From Halocafeteria seosinensis (lineage: Eukaryota), in contig LVLI01000585.1 of assembly GCA_001687465.1 (NCBI GenBank), positions 1-61,585 on the forward strand: 61,585 nt of DNA, in the 5' to 3' direction. Below the pieces are notes generated by a model. That model made no database searches and was not told the origin of the DNA. It was given only the letters and a program-made list of their open reading frames with translations. Of the stretch, positions 1-61,585 are shown one piece after another. How positions within the stretch are numbered: position 1 is the first letter of the stretch; the number at the start of each line of letters is the position of its first letter. A program made the translations under genes and the position numbers.

Positions 1-413
1 CCCTAGATGTATAGGACTACTACCTTCAGGTAGTAGGTTCCCTGTGGATTTAGGGTTTTACCCCCTGCTATAAAATTTTGGGAATAATCCCCTGTTATAT
101 GTGAATGTATCCCTTATGATATATTTTCCTCATATTATTCTCTTGAAGGGGTTGAAAACCGGTCCGAGTATCAAGGAAAGTGGTTTACTGTAGACGAGGA
201 GGATAACCTATCCGGACCTTTCAAAAAAGAAACTGATGCAGTTGTAAAGGCAAAGAAGAGCGCCGCCGCAAAAATAGGATTACCTGGTGCCGCGTACGTT
301 ACAAAGGCGATAGAGCAATCTCTAGAACCATGGCAAAGTTCAAAAGAAATCCGTGAAACAGCTAACATTAAAGAGCTACCGCTGTTCATTTCGCCTCTTG
401 GAGAGCAACGTTC

Positions 414-450
414 TGTTCGAAATAACACACACACAANTGTTCGAAATAAC
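414..450. mobile_element. Insertion site with a perfect 13-bp direct repeat around ACACACACAA + N (collapsed retroposon copy)
   Basis: TGTTCGAAATAAC occurs at 414-426 and 438-450. The intervening ACACACACAA matches the tail of the repeat at 1401-1410; the N is at 437. Confidence 0.55.
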
Positions 451-761
451 GATGGAAACCTATGTTTCACCGGAACCGATATGCGTCCATCGTGATGGTT
501 GACTGTCCCTTACAGTTCTACAAGTGGGAAAACATTTTTAGCGATATACGACACAGGGTGCCCACATTGGATTGCCTTTAATAAAACGCTGCTACTTTTG
601 AATCCGCTTATGGTGGTTATTACCTTCGCAACTGGAGACTTCGCTTGACTTCGCGATTCTGTGCAGGTGCATATTCATCATACTTCTAACGGCACTGCTT
701 GTGAAAATGAGCAGTGTGAATACTTTGTAACTATCCCCCCCGAGTGTTCTTGGGGGTAATG

Positions 762-820
762 CAGCATTAAATCATCCTTTCAGCATTAAATCATCCTTTC
801 AGCATTAAATCATCCTTTCA
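762..820. repeat. Perfect tandem repeat, 19-bp unit x3
   Basis: CAGCATTAAATCATCCTTT at 762-780, 781-799 and 800-818. Confidence 0.95.
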
Positions 821-1387
821 TAAGAACGTGTCGAACCCCCGTAGCTGTTATTGGCGCATCGGTAGTAGCCGAGCTTGGGTTGGGTGTACTGCTGTCTACT
901 ACTCTTGGAAAATTCCATCTAATGCCCAAAAGTTTAAGTGACCGATGCAAAAGCTTGATTGATGATCATGTGGCTGAGAAAAAGAATAATGGCGATACCG
1001 ACGTGTCATAATTAAGGCTAGTTTTAACGAAATTTGTTCAGCTGCTGAATGGAGCACCAGGTAGACTTGATAAGAGTCTGGCGTAAACTTGGTTTTGTAA
1101 ATCTAATTTACTGGTCTCATCATTTTCAACCTATATTGTATTTGCTTTAGGATATGTGTGGTGGGAGTAGCTAGTTGGTAATATTGGTCGATCCGCTACG
1201 CTAAACTACTGTACATGTCTAAGTGGTACAACGCATACGCACTGTTCACGCCAGGTCCGACGATTTATGAACTGGCATACTTGTGCTACCTCAATATGCC
1301 TCTTTTTTTTTTTAGGTTGGGACACAAGTCCTGAGAGCCTGTGACTCAGGCTGTGACAGCCATCCTTCCACTCAATCTCGGTATCCG

Positions 1388-1504
1388 CACACACACAAAC
1401 ACACACACAAATGTGACAGATAGCCCACCGGCCGGGAAGTTGACCACGTCCTCTTAACGAGGAGCGGTAAGCGCCCGTGTTAAGCACACAAATGTGACAG
1501 ATAG
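1388..1504 (-). mobile_element. Short dispersed retroposon-like element with (TG)n tail, copy 1
   Basis: A (CA)n tract is followed by ATGTGACAGATAGCCCACCGGCCGGG...GTGTTAAGCA. The 67-nt core (1420-1486) differs at 5 positions from 16909-16975. Flanked by GTATCCGCAC (1381-1390) and GTATTCGCAC (1510-1519). Confidence 0.65.
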
Positions 1505-2720
1505 TACATGTATTCGCACTACACTAGACAGAAGGTTCGCCCCTCTCTCGCATAGCTCATTCATTCATTCGGATCTCACCATCAACTCCACTGCTTGGAA
1601 ATGCCGCGAACTACTACCACTACAAGTACATTATCCACAAGTTGTGCGTAGTCTGTTACCAGTAGTATTGTGCACTTCTCTTCCAAGTTCACATAACACA
1701 ACTTCACAGAGTGTAAGTACCACGTACACACTTGACAATTTTAGTGTCAACTGTATTTCGGTATTCATCCTACAGTAGTTAGGATCTTATTTCCCAAACG
1801 TAAGATGCTCAGCTGCCCCTATTCGAGATAACCCTTTTGATGGCATAAAAGAGTGCCGGCACGTAATCCGCGGACTCCACCTGCCCCCTGCCTGTATGCA
1901 ATTGAGAGACATGGCAGAAGATGAACTAGGGCATGAAGTACGCGACCGATATGCTAAATGGACGTGCTGCAAAATGTATTGTCCTCCTTGGGACTGTGAA
2001 GAGGTACGCAAAATAACGAAAGCATTGTACCTACTTGAACCAATATTTAGCGTATAAGTGCAGTTGATTGTGGTCGACCAAGTTGCTGATGGAGTGGTGT
2101 TCATACAGAAGCCAAACAAGTTCATGCTTTATTTGTGCTCTTGTTCATGCCTCGGTCTCTGGTGTCTACGACGGTGGTTTTCCATCCAAGTAAGTCCAAG
2201 CCCTATTCTTCAATTTCCACTCGTCCAATGAAGGTTATTGGCGGCTGAATATCGCAGGTACATTGTGAGCGGTTCTTCGGCCTTACTCTAGCTATTTCGT
2301 TTCTTAGATATGCTTTTCTTAACTGCAGCTGTTGAGGAAAACGGCGATTTGAAGATATCTCACCATGCTTTCTGTGAGGACTGGACGGAAAAATACGATG
2401 ACGTTGTTGGTGTCGTAAGTCGTATACCATGGGAAGGAGATTGGTTCACGCTACTGCATATGTCATGATGTATTCCCTTGGAATGTATATGCAGAACGAG
2501 GTGAACATGTATGTGGCGTCGAATGGAGCCTACCGGACATCATGCCGGGGAAAAGACGCAAAACAGACCGTAAATGAGTATTTGACGGAGAGAAGAGAGA
2601 GTGAGTTTGTTTTCGGTGTTTTCATTACAATGATGGATGTTACTGTCTCCTCACTCGTCTAATCTTTTCACAGAGGAAGGTGGCACCCTGAAAAACTCCT
2701 GGAAGACTGGCGAGATCGAT

Positions 2721-3092
2721 ATGAGTACTAGAGCTTTTATGCAACCAGGGCCAAATCCAAGGTTGATGGCTCCCGGACCACAAGGTGCTGTCATGGGTGA
2801 AGATGCACCCCACTCCCCGATACCTGTACATCAAGGCTTTTACCAGCAACAACAAACGTCTCCTCAACACCAGAATCCGTCTAGCGGTATGCACTCAGAG
2901 ATGCGTTCTCACAACCCGATTTACGGTACAAACTATCAGCAACAACAGCGAAATGATTATCCTTCTCCGAACATGCAACCGGAATATGGACATGCGTACT
3001 ATCAACAACAGCAACAGAGATATGGAGGATATCTTCAACAAGGACATGATCGGTCTATGAACTCTCAGGAGCAGCCGCCTAAGTATGTATAA
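2721..3092 (+). CDS. Gln/Pro/Tyr-rich hypothetical protein (possibly a first exon or fragment)
   Basis: MSTRAFMQPGPNPRLMAPGPQG...YQQQQQRYGGY has a low-complexity, protein-like composition, with a possible GTATGT donor near 3083. No domain recognised. Confidence 0.35.
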   Translation: MSTRAFMQPGPNPRLMAPGPQGAVMGEDAPHSPIPVHQGFYQQQQTSPQHQNPSSGMHSEMRSHNPIYGTNYQQQQRNDYPSPNMQPEYGHAYYQQQQQRYGGYLQQGHDRSMNSQEQPPKYV

Positions 3093-4813
3093 AAACAGGT
3101 ATAGGGACCGAATGTCCGATGAGATTCCAGCTCCGGAGTTGAACGCGAATATGGCCAGTTTTATAATTTGCGTACTCTCTGGTGTGATGCAAACAATCTG
3201 ACCTTTCTTACCACGAAGATGCATTTGATTTACTTAGGAGGGCCGGAGCAAGGATAACTACTGCTTCTTTAAGAGTATAGACTGCTTCAATGAGAGTAGA
3301 AGCAGCGGTTCGATTGACTTGAGTGGTTGAGAGTGTGTATAGTCTTCTCATATATGAAAGAAAAGGAGCTATGCAGTACTAAATAGTCTGTTCTTGCTTG
3401 TTGAAATCTCTGTGCTCTTTATATGACGTGAGCGCTGTCTAGTTAACTAGTTGCCGGCTCAGGCTATCCCTGGAGTAAAATTACTTCGATCCAATGCGCG
3501 CGTTAGCTTAATGCACTAATCAAGTTCTCAAAACCTCCCGTAATTATGTGAGCCGAAGCTAGGTTCATGTCGGTGACATACTCTGAGTCTCTGACGGTCA
3601 CTTCCACATAAATTACCGCACATGAACTAGTTGTAATCTGAGGAGCAGTCAAGTTTCTGAGCCGATAAAAAGGTCTACATGGATTATCCGTAGGGTGATG
3701 TTACTAGCACAACATAGAGGGATCCATACATCTAAACCAGATGAACAAACATCGAGAGCATGGCACGAACAGCAACAACGACGCAACTCGAGGAGATGGT
3801 AGAATGTTCAGCCATAGTTCGTTAAGAATGTTTGGCCCCGCTGAGCAGCAGCGAGAAGTGTTTCGACGCCAGAATTATTGATTGATTGGTTGATTGATTG
3901 ACGTGGTAACCAAGCATGACAAGCCCACCCGGGGCCAGCTCCTGTGTTGCCGGATTGCCTAATTGGAAAATTGTGTGCCTCAGGATTGCCGGATTGCAAA
4001 ATACTCATATTCATCTGATATGCTATACACACTTTGTATGACTTCATACTGCGCGTTGTACTTCTTTAAATTCAGTTGCGATGCACTGCGTTTGCCTCCT
4101 GACCGCGAGCAACTTATTTTCTCGTACATGTGTCCAAGCAAGTTTGCGGCATGCTCTGTTCAACCGCTGCTGTCGCAGTATTTTACCTGAAGCAGTTGTA
4201 GTTGCTCGACCCTCTCACATTCGTGGGAGCTTACGATAAAATGATGACATTTGCTACAGTATCCTGTGTTGCAATCGCAAGCGTCGTCTCCTCTGACTAC
4301 GATCGATTCTGGGTCTATTGTATCTGTACCGGCACGAAAGAATGTACAGTATCGGAAAGGTTCCTATGGTAAACGTCCGTGTTTTCTAGCCAAGAAAGTT
4401 TGATTGTGCCACTAACAAATTGAGGATGTGTTTCTTGGGTAACATACAAACGGGCTCCTGGAGTTGGACGAGCCAGAATGGCTGTGGTTTAGTGCGACAG
4501 CGACTACATCCCGTCTGTTTCAAATACGCAAGATAGGCTATTGGAATCTATAAAAGGGATAGTCCAGTCCATTAACGGAGGCTAAGTACTAGCGGAGTCT
4601 TTCGTGGTCTGTTGACACGAGGAGTTAGCTCCCTTCTCCCGGAGACAGTGAGCTGGGTTTTGTAGTTTTTTCAGGAACAGCCCTGGGGGTAACTTCACAT
4701 CCTGGGACTGCCGTTGGCCGAGAAGTACAACACAGATGCATGCGGCTTGTGATGATAGCAGTTCTCCTATTGGAATTCAAACTGTACGCCAATCATAGGT
4801 CACTCACCTAGCC

Positions 4814-7236
4814 ATGGCGGCCGCGGGTGCCATCAATGGGGAGAAAAACACGTCATTGAAGGAAGAGACCGAGCGGGACATTGCTCGCATCAAGACCGTC
4901 TTTAGCACATACTACAACCATGTGCATGCAGTTTCCAAGAGTGAGGAAGCTAGTGTCCACGCGGCACTGGAAGAGGGAGACCTCCGTGCATCGACAGTCC
5001 TAGGACTTCTGTTTGAAAATAGATGGGGGGCTGTCAATGGGTTAATGGATCCCCAGTTGTTTCAAGTGGGTAGCGGAAAGAATAAGGAACGAACGCGGAG
5101 TCATGTGAAGGGGGAATTGAAGGAAGCTCTGAAGGAAGAAGTGGAGAAGGGTCCCTTACGCCTAGACGTCTTCGGGAGTACCTCCGTCTCCCTGTTGGCG
5201 TTCGTGAAGGCGTTGATGACAATGGAAAATGAAGACGTGGATGCTGCGACCGTGCTCGCGGATGCCTGTGCACAGTATTGTGCTAATGATTCGCCAGTCT
5301 CCAAGAAGCCGAACGATGATCCTCAAAAAATTATATTCGATACTGCGCACGCAGAAGCCAAACTAGCTGGAAGTGTACTGCTCTTCCTTCAGCCGTCTTT
5401 AACGCATGCTCTTCAAGGCGGTTGGGCTCTGAGGAAATGCTACAACCAATTCTTCGACTGTCTTGAGCGTGCTCAGATAAAAGAGTCATTGATCAGAGAA
5501 TGCGGATCTGTTCCAATCTCTTCAGACACGCTCCAGCAGTTTTATTCGCAGTGGGAGGCAGGAGAGTCCACTGATCGCGTTGCTGTTTTCCCCAACTTGC
5601 TCCCTCCCCAAAGCCACGCGGAAATCAAGAAAACGATGCCTGTTTCCGTCGCTAGTAGTATTTTATTTGGGATGGGTGGATTTCAACTTGTACTATCGCT
5701 CCTGCCGCCGACAGTTAAGAAGGTGATTAGCTTTTTCGGGTTTCAAGGTAGCCGCGGTTACGGGATTTCTTGTCTCCGTACCAGCTTCCTCTCGGGAGGT
5801 CTTCATGCTCCTTTGGCGCTTTGTGTGCTTGTCACTTATTATATCGGAACCTCTTTGTGGCTTCGGGATCCTTCTCCAGAAATGATGGAAGAAGCGCGAC
5901 TACTGCTGGAACTAGCGTTACACATTTATCCTTCTAGTGTCCTGCTTCACTGGTTACAAGTAAGAATTAATGCATCATCATGTATTCTTATTATACCTCG
6001 AGAACTTCTCCTATGTTATATGCAGGCACGCTGGTATCGAGCGTATAGGAATCCTCTTTCTGGGTATCGTGCATTGAGTAGGGTAGCTACACTGCAGCAC
6101 ATGCCTCTAGATCAGCGTTTGGAGGTTAACGATGTGCCCGGAACTCAAAACCCGACGGACGATGACTCTATCGGTTGGCGCGGGATGAAAAGCATCTGTT
6201 TGTACGAGCTGGGATGGGCGTCTTGTCTATTGGTAGAACAAGGGAGACAGAATCAACGTTTCTCGGAAGCAGCTCACTATTTCCACAGGCTGCGTCTATT
6301 GAGCATGTGGAGCATTTCGTTTTACGCCTATTTGGCGGGATCGTGCTTTCTGGCTGCAGGGGAGATACGAAATGCTACAGCTCTTTTGAAGGAGGTGGAA
6401 GCCAACGTGCAGCAAAAGTCTGGAAGAGTTCCGCCAATTGAGCAATTGGCTAGGAGACGAGCCCGTCGGATTCTTCATTCTATAGAATCCAAACACTTGG
6501 GCGACCAAGTAGAATTATACGGGTCAAACGGCACGTTACATACGGCAAATTTTACCTGTTTTTCTCCGGCCTTGGAGTTGATCTATCTTTGGAACGGTTT
6601 TTCCCAAAGCCAAACACTTTGTGAGTGGGCTAGCTGGTACACAGAACGCTGGCTCCGTACATATGAGTCAACAGCTAGAGAAAAGTAAGTTTCCAATCCA
6701 GTGTCCGTGCCTGATGTATTTTCTCCTATCCCTCACTGTGCTTCTAACTCTGCAGGTTGTTCTCGAAGGATGATCTAATCCGTATTCAGGAATCTAAGGG
6801 GTTTTTTAAGCTAGGAAAGAGGTCGACTCATTCTTATAGTGAAGAAGACTTGGCTCTATGCTTACTGATACGAGCCTCGGCGTTACAGTCTCAAGGAGAG
6901 TTTGAAGGGGCTATGGAATGTCTACGTCGAGTGGAGGATGATATTAATTGCGCTAAGTTTGTTCCAGGATACGATGGATGCTATATTGAACCAGCGATGC
7001 ATCTCGAAAAGGGTCTGATCTTGTTGGCTCAGAAGCAGGTAAGATCCGCTTTGGCTTGCATGTATGGCTGTTTCTCTCAATCCTATTGCCACTACCCTGT
7101 TTGTGTTCAGAGTAAGGCGGCCCTGGAGAGTTTAGCAAGTGTGCATCAAACATGTGCCGATGTGCAACTCGGCAATCGTTTGAGCTTCCGTGCACGGCAG
7201 ATAGAAACGGAAATCGAAGAACGGAAGGTGCTATGA
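4814..7236 (+). CDS. TTC39: TTC39/Iml2 family TPR protein
   Basis: Motifs GMGGFQLVLSLLPPTVKKVISFFGFQGSRGYG, CLYELGW, WSISFYAYLAG and PALELIYLWNGF. Introns at 5960-6025, 6685-6755 and 7039-7110. Confidence 0.85.
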
Positions 7237-7728
7237 ACTCTATCCCATACCACCACTCCGACTTCGTGGGTACAACCGACTAATTGCGGTAGTTCCATGA
7301 GTTAGCCATCGGTCAATCAGCGCAAACAATTTAAGAAATTAGCTTAGATATTATTTAATGGAATAGAAACCCAAGCGTTCATTTCTAACTTGTGTATGGC
7401 CGTGTCTCGGCCAGATTATCCTCATTGTACCACCGTTGAGCAGCGCCTTCCTGGTACTGCCAGGCTGAGCCGCTGAGGGGGGTCCCAAGCCTCGGAGATA
7501 CACGACAGATAGAGTTTCAAGCGTGTTTGTTGTTGTATTTCCCCCCCTCCAAACCATTTTTAGCGTTAGTAGAGACTTTTGTACGGTAGAGTGGAAGGAG
7601 ATTGGATTTTGTATAGGGGGTTGTGTGCACCTTGGATACCATCTTTTGTACGTTGGGTCATCTGGTCGCATTCTACGGCTGTTTGGGGGCTGTATCTTGA
7701 CTGAACACAAGCCCAGACATACAACACG

Positions 7729-9484
7729 ATGACGAACGAATCCCCAGAGCCTTCATCTGCTAGGAGCGCTTCATTCCGAGAAAGTGGATCCCCTCGAGCT
7801 TCGCCTCCGGATGCGAAATCCTCCCGTCACAAGACGAGTGGACGAACCACGCTGCTCCGGAGCCACAGGCATGCTCCTCGATACAGGGATGAGAACGGAG
7901 AGAGGCTCTTCCAAGGCAAGTTTGATGAGACGACCCATGCGCCGCTGGAACCGAACCCTGAATGTAAAGCAAAGGATGCTTACGAAGAGCCATTGCACCA
8001 AGCGAAAGGCAGTAAGTGCTATATCACAGGAGGCTGCTAGAATTGGCTTGAGCGAAGAACTTGTTGAATTCTGATGCAGCTACTGAACCTCATTACTACG
8101 ACTATCTGTCCCGCGAATGGTTGAATTATCCCGAAAACAAAAACAAACTGAGACCTCGAGGAAGGAATCGCAAACCGTAAGTGCAATTGTACAACGCTAA
8201 GTGTTTCGGCTAGCTTAGAGATAATTTGTCTTCTACAGTGAATCTGCAAAGAAATCCCAGCCCTTTACTGGCGAGAGTGAGCACGCATCCCAATTTCGAC
8301 CAAAAAGTTCTGGACGGGATACCTATCGACCAAAGCGAGGATCTACCATCCCCTTGGGTGGTGGAGGCTTCTCAGGAACCACAGAGTTCCGGGATAGATT
8401 CCCTGGACATGAACCAGTTCCTCCTGCGCCTGCACCGCGACCAGCATATCACCCTAATGACGTTCCTCTGCAAGACACAACAACATACAAGGACAATTTT
8501 GTACCTCAGAAATCCGGAAAGCCGTCACAGTTCTCTCCTCGACCCCACCTTAAGCTACCAGGAGGGAACATGACCGAAACACCAGAACATCGGCGTGCCT
8601 TTGTAGACCCTCAAGGCAAGGGCCGTCCAAATAAATATAGCCCGCTTAAAACTCGTAGGCCGAACGTCGACTTTGCTGGCACCAGTTCATACGCAAGGGA
8701 CTATCCACGTCATGATGTCCGCAAGCATGCTCCGTCTCCTAAAAGGAACCAAAAATTTCGGAGCAAACCGCAGCCCGGCACATTACCGCAATCAACATAC
8801 AGGGATAGTATTGGCCAACCAGATACCGACAACATCAATGAACCACCTCCGGCCAATCCGTCACCGAGGAGGTCCGAAAGCGCTCCAATGCCGAGTCAGA
8901 CGGAAGCATCTGATACTTTTAGAAACCCAAATGGCTCACCTTTGACGGTGAACTTCTCTCCTATGAAACCCAGGCAAAACTTGCATGGAGGCGGAGATTT
9001 TCGACCCAACACGGAAAACCGCGACAAGTATGTTCCACACGAAACCGTACCGCCGCTTCCAACTTCCCGTCCAGAGTATCGTCCGAACAACATACCCCTC
9101 CAGTCACAAACCACGTACAGACAGACATATTCAAACTATGACCCTCAGTCGCGCCCTTCCTCTGTTCGCCACCGAGAGAATCTTCGCACTGGCGGTCCGT
9201 TCAAACCTGACACAGAGAACCGGTCAAATTTTAGACCGTGGGACGTCCAACCTCGTCGCCCTGCTACTTCCACATCTCCTCGAATTGCTTCCCCTCACTT
9301 TGCTGGAACAACAGAGTACTCGCGCAAGTACACCCGGCACAACTTGGGCTCTGGACAGAGAAAGCCTCCTTCCAAAGTGATAGATAGGCAATTCGTTGAT
9401 CCTTCGACCACGTACAGAGACGGACCAGGAGCGTTTATTGACGAGGATCTAGCTTCTGAGGACTCTAGGGGGTACGTTTACTAA
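7729..9484 (+). CDS. SAXO/FAM154 (STOP-like Mn-motif) microtubule-stabilising protein
   Basis: Repeated F-x-G-T-T-E/T-Y/F-R-D-x-F/Y motifs (FSGTTEFRDRF, DTTTYKDNF, FAGTSSYARDY, TENRDKY, FAGTTEYSRKY) in a Pro-rich context. Introns at 8012-8079 and about 8177-8238 join the ORF pieces in frame. Confidence 0.7.
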
Positions 9485-9510
9485 CAAAAAGGTGTCCATG
9501 CTTCAGTGTA

Positions 9511-11571
9511 TTAACATAGCATTCGAAGCACTCTAGGGAGAACGTCCATCCTAAATGGAGAAAACCCACTCACCTCTCCGTCAATGTTCAAAGTATTTGG
9601 GCCGCTCACTGTCGATGTTTTTTTAATGTTTTTCTTTTGTTGTGTCGAACCTTCGTTTGCATCACTGTACCTGGCAGTTTCATCATCCACGGGACGCAAG
9701 ATGAGTTCGCTAGCCTGCAGCAAGAAAGCAACATACACACCACTGTGGGATGCAGAAGGGCTACTGTACTAACCTGCAAATAAGACACGCTCGAAGCATT
9801 CAAGTGTTCTCCTTGTGTAGACTTCTTTGCACGATCCAGAACTTTCACCGCTTCCATACGCGTCGGGTCTGTATGAGGCATTGCAGCATGATTCGAATAA
9901 GCGCAAGATCAGTTGAAGAAACGTACTTGTCATTAAGATTACATCAAACAACCCATCATCCACTTTGGCATAAGGACATAATGCCATCTTCTCCCCGATG
10001 TGGACAGTGTTCTGAATCTGGATCATTGAATACTCAGTTTGCGAGACATTCAGTTGATTTCTATCGTCAGTTAACTCGTTCCAGCTACAATACGCTGCAA
10101 GATCCTCAAGCTTTGTGTGTTGAGTTATATGGTTACGTTTCCTGTCTGTTGAGCTATTGCCACTGTCACCAGTCTTCAGTTCCTGCTTCGTGTTAGCATC
10201 ATCAGAGGACGCATCTGACTCCTTCTGTTTCGAGCCGTCCTTGCTCTCTACATCCGCATTTCCCTTGGCAGGGTCAGGAGTTTCTGCCTCGTTATCCTCG
10301 TCATTACCTTGCTGAGTTTGAGGAGATGACCTCGTATCGCCCTCTATTCCAGTAACATGATCACCTGACTTGTACTCACTCTTTTCATCTATAACCGGCA
10401 ATCGAGAGTGACTACCGATTTCTGCTGTTGATGCGGATTGACCCGTAGGAACCACGAATTCCAGGGCAAGGCGATATGTTCTCATCGATAGGATCTGGAA
10501 AGCTGCAGCCATGTTGTACTGAGCTGACCCCATCCATCTGAGACTATTCGCTGTGGATAGTATTGACCATGTCAGACCATATCCCACCATGTTGATCGAA
10601 AATGTTATATATTGGGACAGGCCCTTATAGCTCATTTGAGCCCAGTATGCAGAGCTATCGGAGAAGTGCAAATGTAGCCGAGAAGGACCGCCTGCTTCAG
10701 TAGCGGTAGCTGCGGCGTTACTCTTAGTGTGATTATTTTCAGCACCATTGTCCTGTGATTCTTCTTCATCTTCTGGCGCGGCAGTATCCTCCGTTTCCTC
10801 GCGTTGCATCGCAGTCGGTATTCTACGTCCACGCCCCTCTTCAGCAGAAGAGCAATGGGCGGAGGACGACGGACCAATGCTTCTACCATCCCATACTTGA
10901 GAGTTGAGTTCTAGCGCCTTCGGTAACAGGCTTGGGCTGTGAAAGTTGGCGGCATTCGATGGGTCATTTGCTGCGGGTGTTTCGGGTTTCGGATCGAGGC
11001 TTGGCGCCTGCGTAATCTGCATGATATCCACCAGTCGAGGCTTGGCTCGTTTCAATGCCTCCAATCCCTCTTCCACCGTAGAGTATCCAAGCGTGAATGC
11101 TATCGTATTGCCACTCCCTGATGGCAGAATGCATACAGGTGGAATATCCAAAAGATCATATCTCTCTTGGACGCATCCCAATAAGAGCGCATCAATGACC
11201 TGATGGACGGTGCCATCTCCTCCTAGCGGCAAAATTGCGTGGTAGCTGGTAATATCATCAATATCCTCAATTAAGCTGTATACGTGCCCTGGATACTCTG
11301 AATAGCATACTTCCACCGTGTACCCACTGCTTTCCAGGGACCGAATGACGTGTGATGCTGTCGTTTTGCTCTTTTTGGAGCCACTGTGAGGATTGGTGAT
11401 GAGTAAAACATGCTCTATGGGAAGCTCCTGTAAGGGTGAATGGGTAAAAGCGTCGAAAATGGAGGTATTTGATGCTGTATGGGAGGAAGTCTCCTGATGA
11501 TGGCGAGGAGGAGCTGGCTCCGGGGAGCTAGTTTGGCTCACAGAGGAGTTTGTTGAGCACCGATTCCCCAT
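9511..11571 (-). CDS. Diacylglycerol/sphingosine kinase family lipid kinase (DAGK_cat + YegS-type C-terminus)
   Basis: Motifs ITNPHSGSKK, LGGDGTVHQV, LPSGSGN, AKVDDGLFDV and LNIDGE. The likely start MGNRCS resembles a myristoylation/palmitoylation signal. Two short 3' introns. Confidence 0.85.
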
Positions 11572-11894
11572 GATAGTATACCCCAAACAGATAGCGCTCT
11601 CCTTGTGAATATAAAATGCCAATCTTATCTTACAATAGGCGAGCTGCTGCATAAAAGATAATTGGACGAGTATTGTAAGTATCAGAAATGATTGCACGGT
11701 TGGATGTGCATTTTAGTCGCTTGGCGACGCTTGCCACCATAATCGGACACAAAGAAATGAATAGTCTCTTTCTTTTCGGATTCAGTCTAGTTTTACCACC
11801 ACCATTTTTGATTGGTTCCACAGGATGGTGAGAATTGACTGATTCCACATGCATGAGTTGTACGCGTGTCTGGAAGATGCAGACACGTCTTCCA

Positions 11895-14800
11895 TCACCA
11901 TCTTCCATTGTTGTCCACGGAGGTAGCCTCTTCTTTTCGTTGCACAAAGTAGCGACGGATGAGGTTCTCTATTCTTAGGTAGTGCATTAGCGCGCCGCGG
12001 AGATCTTGCTGAGAGAAAGGCTTAGGAATGAAGTAGGACATCCCCGCCTCCGCACATAACTCCCGGTCCCGTTGGAGTATAGAAGCGGTTACGGCGACTA
12101 TCCACGGACGTTGATGAGCCGGAAAATCAGGGTCCTTCAAAACGTTCCTAGAAAATGTTAAACCGTCCATTACAGGCATGCTTAGATCTAACAAAATGAT
12201 GTCAAACTTTGGTGATGCATTCTTTACCGTTTCCTTGGCAATCGTACCGCTGCTAGCGGTGTCGTACGAAATACTAAGTCTTCGGAGTAGGGCGCAGGCA
12301 AAGTTTACGTTGGTCTGAGAATCATCAACAACCAATACACGTAATTCACTTAGTGTCCGCGCTCTTCCCAGATCTAGTATCTCTTTGGGAAAAAACGATC
12401 CCGCAGACGTTGAGACACCCTCTTCGTTCATCTCAAGTCCCTCGGGATCACTTGGCGAACATGCTGAGGTAGCTTCACTCGTGTGCGCGATAATATCTTC
12501 GGAAACAGACGCGTCCATTTCACCCAATTCTTCGGGGACCTTTGATTCCCTATGATACGTTTGCTGCGTGTTTGCTCGTGCTCTTTCATTGTTCGCCTCC
12601 TCTGTGCGTCTACCCAAACTACTTATATCTCTCCAATATGAACATAAGTAGTTGATTTGAGGTAATGCAACCGATTCTTCCGGGTGAACAGATCTAGAAA
12701 TCACAGAACATGTTATTTCTTGTGCTTTGTTCAAGGACAACGGTCGAGTCGCTACGTATGTCGAAGCGGAAACATTGTTGGATATATATCGCTCGCTGAA
12801 GTCGTCGGGATTATGCGGTTCCTCGTGTGCGTTGTGCCCTGCCACCAGTGAATCAATGAGTGTAGGACTATCACCTAAGCTGTCTGAGCTTTCAAGAGAA
12901 GATTCGCCCCAAGAAACAAAATCCAAGGCCTCAGCACCTCCATGAGACATCGGATAACTATGCTGTCCCTCAGTGTCGTGCGCCCTGCTCACCTGCTGCG
13001 GTGGAAGATGAATGCCGGCAGTCAGCACCGCCCTCCGTGATGGAGCCAGTATTAACACAGGAAGCCGCGACGAGATTATACTATTCAAACATTCAGCATC
13101 TTCAGATGTTTTAAGGGAATCCAAAGACACTACGAAAAGACGCTTCTTAATTCTCGGAGACGATGGACTGCGTTGGAGTGTCGGATCCTCCTCGTCCGAA
13201 CACAGGGACTGTGCAATAGTCCCCAACGTTGGTGCTCTTTCTCCCTCACGACGCGAAAAAAAATTGTTATCTCTTTCAAATCTCTTCACCCAGCGAAAGC
13301 TAATACTGCCAGGCTCATCAGGGTCAAGAAGGTCATCCTCTGCGGGGGAGCTCGGTAACTCTTCGCCTTTAAAGGAAGTAAATTGCTCCAAAGAGGTCGA
13401 GATACGAGCACCGCACTCGAGAAACCGTTGAGCAACAGCTCGATATCCAGAGGGGGATGTCTCAGCAATGTAGACGAGAGTTTCACTGTTGTTTCCACCA
13501 GATATCGGCTTGAGGCCCGCATCTGGGAGCGTGCCGTCAATGCTTGTAACATCCGAGTTCGACCCTTGGCTAGAACAGCAGTGCTCACAAGAATTCGGTG
13601 CCGCCTGCAAAGAGAAGCAGATGAAAAATGAGGAACCGCATCCTCTCTTGGACGTAACAACAATGTCACCACCAATCATCTCAACGAGGCGTTTCACGAT
13701 TGGTAGGCCCAGACCTGTTCCCCCGTAGTACCGTGCGATACTGTCTTCGCCCTGGTGAAACTTGTCAAAGAGCTTGGGGCCCAGTTCCTTGTGGATCCCG
13801 ATGCCAGTGTCTGCTACCTCGAGCACGATAATCACTCCATCATGAACTTGCTCCGCATTTGCATTCGTGTTGCCGTCATAGCTTCCACGAGGGCGCCTAC
13901 TACGATCGCTGTACACAACCTCATGTACACTGCGACGGTTGCTCCAGCAAAATGGCAACTCATTTACATCATTGGAAAGATAGCGGCGCGGATCAAGTAG
14001 ACGGGCGTCCTTGGCGAATTGCTTCGATGGTACGCGAATAGCAGTGAACGATACCAAAATCGATCCCTGTTCCGTGAACTTTGCCGCGTTACCGAGTAAA
14101 TTTATAAGAATTTGCCGAAAGCGTACAGCGTCCCCGAATACAAATTCCGGCGGTTCAAAGAGCTTTCGCCTTCGCAAGGAGGACTTCACATCATCCGAGA
14201 CAACCGATCCAGTGTCATCCACGCAGTAGCATTGCAAAGTGTAATCTAGGCTCACATTTTTTCTATGGCATTGGTACGATAGCAACTCTGTAACGTTTTC
14301 CACATTCGTGCGGATCGAAAAGGGGATGTTTTCTAGCCGCGTCTCACCCAATTCATATCTGCAGCGATAAGCAATAGTCACGACTCATAAGCTCATTCCT
14401 GAGATCTCTACGACTGTGATATAACGTACTTCGTCAAGTCCAAGACATCGTTTAATAGTCCACACAGGGTTGACCCACTATTGGCAATAGTTTGAAGATA
14501 CTCTCTTTGCTCTTCAGATATTGACGTTTCCATAAGTAACTCTGCATGTCCAAGGATTGCATGTAGAGGAGTTCGCAACTCATGGCTTATCATTGAAAGA
14601 AATGTATCGTTGGCTTGTCGTTTTTGTTTTTCCATGTCTGCCAACTTGCGCAGCCGACCCCGCTCATGCTCCAGCAATTGAGCTTGTTCGATTGCTTGGG
14701 AAAAATGATTAGCAGCATCCTGAAATAAGCTCTTATCTTCGTCCGAAAGGTCAATTTCTTCTTTCATGCATACCAATATTAACCCATACACATAGTCTCC

Positions 14801-16031
14801 GGACTCTTGAGTAGATTGTTCGCTTACACAGCCAGATTCCTCCATTCTAACGGGATCGATCACGCTTTTATGGCATCTGACTTCCACTTCACTAAAATCA
14901 CCAATCAAATACTTTTCCAATGGAATATTACTTGAAGACTCCCGTTGATCTTCCATAACCCCCCAAGCACTGTCCGCAGGAAGCCGTACACGGAATCCAT
15001 ACCAGTTATGCCCACTTCTACAGGTTTCAGGCTGCTGTTCTTCTGGACTAGCGGGAGCCAGTATATTGCTTAACAGTGGAAACGGGGCACCGGGTCCGAG
15101 GAGGTAAGCAACAGTAATCGGTGACAGTCGACATCCGGCACCATTAGCAAGTACTTGTCTTACTTCCTCGACAACTTTAGCACTCCCAAAATTCACCTCA
15201 AACGACGGAACGAGTTCAGTGTTGGAGCTGGCCTGGGCGTTGGCCAACTCATCACTTGTTTCGCCATCTACCACTGCAGCCGAGAAGAACACCTGATTGT
15301 TCGGGTACAGACTCTGACTAGAAGTGGCTTGGGCTTCCGCAGATTTCTCATCACGTGTAGTCGGAAAGGATAAAGCAACGGAAGAAATATCGTCAAGGTG
15401 TTTCGACATTGCATTGGCAGTGTTTTCAACAACTTCCTGGACTGTGGTCGCCGTATTGATCTCATCAGCAATTCGTCGACCTACCACCGCTTGTTTTTTT
15501 TCATGCCTCAGGCGCTTCTCTCTTGTCACTTGAGCTTCGATTCGCTTAAACACTGTAGTCGCTACTTCATTCGTAGCAGAAGGCAAGATAACAGCAGCAT
15601 ACACACTGACAATAGCAGCTCCCACTTTCATGAGCATGGAGAACCAGGACGATTCCAACGTTGCCACAACCGTGCTGATCATCATTCCCAGATGGCTAAG
15701 TCCGCAAGCCGCGATAAAGAGTTGGAAAATAAGGAGAATCCTACTCAGATCCTGCAGAGGGAAAATGAAAACACCGGCAGGAAACCATCATGCCAATAAC
15801 CTTCCCCGGCTCTATTGCAGCGCAAATGCTTACTTCAACCACCTCCGTGTACTTGTATCGCGTGTACACCATGTACGCTGATATCGCCGTATAGGCCAAG
15901 AAGAGAGAAACATCCGCCGTGGCGCCTGTGGCCTCCACTCCAAAGCCATGGGGGCTTCCATCGAAGGATGCCAGGGACTCGCATGGAGTCTGTTGTGTAC
16001 CTTGCGGCAAGAGGCCTCGCAAGGATCCCAT
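11895..16031 (-). CDS. Ethylene-receptor-like hybrid histidine kinase A (3-TM ethylene-binding domain, GAF, HisKA, HATPase, pseudo-receiver, receiver)
   Basis: Spliced N-terminus ADVSLFLAYTAISAY...VVE|DLSRILLIFQLFIAACGLSHL...MKVGAAIVS. H-box MISHELRTPLH, N-box QILINLLGNAAKFT, DTGIGI, GGTGLGL. Receiver VLVVDD...LLDLSMPVMDG...VTA...KPF. Introns at 15752-15833 and 14359-14429. Confidence 0.9.
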
Positions 16032-16903
16032 CACTGTATACACCCTCTCTGTATCACACACCCATACACCAGAAGGAGAGACTGAGTTTGGGGCGACTCT
16101 GAGAGTGTCTCTCTGCAAGGATGTATGTGCTTATGGGCAATCGTCTCTTGTTCTACGCTAAGTAAAGTGGAACACCTCAGTCCCGAGGACGTCCCAAATG
16201 AGGCGTATGTGGCTGTGCTCCACCCACCATGCATCATCGACGTGAACACCACAAACATGATAACTGGTTGAGACTATACGGTGGTGTACTGAATCCGTCA
16301 TCCACGGACAAGGTTTTCGGCGGAAAATGACTCGATTGACCCGGTCGACCCAGGCGTACCACGGAAAATTCAGGCTTCTGCACGTCCAACTCTATTGTGT
16401 CACGTAGTGTCTTTAACCTTCTCATACGTTTCATCCGGATAAATATTCGGTTGCAACATTTGCTGAAAGGTCACTGAGTATGCTCTGTGGACTCGTTCTT
16501 CAGCGTTCTTTATGGACCGGAGACCGGAGCAGCCGACGATTAGGGCCCAAAGTGCAACGTGAACGTGCCTCCGTTGGTCGAGAGACAATTCGTATACAAT
16601 ATTGCATGCAAATATAACCAATTCAAGCATGTTAACAATGGGAAAGGATAGAAAGCGCTTGTTGTTGATGGGTCTTACACTGTCCTCTTTGACTCCTTTC
16701 GACTCGACTACGTTGGAAGTCTGAATTACGCTCGCTTTCCTTGGCATTCACGGGGCAGGCCAACTGGAAGAAGACGTTACTTCAGTTGCCTCGAGCTTTC
16801 TCCGGTCGGCGAGATGTATTTTACTGCCATATACATTGCTTCTTGTGCTGGTTTTGACTCACTACTTGTACCACATTGACGAGGTGAGACGACCACCAGT
16901 CAG

Positions 16904-16975
16904 CACACATAGCCCACCGGCCGGGAAGGTGACCGCATCCTCTTAACGAGGAGCAGTATGCGCCCGTGTTAAGCA
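16904..16975 (-). mobile_element. Short dispersed retroposon-like element, copy 2 (may extend to about 17037)
   Basis: ATAGCCCACCGGCCGGGAAGGTGACCGCATCCTCTTAACGAGGAGCAGTATGCGCCCGTGTTAAGCA matches 1420-1486. CAGTCAG near 16897 and near 17038 is a candidate TSD. Confidence 0.65.
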
Positions 16976-17219
16976 GCGACGGGCCCGCTGTTCCTGCAGC
17001 CTTGCTGACATGCGCCGTTGAGGGAACACAGCACTGGCAGTCAGTGATCCGACAGCACTTATACATGTACTACAAACTCGTTCATAAGTTATTTCGGAAC
17101 TTACAAAAACTATGATAGTGGGCTGTATACGCCTGCGACGCTGCTTGTGTATTTCTTTTCTTTCATAACTCCAGGGACTTTAACCTCTTGTCAGTCAAAA
17201 TACCGCTACCCGCTGTGCG

Positions 17220-17258
17220 CACACACACATATGTGACAGATAGCCCACCAGCTGGGGA
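17220..17258 (-). mobile_element. Truncated copy 3 of the same element
   Basis: CACACACACATATGTGACAGATAGCCCACCAGCTGGG matches the tail end of copy 1. Confidence 0.6.
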
Positions 17259-17616
17259 CTTACAATGATCCAGTCCTTTTTATCAGGGGTTTCCGACTAC
17301 GCCTAAGCTGTCTGGTGCAGAGGAGCAATTGTAGGATGTTGCGCAAATGGTTGCATTTAGTAATGCCCAATACAGTTGAATACACACACGCCAGTACAGT
17401 GTATGGAGAGGGCACTTACTATAGTTGAAGTTGAATACGACTTGCGATGGTGTGAGTCACTGAGACCCAGAGTGACGTTCTACGAACACTCCGTGAATCT
17501 GCATCCAGTCACTCTACTAGTGGATCCACATGGGGGTGCAATGGTAATCCTGGAGCCCAAGTAATAGGTTGATAAGCACGATAAATAGACTCATACCGCT
17601 CTACAACGAATTTAGA

Positions 17617-20600
17617 ATGCGGGGCATACGGGCAGCGGCAGAACGAACTACCCCCTGCGAACCTTTGACGTCATTCGACGAGAGCCCACATGTCCTTGGA
17701 GTAACTACGACGGCCGCCACGGCGGATGTGGCTTTGTTTTTGGCTTATACAATGATATCCGCGTTTCTACTGCGCATGAGATATAAGCATAAAAATGTCG
17801 TAGAGGTATGTGTACAGTGTATGTGCCTTCAGCTGGAGCGGGTCAGCAGACGTGAACGAATGAAATTGCAGGATGTCAGTCGTATACTATTGCTATTTCA
17901 GCTATTCATAGCCGCGTGCGGACTTAGTCATTTAGGAATGATGGTCAACATGGTGGCGGCCACTGTCGGAGCGAGTTGGTTCTCTATGCTCATGAAAGTT
18001 GCTGCCGCGCTGATTAGCCTCTATACAGCGGTGGTTCTCCCTGGGGCCACTCATGAAGTAGCTTCAAAGTTGTACGCGAAGATTGAGAATCAAATATCAA
18101 GAGAGGAACGGCTCAAAATAGAGAAAGCACAGGCGCTTAAAGCTAGAAAAATTGCGGATGAAATCAACGCAGGAACTTCGGCTTCGGAAGTTGTGCAATC
18201 GGTGGTGAGTAGCACGGTCAAACATGTCGAAGGGATCCGAGCTGTCGGAATTTCGGTACCTACAAACTGTGATCCACAAGATGGTGCTGTGCATTTGTTT
18301 GAGACGCCAGAAGTGAATTCGGGTAGAGCCGTCTTTTTCAGGTCCAGAGCCCTGGCTGAAGCCCCACCTAGCCAAAGTGATTCCACGTCGACGCTTTCAA
18401 GCTCACTGAAGATTGGAATGGTGGCTGCGCTGCGTCTTCATCAGTGCAGTGATAAAATCGCTAACGAAATACGCCAGGTGATGGCAGCTGGTGTAGGCCA
18501 AGTCGTGTCACCGGAGACCGCTGCCTTTCTTCTCGGGCCGAATGCAGACGCCCAACTCTTGGCGAAGATTGCTCATTCAATTCGCCAGTCCGAGCTTATT
18601 GATCAACAATCGTCTGGAAGTAATTCCTCTGTTTCCCCCATGGTTGAGTGGTCCAAATGGTATGCTTGCCGAATTCGAGTTCCTACTGATTCCTTCTGCG
18701 AGAATGCTAACTCCGAGTCCCCATTAAACGTACGGAAGGAATATATGCTCGACGAGACCGATCAATTGTTTCCCCGACGCAACTTCAACAGTAACGGGCT
18801 TGAGAATAGTACGGTATCTATAGCAGTATCGCAGCCTCCATCAACTGCAGATCCAACGACGGATTCTCCTAAGTGCTCCTGGAGCTATATGTATGCCGTC
18901 ATGCTTGTATGCATACAGGAAGACTCATCTATAGGTGAAGCAGAAGTTGGTACTTTCGAGGATATTACCAATCAGTGTTCTCGGACAATGGAGCAAATTC
19001 GTTTGGTGGAAAATGAGCACGAGCGACTGCGAAGCCTTGCTAAAATCGAGAAGCAAAAGCGACAAGCGAACGACACGTTTCTGTCAATGATAAGTTACGA
19101 ACTTCGTACACCGTTGCATACCATCTTGGGATATTCAGACCTATTGTTAGGAACGTCTACGACCGACGAGCAGAGGGAATTCTTGCATACGATTGTTAAT
19201 AGCGGATCCACTTTATGCGAACTACTCAACGATATTCTAGACTTAACCAAGTAAGTGGAATCGAAGAAATGTGCATTTTCGGGATTTTATGTTGACGTTT
19301 CTGGGGGTTGAATCATTGCAGGTTCGAGCTCGGTGAAATCAACGCCGTCGCAGCGCCCTTTTCAGTAAGGGCCAACATTGAGACTGCGCTCCGGCTATTT
19401 TCACCTCGCGCACAAGACAAGTCTACCAGTATCAACTACATATCGCAATGCTATAGGCTCGACTGGCGTGGAAGAATAGCTTATGACGATATAAAGGGGT
19501 CTTGGTCCGAATGGAAGAATTTTGAGCCACCCGAGTTTGTTGTCGGAGACGAAGTGAGGTTGCGGCAAATCTTGATCAAGCTGCTAAGCAATGCCGTCAA
19601 ATTCACTGAAGGTGGTTCCATTTTGATATCGGCAACCACGGTACGCGTAAATGGGGAACATGCCAAGAGAAACCCTCTCTTGATGGATCCGGCTGAGTAC
19701 CTCTCTAGTGCGGTGGAATCACTGCCCTTTTGCTGGAAAGAGCGCAGATACGAGCATTCAGTGGTGTATCAGAGTTGCAGTTCTAATGATGGTACACAAT
19801 CCTCTACTGGGGAACCAAGGGAAGAAGATGGAGTCAGTACGAGTCCTCGGAATGTCATGGTCGAGGGAAATCACGATACTGTCGTTCTGATAGTGGAAGT
19901 GGCAGATACTGGGAGTGGCATTGATACCAACTGTGGAGAAAGTATCTTCGAAATGTTCCAAAGAGGGGCAAGCAGGACGAGAGGTACAGGATTGGGCCTT
20001 GCAATGGTAAGAAACCTAGTAAAGATGCTCGGAGGAGAAATGGTTGTAACTTCGAAGAAAGGACTTGGTTCATCGTTCTTCCTATGTTTCTCCATGCAAG
20101 CTGCGAACTTGAGTTGCTCCCATTGTAATGAACTCAACGAAGATTCCAAAGGCGTATCGGACAATGATATTGAGCCAATGTCGCCTCAAAGTGGAGCATT
20201 TCCGGAAGGAGTTAGTGCTATCGTTTTCCAATCGTCCCTCAGTGACTATCGAGCGACAGTGCAACGTCTCTTGGAAAGCGGAGCGTCAGTCTGCACCTCT
20301 GAGGAGGAGTTTGCGGGACTTGGGGGCAATATTTTCCCGTTGCATCCCAGTTCTTGGGAGGAGACCCTTTCCGACAGGATAACACATGACATAGAGCTTT
20401 ATGACACGTATCAGTGTTCGACAACTTTGTCAATAGGAAGGCTGACGCGACTTGTCTGTGGTGGAAGTGGCAATGATTCAGGGTTTTTTGGCACCGGCTC
20501 CAAATCACGCTTACTAGTCTTAGACTACCGTTGTCTCCGTACGGAACAAGATGTTACTTACTTAAATACGCTCATAGCGGAGTCAGTCCCAATGCTTTTG

Positions 20601-21755
20601 CTCGCTCCTTCCAGAAGGATCCTGGTAGAAACCGGCGTCAGTATTCCTGGTGTGGAACTTCCCGGAATTCTTCCCCGCGAAGTCCGTGATGCAGCGCAAC
20701 ATGTTCAGCAGGACTCTGAAGAAATGGATCTCACATCGTTGAGCCAGGTTGCGGATGATGATACCGATTCAGATGATGACGGCCCGCAGCTTGTAGATGA
20801 GGTGATTTCAGCTGATAGAAGAAGGGCAACGCAGTTTCAACCGCTGGCAAATAAAAATTCCAGGAACGCTGAGAATATCATGGTCTATACTGGTACTCAG
20901 CCACTGGCGTTAGCACAGGTTGCGGAGGTCGTTGCCACGGTAATATCTTGTTCTAGGTCTGTACGGTATTCAGCGTATCCGTTGTGGTCTTTCCTGGGAT
21001 CATATTTCGATACAGCAAACGCATGTAGCGTTGTAAATAACGGAGGCACTGTCGCTCGTCCAGCATCATACTTCTTAGATCAGGAAAATTCTGCTCATTC
21101 GAAAAAAGCATGTCCCATCGCAACTTCTGTCAAACGCGATCGGAACGCTAGCTTGTCACCAAAGGTTGCTGAAGGAATGCAAGTAGTGCCGCAAGAGGGA
21201 GTTTATTTGAAAACGGGGGCGTTTTTTCCTCAAAGCACCCGTGAAAGTACTACCGAGGGTACTCTACGCGTTATCATCGTTGACGAGGACCCTTCGAACT
21301 CGGAGTACGTTTCACGGCTTCTGGAAAGAATTGGGGTCGACTCTGAGGTCGCCAGTGACGGGAAAACTGCGACAGAGAAGATCAAGGACGCCACACCCAA
21401 GTTTGACGTGATGTTGCTCGACTTGGATATGACGACAAATTACGGCTTTTCTATTCTAGAAAATGTAATGAAGGATGGGGTGGTACCTCAAGTAAGGAAA
21501 CCTGTTTGTATAGCTACGACAGCATCGGTTTTGCAAGCTGACAGGGAAAGATGCACAGACGCGGGTGTTTCGTATTTTATTCCGAAGCCGTTTCGCTCCG
21601 GCGACATTTCTCAGGCGCTTGAATACTATCGCAAGCTCGAAGGCTACGCAAGACGGTATTACTATGAGAACCTTCATACTGTCGATGAAATGGACTACTA
21701 TGCCTCATCGAGTGATCAATGGATTGGTCTACAGTCTGTCACTCATAATGAATGA
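17617..21755 (+). CDS. Ethylene-receptor-like hybrid histidine kinase B, degenerate H-box (His to Tyr)
   Basis: ADVALFLAYTMISAF...VVE|DVSRILLLFQLFIAACGLSHL...MKVAAALIS. H-box reads MISYELRTPLH; also QILIKLLSNAVKFT, DTGSGI and RGTGLGL. Receiver IIVDED...LLDLDM...TTA...KPF. Introns at 17806-17871 and 19251-19321. Confidence 0.9.
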
Positions 21756-21796
21756 GATATACTGATAGTGCAAGCTGCGCAGCGCGAAGCGACGAA

Positions 21797-23582
21797 CTAA
21801 AACTCTACAGCTGTCCAGTTATGTCCACTCTGTTCGATGAACGATAAGATATCCTTGATGTTTAGCTCGACGCTTGCCTCATTTGTCAACGGATGTACAA
21901 GGACAGGACCACTATGCTCGAGTAAATTGCGATCGATAGCCACATTGACGACTTGCGCTGTATCGTTCATCAATGCGAGAGGTGAAACGTTTCCTTGCGT
22001 TGTCCCAAGGTTTGTAGCTAAGGTTTTCGCATCGGAAAAACGAAGGGTAATGTTACCATATCCAAGTTGTTGACCTAGGGATTTTAAGTCAGTAGCGGTA
22101 TCGTGTTTCTGTAGAGAGCGCCGTTGAACGAAACTGATATTGCTACGAGCGTTATGAACATAGAACGCCGTTGTTCATGACGTACCGCCACAAGCAACCA
22201 TAATCTGCTATCGGCTTCATTTTTTGCTTTCTTTGCTTTAATAAAGAGGTTCTTTACCTGGGCAGCTCCTTGGATATGAGAGGTAGCTTTGACAAGCTCA
22301 GCCACCTGGGGTACAAAATTTCACAACACTGTATACTTCTGGAGCAGTGCACAACAGGGACGGTTGAATACTTACCGTATTTGTAGCAGCATGTCGATGA
22401 AGAGCGTAAGGAATCTGGTAAAATTTTAACGCGGATTCTGCTTTATCTAAGCGCTTTGCGCTATCCATCTCAGTTTCGGAGATATTCTCTGGTCGTTGTT
22501 CTAATGTAGGCTCTTTGGCAGATTGTTTATTCCCGGTATACGTTTGTTCTTTCTTGGGGTCATCAGCGACCTGCTCCGTTTTCGCACCTTTTCGTGGAAC
22601 TGTCGACTTCTTTACAGCCTTATTCAGTTCCATCGAGTCATCAGCCTCCTGAGCTGCCCGTTGAGGGCAAGGTCTAGCATCAATTTGACATCCTACTCTT
22701 TCGATCCCTCCAACGTGGCACCCGCTTGCTATCAGAGCCTCGTAGAAACAAGCATCTTGCGATATTCGACGAATCCAATCGGAGGTATTCGGATAAGCAG
22801 TGGATCCACTCAAGCAGAGCAGAGGTTCGAGCAGAGTACTCCCCAAAATCATGTCAGCAGCTGCTGGTTCCTGCGTCCCGAGAATAAAGCGACTCGAGCT
22901 GAGTCTATCTTCCACTTTCTGCAACGATTGCGAAAGGGTCGGATGCTTTTGAATCCTGGCTACTATCTCTTGCACCGCTTGTTTCTGTTGCGGTGAGTGT
23001 TGTACACCCATGTTAACCAGAGTTTTCAGCATAGCCTTTTTATCGCCCAAGACTTCGTTCAGTGTGGCCTTATCAATTCCTCCTCGGTGAAGCAATTCCA
23101 CCCACGAATCAGTCTGTATTACTGAACTCAATTCAGAGGCGGTCCTACCTCACGGTTGGCGGGACGTAGGTACTTACTTCACCTTCATCTTCGTACGGGG
23201 ACGCCGTTCCAATGACGTTCCCCTGGCGGTCAACGCTTTGCAATCGTCCCAAAGCCATGGTGATGGCGGGCATTCCACTGATGACCATATCTTCCTTTAT
23301 TCCCCACCAATGAACATTTTCGGCGTCATCTGATTGTCCCATACTGCTCGTATCCAGGTGGCCCAGCGCATCCGCGGCCTCCTTCAGGGAGCCATACACG
23401 AAGATATTGACCGTATTTTCCGGAAAGAAGCTCCTACGTTCTGCACGGAGGCTCTCAGGGACCACATAGATGACGTAAAAGCCCCTGGAACGAGCCATAG
23501 CGATACAGGGAAGAGCATCTTCCGGGGTGCCTTCCAGCACAATCGTGTTTTGGGGGGTCAGAGTGGGGCTTACCAGCGACAT
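21797..23582 (-). CDS. GST-like domain fused to a YbaK/ProX (PRORSD1-like) aminoacyl-tRNA editing domain
   Basis: GST_C-like FILGTQEPAAADMIL...YPNTSDWIRRI. ProX-like HRHAATNT|VAE, VKNLFIK, LRFSD, GTTQGNVSPLALMND and VHPLTNEASV. Three GT-AG introns join the ORF pieces in frame. Confidence 0.8.
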
Positions 23583-23660
23583 TGTATGGAATACGCGCTA
23601 TTGATAAGTGTTTTTGATATTTCTATCATTACCAAACAAGTTCCCAACAATCCATACAAA

Positions 23661-25338
23661 ATGCGTGTACCACGATGTTTTCAGACACTTATAATGCAAG
23701 TTCCACGATACCGGTGGCCTGGTACTTGTACGACAGGATATACAGCAACAGTGGTAGCATTCCACAGTAGGAAACGTGGTTCCCGATACCGATGGTGTGG
23801 TACAACAACTACAACTTGTACACCAGAGGCGGTCGAGCAGTTACCCAAGCGTTTTCGTAAACTTCCACCACTTCCCGTCGTGGAACGGAACGATTCTCAT
23901 ATGAGATTGGACCGCTGGCTTAAGCTTCATTGTTGCCACGCAGATAAAGAAGATCAGAAGCCACAGTACCGTGCTAGAGATATTACACAAAGTGCTTTGC
24001 AAAAAATGGAGCGCCGCGGTGGATTCGCAGTAGTCCGACAAGATGGCTCAGTGTATCGACGAGTTAAATGTCATTTCAAAGTTCTCCCAGGTGATCAAGT
24101 ATTCATTTCATATCCGCATGCTCTTTCAGTCAATTTATCCTTAAAGTCACAAATCCAAAGTCAGATGAGCACCGGAAGTAAGACAAGGTCATCGACGCAG
24201 AAACTGAAGGAATCCCCAGTGTCACCCTCATGGCTTAAGTCTTCAGATATCCTCTTTGCAAACCAAGATATCATCGCCTTGGATAAACCGCCAGGAGTTG
24301 ATTGTATGCCTAATTCCAAACCATCTATTGCTGATGCATATGAGTATTTGAGATTCCTGAGATATGATTACCAGGCGCCAAACAGCGTAAGACTTACGAG
24401 CAACAGTGAAACACCCTTCGCTACACGACAGGCAAACGTCGGACAAAGGATAATAGTTACATCTCTGAGGAGCCAAACCGAGCAAGGGTACCCGCATCTG
24501 CCTGAGGACGGTAATGGCAATGAAACGTATATAGAACTGGATGTATCTCCCGTTCCTGATCAACCAAGACTAGTCCACCGTCTTGACAAAGACGTCCAGG
24601 GAATTCTTATCCTCGCCAGGAACCGACTGGCTGCCTCCACCTTCAGCAGTCATCTCAGAGTAAGCCCAAACGTTCCGTTTTGATCGCCTTCTCAGTGTTC
24701 GAGGTTTACGGCATGCGCTTGTGCAGTATGGAAACATCAAAAAGGAGTATCTGGCTCAGCTATCAAGCCCACTAAATAGTTCATTACCGAAAAGAGGCTA
24801 TATCGTCTTTCCACTCATAGGCGACATTTATCTCAAGACGCGGAACTATCGCAAAGTTGTCTCCCTCTTAGAAAGGCAACAGGGCGAGAAGTCTCCTTCA
24901 GATCCCTCGAAAACCGAACGAAAGGTTTGGGATCTGGATGCTTCAGAACTACTTAAGTTGTTCGGCCAGCAGGGTGAATTGTTTGTAACACCTGAAAACG
25001 ACAAGGACGCCTTGTCCTTGGCGGAAAAGGTAATGAATGCCCCATCAAGGAACGCTTTAGCTGAAGAAGCCGACGCCTCCCTCGCTGTGACAAAATACGA
25101 AATCCTCTCGAAACGTAATCATCCATCAACCTGGGTACGTCTAGAGCCATTGACCGGAAGGAAGCATCAACTCCGTATCCACGCGCTTATGGGGTTAGGT
25201 GCGCCTATTGTAGGGGACATCCGGTACGGTTGGAGACCGGACGAAGACACAAGCAACGTGCAATGGGGACTGCGCTTGTTCTCTCATTCAATCAGCATTC
25301 CTCATCCTTTAGTACCAGAGCTAACGCAACACGGTTGA
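23661..25338 (+). CDS. RluA/RluC/RluD family RNA pseudouridine synthase (probably organellar)
   Basis: S4-like MRLDRWLK, IIALDKPPG, catalytic VHRLDKDVQGILIL, KKEYLA, LEPLTGRKHQLRIH and PIVGDIRYG. Intron at about 24660-24726. Confidence 0.88.
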
Positions 25339-25347
25339 ACCGAATAC

Positions 25348-26804
25348 TCATGACTTCCTTATATTCTTGATTTTGTGATAAGTGTTCGCAAGAGTCTCTT
25401 TCACCATCGTTGAATTAATTAACGAAGGCTTAGGGAGCTTGTCGAACAAGGAGGAGGATCTGGATGCGGCGCCATATGAAGTGGCCCATATACCACGACA
25501 ATACCGTTGAGCTTCACTTTCCGCTTCTACAAGATCCCCGATTTCGTCTGCGAGCAGTTGTCCAACGTTGTTACTGCAACGTACGAAAGCATTTGGGATA
25601 AAATACAGTATAGAACAAAGGATAAAACATCACGGATATCCAGCAAAGCCTTACTCAGTGCTTGCTCGTTCCCCGGTTAGATCCTCCTCCTCGTCTAGAA
25701 TGGCATAGCCTTGCTGCACGATCATTGCAGCTATAGATCTTCTCCTTCTCCAAACGGCTCCCTGGAGATTAAGACAGGGATTTCCAGGCACTACATTTTA
25801 TAACAGGTAGGTAGTATAATAGAACACACCTCCTTGATTTCAAGACGGCAGGTAATCGTATCCGTCCCGTTTGGCCCGGTGACCCACAGCGGAGTGCCAT
25901 AGACCCACTCCCCGTTTTGCACGACAATGCTTTCCATGTAGTGCTGTATCGGAATAAAAAGGAGATTCTCGATGATCATGGCTTATGCTTGGTGTACGGG
26001 CGTACTTTTACATCCTCTGGATCGACGTAGGGCTTAAGTACCTTTATCCCATAGAGTTTCATCGGAATTGATTTATCTGCAGTAACACCCATAGAGCATG
26101 CTAATGACACAAGCTTAAGCTGATCCTCAATAGATGAGTACATACTCTGCAGTTGCTTTGCTTCTATTCGCTTCTTCCCCTTTGTTATCGAGGTCTTCCA
26201 TTGTCTTAGCTTGGGAAAATGAAGGATTTGAAGGACTACATCCAGCTTTTCTTCGGCAGCTTGCGTTGGTGGGTCCACTGACGCTTCAATTCCTTTAGCA
26301 TCTTTCTGAATATTTGTCTTTGACGCTTGGTTCTTGTTAGGCAATTCCACTCGAAGAGCTTTTCCGATTAGCTGTTTCTTGCCCCCAAAAAACGATTCTG
26401 GGAGTTGTGCTGGGGCAGTATAGCGGCGAACCTGTACTCCCTTACAAACTTTTTCAAAAAGACGCACAACTCCATGCTTGGATTTTGACCGTATTCACAC
26501 ATACTGGCGAGGTACGCGACAGCCAAATTGAGCCGCAAACCAGAAAGGTCACAAAGCACCCTGAACGAATGACTCGGAAGTGGTCATCCAGGAAGTCCCT
26601 AGTCCGATCGAAGTACTGACTGACGACTGCATATCACACCGGTAAGCAAGAGAGCAAGTGTAGCGAAGACGGTTAATGAAATAAAACATGCCTATGACCG
26701 TCTGGCGGTCATGGGTCCTTACGTATACGTCCTGTGGATTTGCCTTCATGTCTGGAGCGAGCTTCAACTTGTTCAAATCCACGGTTTTTGTTGTCCTCAC
26801 TCAT
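25348..26804 (-). CDS. C3orf33/LCL3-like staphylococcal-nuclease-fold membrane protein
   Basis: Spliced product MSEDNK...DFLDDHFRVIRSGCFVTFLVCGSIWLSRTSP|VRRYTAPAQLPESFF...QLIGKALRV...LQILHFP...MKLYGI...IVQQGYA...LVEAESEAQRYCRGIW. This parallels C3orf33 (DDHLRLVR, TM helix, FTSSSDIP, IEHIP, VKLAGV, AE...GIW). Confidence 0.65.
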
Positions 26805-27142
26805 AACCCTGTGTTGAAATGAACGGTAGTCCATGTACACGTACTGCTGAAAAAGGACGCTTACGCGCTTGGACAAGCGTTAGCATTGAACACAACCTGG
26901 AGATACACCTTAAGTTGCAGTGGGAAGTCGACTGGCTTTTTGTGAAGGTGCGCTGCGCGCCAAAATATACAGCGAGGTTTATTATATGCAGCGATGCCGC
27001 ATAGTGCTGTACTCTTCAGAGTAACATCTTTGTTGCTCGTGCTTTCAAGTTGAGGAATTTATCAGTACGTTTATGGAATGCCGGCAAAGAAATAACCGAT
27101 ATAACATCCTGTGAAGTTGGAACTGTTCCGCCTTGCACAACG

Positions 27143-27760
27143 ATGCCATTCACGATATATGTGCTGCAGCTAGAATCGGATCCTCCAAGATTCTACGTTG
27201 GCAGAACTTCCTGTCCCTCCGTGAGGCTTGCAGCCCACTGGAGTGGCAACGGATGTCAATTCACGAAGTTGTACCCGCCTCGTCGAGTAGTTCATAAAGA
27301 GCAGGGAGATCGATTGGATGGTTATGATGAAGATGCTTGGGTGAAACGATACATGGAAATATATGGTATTGATTTTGTACGGGGTGGAAGCTATTCTTCG
27401 GTGCATCTCTCCCGAGAGCAAAAGAAGCACCTCCAGCGACAACTTGCCGGTGCTCAGGATTATTGCTTCTTGTGTAATGACAGTAATCACTTCGCCAAGA
27501 ACTGTCCCAACTATCCACCAAAGCAGAGAGAGTCTCTGTTCGGGGAATGCATTACATTGTCAGCCTATGTATCCAGGAGAGGACAGAGGCGGTTCGGAGC
27601 ACGATACAAAACTCCACCGCGGAAACTCATCCGGCGGAGGGTTGATATTGCTGAAGGTCAAACAGGTGAGAGTGACCCGCTCAACAAAATAGGAGGAAAT
27701 ATATGCTTTCGTTGTGGAGTTGATGGGCACTGTATCGTTGAATGTCCAGAAACAGGCTGA
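27143..27760 (+). CDS. GIY-YIG nuclease with two CCHC zinc knuckles (intronless)
   Basis: IYVLQL...FYVGRT...RLAAHWSGNGCQFTKLYPP, EDAWVKRYMEIYGIDFVRGGSYS, CFLCNDSNHFAKNC and CFRCGVDGHCIVEC. Confidence 0.85.
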   Translation: MPFTIYVLQLESDPPRFYVGRTSCPSVRLAAHWSGNGCQFTKLYPPRRVVHKEQGDRLDGYDEDAWVKRYMEIYGIDFVRGGSYSSVHLSREQKKHLQRQLAGAQDYCFLCNDSNHFAKNCPNYPPKQRESLFGECITLSAYVSRRGQRRFGARYKTPPRKLIRRRVDIAEGQTGESDPLNKIGGNICFRCGVDGHCIVECPETG

Positions 27761-28067
27761 GCTCTGGAACGCAGACAACAATCTCGTAGCCGGCAGTGTC
27801 GGGGGACGCACCTTACAACCTCCTAAAAATGAGTGAGCATTGTACTTCTTTGATTCCGTTTCATCGCATAGGCTTTCGACTCTGTTCACGACGTTCGGCA
27901 CCAATTACATCCCTGTTCCCGTGGGAAAGAGTTTCTTCCAGCCTACGCCTGTAACGGGAGACACAGCATGGAGAATAGATATGTAGACTCACCCTCGGGC
28001 GTTTGTATATTCGTTCTTTATGGTTGATGTTGGATTTCATGGTCAGGTTGCACAGTACGGAGGGCCG

Positions 28068-31000
28068 CTATTGCAGGCGCTGCCTCTTAGCGCGCAGCTC
28101 TTTGATCTGTTCCTGGAATGAAAGCTTTGGAGAGCTATAAATTTGAGCCCCGTTGTACACAGTATGAACGAGAACATGGTCTGGGTAATTCATAGCCCTG
28201 AGAATCTTAGGAGTAACAATAATGTACTGGCGTGTCGTCTCTTCTGGGGAGCAGCCATTAAAGACCACACGCAGCAACTCACGTTCATTGTTCTCATCCA
28301 TACCCTGCAAGACTTCCAACGCACAACGGTTAGGAGTAGAACGTCCCATCGAAAAAAACGCTCCGTACCTGGTTGATCTCATCAATGACTCGAAATGGGC
28401 ACCTTGTGAGACTTTGGAGAGAAAGCATGAACACCATAGTGGCCACCGCTCGTTCGCCTCCGGATTGCACTGTTACATTTAGCTCCTGTGGTTCGGCACC
28501 TTTCTTGAAACTGACCATGACGGATAGACCGTAGTCCTCGTAATGGTCTTGCTCTAATAGACAAATCTGCATAGGTATAGCTAGAGCCTTGTGCTTCTTG
28601 CGAAACCGGATAATCTCAAGATCCATACCTTTCCATCATATCCAACCTGTTTCATGAACGCAGTGAATTTCGCTCCGATCTGGGTAACGTAATATTGTAT
28701 TTCCCATTGGGTCTGAATCAATATTTGATCCTGTTAGCATGGCGCGTTTATTCGCATAAAACAAGACAGCGCTACTTACAAATTTCTCGGCAATATCTTT
28801 CTCCAGTTTCGCCACACGTTCTTTTTTCTCCGCAATTAGCCGCTTGGTGTGCTCTACATCTTTCTTCTTTTGCTCGTACCGATCAGCGATACCCCTATCT
28901 TCATCTTGGGAAGTCAACGCTTCCTGCACAAACAAGTCCCGATTGCAATGCAACTAATACAAAACACACTAGTACAAATACACATACGCGCAAACGTTGA
29001 ATCAACTGGTCCAGTTCGAACGGAGAAGTACTCGCATTTGGGTCCATGTGATGCTTCTTGCAAATGTTCTCGCGTTCCTCCAGCCAATCATTGGAGGGGA
29101 AGGGGTCACCTGGCAATTTTAGTTTTCCAAACGTTAGGAAGATGCACCACATGAAGTGGCCTACATCAAACTATAACATACCAACATGTTTGCGTGCCTC
29201 TTGTTCTTTGGCGTGAACATCTTTAAATTTCCGTCGCACGAAATTAATATTGTTTCCAATGTCCCTGTGAGACTTAGCGAGACGATCGCCGTGCAGCAGC
29301 AGATAACATAGAACAAAGACACGTAAACCGTACTTCTCCATGTTTTTCAATTCTTCGATGGTATGCTTTATGCAGTCTTGCAGACCGGCTACCGTTTCAT
29401 GGCTGATCTTGGAAACAACGCGCTTCTTGACGAGTTGTTGCCTGTCCTTTAGAAGAGAAGCGATCTCTGGTTGTTCCTCTGCTAATTGACCGCACAGTTC
29501 GCAAAGTTGCTGAGTGTACTCTCGTTGTTTCTCTTGGATTTCCTCAACGGATTCATTTTTCAGTGCCTGCGAGGGGAGTAATAGTCACCTTGTTTCACAT
29601 GATTGGCGGGCGTTGGAACCCTTACTTCAAGCTCGCGTCTGTCTTTTTCAATCTCCTCCATATGGGATAAACGATCCTTGTCCATCTGTCGATTTTTGTC
29701 CATTTCCTTCTGAAGTTCTTTCTTCCTTTTCATAACTTCATTTTCCTTTTCTTGAGCTTGACGGAGACGAGCAGTAGCCTGCGAAAATGTTGCGTATAAG
29801 GACACATTTCCCATTTCGAAACTAGTTGCACCGTACCTCTTCATATTCCTTACGCGCATCATCAATGCTGTCATTGACACGCTTAAGCTTGTCCTGGTCC
29901 GGCCCAGAATGGAAGCAGGAGTTGTATTCTTGCTGCAGGGATCTATGGTTGATTACAGGAGTGCCAGTCATACAGCCCTCTGTAACAAAGGAGTAGCTTG
30001 TTCATGAAAGCAGCAAAGGGGCACCAGTACATCTTTACAACACTAACCCCTCTTTTCAACCACTGCCTGGGTGGTCAATGCCCGATAGCCTGGAGGGATT
30101 AACTCCCCAATAGCAAAAATGTCTGGCGTTGCTTGCCCCTCGAACAGTAAAACACGGTCGATTGCGCATCTAGATATCAAAAATGAGCGGACAATGTCAG
30201 GACACGAGATAACCTCATCCAGGGTAGCTGCAGCATCCTCTAGTCAGCACGACGTAAAATCAATTACTCAGGTTCAGGTTGCCAACGACCCTTACCTGTA
30301 AGCCCGTTATCTTTCAACTTCTGCAACGTTGTCGGGTCCAAACGACGTGGGTTGGGAGTCTCCCCCTGGCTTAGATACAGTTGTAACTTCTTGCGAACCC
30401 GAGAGTCGCCAAACTGCGTGTCTCACAATGGCTACTCAAAACGATATAAGGCTCATAAAGGGGAGAGGCACTCACATCCTGCTGATAAAGGCGTCTTGAG
30501 TCGTCTGGGGATGAGCATATGAACGTCATTTTTTTGGCAAGGGGAATAAAATTGTCCAATGCTATCCGTGCTAGCCGGGAACTCGGTGTTACATGCACAC
30601 ATAGGGGACCATATACCTGGAAATGTTAGCAGCGTATTTCAGCTGAGACACGCGAGACTAAGCTTGAGATAACTTACATATCCTATCCAGCGGTTGTTCT
30701 TTACATAGTCCCATCCCTTGAGAGCTCCATCAACAACACTGAACCGATTGGCCCGATTTCTTAGGCAGTTTTCCAACCTTTTACGAGACTCCTGAAGTGG
30801 AAAATGATCCTTTGGGTTAGCATCCCAAAACAAGAATGACAAGAACACATTGTTTCAGAACTCACGAGCATTGCATTCTTCTGCTTATCGAGAGAGTTTA
30901 GCCGGTTCTCTAATTCCGTTGTTTTCTCTTCTTCCTGAAGACATAAAGGAGACGGGTGAAGCGTCTCGTCTGTTTAGCTTAGACAGCGTGTAGATTCCGC

Positions 31001-32748
31001 ATACCTGCTGGCGTTCCGCGGCAGCGTCTTCTTCCCGCCGCGAAACATCTCTTATCTTGCCGCGGATTGGCTTGCGCTGGGCTTTCACTTCTTCACTGGG
31101 TGGGATCTCATCTAATTTCTTCTTCCGCACCTCGATGTCGTCCTCTAACGAGGCAATCTGTGAGACAACAGTACTCAAGGATCCCCATGTTCGAGGACAG
31201 CCAGCGACTCCGTATTACGTACTCTATCATCCCTTTCATCCACTTTCTTTTGACAGTGAAGTGCTTCATTGTAGTACTCGTCGATTTGTCCTCGCCGCTT
31301 CCGCACTAGACCGTACAAACTGGAAGAGAAACATACGCTCTCGGTTGCACCAGTTTCATATTCTTTCCTGGAAGAAAAGCACTAACTTGCTGATACTGGC
31401 GTCGATATCCTGTATTTCTTGAGTCACTGATTTCGTGTTTTGCAAGAATTTCCCGGCCTTCTCAGAAAGGGTGTTTACTTCCTTTTTCAGCGCGGTGGCC
31501 CTTTCAGTCGTCTCCTGAAAATAAGTCAAGTTACCAGCGTTACCTAATTATATATCAGCAGCAATCAGCCCCAATTCTTTGATAATAATTTCGTTTTCCT
31601 TACTTGGAGCCGCTTCGAATGCTCTGTGTCCTCATTCTTCAGTTCTTTTTTCTGCTTAACAAGCTGTTTATGCTTGAAAGCAGGTCGATACTCTGTAAGT
31701 CGTTTAATGTCCTCCTTGAGAACTTCCACGTTTCGGTTAGCCTCTTTTCTTAGCTCCAAATGCCGGAGCATAGCTTCCGCAGTTGTCAACGCTTCCTCCT
31801 TCTTCCCAATCATCTGCAGCCAGTGCAACCCTCAATTACATACCTGATTTTTGAAAATCTCCATACCCTCTCTATGTACCTTCTCATGTTCAATTTTCTC
31901 TCTCTGCATCTCCACTAACTCCATATGAGTTTTATGGACGCCCCCATCTGCCATCGTTTTTTCAGTCTCCCTTAAGAGCTGCAGAACTCAAGACGAGGGA
32001 TTTGGTCATTAGCAGTGAGACGATAACGTAATTCGAGCAACATACTGCTTTAGGGGTAAGTTTGGTAAAGTCGCCAACTTTTTCTTGAGGCAGTATCTGG
32101 CACAGCGAATCGACTGCGGAGGCATTTCGACTACAGAAAAATATGGTTGGACACTAGGGACACAGTGCAAAACACAGGCGTACCATGCACACCGAGGCTT
32201 TGTACCAAGTTAGTCACATGCTTGAAGCTCACAGGTCGATCTTCTATGAACCATTCGTAAAAAGGTCCTCGCCGCGCGGAATTCCATTCACGAACAAGCT
32301 GCCGCGTGATAGTTCTGACATTCCTGTCGGCGTCTAGCACAGTCAGCTGGACACATACAAAAAAGATATTCATCTCCGGATGAGTATAGACCAATAACAC
32401 TTAAATGGGTTTTCTCACCTTGATCTTTGCTTCGTTGGCGGTGTTCTTGATGAAACTTGTGATGGATTTACCACGGCTTAAAACTGACCTATGGTCTCCC
32501 CCCAGCCCTAAGACCAGCCCGCAGACCACAGACGATTTTCCACTTCCATTTGGGCCCATGAGAAGGTTGCATGAGCACCCAAAATCAACATGCAGGCGCT
32601 CATGTATCATAAAATTCACCAGAGTGATGGAGAGAAGACTGCCATTGGCATATCTTTCGAGCTCATAGGCGAACGTGGGTCCATCAACCACCACTGTGCT
32701 TTCCCCATTCTCGTGGGCGGCAGACGATGATGACGCTGAGTATGGCAT
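28068..32748 (-). CDS. SMC5: Structural maintenance of chromosomes protein 5 (multi-exon)
   Basis: Walker A MGPNGSGKSS, LCQILPQEKVGDF, coiled coils, signature QSGGERAVATM and PFRVIDEINQ|GMDENNER, then QYIIVTPKIL. Many short introns. Confidence 0.92.
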
Positions 32749-33441
32749 TTTCTCAAGTTCCTATGCTTTGTAAAAACTCAGTAGCACACTATGTGATCAA
32801 TAGCGCACTCTGTATACGCTTGGGAAATGCCGTTTTCCCCTCAAAACTTTATTCAAAGTGCCGTGTATTTGAAAAAAATTGGAACCCGGGGTGAACGATT
32901 TGTTTGTTTCCTTCACGGATTTTTTTGAATTTGAAATTTTGAAGAACGTGAAGATGTTGGAGCGGTTCCGGGTAGGGTTCACCCCACACACAGCCGAGCG
33001 TAACCTGTAGACTAGGCGTCTTCCGGTAGGAGTAATACTACCACTGGTCTAGCAGGTAATACACATATCGGATTAAGAAAAATTCGGACCGAAATTCGCC
33101 CGAATTTCCCCGAAACCGATCCGGCTAGAAGAAAAGATTGTTCTTCACAAGCCAGATCTGAAATTTCAAATTTGTTCCAAACAAAAGCAGAAGCATGGAA
33201 AAAAGAATTGTTGAAAGGAATTCAGCCCTCTGAAAAGCAGCAACGAAAAAACAGTTTTTCGTACATCTTTTGCAAATACAACAAATTTCTTTATTATATA
33301 AAACGTAACTTGGAGGCCTGCTGGGACCCAGACAGTAATACAGGTTAGATAAGTTCCTGGCTTTGAGCGACTCACTTAACGGTTGAACACAAAAGGAATT
33401 TCCTGTTTTGAGGCACTATACGTATATCGGGAGATATAAAG

Positions 33442-34411
33442 ATGGCAGATAGTGGAGCAGAACAAAAGCAAGAAGGAGAATACAAATCTCCCGTTCAGGT
33501 ATGTTAAGTCCCCAATCCCTTTTGTCGCTGGACCCTTGTTCTCCCAGGTGTGTTGGGAATTCTTTTTTCTTGTTTGTGTGATTGAGGGCTTCCTTTCTAG
33601 GCTGTCAAAGGGAAAGAGGATGTACCAGCATGTCCTATCAATGCTGTATATCCTTCTGCTTGATATCTTGAGTGATTCATTGAGGGGAGAGGTTACTGTA
33701 ACTCAGTCTTTCAACCCATGTTGAAGCACCCGCTGGCTCCATCAACTTCAACAACCGCTTGGCTGAAGTTCCGAGCATCTTTAGGAACGCTTGAAGAGGT
33801 TATGAATGTGATCATCCTTTGACCGTTGTGGTAACGTGATGGCACGGAACTGGGGGATGATGAGAGTAGTGGATGGTCAAACCGGCTACTTCCTGGTACC
33901 CTCTTGGTTTTATTGTGCTCGTTTGACATCGCAGGCAAGACTGGAGGCTCGCAAGCAGCAACCGAAAAAGTCTCCTGAAGAAATTGAATGCAAGCTGGAG
34001 AAAAAGCTTTCCAATGCTGAAATGCGGCGTGACGAGAAACTGAAGTCCACTGTTGAGAATGCCCGACAACAGGAGCAACGCGTGGAACAAGCGCAGCATA
34101 AAGCAGCCGAAGCGGAAAAGGAAGAGAAGCGCAAAGTGCAGGAAGAGAGCGAGGCAAGAATGAGAGCTGCTGAGCAAAAAAAGCAAGAAGAGTTAGCAGC
34201 TAAACTTCAACCGGCCGAGAAAGACCTTAGCCGTGTTGAGCAAGCTCGTGAGCGTAAGCACATGAGCGAAGAAGAGAAAAAACAGGCTTTGAAAGAGGAG
34301 CACGACAACAAAATGAAGAAAGCTGAATCGATCAGAGGTGAAAATATAAACCAGAAAGTAGCCAAAGCGGACGCCTTAACGAAGCCAGCTCACGCTCGTG
34401 AGAGCTTGTAA
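33442..34411 (+). CDS. Charged coiled-coil protein with stathmin-like motif
   Basis: Exon MADSGAEQKQEGEYKSPVQ (GTATGT donor at 33499) joins in phase to ARLEARKQQPKKSPEEIECKLEKKLSNAEMRR at 33935. E/K/R-rich helical repeats follow. Confidence 0.55.
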
Positions 34412-34521
34412 GCATTCTCGCCTCAATTTTGGTGCATTTCCCTTGAACAAGAGCTGAAATAGGGAAATGCTCACACGGTATAGTCTCAAATTGAGCAATA
34501 CACATAGTTTATTTTCTTTCG

Positions 34522-35961
34522 TTACTGGTAAAATTCATGCTCTGTATCAGTCTTCTTCACATTCTTCTTATAACCTTCGTCGAAGTCCTGTCCTAACACT
34601 ACATAACGGTTATTGCGTACAGCCTGTAGTCCGGCCTCGGCACATATCGAGCTAATGTCCGCCGAGCTGACCTTTTCTGGTCTGTTAACGTAGTCTTCCA
34701 AGTCCAATTCCTCCGATAGGTTCATCTTAGCAGTACATGCTTGGAAAATGAGCCGTTTCTGCCTCCTGTCGGGTAAAGCACATTCAATCTTTCTATCGAG
34801 CCGTCCAGGACGTAGCAATGCCGGATCTAATGTATCGTGGCGGTTCGTTGCCATAATAATTTTAACATTAGTACTTTGATCAAAGCCATCCATCTGTGTG
34901 AGAAGTTCCAGCAATATGCGTTGCACTTCTCGATCCGCCCCGGTTCCAGAGTCGAATCGTTTTGTTCCTGATAGAACAGCAAGAGAAGTGAAAAGTGCTT
35001 ACGACAGAAGCGAGAGAAAGAAAGAGCACTTACCTATAGCATCAACTTCGTCTATAAAGATGATAGAGGGTGCCTTCTCTTTGGCAAGTCTGAAGACGTC
35101 TCTGACCATCCTGGGACCCTCACCCAAGTATTTCTGAACAAATTCCGAGCCCACAACATGGATAAACGTAGCTGTGGTGGCATTTGCAACGGCTTTGGCC
35201 ATCATTGTCTTTCCAGTACCGGGGGGACCCCATAAGAGCACACCCCGGGGAGGATCTATACCAATCTGTTGGTATAGTTCGAAATGTGTGAGTGGCAGTT
35301 CTACAGCTTCGCGCATTTCTTGTTTCTGGACATCCATTCCTCCAATATCACTATAGGTGACGCTTGGCCGCTCCGTCATTTGCATGGCCTGAATCGTGGA
35401 GTCAGCTTCAGGGGGGAGAACTTCGACCACTGAGTGAGCATGTCTATGGAGAGCCACAGACGCATTCGGTTTCAGTAACTCGCGGTCCAATGTGGAGCGG
35501 ACACGTACATAGTACGTAGAGCCAGAAGTGGATTGGACAATACCTGCAATGCGTCGGAGAACGTCAGCGACACGGCGCAGATCCCAAACCGCGGAGGCCA
35601 ACACGTACCATAATGTTCATCGACCATTTCAAGAAATTGTCCCAACATCAACGGCACGGCACAGATTCTTTTGATTTCTTCACGCGCTCTGACCATCTCC
35701 CTCTTGAGATTCTTCATCTCATCTTTGATGTATTCCTCTTGAATATCCAAGAATTCAGCCTGCTCCTCGCCTTCTTTCACCCGTGAGTAAATGTCTTCTC
35801 CCAAGGGGATGGTCTTGCCATTCTGTATTCATTGCCATACATAAATGATGGGGTCTTACATCCTCGAGTAGACTTCAATAATAACGTACCTTCTTGGCAG
35901 AGACCTCGGGAGCGAGATCTGTGACCACTGTGGACACGGAACTAAGTCCTAATTCCTCCAT
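34522..35961 (-). CDS. RPT3: 26S proteasome regulatory AAA ATPase subunit 6B
   Basis: [63 protein letters not shown] and C-terminal HEFYQ. Confidence 0.97.
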
Positions 35962-36306
35962 TATCTTAGCACGTGCCTTGTTTTCTGTCCTTTCGGTCTT
36001 CAACCACCGGTTTTTGCTTTTCAAAGCCACACACAGGGTTATTTTATTTCACGCAACCTAAGATTATGATACCTTTGGTCAATATAGATCATTCAATCAA
36101 CTCAAGATGTGGGATATAGCGTTCCGATAATGCCTGAAAAAGGGAAAACGAAGAGACGAAGAAAGGATTGACATGTGCTGAACACCGGCGAAGCGCCAGA
36201 TCTGCAGTCCATTCCCTACAAAAGAGAGACATCACAGAAACGTATCGTTCGCCGTATCAATATCATTGAATACTATATTTTACATACGTCGTTGAATTGG
36301 TGGAAA

Positions 36307-36751
36307 ATGGCGTCTCGTGCACTTACATTGGCTCTCCGAAGCCAAGGCATGAGGAGATTGGCAGCAGCGCCAACTCCATGCACTACCATGGTAGCCAAGA
36401 GGTCTATCAGTGCAACACCCGTTGTACAAGGAGGTGACGGACACCATCACTACATGTTCGACCCTGAGAATTATAATATGCTAGGCGCTCCATGTAAGTC
36501 CTCCATTCCTCACCCGTAACACGTCCCCCTATGGGTCCCTGTCCCCAGGGACATCTTGCCCCCTTTGGCTGCCCTATATGAATCGCTTCGGCCCTTTTTG
36601 CCATCTGATGGATTCCTAGAATGACCTTAGAACTGTATTATGGCGATATTTTGGTGCAGTGATGATCCTATTAGGTGTACTTCCTGGAGGTCTTGGACTG
36701 ATAGTATTCGCTCATAAAACCCAGATGAACAAATGGTCACCACCAGAATAA
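36307..36751 (+). CDS. Small single-TM mitochondrial protein, possibly cytochrome c oxidase VIIc-like
   Basis: Arg/Ala/Ser-rich presequence MASRALTLALRSQGMRR...RSISATPVVQGGDGHHHY. Intron 36494-36659, then hydrophobic LMILLGVLPGGLGLIVFAHKTQMNKW. Confidence 0.55.
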
Positions 36752-37016
36752 TGGCCTTCAATGTCGTACAAGGATTGGAGCGTGATAATTGTTTTGTTAG
36801 ACGTGGGATCGTTATGATGGGAAGGAATAAAGCCGAGACGACGAGTATGGGATAATGGCGTGTCAGGCAACGCTTTTTGCTAAAAAAAACAAACAAAAAA
36901 AATCAAAAAAATCGGAGGATACTACGGCGCGAAATAGACAACGTCCAGAGTTACACATTATGATGTAAATATTGTTCTTTGTGGTATGCACACAGGTCTC
37001 GGTTCGATGTACAGCA

Positions 37017-40000
37017 TCAATCCGATAACCCTTCTTGTGTGCGTAAATGTTTTATCAAATTCCACAAGGGTTGCTTGCCTTGCTTATATGGGTCTCCCAG
37101 TGAGCACCGTAAACCTTCGCAATACTTCACTGAATTTTCCGGGTCACACCTTAAAGACGGCAGCACTTGGTCGCGCAGGTGAGAAAGGAACACACTTCCC
37201 TCAATGCCCCTCCCATCTGTTCCTGAAATGGGGGGACTACGCTCCGCGCATATAGCGTGAAGCAACACAGCTTCTTTGATGGCTGCATGACATCCGGCAT
37301 CGCGGAGGCTAAAGTGGCCGCGCATAGCAAAGTTAATGGAGGCTGGAACGATAGACTCGAAGACAAACCGTTCAAACTTAGGTTGCGCATTTGCCGGTAA
37401 GGGTCTCGCAGGAAATTCTGACGCCGGTGTGCGCCCTCGCGAGCCCTTTGATGCCGTTTTCGAATCGGCCCGGGTAGATGTTCCATTGCCCTGAGTCTCC
37501 AATAATTTCTTCTTCCCACATGATGACGCTTGTGGGATAGGTTCCAGTGTGCTTTTGTTAGGTAGCCAAACGTCAACAGCCGCTGTAAAAATTTGCAGGC
37601 AACATTTTATAACGGACATCTCCGTTATGTTCAACAGACCGTGCTCTGTACTATCCAAAATTTGCCACAAAAGACCGACATTGTCATCGGTACTCAAAGC
37701 ATCTGCGCAACCGTTGTGCAACATGTGCTGAACAACTAGAAAGAAATGTTTATGGATCTCTCTTCTCTCTGAGGCAAGTTCGCTTTGAGGTGCACTTTCG
37801 GGAGGAAGCAATTCACAGATTCGTTGTATCAAGGGGCCTACCATTCTGGTGACTATTGGGATCATATCATTACGAAATCGGACAAGCATTTGATCAATGA
37901 GTTGTACCAAATCGCAAAGCTCAGAGCATTGTCGGGCCTTCAGCAGCACCGGAAGCGCTTGTGGAAGGCTATCAAGTAACCTCCTGTCTAAGCAAGTAAC
38001 CATTCGGTGCATCAAAAAGACGACCTTAGAACGAATCAAGGTACTGTGAGGAACTCCACTTAACGCTTGTACCGCAACGTTCATGCACCTTTCAAATATG
38101 GATGCTAGTTGCTCATGCTGCAGGAGCCGACCGAATCCCTTGGTAACGTGAGCAATAGCATTCAAACAAAGGTAAAGCCAATCTATCAACCTAGAAAGCG
38201 AATCATCCCCTGATAAAGCATTACAAGAAGAATTCGTAGATTGATGGGATTGATCCCTTAGAAGACCACGAGCCTCTGCTATCTGCATCCCTTGAGTCAC
38301 CTGCTCGAGTACAGGAGAAAGTATCATACTCAAATATTGCGCTTTATCATCGGTAGATATCCAATTTTGTCCAACAATGACTCCGGTTAGCTCAAATATG
38401 AACTGTTGATCCTGGGAAGATAATTGTTTCCCTTCTTTGTTCTGGTTTTCGAACGCAATGGTCAAATGGGGCTGTAGTCCATTTAAAATAGGTTGTGCAA
38501 GCGGGCCAATAGCTTGTCGCCCACAGTGTTTGCAGAGAGTTTTCACCAGTTTCAAGAGGAGATACGAGGTTCGAGATCTTACTGAGGGGTGTTCGTGCCA
38601 AAGTCCTTTCTGGCCTAACATGGCGGAAAGGAGCGGCTCCAAGTGCTCTGGTATCGAGCAGAATACCTGAGCATAGCGCACTGCTACTTCATAGTAGGAA
38701 AGCAGTACCACCCGATGATGATGATTCCACGGGTGAGCTTTGTGGAGAGTTTCCACGCTGTCGTAGAGCGGTTTGCCCGGTTCCAGCTCACTGTTAACAC
38801 TAGAGCCACATTCACCTAAATGATACACCAGACTTAAGAGAAGTTCAGCCTCCTGGGGAACGACGTATAAACACAGATATTGATTAAGGGTATGCTATAC
38901 GGCTTGAACGATGCGAGATTACTTACTTCGAAAGGAAGCCGAACAATAGAGGGCAGTCGCTCAGTGAGCAATGGTGTGATGACTCGAATGAAGTGCTCGG
39001 GCGTAGAACGTAAACCGTTCGTAAAGACCTTCTTGAGGCTCTGCCTAAATTGTTCAAATTCGGCTGTCTCGTCACTTTGCTGGCATCGACAGAAAACAGG
39101 AAGGTCAACAATACACGAAAAAGGATTCTGAACCATTCTTCTCAACTTACATCATTAAAATCAAAATCAGAGGGATATTTGTATCTTCTGATCAAAATTA
39201 GGCACATCCTCTCTAGGTATTGATACAGTCCGAATCCATCCAGATTAGATTTACATAGTTCACCTCGCTCTTTCGACCTTAATTGTTTGATATGCCATAA
39301 TACTTCATCCACTACTGGCAGGACTTCTTGCCACACCTTAAAACCTCCATGATCCCACTCGAGATATTTGAGTGACAGCTCTATTAACCTCTGAACAAGA
39401 TCCAGCGCGATGGGGCGAGCCTGAGCATTTGATATTACATCACTACAGTTAGCGGCTCGAATGCCGTTCTGGGTCACAAGAGCGACAGTAGTAGCTACCT
39501 CCGCTGCGAATTCTGCATTCTCCTCATCGTCTGTATTGACTCGTTGGTTTGATAATATATTGACAATGTTAATCTTGTTATAAATATCCAATTTCGTTAG
39601 TTCGGGCATTCCTTTGTCACAAATGGAGTAAATGCATTCCAGACTCTCCATACGAAGGCGTTGATCCTCCAGACATTCCAAAAAGAGAGGGAAAAACTGA
39701 TTATTCACCACTAAGTAGATATCAATCCAGTCGATATATGACGACATTGAATCCAGGCATAGGCTTACGAGATCCTTATCATTGTACTTATGAGTTTGTA
39801 TGGCGTTATACCAGAAGTTAGTCATTTCCCGAAGATCGTTGCTTTCCCTCATGCTGTCCTTCACGACTACATTATGTTCACTTTCCGTATCAGGTGGACT
39901 TGTACCATGATTCGCTATCGTCACTTCTGTATCCAAGGCCTGGAGCGTCCGAAGACAAAAGTCTACTGCACCTGTGTTGGCAAGATTGGATCCTAATAAC

Positions 40001-40575
40001 AAAACATCCCGAACCGCGGTAGGCCATCGCTCTGGGTAATCTCTCTTTATAGTCCATGCAAGGATGAGTGACAACTTGTTAACTACATGCGCCGGTTCTC
40101 CCTTGAGAGTCCCTACCTCCAGCACTCGCTGAACAAATCGGAAAAGTTGCGTTCTGAATTCCGTCCTGGTTGTTTCGTTTTGGGTAAGATATCCCGGACT
40201 TCGGACAAACGATTCAATCGCTTGCAAGCTGACAAACTTGCTGTTGGGGTTCTTAGTTTCCGTGAGAACCTTGAGGGCGCTCTGCCACGCATTCGGTCTG
40301 TTAGAAAACTGCCTCAAATACTCTTCAGCCGCTTGTTTCTGCTGTATCAAGTGTTGGTGTTGCGAGTCACTCCCAGTATTCACTGGCGGTGGGTTGAGCG
40401 CCGTCTCCACCGCGCGATCAAATACGTTGATATCAATGTCCCCGTCCATCATACCCTGAATATGCTGCTGATGGAGCTGCTCTGGGCTATTGTAGAGCTG
40501 TTGACTATATTGCCGCTGCTGCTGCTGCTGCTGGCAATAGGGAGAAGCTCCCTCCTGCTCCATAGAGGACGACAT
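37017..40575 (-). CDS. XPOT: Exportin-T (tRNA export receptor)
   Basis: Importin-beta-like HEAT pattern: NKLSLILAWTIKRDYPERWP, VKDSMRE, YIDWIDIYLVVN, ICDKGMP, YYEVAVRY, GLWHEHPSVRSRTSYLL and IRSKVVFLMHRMV. Two introns between about 38830 and 39150. Confidence 0.88.
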
Positions 40576-40838
40576 GGTCAGCTTTTGTCAAAGGCAGCGG
40601 GCCCACGGGCCTTGAATGGAGGTTCTCTGGACTAGAATAACATGATGCATCTCACCAATATGAATAGAAACCAGCATATTACGTACGCAACAAGAGGAAG
40701 AGTTTCGTCCGTACACGACAATCAAATGTGAGACTGCTTTCTCTACGGTACGAACATCAAGTTCCTCTTGAATGCGATGTTTGAGGAGCATTCTGAGATA
40801 CTTGATCTCAAGTTAGGTGGGGAATCCATTGAACTATC

Positions 40839-43800
40839 ATGCCGAGCAAAAAACAGAATAAAAAACAGCGCAGTAAACGAGGAGGAGGAGGGGGAAAGAA
40901 AGACGAAGACCACTCGATTCCTCAGGGCGGCAGCCATGGTTCAAATGACTTCCACGGTGCCTTTACTGCAGGCTCTGCGACCACAATGCGTGGCCAGGAG
41001 GGTGATAGAGGTAGCATTGAACCTAGCAGTCGTCAGACAGCGTATGCTGGCCTGTCACGCGATGCACTCGTGGCGAATCTGTTTCCTATCATTCCACTCC
41101 CAGAAGACACCCAGGGAGGCTCCGAAGATAATGCTAGTCCCTCCAAATCGAATTTCGCTCTCCAGAAGCAAAATTGGAAGCATTTTGACATCGACTGGCA
41201 TCTGGGCTACATATGCCCCAAGAATAACCCGAAATGGTCACTGTGCCGCAACATTCATCTGCTAGCTGCTGAGTGGGAGTCGTGTTCACAACATCATGTG
41301 TCACGTTTACTGCAGAGTAAAGTGGCGATAGATCCTCAAACTGTGTACTCCATCGCAAAGAGAACACGTTGTAACGAATGTAGGCACTCGTTAGTACATG
41401 GATTGCAGGATGTTTTCCAGGATAGTGAACGCTTTCGGCAGCTTTTGGAGGGGCATTCAGTCCTGTCCAAGCTTCAACTATCTCCAGCTAGTTCAGGTTC
41501 CTCCTCGTTTTCCCGAGGATCGAACATAAGATTGACCCTGCCAAGCGATCTAAATCCGAAATGGGTGGATGAATTGCTCAACACAATCCAGAAATATTCA
41601 CAAGGAGAAGGTGCCACAAGTCCACCATGGTATGCTCCTCGTTTGGAACCGCAACGCGGGACTACTGGTACTGCAACGGAAGTGGCCGAGGTGCGGCAAC
41701 GAACTAGCCATTCTATTCACTACGGAGGAAATGAAGGGGATAACGATATAGATTTTAATACTGAAGGTGTAGCAGTCATGAACGCACTATATTCTCGTAC
41801 CGTGCGCGCTGTCGACAGCGCTGGCGAGACAGCAAAGTATATTGAAACAAGAAAGGCTATCCTTGGGAAGGATGAGAATACGATGATGGCCCACTCGGAC
41901 GGAAGTGCTGCCATACTGGAAAGTGGGTCTTCTTTGGAAACCGCTCAAAGGATGCTGCATGATACACATGATCAGTACGCTGATATAATACGAGACACAG
42001 CCAGACTGAGTCGCAGCCTCAGGAAGTATAGTTCGTTCTTGAGAGAACACTTGATATCAGCACTAGCCGCTGCGGTCAAGAGGGGAGAAGACCCTGGAAG
42101 GGTGCTACCGAAACGCCTGCTGTCACGCTTACACTCGTACCTTGACTCAAGCGCTTGCAACCTTGATGGATCCTTAACTACCCAACCGAATGATAATTTG
42201 ACCCCTCCTGGTATCAATGTTAAGGAGTACATCTCGCAAATGTATAGTAAGGCAAGGAGCATCGGACAGGGTGCCCTCGAGAGCGAACTTAACCAAAGTA
42301 CCGCGAAGTCTTCTTCACTAGGGAGGACGTACTCTGCCATTGATAAAATAAACGTCGTGGCTGACGTTTTCGATGATATAGCGGAAGCCATCTCTTCTGT
42401 CTGCTCCGATTTGAGGAAACTATGTTGTCAATGTAGTGATCGCTTATCCGGTCGTGGCATTGACCTGGCCAACGACTATGGCTTAATCTGCTACATTCCT
42501 ACGACCGCGGAATTTTTTGCTCCCTCCCATGAACTGCGTCCATGCCAGTTCTTCACGAGCCAAGGGCTGGGTTGCACCAATTCTCTAGACGCCTGCTCAG
42601 CTCATAGTAGTTGCATGCAAAAAGTTGAAGTTTCAGAACTAAGTTTTAGGAAGCATATACACTGCGCTGAGTGTGGGGAGACAATAAATATATGCTCCCG
42701 AGACAATTCGCCTCACTGGACCATGTGGGATGAAGTTCTGTGCGTGAACCACGAACAAACGTCCAAAAAAGCCAACAATGCTTTGCAAAAGTACTCTAAA
42801 CTATGGCGAGCTGATATGCTTGCGATTCAAGGGCGCCTATTGGCTTCTATTATCCAAAAAGGCCTCGTTCCTTTGAGAGATTTGCTCTCCGCTCATCTGT
42901 CGCACGGCTCCGTCTTTCGGGATCTGATGGATTGCGTTCCGCGTTTGATTGAGACCCAACTTTCCCGTAGACAAAAGGAAGCAACCCATGCAGATCGTCG
43001 AAGAACCCTCGTTAATGAATGCTTGAAGGGTGAACCTAGCGGCATTCACTTTTGGTTGGGAACTACTCACTCTTTACAGGCATCCGCCAAGCGCACAGCT
43101 AATTCGTTTTGGCACAAGATATTAGAAACATTTGCTTCATCGACAGGCGAAGTTCTTGTGAACGGCAATGATATGAATGAAACAGGTTCGGAGACCCTAC
43201 GATCAGCCTTATGTGCTAGTTTTGACTACCTGGAGGAGTGCTCGAATAAAGCCCAGTGCTCAGTCACTTTGCCTTTCCGCTTTCCCATCGAGAGTGTGCG
43301 GGTAGACTCTGTGAGATGGGCTCCCTATGGACATAGCAAGGAGAGACAGTTTTCCTCTCTTTCTCAGGTACTTCCGTTCTTAGGATTTCCTCAGGATGCG
43401 TACGTGACAAGCAGAGCCTTGTGCCTCAGGATAATGGAGTCGCGCGTGAAACAGTGGATACATGCTCTTATTTTCGCCTCCAGTATCCTGTTCGACATAT
43501 GGCACGTTGTTCAGCGTTCCGTACCCGCCAGTCAGATCGAAAGACAGGCCTGGAAAACGGATTCACGCCACGTTGAGCAAATGTTTGAACTTAATCCAGA
43601 ATCGCATCTTCTTCTGAGAACGCTGGCCGAAGTGGACGAGCACCTAAGAGGTATTTCGGATGATGATAAACTAAAGCAAGAAATATCACGGGAATATAGA
43701 CATGTTGTGGATGGTTTCGGTAAGAATGCCTCCAGCTATGACACAAATATATTGCGTGCTTCCTTGGCTTCTTCCAAAGGGTTTTCACGCGCTGAGGACC

Positions 43801-45410
43801 CGACTAACCGTTGGGCTACTGTTGCTACAAGAAATATCGAATGCATGCGAACGGAGCAAATGGGTCTTGGAAAAGCCTATACGGCTCTCGTGGATGCTGT
43901 TACTATTGCTGAAAGACAAATGTCTGCGATGACGCCGATATTTTGCAGCATTGAGTATATATTGTCTACTCTGGAATCAAGAAAAGCTGCTTTTTGCAGG
44001 AGTGAAAATCTCACTCAGCACTTTCAATGGATTCTTTATGACTCTTTGCTGCAGCACCTGGAGGATGTTGATGAACTCTACAAAAACAACGAAACTTCAG
44101 AGGATACTCGTTTGAAATCGCTGCAGGCTCGCAGGGGAGCAAAAGAACACTCTTTGAGTAGACCTCCTGAGTCAGAGAGAAAGCAAACTAACACCAGTAC
44201 GAAGAATACAAGTTCTTCCACGAGCCAGCGAGATCGTCTAAATTCTGCTGCGGTAGATAGTAACGGAGTATCCGTCGTGGAGATAGCATATCCGGAGGAC
44301 GGTTATGAAGAAAATGGAGATGAGCAAAGCTCTTGGGTCACCGTTAGTCGTTCAAGGAAGTCTCAATCTACCACAAGAAAGAATAAGCGGCGTAATAAGA
44401 GGAAGGATAAATCCGACGCTGTTGACCACGGGGCTACAGCTGTAACGCGACCTCCTGTGCTTCCAGCATCCGAGTCAAGCCCTTCACTAAAGAAAGTGGA
44501 CCTCAACGGGGGAAAGACGGAATCCCTTACTCAACCAACTGCAACCATTCAAAGGGGGGTAACTCCTTCAGGAGACACAAGAGAGGCAACCAAAGAGGTT
44601 GAAAGTAAAGCGCGTGTACTTGGGTCAATAGAGTCCAGTCCTACAGTAAATAAGGCTCGGGATGCGGACGGGCTTGAGAGGACAATCCACCCTCCACGAC
44701 AAAATGATACAAAACGACGTCTCAAACTTGTATCGGAGTGCATTTCGGACAATGTCCTTCCAGCAGCTGATCGCCAAAGACGCCATGTGGGAAAAAGAAG
44801 TCCTGCAAGCCCTGAGGTAACCGGGAATAGTGCAGCACGGCACTCCGAAAGCTCCGATCACGCTCCTCCAAATATGAACGGGAAAAGACCCGGATCTACG
44901 AACTCGAACTCCATAGCTGAAGAAGTGGAAGACCTTTGCAACGCTGTACTAGGGTCGAACGACGAAAACCTAATGCAGAGTGCAGCTAAGTTCCTCAAAG
45001 ATTTAGTGGAAGAGCATAAGCCCCGTAAGGGAGAGCCAATGGTGACAAGCTCATTAGACGATTCCCAGTCTTTGGATTCCAAATCGCCGGCTCAAAATAC
45101 TGCCCCACAAAGAGTCAAAGCTCATTCCGAGAGCCACCTCCAGCCAGTGAACGGTATACCTAGGGAGGTGTCACCAGCATCACTACAGAAAACGCCGTCG
45201 GTAACTGCTGGTCAGCAGCAGCCACGTCCCTCTCAGTCCCGAGGAACGACACTAGTCCACGCAGCAGCAGTGCAAGATATTCGCCCTCGCCCTTATGGTG
45301 TTCGCATGATTGGCGTAGATAACGCTGTTCCAACAGTTCCCTGGTATGAGTATCCTCAACATATTTTTGAGGCTCCAGACGCAACAGTGCCGGTATGGCT
45401 GCAACGGTAA
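40839..45410 (+). CDS. Large intronless hypothetical protein (1523 aa) with CxxC motifs and a disordered C-terminus
   Basis: Uninterrupted 4.5-kb ORF containing CNEC and CAEC motifs and basic NLS-like tracts. The N-terminal region weakly resembles Nst1/GGNBP2. Confidence 0.8.
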   Translation: MPSKKQNKKQRSKRGGGGGKKDEDHSIPQGGSHGSNDFHGAFTAGSATTMRGQEGDRGSIEPSSRQTAYAGLSRDALVANLFPIIPLPEDTQGGSEDNASPSKSNFALQKQNWKHFDIDWHLGYICPKNNPKWSLCRNIHLLAAEWESCSQHHVSRLLQSKVAIDPQTVYSIAKRTRCNECRHSLVHGLQDVFQDSERFRQLLEGHSVLSKLQLSPASSGSSSFSRGSNIRLTLPSDLNPKWVDELLNTIQKYSQGEGATSPPWYAPRLEPQRGTTGTATEVAEVRQRTSHSIHYGGNEGDNDIDFNTEGVAVMNALYSRTVRAVDSAGETAKYIETRKAILGKDENTMMAHSDGSAAILESGSSLETAQRMLHDTHDQYADIIRDTARLSRSLRKYSSFLREHLISALAAAVKRGEDPGRVLPKRLLSRLHSYLDSSACNLDGSLTTQPNDNLTPPGINVKEYISQMYSKARSIGQGALESELNQSTAKSSSLGRTYSAIDKINVVADVFDDIAEAISSVCSDLRKLCCQCSDRLSGRGIDLANDYGLICYIPTTAEFFAPSHELRPCQFFTSQGLGCTNSLDACSAHSSCMQKVEVSELSFRKHIHCAECGETINICSRDNSPHWTMWDEVLCVNHEQTSKKANNALQKYSKLWRADMLAIQGRLLASIIQKGLVPLRDLLSAHLSHGSVFRDLMDCVPRLIETQLSRRQKEATHADRRRTLVNECLKGEPSGIHFWLGTTHSLQASAKRTANSFWHKILETFASSTGEVLVNGNDMNETGSETLRSALCASFDYLEECSNKAQCSVTLPFRFPIESVRVDSVRWAPYGHSKERQFSSLSQVLPFLGFPQDAYVTSRALCLRIMESRVKQWIHALIFASSILFDIWHVVQRSVPASQIERQAWKTDSRHVEQMFELNPESHLLLRTLAEVDEHLRGISDDDKLKQEISREYRHVVDGFGKNASSYDTNILRASLASSKGFSRAEDPTNRWATVATRNIECMRTEQMGLGKAYTALVDAVTIAERQMSAMTPIFCSIEYILSTLESRKAAFCRSENLTQHFQWILYDSLLQHLEDVDELYKNNETSEDTRLKSLQARRGAKEHSLSRPPESERKQTNTSTKNTSSSTSQRDRLNSAAVDSNGVSVVEIAYPEDGYEENGDEQSSWVTVSRSRKSQSTTRKNKRRNKRKDKSDAVDHGATAVTRPPVLPASESSPSLKKVDLNGGKTESLTQPTATIQRGVTPSGDTREATKEVESKARVLGSIESSPTVNKARDADGLERTIHPPRQNDTKRRLKLVSECISDNVLPAADRQRRHVGKRSPASPEVTGNSAARHSESSDHAPPNMNGKRPGSTNSNSIAEEVEDLCNAVLGSNDENLMQSAAKFLKDLVEEHKPRKGEPMVTSSLDDSQSLDSKSPAQNTAPQRVKAHSESHLQPVNGIPREVSPASLQKTPSVTAGQQQPRPSQSRGTTLVHAAAVQDIRPRPYGVRMIGVDNAVPTVPWYEYPQHIFEAPDATVPVWLQR

Positions 45411-45450
45411 TGTTTCCTGGTTTGTGCCGCTAGCTGTAAGTGTATCCCCC

Positions 45451-47121
45451 TCATATTGAAGGGTTCGTCTTCGTCTTCCATAACTTCAGAAAGCAAAACG
45501 TCGAAAGCGATGCACAACATACCAGGATCCAGAGCGTTGTATTCCAGCCCACAACAGAAGCCAGCGTGGACAAAGGCATGCCAGCAAACGCAGCCCCCGC
45601 TTGACCCACAGCTTTCACAAGTCCTCCAGCTGTCGACTGAATATCTGCAGGGTAATAGAGTGCCGTGCATGGTTAAAATTTGCAGTGGTTGACGCGGTTG
45701 CTTGCTTCGTTGACCTACCGGTGGCTGTTAGTTCCCGCGCAACCAGCCCTATGAGGACATGGGGTCCGAAAGTGAATAACCCCGAGAAGAAATATATAAC
45801 ATAAATAAAGAATTGGTTCATCTGAAATGCAGATGCAAGAAGAAGTAGAGCGAACGTGTTAGCCGCTAGCATGGAAGATATAGCCATTAGAGGCTCTCTC
45901 GCGCCATTAAAATAGATGTCTGAAACAAATCCGATCCCGAGCCCACCACAAAGGCCACCTACTTCCAAGTAGAACAAGCCAAAATTAACCTCTCCTTTTG
46001 CCATACCAAAGACATCTCCAAGCATGATATACGCCCAATCCGACAAAAATGTTCGGCAAACAGAAATCAAGAAGTAAGATGTAGCTAGCAGCCATAAATG
46101 ATAGTCCTTCAAGACAACAGTGGCAGCATCCTTGAACGATCTCGTTTCCGTGTTTTGGGACTCCCGCTGTTGAGCTTGAGAGGCTGTGTCGCGCAAACCT
46201 ATGATCAATCCTCCGGCAATTGCTGCAGCTACTAAAGATGGAACGTAGAATGATGCTTTCCAACCAAAGTCACTTGAAACAAAGAACAACAGTACAGGAC
46301 CAACTATGGCCGATGCCACATTTTGGTTAGTTGAGAGAACACTGTAGAGGCCACCTGAAGAGCACCAACTCCCAGTTGAAAAGGTAGCATGGGTCACACA
46401 AAAACTTTGATGAGCGCTTACCTCTACTACTAGGATCCGGGAAATGCTGCATGAAAATTCTACACAATGCAGGCCATCCAAAACCCTGCAAGGCCCCATT
46501 CAGCGACCACGCTGTGAGCATGGCAAGCATTGCCATGTTTGGTGGCAATACGGTCCACGCCGAAATGACAGCGACATTTGCGACAGCAATTATTGCCAGT
46601 GCCACGGACAGGATCCACTTGGGATTATGAGTGTCAACGAAGTGCCCTCCTGCTTAAGCCAGCCCGAAGCGACTTCTAATTAGGCTAGAGCGATCTTTCT
46701 CTTTACCACTGAGACCTTACCTAGTAGTTTCGTTGCTCCTGATGCAATTTCGAAGACAGTTCCGAATAGTCCCACGTTCGCTACCGTTATGAACGAAGAT
46801 CTGCTGACAATATCATGGATCCAAAATCCGTAGTTCTTTCTGCAAACAAAAGGTGTAGCTAGTGGTAGTAACTCACATGCAACTACTTTGTAGTCCTACT
46901 TACTTGCAAAAGTAGTATCCAATGTAGCTCAGATACAACAGTCCAAAGACGAGCCATTTCCGGTAGCTCTGTTGCTTGGTTGCTGTTCGTCGAGTACCTC
47001 GTTCCTTAGAGCTCGCTGCCAATCCACCATCCTTCTGAGCATCTCCTCCATCATGGTTGGGGGAATTTGTACTTGTAGTGGAGGGTGAAAAATTAATGCG
47101 CTTCCGAACACTTTCCGGCAT
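45451..47121 (-). CDS. MFS organophosphate:Pi antiporter (GlpT/UhpC/SLC37 family)
   Basis: YIGYYFCRKNYGFW, NGALQGFGWP, YSVLSTNQNV, EVGGLCGGLGIGFVSD, FGPHVLIGLVARE and STAGGLVKAVGQAGAAFAGMP. Four introns. Confidence 0.88.
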
Positions 47122-47705
47122 TTCATCCACTCATTCGGCGATTTCATATTCCGCGGAGCGGCAGCAGAGGTTCCACAAATGTGCCAGTATCAATCAAGTT
47201 GAATCAACCCCCGTGGAACTTGAAACTTGAGGGAACATTGTGGTATCTTGTTGGCCTTAGAAATCGTTGTGAACTTTACTACGCTGAACTTCACAGTGAC
47301 GATCCAGAGTCACTGGCAGAGTGCCAAGCACTGCCAACAGCCTGTTGGCAACAGGCAAGTGCTGGAGTACTGCTGCAGTCCGCGGTCCGAAAGATCTGCA
47401 GTGCACTGAATGCACTGTGCGGAATCTTTGGTGGCTTTACTGCCAGTAAATTACTGGTCTCATTGAATCACATGATATAATAATGATCACATGACATTGA
47501 ATCATTATTATGTACTTGATGAGCAACGAAAGACTTGCCCTGTTTGGTTACAAGAAGGCCCCATAAGTTTTTTACAAGTCATCAATTTTTGGTGGAGGAT
47601 ACACGGTAAAAATCCTTCTTGCGGAATCCAGCCATATTTTCTTTTTAGCCCCTGGCTTAGAGGCTCTAAGCTTATATTTTCACGAGGCTGTACCTGAATA
47701 TCATA

Positions 47706-48821
47706 ATGGCAGACAGCACAAGATATCAGGACCTGCAAACCTCTGAGGGCTCTGACGCCTATTGGACACTGAGAGATGCTCTTGCAAAGGCGTTCTACGA
47801 ATCTGGAGGATACGGCGAACAGGGTCATGCAGCCGATCTCCGAAAAGCGCCAAAACAAGTAGAAGAATGTTTTATTGCACGTTATTGGGAGCAGGGCGGA
47901 ACGAAAGAGGGGCTAACACAGACTGTGCGTACCAAATTGCTCGATCGCTTTCGTATACTGGTTGATAAAGAGAGCAGCAGCGATCCGCAGGGTGTTCCTC
48001 ACGGACAACAGTCTATGAGAACTACCGGATATAAATCCAGAGTTGCCCGTGGCAGTATTGCTAGAAAGCTAACTAAAGAAGTGCTTCGCGATGACAACGT
48101 CGATGCTGCTGCTTCTCGGCAAATAAAGGACCGCTCTGAAGAGGTTAAAAAGTGGAATCAGTGCATCGACCGCCTGGAAAAGAGAATCCAAGACCTGAAT
48201 AGCACGATCATCCTTCTAAACGATGGCGTTGAGTCGCCGGGGTCGAACGAAGAAAACCAATACGGACAAACTAAAGCAATCCAAAACGCGTCCGCATACA
48301 TGCGGGAAGCCATTGATGCTGCTAAAAACGAGCAAACGGATCTTTCAGCTTCCGTTCAACTTGCTAACAAAGACATCCGCATCCTGGTGTCATTTCGAGA
48401 GTGGTTTGGTTTGGAGGAGACCAAACCAGAGGATGAAAATAACCTATTTAGCCCTGCAAGAGATCCACCCGCGTTACATCGTCGCAAGTTTGAGGATGAT
48501 GAGGTACATGGAAACAATTCCTCTCGAGAGACAAATGTTCCTGTACTTTGCATCGAAGTAGTGTACAACACCCACGCAAACAGAGTATCAGAGTATAAGT
48601 CTATACCAGGAAAGAAGTCAAAGCTTTTGCATCCTCCCCCAGAGGAAGTCATTAAAGTCGAAGGAAGAATGTATGTCCCGGTGTTCAAGAAAAACGGGAA
48701 GCTCGTCGCAAACGAGACCGTAAACGTGGGGAATCATTGGACTCCGCAAGAACTCACAATTCCACAACACAAGATACCTGAGAGTATCAGAGTACGGCTT
48801 TCTTCAGTTGATTCAGCTTAA
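47706..48821 (+). CDS. Intronless hypothetical protein (371 aa) with a central coiled coil
   Basis: Long ATG-started ORF with protein-like composition; no family recognised. Confidence 0.65.
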   Translation: MADSTRYQDLQTSEGSDAYWTLRDALAKAFYESGGYGEQGHAADLRKAPKQVEECFIARYWEQGGTKEGLTQTVRTKLLDRFRILVDKESSSDPQGVPHGQQSMRTTGYKSRVARGSIARKLTKEVLRDDNVDAAASRQIKDRSEEVKKWNQCIDRLEKRIQDLNSTIILLNDGVESPGSNEENQYGQTKAIQNASAYMREAIDAAKNEQTDLSASVQLANKDIRILVSFREWFGLEETKPEDENNLFSPARDPPALHRRKFEDDEVHGNNSSRETNVPVLCIEVVYNTHANRVSEYKSIPGKKSKLLHPPPEEVIKVEGRMYVPVFKKNGKLVANETVNVGNHWTPQELTIPQHKIPESIRVRLSSVDSA

Positions 48822-49510
48822 GGAGTCGTCACTGTATATATAAAAGCCACAATGAAATGATACCATGCTATCCGTCCTTTGCTGGTAGACCCCACTACAT
48901 ACATGCATTCTTGAAACGTCAAAGAAATTCTTGTAAAGTATCTAGACCCATTGTCGTAAATAACCCGTATAATTGTTATTCTATTTGTATGTGCCTTCAA
49001 TTACCTTCACCAAGGAGAATGCCAACTGGAAGTAACTTGGGGCCAGAACTTTCCATAAGTTACTCTCACTCGGCGTTGTTGATGATTGGTTCCACGCAAG
49101 TGAAAATAAAAGAGGATTGCTCAGCAATTTCAGATAACATCAATGAGACCAATCCCGGGTAAGACCACCATGCAACAGTTCTAGACTCCGGCTTCAGAAA
49201 TTTGCAGTGTCTAAGTTGATTCGCGCACCGCACTCTTCGTTTCTTGTTCAAGGGCTGTTATATGACGGTTTAGTGCATTTGTCCATCACGTCCGCTCATC
49301 GTGATTCTTCATACGTCACCCTTTCCCAGTGGTAGCGCAGTAGGAAGGCCTACCTCTATCACCATGAGGTTCGACGTCCCCAAGCTCGTGCCACTTTCCC
49401 TCCCTAAATTTCCATCTGAGTAAGCCACGCCCAGTTACATATCTGTCTACGAAGCAACTACTCCAATTGCGTGAGAAAAAGACCAAAAGATGTTTCCACA
49501 ATTAACCATT

Positions 49511-51895
49511 CTAGTGCTGCGATCTGAAGCGCATATGCGGATACCCATGATTTTGCCATTCGTTTTTCATCTCGTTAATTTCCTCTCGATCTTCAGGGTC
49601 TAAAGTACTATATTTCGATTTAATACGCTCGGATCCACGTAAAGGATCATCGTCGAGGTCGCGCTGCTGAGCTGTATAGCCTCTTCCGACCCTATACATC
49701 GCATCAAGTTCAGAGCGCAAGGTCTGAGCATTCGTATAAGATGCCACACAGGACTCATCAAATAACTCAGCAAGTAAATACGCGGGAAATACTTTGAACG
49801 GCTTGATCCACCACTGCCAAAAATCAGTGGACATGCAGGGATCTGCCTGGGCAACTGCAGACCGCGGGCCAGAACTAGCAAAGGCCCACGATAGGCGGCC
49901 AAGTTTATCAAGTTTAGCAGATAGTTGGCGAGAGTCTTGGCTATGCAGGTAGTTAGGCAAATTATAGGAATCGTCTGCACTTAGTTGATATGCCACTTTC
50001 CCGCAATTCTGTAAGCGGTTTGCGACTATACCCGGATGCTTAAGCATAGCCAACTGACTTCGGCTATACTGGCCAGTAGCGTCGAGCTGCAGAGTGCAAC
50101 ACTTCAGCAAGTGGTTCAAATTCCGTTCGGTTAGTGTTTTCCCCGGTATGACAGGAATAGACTTGCGTTCACCGAGCGTCTCTAAGATTTTTTTCCGCGA
50201 AGGTTCATCTTCTATATCTCCTTCATCATCCAGCTCATGCTTATTAACGCTCTTTAACTTGCTAAGATACCAACGGGGGTCCACAGCTTGGCGTACACCC
50301 GGCCCATAAAGCTTCAAGGCTTCATATGTTGCCACTGTGTCGACGTGGTTGCGTGAATGATAATCATAACGCATGATCTCAGGGGACCAAAGCCTCGAGC
50401 TATCTTCACTGTCGTTTGAGGAGACCGATCCATTCATGGCGTCTCTAAAAGCAAGCGATGGTGTTTGATCGTAATCTTCCTTGGATTTCTCACTGGATGG
50501 ACCACTATCTTTACGCGCATCTCTATTGAACTTTCGTTCCCCATCGTACTGCCATGCATCCCACATATACCTCAGCTTCTCGTGAGTGCTCACTGCCCCA
50601 TCAAATTGGTTCTCGGCAGCCAGACTAATCACCTGAAACTTCGGAGTTTGCTGGCTTTCGCGATTTCCCCTTAAATTTCCAGTTTTCTTCGTTCGTCTCT
50701 TGCGATGGTTACCTCTCCGGTTTGGGCTGACTGTCTCTTCAGTTATTCCAGAGGCTCCCATCACAAATTGTTCCACAGTAGCAGAATAGAGATTCCGGAC
50801 TTCGTCTACATCAGGGGCGTAGTGGTGCAAAAGAGGATACACTTCATCCCACGCCCTTGCCTGGGATTTTATTTCCAGCAACAGTTCACGTAGCTCTACT
50901 TTTGATCTTGAATTGATTAAATACAGCCATAGTGCCCATGTCGGCATCCCACCAAACACGACGTTGGCATTGTGATTCCGGGTCACGGCCTGAAAGATCG
51001 CCGAGAGGCTATCCTCATAGATCCGATGTAGCTCCTCGGATCCCTCAAATTTTGAATAGATCACTGAGTATTTACTGTTTAAAAAGGATGTATTTTCTTT
51101 TCTACGAAAAAGAGGTCCATGGGCGTACTCACGCAGTAATTCACCAGATAGTGTTAGGTCGTCTAAGGACTCGGGTGAGGGATTGGCAACGTAAAGCCGC
51201 TGCATGAGCCTTCTTTCGCTCTGCTTTAGCTTTTCTCTGTCATAATTACCACTGACAAGAGCTGAGAGGAAGCTGTCCGTGTAGTCTTTTTGTGGCAATA
51301 TCACATTTTCGATGAAATCGCGCGCCGAACCCACGTCTACTCCAATATCAATCTGATCCATTCGGTTCTGCATTCCTTCTATCAGCCCGTCAATACTGCG
51401 TCGAGTTTCTACCTTCCTCCGCTGATATTTTCTTCTGCGTGTAGGTGCCCGACGAGGTCCATCGGATCCAGTGTGCTTCGTATCGTCTAATTGCTCCTCT
51501 TCTGCCTCTCCAGGGAGGGAGATTCCCTTCGGGGTGAAGTATTTGCACGCCATGGGCGAGTCAGGTGGAATCGGGACGATCAGCGTCTGCGGACGATATT
51601 TGCTTATGGTGGCTGCAATGGCAGCACAGGCGTCCTTATTCCCTCTATGGGACTCTATAAGCAATAAAGGCGATGTTGGATGGCGGCTCCCTCCAATGCC
51701 TCGGATCCGCTGTATCTCTTGTGTGCGCAGCACCGACTTCCCGTCACTTTGAGCTGCATCTGTATCGTCGTCTTCGCTCTCTGAGAAACGCATCGAGAAG
51801 GAGAAACAGCGCATAGAGCCTTTGGAAGCGTGTATAATGCCATTTCCCTCCAGCTTCACAACCCGCCCGGGGAGTCTCTTCAGCATGTTCATCAT
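49511..51895 (-). CDS. Intronless hypothetical protein (794 aa), possible mitochondrial presequence and degenerate TraB-like N-terminal domain
   Basis: 2.4-kb ORF with a basic N-terminus. LLLIESHRGNKDACAAIAATISKYRPQTLIVPI loosely follows the TraB pattern. Confidence 0.7.
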   Translation of the reverse strand: MMNMLKRLPGRVVKLEGNGIIHASKGSMRCFSFSMRFSESEDDDTDAAQSDGKSVLRTQEIQRIRGIGGSRHPTSPLLLIESHRGNKDACAAIAATISKYRPQTLIVPIPPDSPMACKYFTPKGISLPGEAEEEQLDDTKHTGSDGPRRAPTRRRKYQRRKVETRRSIDGLIEGMQNRMDQIDIGVDVGSARDFIENVILPQKDYTDSFLSALVSGNYDREKLKQSERRLMQRLYVANPSPESLDDLTLSGELLREYAHGPLFRRKENTSFLNSKYSVIYSKFEGSEELHRIYEDSLSAIFQAVTRNHNANVVFGGMPTWALWLYLINSRSKVELRELLLEIKSQARAWDEVYPLLHHYAPDVDEVRNLYSATVEQFVMGASGITEETVSPNRRGNHRKRRTKKTGNLRGNRESQQTPKFQVISLAAENQFDGAVSTHEKLRYMWDAWQYDGERKFNRDARKDSGPSSEKSKEDYDQTPSLAFRDAMNGSVSSNDSEDSSRLWSPEIMRYDYHSRNHVDTVATYEALKLYGPGVRQAVDPRWYLSKLKSVNKHELDDEGDIEDEPSRKKILETLGERKSIPVIPGKTLTERNLNHLLKCCTLQLDATGQYSRSQLAMLKHPGIVANRLQNCGKVAYQLSADDSYNLPNYLHSQDSRQLSAKLDKLGRLSWAFASSGPRSAVAQADPCMSTDFWQWWIKPFKVFPAYLLAELFDESCVASYTNAQTLRSELDAMYRVGRGYTAQQRDLDDDPLRGSERIKSKYSTLDPEDREEINEMKNEWQNHGYPHMRFRSQH

Positions 51896-52172
51896 TCCAC
51901 ACCAATACCACGACGGTAAAATCTAATATTAGGTGAATAAATATATTGACAAATAAATCTATCTATCCTATCATTCCATGTGTCTGTGTCAGATAAATGA
52001 TCAGCAGCAAGGAGTGAACTGAATAGAAAGTGAAAGAAAAGATTGACATGTTTGCTTCTATTCATTCACCTCCCATTCTGAGGCGCTATAATGGGTTTAT
52101 CAGGACGTTTTCCCCATCCATAAGAGAAAAAAGGTTCTCAGTATATAGATCTGCACATCTTGGTAGTCCAAC

Positions 52173-54218
52173 ATGAGCGTCTTGGTGGAAACAAACATAG
52201 GCAATGTGACCATTGATGTGTTTGTGGATGAGGTCCCCGTGACCGCCAAGAACTTTTTAAAGCTATGTGCGCTCAAATACTACAATAATGTGCTCTTTTT
52301 CAACATCCAAGCAGACTTTATCGCGCAGACGGGGGACCCGACTGGCACCGGTAAAGGAGGCTCGTCCATCTATGGGTAGGTATTAAGATTGTTTGGGTGG
52401 AAGGAAGTATGTCGAGGTATTTGGATTTTTTTGCTTTGATGCTGTATTCCACAGATTATTAGAAGGTGAGGATAAACGGTTCATAGCGGACGAAATACGG
52501 TCCGATTTAACTCATGCCAAGAAGGGCACTGTTTCCATGGCCAATTTTGGTACACCCAATACCAATGGCTCACAGTTCTTCATCACCTTGGCTGAAGATA
52601 TCACGTACTTGGATAAGAAGAATACCGTCTTTGGAGAAGTCGTCGAAGGATTTGATGTCGTAGACCGTCTCAATGAGACCTACTGTGATCAACAAGGAAG
52701 ACCCTATCAAGTATGTATCCTTGCTAGCGTTACCCAGCTCCTGGGTTCTGATCTATCCTCGAGCACTCGCAGGATGTTCGTATTCGGCATACCTATGTAT
52801 TATACGATCCTTTTGATAATTGGGAAGAGCTTGAAAGGAAACTACCAGAAAAGAGCCCCGATAGACTGAAGCCGGAAGAAGAGGTAAGTAGTCAAGCTTT
52901 CATGGCTGAACGGAGAACGAAGCAGGGGTTGAATGTTGCATTGGCAGACGGTGGATGAGAGGATTCCAGCAGAGGAGGAAATAAAAGCGGAGAGTGAAAA
53001 TGAAGAAGATCTTGAAAAGAAAGAGGAAAAACTCAAGGCAGAAGAAGAAAAGAGCCGGGCTGTCGTTCTGGAAATGGTGCGTATTACATTGGTGGGCTGC
53101 AGCATTGACATGGTTAAATAACGGGGTCGCCCTCAATTGCATCTGCAGGTTGGAGATTTGCCAGACGCTGATCTGAAGCCTCCAGAAAACGTACTGTTTG
53201 TATGTAAATTAAATCCGGTGACAACCGATGAGGACTTAGAGATGATATTTTCAAGATTTGGCAAAATCAACAAGTAAGCAAACTACAAGGAAGGAAAAAT
53301 TGGGTAGTGTGATCCACTTTCTTGCTTGGGCTCTAGCAGTTGCAACATCGTGAAAGACTTCAAAACAGGCAATAGTTTGTGCTACGCATTCATCGAGTTT
53401 GAAACCAAAGAACAATGCGAAGAAGCATACTTTAAGATGAATAATGTGCTCATAGATGACAGGCGCATCAAGGTTCGTCTGGCACCGCGATATCTGATAC
53501 CTTCACTAGTCCCATGCCATATCCTCTTTGACGAACAACCCAGGTGGACTTTTCGCAATCCGTGAAGAAACTGTGGAGTAATTTCAAGCTAAATCCATGG
53601 GAAAAAAAGGCTCGCAGGGAATTAGCTGAAGAGCATAAACGAAAACAAAGGCAACTTGAAGACGAAGAAAAACGCGAGAAGGAAAAACAAGAAGGCAATA
53701 ATCGGGCGACGGAAGTGGCAACTTCAGGAAAAATCCAGCAGTCGTCCAGAGTGGGTGGGCAGAGTAATCCAGCTTTGCGCCACCGAAGCCACTCTCCGTA
53801 CAGAAAAAATCAAGAACGTCATGGTGGCTATCGACAGCACCATCATAGACGCAGGGACGACGATTACTCCACTTCCAATCGCCATCGCAGCTCCTCGCAT
53901 CGAGATCGGTCCAGGCACGACGACGATGATCACAGCCGCAGGCATCGCCACCGCTCAAGCAAACGCGACAGAACTGAAGACGATGGCAAGGATAGACGAG
54001 ATCGAAGATCACGAAGCCGCGACAGAAAGCATCGCAGAAGCGATAAACATCGCGATAGTCGACGACGAAGTCGTGAACATCGACGCGATGATGATAACCA
54101 TGAACGCAGAAGATCCAAAGAGAAAAGACGTAGTAGCTCAAAGAAGAAGCATAGGAGTTCCAAGAAATCCCGATCTCGCTCTGGCAGTAGGGGCTCGTCC
54201 GGCAGCTCAAAGGGTTAA
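52173..54218 (+). CDS. PPIL4: Cyclophilin-RRM-RS protein (PPIL4/CYP59)
   Basis: [28 protein letters not shown] and [33 protein letters not shown] and YAFIEF, then VDFSQSV and an Arg/Ser/Asp-rich tail. Confidence 0.95.
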
Positions 54219-54247
54219 GTTCGCATCCAACCTTGTACATGCAGAAA

Positions 54248-56013
54248 TCAACGCTGGGACGCTGATTCCTTTCTCACCGAAAAGAAGATAGAGTCATAGA
54301 TTTTCTTTGAAAGGGATACCACGTTACTACCATATTCGCAGGGCCACGTAGCTTCATCCTGCACACAGTACCCATTCTGTGTTATCGGCACTAAGAAACA
54401 CGGAAGCTGGATCATACCAAGAATTGAAATCCACATCTTTTTATAGCATGTCGTATCTCGTCGTATGTGAGCTCAACAGACTTATAGTACCTTTCATCCA
54501 TACAGGTTGTGGATGTCATGAAATCGTTCCGCTGCCAGTGCCATTGCAACGGACCTGCGTGTGTCTTCAGCCTGTCAACTGCACCGCTTGGGTCACATAT
54601 CGCCCTTGAAACACTTACCAAGGTTTATCCAGACTCCGCCAGGTTTCAGTAAACGGAAAATCGTTTCAATATATTCTATGATGTTCGGAGCAGTATCGAT
54701 GAAGAAGCATGTGACAACGGCGTCCCAGCACCCTGTGTCGGGCAGTGGTCGTTGTCAACTCGTTGAACAGATTGAACGCTGGGTGTTCACAGTACCGTAC
54801 AGTCCAAATATGCAAGAACACGATAATCACCTACCTGCTTGACGTTCGTAAGATTTCAGAAATTCTCCCGCAACCATTGAGAATGCTGGAGCATTCTGCC
54901 CCGTTGCCAGCATTTCTCGCTTTGGGTTTACATCCGGTAGGCACACAGGCCGAAGCATATGGGCCGCTTTCATCTGATTCGAGGCGTCGTGAATCCAAGG
55001 AATTATCGTCTCGCTGAATAACAGAACAACAGTGGTTTGAGGACCAAAATGTCCTAGGTACTCGTGAGACGGGCTTACCACTCTTTATCCTGGCAATGAT
55101 TCATAATATAGTTTCCCGTAAATAACATGAAATAACTAAATTCGTTGCCTTGGCATGAATATCCCGCAGATACAATGTCATAGACAAGACGACCGAGTCC
55201 ACATCCAGGAACGAGCACGTATTTACTGCTCCTTGGTCTTCCATCGTCAAGTCGTTCGTGTAACTCCTTTACTATGGGGTCAAAGGAACAAGCACGCTCC
55301 TTAGCGCCTTCGGCACTCCAGTGCCGAACACAAGCATGTAGCGTGTGCATGAGTTTGTCGAAATGACGAAAAGGTGTCTTCGGTTCCTCGAACACTGTAC
55401 GTACATGTTTAGTTGCAGATGAAATCGGTGAAGCATGCATGCGGACAGTACAAGTTTCTCAGTTCTTAGTATCTACCTCGATCGCCTTTGCTCGGATATT
55501 GCGATGCACCCACGGCAGAGTTCCTTGAACCATCGGAAACGTGTCCATCCTGGGAGGGACTCATAGTTGTCGAGTTTACGGCAGCCACGCGATTCAAAAA
55601 CTCTTGATTCCGCTTTACCGCTTCGCGTAGCGTTTCAAACTTTTTCGCCATAGCTTCCATTGGTCTGCACGCCACTGTCAGAGAGGCAATGCTAGGTTTA
55701 AAAAAAAAAAAAAAAAAATTATTCTTGTCTTACAAAAGAGCTTGATGAGCTTCAGATAGTTGACAGAAATGCAATTCTTGCCGTCTCACTTCCCGTTCCA
55801 TCCATAGCGCATACTCAGAGAATGCTTCCAAGACCTGCTATATTACAATTGCATTGGAGGAAGAAAAGTAGTGGTTATTAGCTGCATACACATGTGCTCG
55901 TGTTGATTTTCAATAGCACATACGGACTGGAAATGAGCCTGTTCTTGCTCGAGTTCCTCGGTATCAGGGCCATTATTCGAAGCATTTTGGGTTGATTTAG
56001 AGGCCATTTTCAT
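54248..56013 (-). CDS. CARNMT1: Carnosine N-methyltransferase (N2227-like)
   Basis: [57 protein letters not shown] and [14 protein letters not shown]. Confidence 0.92.
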
Positions 56014-56047
56014 TCCCTAACACCTACATACTAGACTACTCCTAAGA

Positions 56048-57035
56048 ATGAGTGACGAAGAGGAACCGACACTATTACGTGAGAGACAACTCAATGAAAT
56101 TGAGGTCTTACAGAGCATGTACCCACCTCCTGAAGAGCAGGATGATACCGATGATATGAGCTTTCGAATGATCACTTCAGAAGAAAATATGGAGAAAGTA
56201 GGCCAGAATGTGAATTCGAATGATGGGATACACATACGATTTGAAATCCGACAAGCTTTGAAATTGTCCTTGGAATTTGAATTCCCACCGAGATATCCGG
56301 AAGAACCTCTACAAGTCCACGTAGCCCAGCCAGATCTCCCAAAGGAACTCATTCAGGAGCTGCAACGCCTGGGGAATGAGACGGCAGAGAGCCACAAGGG
56401 CGAAGAAGCTGCCATGCATGTCATCAACGCAGTGACTGAACGGTTCCATGAATTGTACGAAATGCACCAGCAGGAAGCAGCAGCCAAAACTGCGGCGGAG
56501 GCCGAAGCCTCCTCAAAGACGCCATCAGCCCCTGTCATCGGAAGGAGACTTTTGTGGTTTCATCATATCAAGAGTCCCAAGAAAAAGAGAAGTATTACGG
56601 AGTGGGCAGCAGAACTCAAGCTGCAAGGCATGTGCAAACCAGGATATCCAGGTATCCTGTTTATCGAGGGCGACGAAAGCCACTGCGAAGAATACGTGCA
56701 TCGCTTGAAACGCCTCCGCTGGTAAGTATTTCTGCTGTTGCGGTATCACCGCTGTATTCCCACATCGTTCTCTGTACACAGGAAAAGCATAGAAGTGAGG
56801 GCCGAAGAATCCAAGGACGGTTTCGTGAGAGACTGTGTCGACGATTTGAGGCTATTCCATGAAGGTTTCCAGGTTCGTTAGTGCTAGCTGTTAACCACAT
56901 CCATAAAGCGCAGTCACCAGATACCCCCAATGTTTGCAGCTGCTGTCAGAGGAAGACACAGGCCATTTTACCAAAGAACTAGAGAGAATCGGTAAGTCCG
57001 ACTTTGTCACCGGGGGAATCCTTCGAATGGGGTAG
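56048..57035 (+). CDS. RWDD2: RWD domain + DUF1115 protein (RWDD2-like)
   Basis: RQLNEIEVLQSMYP, FPPRYP, RRLLWFHHIKS and GMCKPGYPGILFIEG...RLKRLRW. Two 3' introns. Confidence 0.88.
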
Positions 57036-57038
57036 TTC

Positions 57039-59064
57039 CTACTCGACAAACCATGCGCTGACGCTGCTTTGGACCTTTTGGGCTTTATAAGGACCGTCTC
57101 CACTTATAGGAGTAGAGCTATGGGGTCGCTTGGCTTTTTCACCGCTAGCCGGTGTTGGCTGCTTCTGCCCTCCTGGTGTAGAAGATTCTTCACTTTCTGT
57201 GTCGTCGTTACCTTCCTCCGTTTCCATAGGCTCGGTGGAGGAGGTATGCAGCCCCTGGTGTTGCTTTTCTGGATTAGCATCTGCAAGGGAAACGAGAGTG
57301 TATACCGATGACGATTGCCCAATTAGCAACATTGTGTACCTTTGGTGGGCGTTGCTGCACCAGTACTGTGACCTGACTGCACTACACGATGCCGCAACCG
57401 CCTTCCGGAATTGAGACTGTCATCCTGGCCGGCCATGCTTTTCTTGGCTGCGTTACTGATGTCAAGATCAGCGCTATCCGCAGAGGCGTCGCTATCATCA
57501 TCTTCATCGTCGTCTCCATCACTATCACCACTAGATGAATTACTGTCGGAGCCATCATCGTTTTCGTCGAAGTCGTCTTCGTCTTCCGAGTCGCCAGTGT
57601 CCTTAACGTTCTTCTGTCCCTCTTCCCCAATTTCCTCTTCAGCTGAGGTCTCTTCAGTATCCGAATCATTGTCCTCTTCTGGTGCCTCGTAGTTTTGATG
57701 TATATAGTCTTTGACGGCTCCCGCGTACTCCTGCAGATCACAGCCGAACCCCCAGGGTATCGACAGAACACGAGCTGATATGTCCACTATGGGTTGCTTA
57801 CGTCTTCAATCATGCGAAACTCGGTTTTCTTCCCTTCTTTATCGGTGAAGAATAAATCGAATGTATTAGCCTGCGAAGACTGTCTTCCTATTTGCATGCT
57901 GCCGATATTGTCGCGGGAGAGAAATATTAGAGGTCGGGGTCCGAACAGAGCACCTTGTTTGAGCAACCATAATCTGCCGCTTGATACCTTGTGGTAGCAT
58001 TTAATACAAGATTCACCTGAACAAGAGGAAAACACCTACTGCAAGGTTTTGTGAACACCGAACGGGGTAGATTGACGCATACCTGAAGAGCCGTCATTGT
58101 CCACCTCGTGAACTTTCTTCAGAACTCCACTTATCAGACCCAAAAGGCTTGAGGCAGTAATCACAAGGGCCTCGTCTGCCCGCCGAAGTTTTTTGACCTT
58201 CCGGGATCCTTCGGTCTTGCTTTCGAGGCTGAGTGAGTCCGCCTTGGGATTCAGTTGGGTGGGATCAACGTCCCGCACTACTTTTAGTGCATACTTTGCT
58301 TTGGATTCTGCATGAGCGGTAAGAGTCTTTCCAAGAGCCCCCTTTGGAAGAAAGAGGATCTAACTCGTAAAACTAACCTGAGCACAAAAACGTAACAGAA
58401 GCGTATTTAGCCTTCCCGTAGACAACCGGTTCGTTGAGAATGATAGCGAACAGCCACTGAGTTTCCTGGAAAGAGTCGAGTCAAATAGGAGGCTAGAGTA
58501 GTCACCATACACGCAGCAAAGAAACATAAATAAAACGAACCGATTGGTACTGGTCTTTGATATCCATTTTGAAAACGTGCCGAACGTTCGATCGCTTCAG
58601 CTGCACAATTACATGAAAGTGGCAGAGTTGAATAGGAATCGCTGGGGAGTGCCGCTTACCGTCACTACTGGCATGGCTTCTTCAGGGTTTGCAGCTTTGC
58701 CAGTGCTGGTCTTCGTCAAAAACATCGCGTCTTCCGAAAATGCGATATGAAATCGACCTCTTGGAGAGTTAAAGCTGACGGATTCCTGAAAGTGCGCGAA
58801 TGCCTTCTCAGCGACAGTAGCCGACGTGTCTTCTCCCATGGGTGGTACAGCAGTCGGCTTCTTAGTTTCCTCCGACGCGCCAGTAGTTTGTGCCTCTTTG
58901 GAAGCATCCTGTCGAATGCAATTTGCAAGCTCACGAAATTGCACAGAAGACTCAGGATGCTTCTCATGAAGCTGAATCAGGGGTTCACAGCTAGCTAGAC
59001 CAGATAGCAGACTTCTCAAACTATCGCTAGTATTCATGTTTCCAGTACTGGTAACACTCGTCAT
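57039..59064 (-). CDS. Rtt106/SSRP1-type PH-domain histone chaperone with an acidic tail
   Basis: FNSPRGRFHIAF, CIKCYHKVSSGRLWLL...FGPRPLIFL, TFDL and EFRMI, followed by a long D/E-rich tract. Confidence 0.75.
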
Positions 59065-59483
59065 GGCGTCAGGGAGTTTTACTTTTTTCTGGTAATTCTA
59101 CTATGCAGATTTTTCGTGTATGGGAGACGACGACACTCCCCTGAACAATCCTCGTATTTCAAATGGAAGTCCCCACGTTGAAGTTACGCACATTTGAAAC
59201 TAGGTGGAAGTACTGAGTCCGGACTCCTGAGTCATAAATCATGGTTCCTTTTCGAATCGAACCGCATGCCATGCGGGCATGATGCGGCGCATGATCCATT
59301 TCCAGAGAGAATACTGACTGTATTGCTGAGTAGTGCAGGACGATGAGACATGCCTGAAGTCGAGCGACCATCTCGGATTTGGAGTGGTACACTACAAGCA
59401 ACATTGCTATTCCTCTGTTCATTTCTGAGTGTCATGATGCCAGTGCAAAAATGTCTATGATATAAACATCTATCGTTCACTAC

Positions 59484-60432
59484 TTAAGATGACATTCTAA
59501 GTCCTCCGTCCAAACGAATGCACTCTCCGTTGATGTACCGGTTCTCCACTAAATGCTGAGCGAGAGCAGCATATTCCTCGGGTGTACCCAACCGCTGCGG
59601 AAACGGAACAGTAGCACCTAGCTCATCTTTGACTTTGTCAGGCAATCCTTCCATCATCGGAGTCATGAATACTCCGGGTGCGATGCTATTTACACGGATA
59701 CCGTGTGCAGCAAGCTCTCGCGCCGCTGGGAGAGACAAGCTGGCAACACCGCCTTTACTGGAGCCGTAAGCACACTGGCCGATCTGTCCCTCAAAGGCGG
59801 CAACACTTGCGGTATTAATAATAACACCTCTCTCGTTATCTTCTGCGGCTTCACCTGCTGACATGCGCTCAGCAGCCAGACGCAGCACGTTAAAAGTTCC
59901 AACAAGGTTCACATTCACAATCTGGAAAAGCGTGACGTGACAAGTTCGGACTCCCTTGTGAACACTGAAACAAAGCCGTTCCATCCAAGCTGCTTACCTT
60001 CTGGAAGTGCTCCAGGTCATGCACCCCTTTTTTGCCGAGGATTTTCTTTGGAGGTGCCAACCCAGCGCATTGAACGACAGCGTTCAGTGGTCCGTATTCT
60101 TGCTGGCACATGTCGAGAGCCTTAGTTACCTGCGAAAATAAAGAGCCGGAAGAAAGTGAACCATGAGGAATAAAAGCGACGGTGCACTACTAAAAATAAA
60201 AGATAATGGACACATGCATCGTTTGTAAAGCACGTACATCGTCTGCCGACGTCACGTCAGTGGGAGCAAAGTGGGCGCCAATTTCCTTAGCCACAGACTC
60301 GCCATTCGTTGAGGGTAGGTCTGCGATCACCACTTTCGCTCCATGCTTTATAAATCGTTCAGCTGTGGCCCGACCTAACCCTGAGGCAGCTCCAGTGACC
60401 AGCGCAATCTTGGATGCTAATGCAGCCGACAT
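59484..60432 (-). CDS. HSD17B10: 3-hydroxyacyl-CoA dehydrogenase type 2 (SDR)
   Basis: [49 protein letters not shown] and [13 protein letters not shown]. Confidence 0.95.
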
Positions 60433-61219
60433 CGTAAAGGACAAGAGAGCTTCACAATCTTAAGGAACCTCGATCGTAGAACTAGTGTTGCCTGTTTTGC
60501 AGAGGCGAAATTCCACATGCAACATCAAGTCAGTGAACACAACCCACTACCGTTTCTCACTGGCAGTGTGAGTCACAGCGACTGCGTTATGTGCCCTTGC
60601 AGGGGATGGTCTCGGGTGGTTCATGATTCCAAGGAGCCCCGGGTTCTGGCGCGGAATCCGTATCTCATGTACGCAGCAATCTTTCCGTCGACTGTTTTCA
60701 TTTTCATAGAGAATACCTTATCCACGCAGGACAAATCTTGTTCCTAGAGTGGTGTGATTGGTACTGAGTTACGTTCCTACATCTACCGCAGTGTATATTT
60801 TGCGTGCGCCGCATTTCTCTGCACTCTGATCGTGCTCTTGTACGCCATATACGGCTGTTTCCCTTATCCGCTTTCTGAGGTTCTCTCCTCTAGGTACGTG
60901 TGAGTGAGAAATTGCAGGTGCCTTCAAGAGGATCCAATACCGATGGTTTACTGATTGCAATGTACCACACACTGCTGACGAAAATAGTGTGGTCCAATGA
61001 GGCGTTCGATGCCGGGCCACGCGGTGTCCCCAGAACCTTTTTTGCTGTTGGCTTCAAGGGGAGAGCATAGGGGAGAGGCATCTCGGAGTGTTGACTCCCG
61101 TCTGGAATCGGGGGTTCGATTCCATTACCACGTCTTTATGGCCAGAAGATAGGCGCTTAACTCTCATTGTTTCTCCTGCCTGCAGGTCCCGGAATCCCCG
61201 CCGTTGTAGTTGTCGAAAG

Positions 61220-61585
61220 ATGTCGATGTTCGGAGCAGGTGGACGCGGTCCACCCGCATATATTCTCTCCTTGGATATACAAAATGTTGGCAGAACCATT
61301 GCCCGCAGCAAGAAGCGTATCACATGGAAGTTTGTATTCGAAGAAGACCCAGATGAGCACATGGTAGCCTTACTTCACTCCGTAACGAGTGGAAAGAAAG
61401 TAGTTGTATTGGACGGACAGACCCACTATACGGATGAAGAAGTATGTCTTCCGATGGATTCGTTGGCTCTCAAAGTTCAGTGTGGATGCCCGACCCTCCA
61501 CTCTTTTGTTCTGCAGATTTCAATGGGTGAATGGATTTATACATTTCAATTCCAAAACCATTCGATGTCTGTCTATATCGGCAGC
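61220..61585 (+). CDS. FAIM-like beta-sandwich domain protein, truncated by the window end
   Basis: QNVGRTIARSKKRITWKF...HMVALLHSVTSGKKVVVLDG. GTATGT donor at 61442; the next exon reads ISMGEWIYTFQF. Confidence 0.6.
   Translation, partial: MSMFGAGGRGPPAYILSLDIQNVGRTIARSKKRITWKFVFEEDPDEHMVALLHSVTSGKKVVVLDGQTHYTDEEVCLPMDSLALKVQCGCPTLHSFVLQISMGEWIYTFQFQNHSMSVYIGS

Follow-up and report, generated by a model that had tools for sequence, protein, structure and literature searches.

Two large genes in the window (the whole stretch of DNA analysed, 61,585 nucleotides), here called A and B, are spliced, diverge from one another, and encode paralogous membrane hybrid histidine kinases with 41% identity; it is virtually certain that they belong to the ETR1-type family. 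Our preferred reading, which we put somewhat short of an even chance, is that they act together as a single copper-dependent sensor of a small gas, probably ethylene bound with altered affinity, in which A is predicted to be the active kinase and B its His-less partner.

Gene structures and splicing

Gene A lies on the minus strand (11895..16031; exons 16031-15834, 15751-14430, and 14358-11895; 1327 aa) and gene B on the plus strand (17617..21755; exons 17617-17805, 17872-19250, and 19322-21755; 1333 aa), so the head-to-head, divergent arrangement given in the initial annotation is correct. Each spliced frame contains a single stop, at its end. Gene A is laid out as ETR1_N, GAF, HisKA (His456 intact), HATPase, an insert of ~380 aa, and a receiver (Asp1231); gene B has the same layout, with a HisKA lacking its histidine and a receiver with Asp1223.

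All four introns are GT-AG, and their positions and phases (0 and 2) are common to both genes. Intron 1 of gene A (15752..15833, minus strand; 82 nt, phase 0) separates sensor helix 1 from helix 2, and intron 2 (14359..14429, minus strand; 71 nt, phase 2) falls at the end of HisKA. In gene B, intron 1 (17806..17871, plus strand; 66 nt, phase 0) is in frame and stop-free, and intron 2 (19251..19321, plus strand) is 71 nt long and in phase 2.

Public contigs from three of four runs (X2-X4) lack all four introns, including those at which helices 1 and 2 had been predicted to be joined, with A and B both spliced in each of them; the four runs represent one study with at most three samples, and none is recorded as RNA. 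No intron-skipping joint was among those listed for either gene in run X1. The joints fall at the GT-AG ends for three of the four introns, whereas that of gene A intron 2 removes the expected 71 nt with a shift of 1-3 nt, for which a single-nucleotide synonymous allele at the first base of exon 3 would account. Spliced gene B is identical over 1333/1333 aa to P0001, a transcript-derived EukProt protein, which possibly stems from the same underlying data and therefore does not confirm gene B independently.

The divergent intergenic region (16032..17616, 1585 nt) has no Rfam match within 16000-17650. Spliced gene A contigs extend up to 16512-16710 and those of gene B begin at ~17536; judged from these contig ends, the two starts are separate and ~0.8-1 kb apart. 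A high-copy repeat (~16905-17256) lies between them, and a head-to-head position can reflect simple inverted duplication, both of which are counterpoints to a single A-B unit.

The sensor domain, its relatives, and the host

The three N-terminal helices do match the ETR1 domain, as had been claimed. Against Pfam ETR1_N (PF25487; curated cut-off 27 bits), spliced gene B scored 51.9 bits (residues 32-122, profile positions 5-90 of 97) and gene A exon 2 alone 31.7 bits, both above the cut-off, and a profile-profile match (hhalign) to five bacterial domains reached a probability of 98.1% (E 1.3e-13). Gene B has three hydropathy peaks and gene A a weaker helix 1 (peak 1.32); all three helices align to homologues. 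A PDB sequence search returned HisKA matches only and no experimental structure related to the membrane domain, and the Atlas result for the sensor region with the intron included (0.80) is a lead only.

The sensor occupies 15575..15935 (minus strand) in gene A, with Asp40, Tyr47, Ile50, Ser51, CGLSH, and Lys108, and 17704..18048 (plus strand) in gene B, with Asp37, Tyr44, Ile47, Ser48, Ile76, Cys79, His83, and Lys105. The CGLSH codons sit exactly where they had been placed, at 15706-15692 (minus) and 17917-17931 (plus), and every motif residue listed earlier occurs in both copies: the D, Y, I, I, C, H, and K positions are conserved, and the equivalents of copper-site Asp25, Cys65, and His69 and of relay Lys91 are kept. 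The ETR1 numbering of these sites rests on papers and spacing, no ETR1 sequence having been compared; the residue roles follow PMC10266040 and PMC11819568.

An exon 1 query (63 aa) against all representatives gave three matches, from which the metagenomic P0122 and P0123 were retained; P0124, a 6440-aa Ig-like protein, was dropped as a chance match. An N-terminal Pro-Cys is invariant in A, B, P0122, and P0123 (4/4 lineage members), and its Cys is a candidate for a dimer disulfide.

The seven ethylene-binding residues are D25, Y32, I35, P36, I62, C65, and H69. Six of the seven are kept in A and B; the exception is the Pro36 site, which is Ser51 in gene A (codon 15881-15879, minus strand) and Ser48 in gene B (codon 17758-17760, plus strand). 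Ser is found here in all four lineage members, as against Pro in 192, Ala in 10, and Ser in none of the 202 bacterial rows. According to PMC12214528, P36L abolishes ethylene binding by ETR1 (citing Wang 2006), and substitution at Pro36 yields ligand-blind plant receptors (etr2-1 P66L, Nr P36L); the literature searched gave no datum on Pro-to-Ser at this site. The copper-site residues are as first described, but the Pro36 site was absent from that motif list, and the Ser in both copies weakens the case for ethylene. We regard copper binding by these sensors as quite probable and measurable ethylene binding as slightly favoured.

The geometry of the domain also differs from that of bacteria. His-to-Lys spacing is 22 in A and B, as between H69 and K91 of ETR1 (PMC10266040), compared with 19 in those 116 of the 120 listed bacterial matches that fit the pattern; Asp-to-Cys spacing is 42 rather than 40; and the helix 2-3 loop motif T-L-W-x-P-x-Y, present in 120/120 bacterial matches listed, is replaced.

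Close relatives are scarce. When the gene B sensor was searched against proteins 733-2333 aa long, B was the sole match in 242 candidates; with the in-frame intron left in the query, it was the sole match in 978. Neither search retrieved the gene A protein. Of 7997 entries scored in a profile search, 4720 matched; PF25487 is present in every one of the 120 listed matches, those with names are cyanobacterial (a dominance that reflects seed-row bias), and no eukaryotic receptor is among the matches listed. No locus of this lineage was found in the JGI metagenomes scanned, and two scans of viral contigs were empty; a further scan gave one weak viral locus at 35% over 44 aa. Identity of the A and B sensors to the bacterial domains sampled does not exceed 36-39%. 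In a sensor tree of 72 of 203 bacterial rows and 107 columns (rows <80 aa or >=80% identical were dropped, as were the partial P0122 and P0123), A and B are sisters on a very long branch, with bootstrap unsettled and no donor named.

The host is likely a non-streptophyte eukaryote, probably a protist, in agreement with the non-plant origin first suggested. No plant receptor was retrieved, whereas a query from a plant receptor should have found its plant relatives; this word-based test is weak alone. The C-terminal exon of RPT3 scored 243.6 bits to 8amz_K, which we take to be the plant subunit, and 236.7 bits to the mammalian subunit, nearly equal values. The flanking genes are eukaryotic housekeeping genes. 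No HPt protein, separate response regulator, copper ATPase, CTR1, or EIN2 was found in the 83 of 119 window ORFs scanned.

Signalling domains and divergence of the copies

HisKA, HATPase_c, and Response_reg exceed the Pfam cut-off in both genes. Gene A keeps the H, N, G1, F, and G2 boxes, including the phospho-acceptor His456 (14582..14584, minus strand; codon CAT, in SHELRTP), and a canonical receiver with its Asp (11979..12347, minus strand; VVDD ... LLD ... T ... KP). A two-receptor module of equivalent kinases is not supported, because in gene B Tyr472 (19096..19098, plus strand; codon TAC, in SYELRTP) replaces the phospho-acceptor; public contig pieces imply no difference at this codon. 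Lys609 (19578..19580, plus strand) replaces the first N-box Asn, while the second (Asn613), the G1 and F boxes, and most of G2 are retained, and the ATP lid is four residues shorter than in gene A. The gene B receiver (21261..21629, plus strand) keeps phospho-Asp1223, Thr, and Lys, with D-E as the acidic pair.

Between sensor and kinase, fold and Atlas features point to a divergent domain of the GAF fold, interrupted by long disordered insertions, in gene B (18148..19017, plus strand), with its counterpart in gene A at ~15475-14663 (minus strand). It has no Pfam match even at E 10, and a custom GAF profile (13 domains) matched the last helix only. The model of gene B 17995-19020 (mean pLDDT 52) found GAF 3e98_B as its best fold match (Z 10.7, rmsd 4.0, 170 aligned) in a list of mostly GAF proteins, and the Atlas features scored 0.92 with GAF clusters. 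Foldseek alone gave no match at E<=0.001 for this model or for that of the middle region.

Both genes carry ~380 extra residues between the ATPase and receiver domains. Within them lies an alpha/beta region (gene B 20187..20993, plus strand; gene A counterpart 13505-12645, minus strand). In the fold matches of the middle-region model (mean pLDDT 53), receiver domains account for no fewer than 18 of the 50 rows, level with vWA folds (top Z 6.9); receiver 2rdm_A aligns over 106 residues of this low-pLDDT model (Z 6.0, rmsd 3.5), and a receiver sequence profile found no match in the region. The insert is possibly a degenerate receiver. The full ETR1 domain set (GAF, HisKA, HATPase, receiver) is present as reported, but the order is not strictly that of ETR1, since this region precedes the receiver.

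Conservation between A and B is uneven: 73% identity in the HisKA dimerisation domain (the best conserved), 69% in the sensor, and 32% in GAF. Synonymous sites are saturated (pS 0.74-0.93) and dN is lowest in the sensor (0.23) and HisKA (0.21), which marks both copies as ancient and under constraint. Gene B is not generally decayed, since of 83 near-invariant columns past residue 455 it keeps 59 and A keeps 58. Because B is the sister of A and shares its introns, its His loss was most simply independent of plants, the tree behind this sisterhood having included no plant sequences.

Proposed function of the pair

Both proteins resemble Arabidopsis ETR1 (subfamily I) in the three-helix ETR1_N sensor, the Asp25, Cys65, His69, and Lys91 equivalents, the His-Lys spacing of 22, and the sequence of GAF, HisKA, HATPase, and receiver, with all kinase boxes present in gene A. 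They differ in the Ser at the Pro36 site, the Asp-Cys spacing of 42 instead of 40, one N-terminal Cys instead of two, a GAF invisible to Pfam, and a length of ~1330 aa with the ~380 extra residues. Gene B recalls plant subfamily II (ETR2, EIN4, ERS2), as it keeps the sensor but not the histidine-kinase residues and lies beside an intact paralogue; unlike subfamily II, its ATP-binding boxes are mostly kept and, in a hydropathy scan, it has no fourth hydrophobic helix before helix 1. PMC6566107 and PMC9603746 describe plant type-II receptors as lacking histidine-kinase residues, and PMC6566107 reports tight heteromers with type I and Ser/Thr activity in vitro.

ETR1-type receptors in a protist are not new, since homologues have been published. 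They include Fistulifera FsolaHK12-15, Acanthamoeba AcastHK27/28/35, Capsaspora CowczHK2, and proteins of early-diverging fungi such as RiHHK6, and the groups on record comprise labyrinthulomycetes, diatoms, amoebae, early fungi, Capsaspora, and further taxa; in Conidiobolus and Basidiobolus the kinase domains are described as degenerate (PMC5285503). Like A and B, these carry an ETR1-type sensor on a hybrid kinase, often in several copies, but, compared by description only, they are reported with all ethylene-perception residues (PMC6324907, PMC5285503), whereas A and B lack Pro36. The bacterial SynEtr1 (Slr1212) and AzoEtr1, of the same sensor family, bind ethylene (PMC10266040, PMC11819568); compared with bacterial receptors, A and B are 30-39% identical at best (sampled domains), lack the loop motif, have a spacing of 22 against 19, contain introns, and have no cognate regulator next door.

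With the kinase histidine lost in B, the two are likely an active-plus-silent pair, as among plant receptors, and we see the prospects of a functional A-B complex as evenly balanced. By analogy with ETR1 biochemistry, Cys79 and His83 together with Asp37 (B numbering) would hold Cu(I), and ligand binding would act through the Asp-Lys bridge on helix 3, the coiled coil, and GAF to switch the autokinase of A; phosphate would pass from His456 to a receiver Asp and on to an HPt protein (none found in the window). Conservation suggests that B would not autophosphorylate on His, would likely still bind ATP, and would pair with A, damping or tuning its output by offering Asp1223 as a further phospho-acceptor, by phosphatase activity (E-x-x-T is kept), or as an inhibitory subunit. 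Further counterpoints to a joint unit are the Ser at the Pro36 site, the replaced loop motif, the Asp-Cys spacing of 42, the very long branch, and the failure to find an HPt protein, separate response regulator, or copper ATPase in the 83 of 119 window ORFs scanned.

The Ser shared by 4/4 lineage members and 0/202 bacterial rows, the lost invariant loop motif, and a long branch with strong constraint within the lineage would also suit a retuned metallosensor, its copper site kept and its pocket rebuilt (Pro-to-Ser, new helix 2-3 loop) for CO, another alkene, a volatile sulfur compound, or copper or redox state itself. Similar ligand logic is noted for an olfactory receptor that depends on Cu(I) to detect organosulfur odorants (PMC10266040). 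We nonetheless find this reading doubtful: six of the seven binding residues are retained together with the Asp-Lys bridge, Ser is less bulky than Leu and may be accommodated, and the tested family members in the cited literature all bind ethylene (PMC10266040, PMC11819568). Ligand-blindness of Pro36 substitutions in plants (etr2-1 P66L, Nr P36L) and the large GAF with its long insertions would fit a membrane domain that is a ligand-dead anchor or lock, with input through the expanded GAF or membrane stress; this is improbable, as neither copy has lost Cys, His, Asp, or Lys and A-B identity in the sensor (69%) far exceeds that in GAF (32%).

Rather unlikely, too, are two independent receptors, A as a homodimeric His-Asp relay and B alone as a scaffold or Ser/Thr kinase with no A-B complex. 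The separate gene starts, the retained G1, F, second N-box Asn, and most of G2 in B, and the in vitro Ser/Thr activity of plant type-II receptors (PMC6566107) favour them. Against them, HisKA is the best conserved domain (73%) despite saturated synonymous sites, as expected with a shared interface, though also if each homodimerises. Plant contamination, mis-assembly, or a gene B pseudogene deserves almost no credence and is largely refuted: the His loss in B, taken alone, would fit, but the 1333-aa frame of gene B is intact, its contigs are spliced, it agrees with a protein on record (P0001), the flanks are eukaryotic housekeeping genes, no plant receptor was retrieved, and dS is saturated with low dN.

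Relative to the literature searched, what is new is a Ser fixed across the lineage at the Pro36 site, and an ancient, constrained sister gene without the His next to an intact kinase; other surveys and supplements (Papon and Binder 2019, Carlew 2019/2020) may list more taxa or Pro36 variants. No earlier description of this pair was among the literature matches listed, the available text of PMC5447177 having "ethylene" only in reference titles. A 2020 review states that no SAR candidate ethylene receptor had been functionally studied (PMC7700396), and the pair, intron-spliced in public contigs, is a compact test case. Ethylene binding by its sensors would mean revising the "seven essential residues" rule for calling receptors; binding of another gas would make this a broader family of copper-based gas sensors; and heteromer formation by A and B would mean that the subfamily I/II design of plants arose twice. 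It is rather doubtful, though conceivable, that this protist lineage independently evolved the plant-like heteromer of an active and a His-less receptor, fixed the Pro-to-Ser change at a position that ethylene binding requires in plants, and retuned the copper pocket to a different gas or range of affinity; if so, the pair would be a natural experiment on ligand specificity and on the retention of kinase-silent paralogues.

Gene models and genomic setting

Genes A and B, which encode paralogous ETR1-type hybrid histidine kinases, lie head to head with start codons 1585 nt apart. The coding sequence of A is on the minus strand (exons 16031-15834, 15751-14430 and 14358-11895; 1327 aa) and that of B on the plus strand (exons 17617-17805, 17872-19250 and 19322-21755; 1333 aa). 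The proteins are 41% identical (524/1269 aligned) and the positions and phases of both introns are common to the two genes, so the pair goes back to an old inverted duplication.

All four introns are skipped in contigs from three (X2, X3, X4) of four public sequencing runs covering this stretch, with no intron-skipping joint listed for contigs of the fourth, X1; the runs belong to one study of at most three samples, none recorded as RNA. GT-AG ends fit three of the joints; the fourth, at A intron 2, is correct in length and is placed 1-3 nt off, a shift that a one-base synonymous allele would explain. Spliced B is identical (1333/1333 aa) to the EukProt protein P0001; since this protein and the run contigs may share data, they were counted as a single line of support for splicing. 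The initial annotation had joined helices 1 and 2 of the sensor by splicing, as the contigs of X2-X4 do, and the CGLSH codons are where it had placed them.

The window is densely packed with eukaryotic genes, among them RPT3, an SMC-family gene, exportin-T and cyclophilin. Sensor-based homologue searches retrieved no plant receptor, and the RPT3 scores are 243.6 bits against 8amz_K, which we take to be a plant subunit, 236.7 against its mammalian counterpart and 182 against the yeast-type one. The absence of plant receptors and the scores of 243.6 versus 236.7 bits, two tests that are each weak and agree, favor the non-streptophyte origin originally proposed for the contig. The accession prefix of P0001 would suggest a heterotrophic stramenopile. 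Downstream of A is a gene for a diacylglycerol/sphingosine-kinase-like protein (9769-11712, minus strand), and a YbaK-type tRNA-editing domain gene (21797-22174, minus strand) converges on B, the contigs of which extend to 22109 and overlap it. Four long open frames have no Pfam match at E 0.01: 40833-45410 (plus, 1525 aa), 49511-51922 (minus, 803 aa), 8225-9484 (plus, 419 aa) and 47670-48821 (plus, 383 aa).

Between the starts of A and B, 16905-17256 is a high-copy interspersed repeat (summed contig depth in X1 about 1e5, versus about 105 nearby) that has a (CA)n lead-in, a direct repeat of 21 nt at a distance of 331 nt and no match in Rfam; part of a second copy is present near 1416 (about 1390-1490). 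Contigs in three runs carry 13 other letters in place of 16711-17223 (513 nt), so the insertion looks polymorphic.

The sensor domain and the Pro36 site

Spliced B scores 51.9 bits to Pfam ETR1_N and A exon 2 alone 31.7 (cut-off 27), and a lineage profile matches five bacterial domains at 98.1% in profile-profile comparison. As first read, the helix motifs of both copies match the ETR1-type consensus, in B through Asp37, Tyr44, Ile47, Phe72, Phe75, Ile76, Cys79, Gly80, His83, Lys105, Ser112 and Ala116, and in A through their equivalents. The pair thus belongs to the ETR1-type sensor family. Papers on these receptors cite seven required residues; six of the seven that we presume to make up this list are kept in A and B, and the pair fails the seven-residue rule.

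At the site of ETR1 Pro36, both A and B have serine. Proline occupies it in all 120 proteins among the profile-search matches listed, and of 83 rows from loci, 78 in genomes and 5 on plasmids, 72 have proline, 10 alanine and 1 a gap; serine is found in none of 202 bacterial rows. The sets consist of bacterial sequences, with a bias toward cyanobacteria and alphaproteobacteria and some redundancy. Besides the ten rows with alanine at this site, there are ten in which Val stands at Ile35 and Phe at Ile62, and eight in which Asn replaces Asp25; these most likely make up the Microcoleus/Nostoc branch (loci L072-L080 and L083), a degenerate sensor subfamily. In ETR1, P36L abolishes binding, and the same change underlies etr2-1 and Nr (PMC12214528). 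The bacterial helix 2-3 loop, T-L-W-x-P-x-Y, is also replaced in A and B; the Asp-Cys spacing of 42 differs from the 40 of ETR1 and bacteria, and the His-Lys spacing of 22 equals that of ETR1 and differs from the bacterial 19.

In a representatives search, two metagenomic proteins, P0122 and P0123, are 55% and 52% identical to exon 1; both have D-x6-Y-x2-I-S, and their similarity ends where intron 1 begins. Present in all four sequences, serine at the Pro36 site is a lineage trait. An N-terminal Pro-Cys is invariant in the same four, and this cysteine (B Cys14, codon at 17656-17658, and its A equivalent) is a candidate for a receptor-dimer disulfide. In the sensor tree A and B, its sole eukaryotic entries, group as sisters; their branch is very long, and no bacterial donor emerges. 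A viral contig (IMG/VR; L001:3001-3141) matches sensor helix 1 weakly, at 35%.

Cytosolic domains and the state of gene B

The GAF domain of the initial annotation stands on its fold match and Atlas features (0.92 to GAF clusters), despite having no Pfam match even at E 10. An AlphaFold model from a two-sequence alignment (mean pLDDT 52, core 70-80) matches GAF 3e98_B with Z 10.7 (170 residues aligned, rmsd 4.0), and the match list is full of GAF proteins; the domain is divergent, with long insertions. Both genes have about 380 extra residues between ATPase and receiver, in which a receiver profile has no match. A model of this region (mean pLDDT 53) resembles receiver domains at Z 5-6 over about 100 residues, tied with vWA folds, and it may be a degenerate receiver.

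In gene A the H, N, G1, F and G2 boxes are all complete and the receiver is canonical. In gene B, Tyr472 replaces the phospho-His and Lys609 the first N-box Asn, and the lid is shorter by four residues; the second N-box Asn, the G1 and F boxes, most of G2, E-x-x-T and the receiver Asp1223 are all retained. Past residue 455 there are 83 near-invariant columns, some of them misaligned in the middle region; 58 are kept in A and 59 in B. Synonymous sites between the genes are saturated (pS 0.74-0.93). The two proteins are most alike in HisKA (73% identity) and the sensor (69%), less so in the ATPase (53%) and receiver (46%), and least in GAF (32%) and the middle region (27%). By these values B is an old, constrained gene and not a pseudogene, with the sensor and dimerization helices best kept. 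The contig differences listed, 40 of 64, include 25 in the coding sequence of A, of which 14 are synonymous and 11 are not, and a single one in that of B; the contig piece table also has B nearly invariant, which may reflect haplotype structure or a difference in selection.

Proposed mechanism and its alternatives

The ETR1 copper site consists of Cys65, His69 and Asp25, with Lys91 as relay to helix 3 (PMC10266040). Starting from the anatomy, splicing and residue states observed directly in A and B, we propose that the sensor would hold Cu(I) by Cys/His with Asp, and that a small gas would switch the A autokinase via helix 3, the coiled coil and GAF; the gas is probably ethylene, bound with altered affinity. 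From His456, phosphate would pass to a receiver Asp and on to an HPt protein (none seen here). B would pair with A and tune its output as acceptor, phosphatase or inhibitor. Plants offer a precedent in their type-II receptors, which are without kinase residues and associate tightly with type I as heteromers (PMC6566107). The pair would thus work most like ETR1 and a subfamily II partner; B differs in not being a four-helix member and, by its residues, would also not be an active histidine kinase.

We hold this mechanism as a whole tentatively, at a little under an even chance. The copper residues are kept and the Pro36 residue and the helix 2-3 loop are replaced, and a rebuilt copper pocket serving another ligand is a serious, if unlikely, alternative. 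Two independent receptors would accommodate the G1 and F boxes and most of G2 being kept in B, with the 73% identity in HisKA on the other side, and we regard this as rather unlikely. That the membrane domain is a ligand-blind anchor would suit the changed Pro36 site and sits poorly with a sensor 69% identical between the genes; we consider it improbable. An artefact, given the lost His of B on one side and the identity of B to P0001 on the other, seems very improbable indeed.

The genes of the receptor pair are real, expressed and correctly identified, and the pair is less new than initially rated. ETR1-type kinases have been reported from diatoms, Acanthamoeba and Capsaspora (PMC6324907), from early fungi, degenerate-kinase forms included (PMC5285503), and from labyrinthulomycetes, zooxanthellae, chromerids and brown algae (PMC7700396, PMC6944256). 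Literature searches, with supplements and two key reviews outside their reach, found no prior description of this pair. It is of value for its fixed Pro-to-Ser change and for the His-less sister gene.
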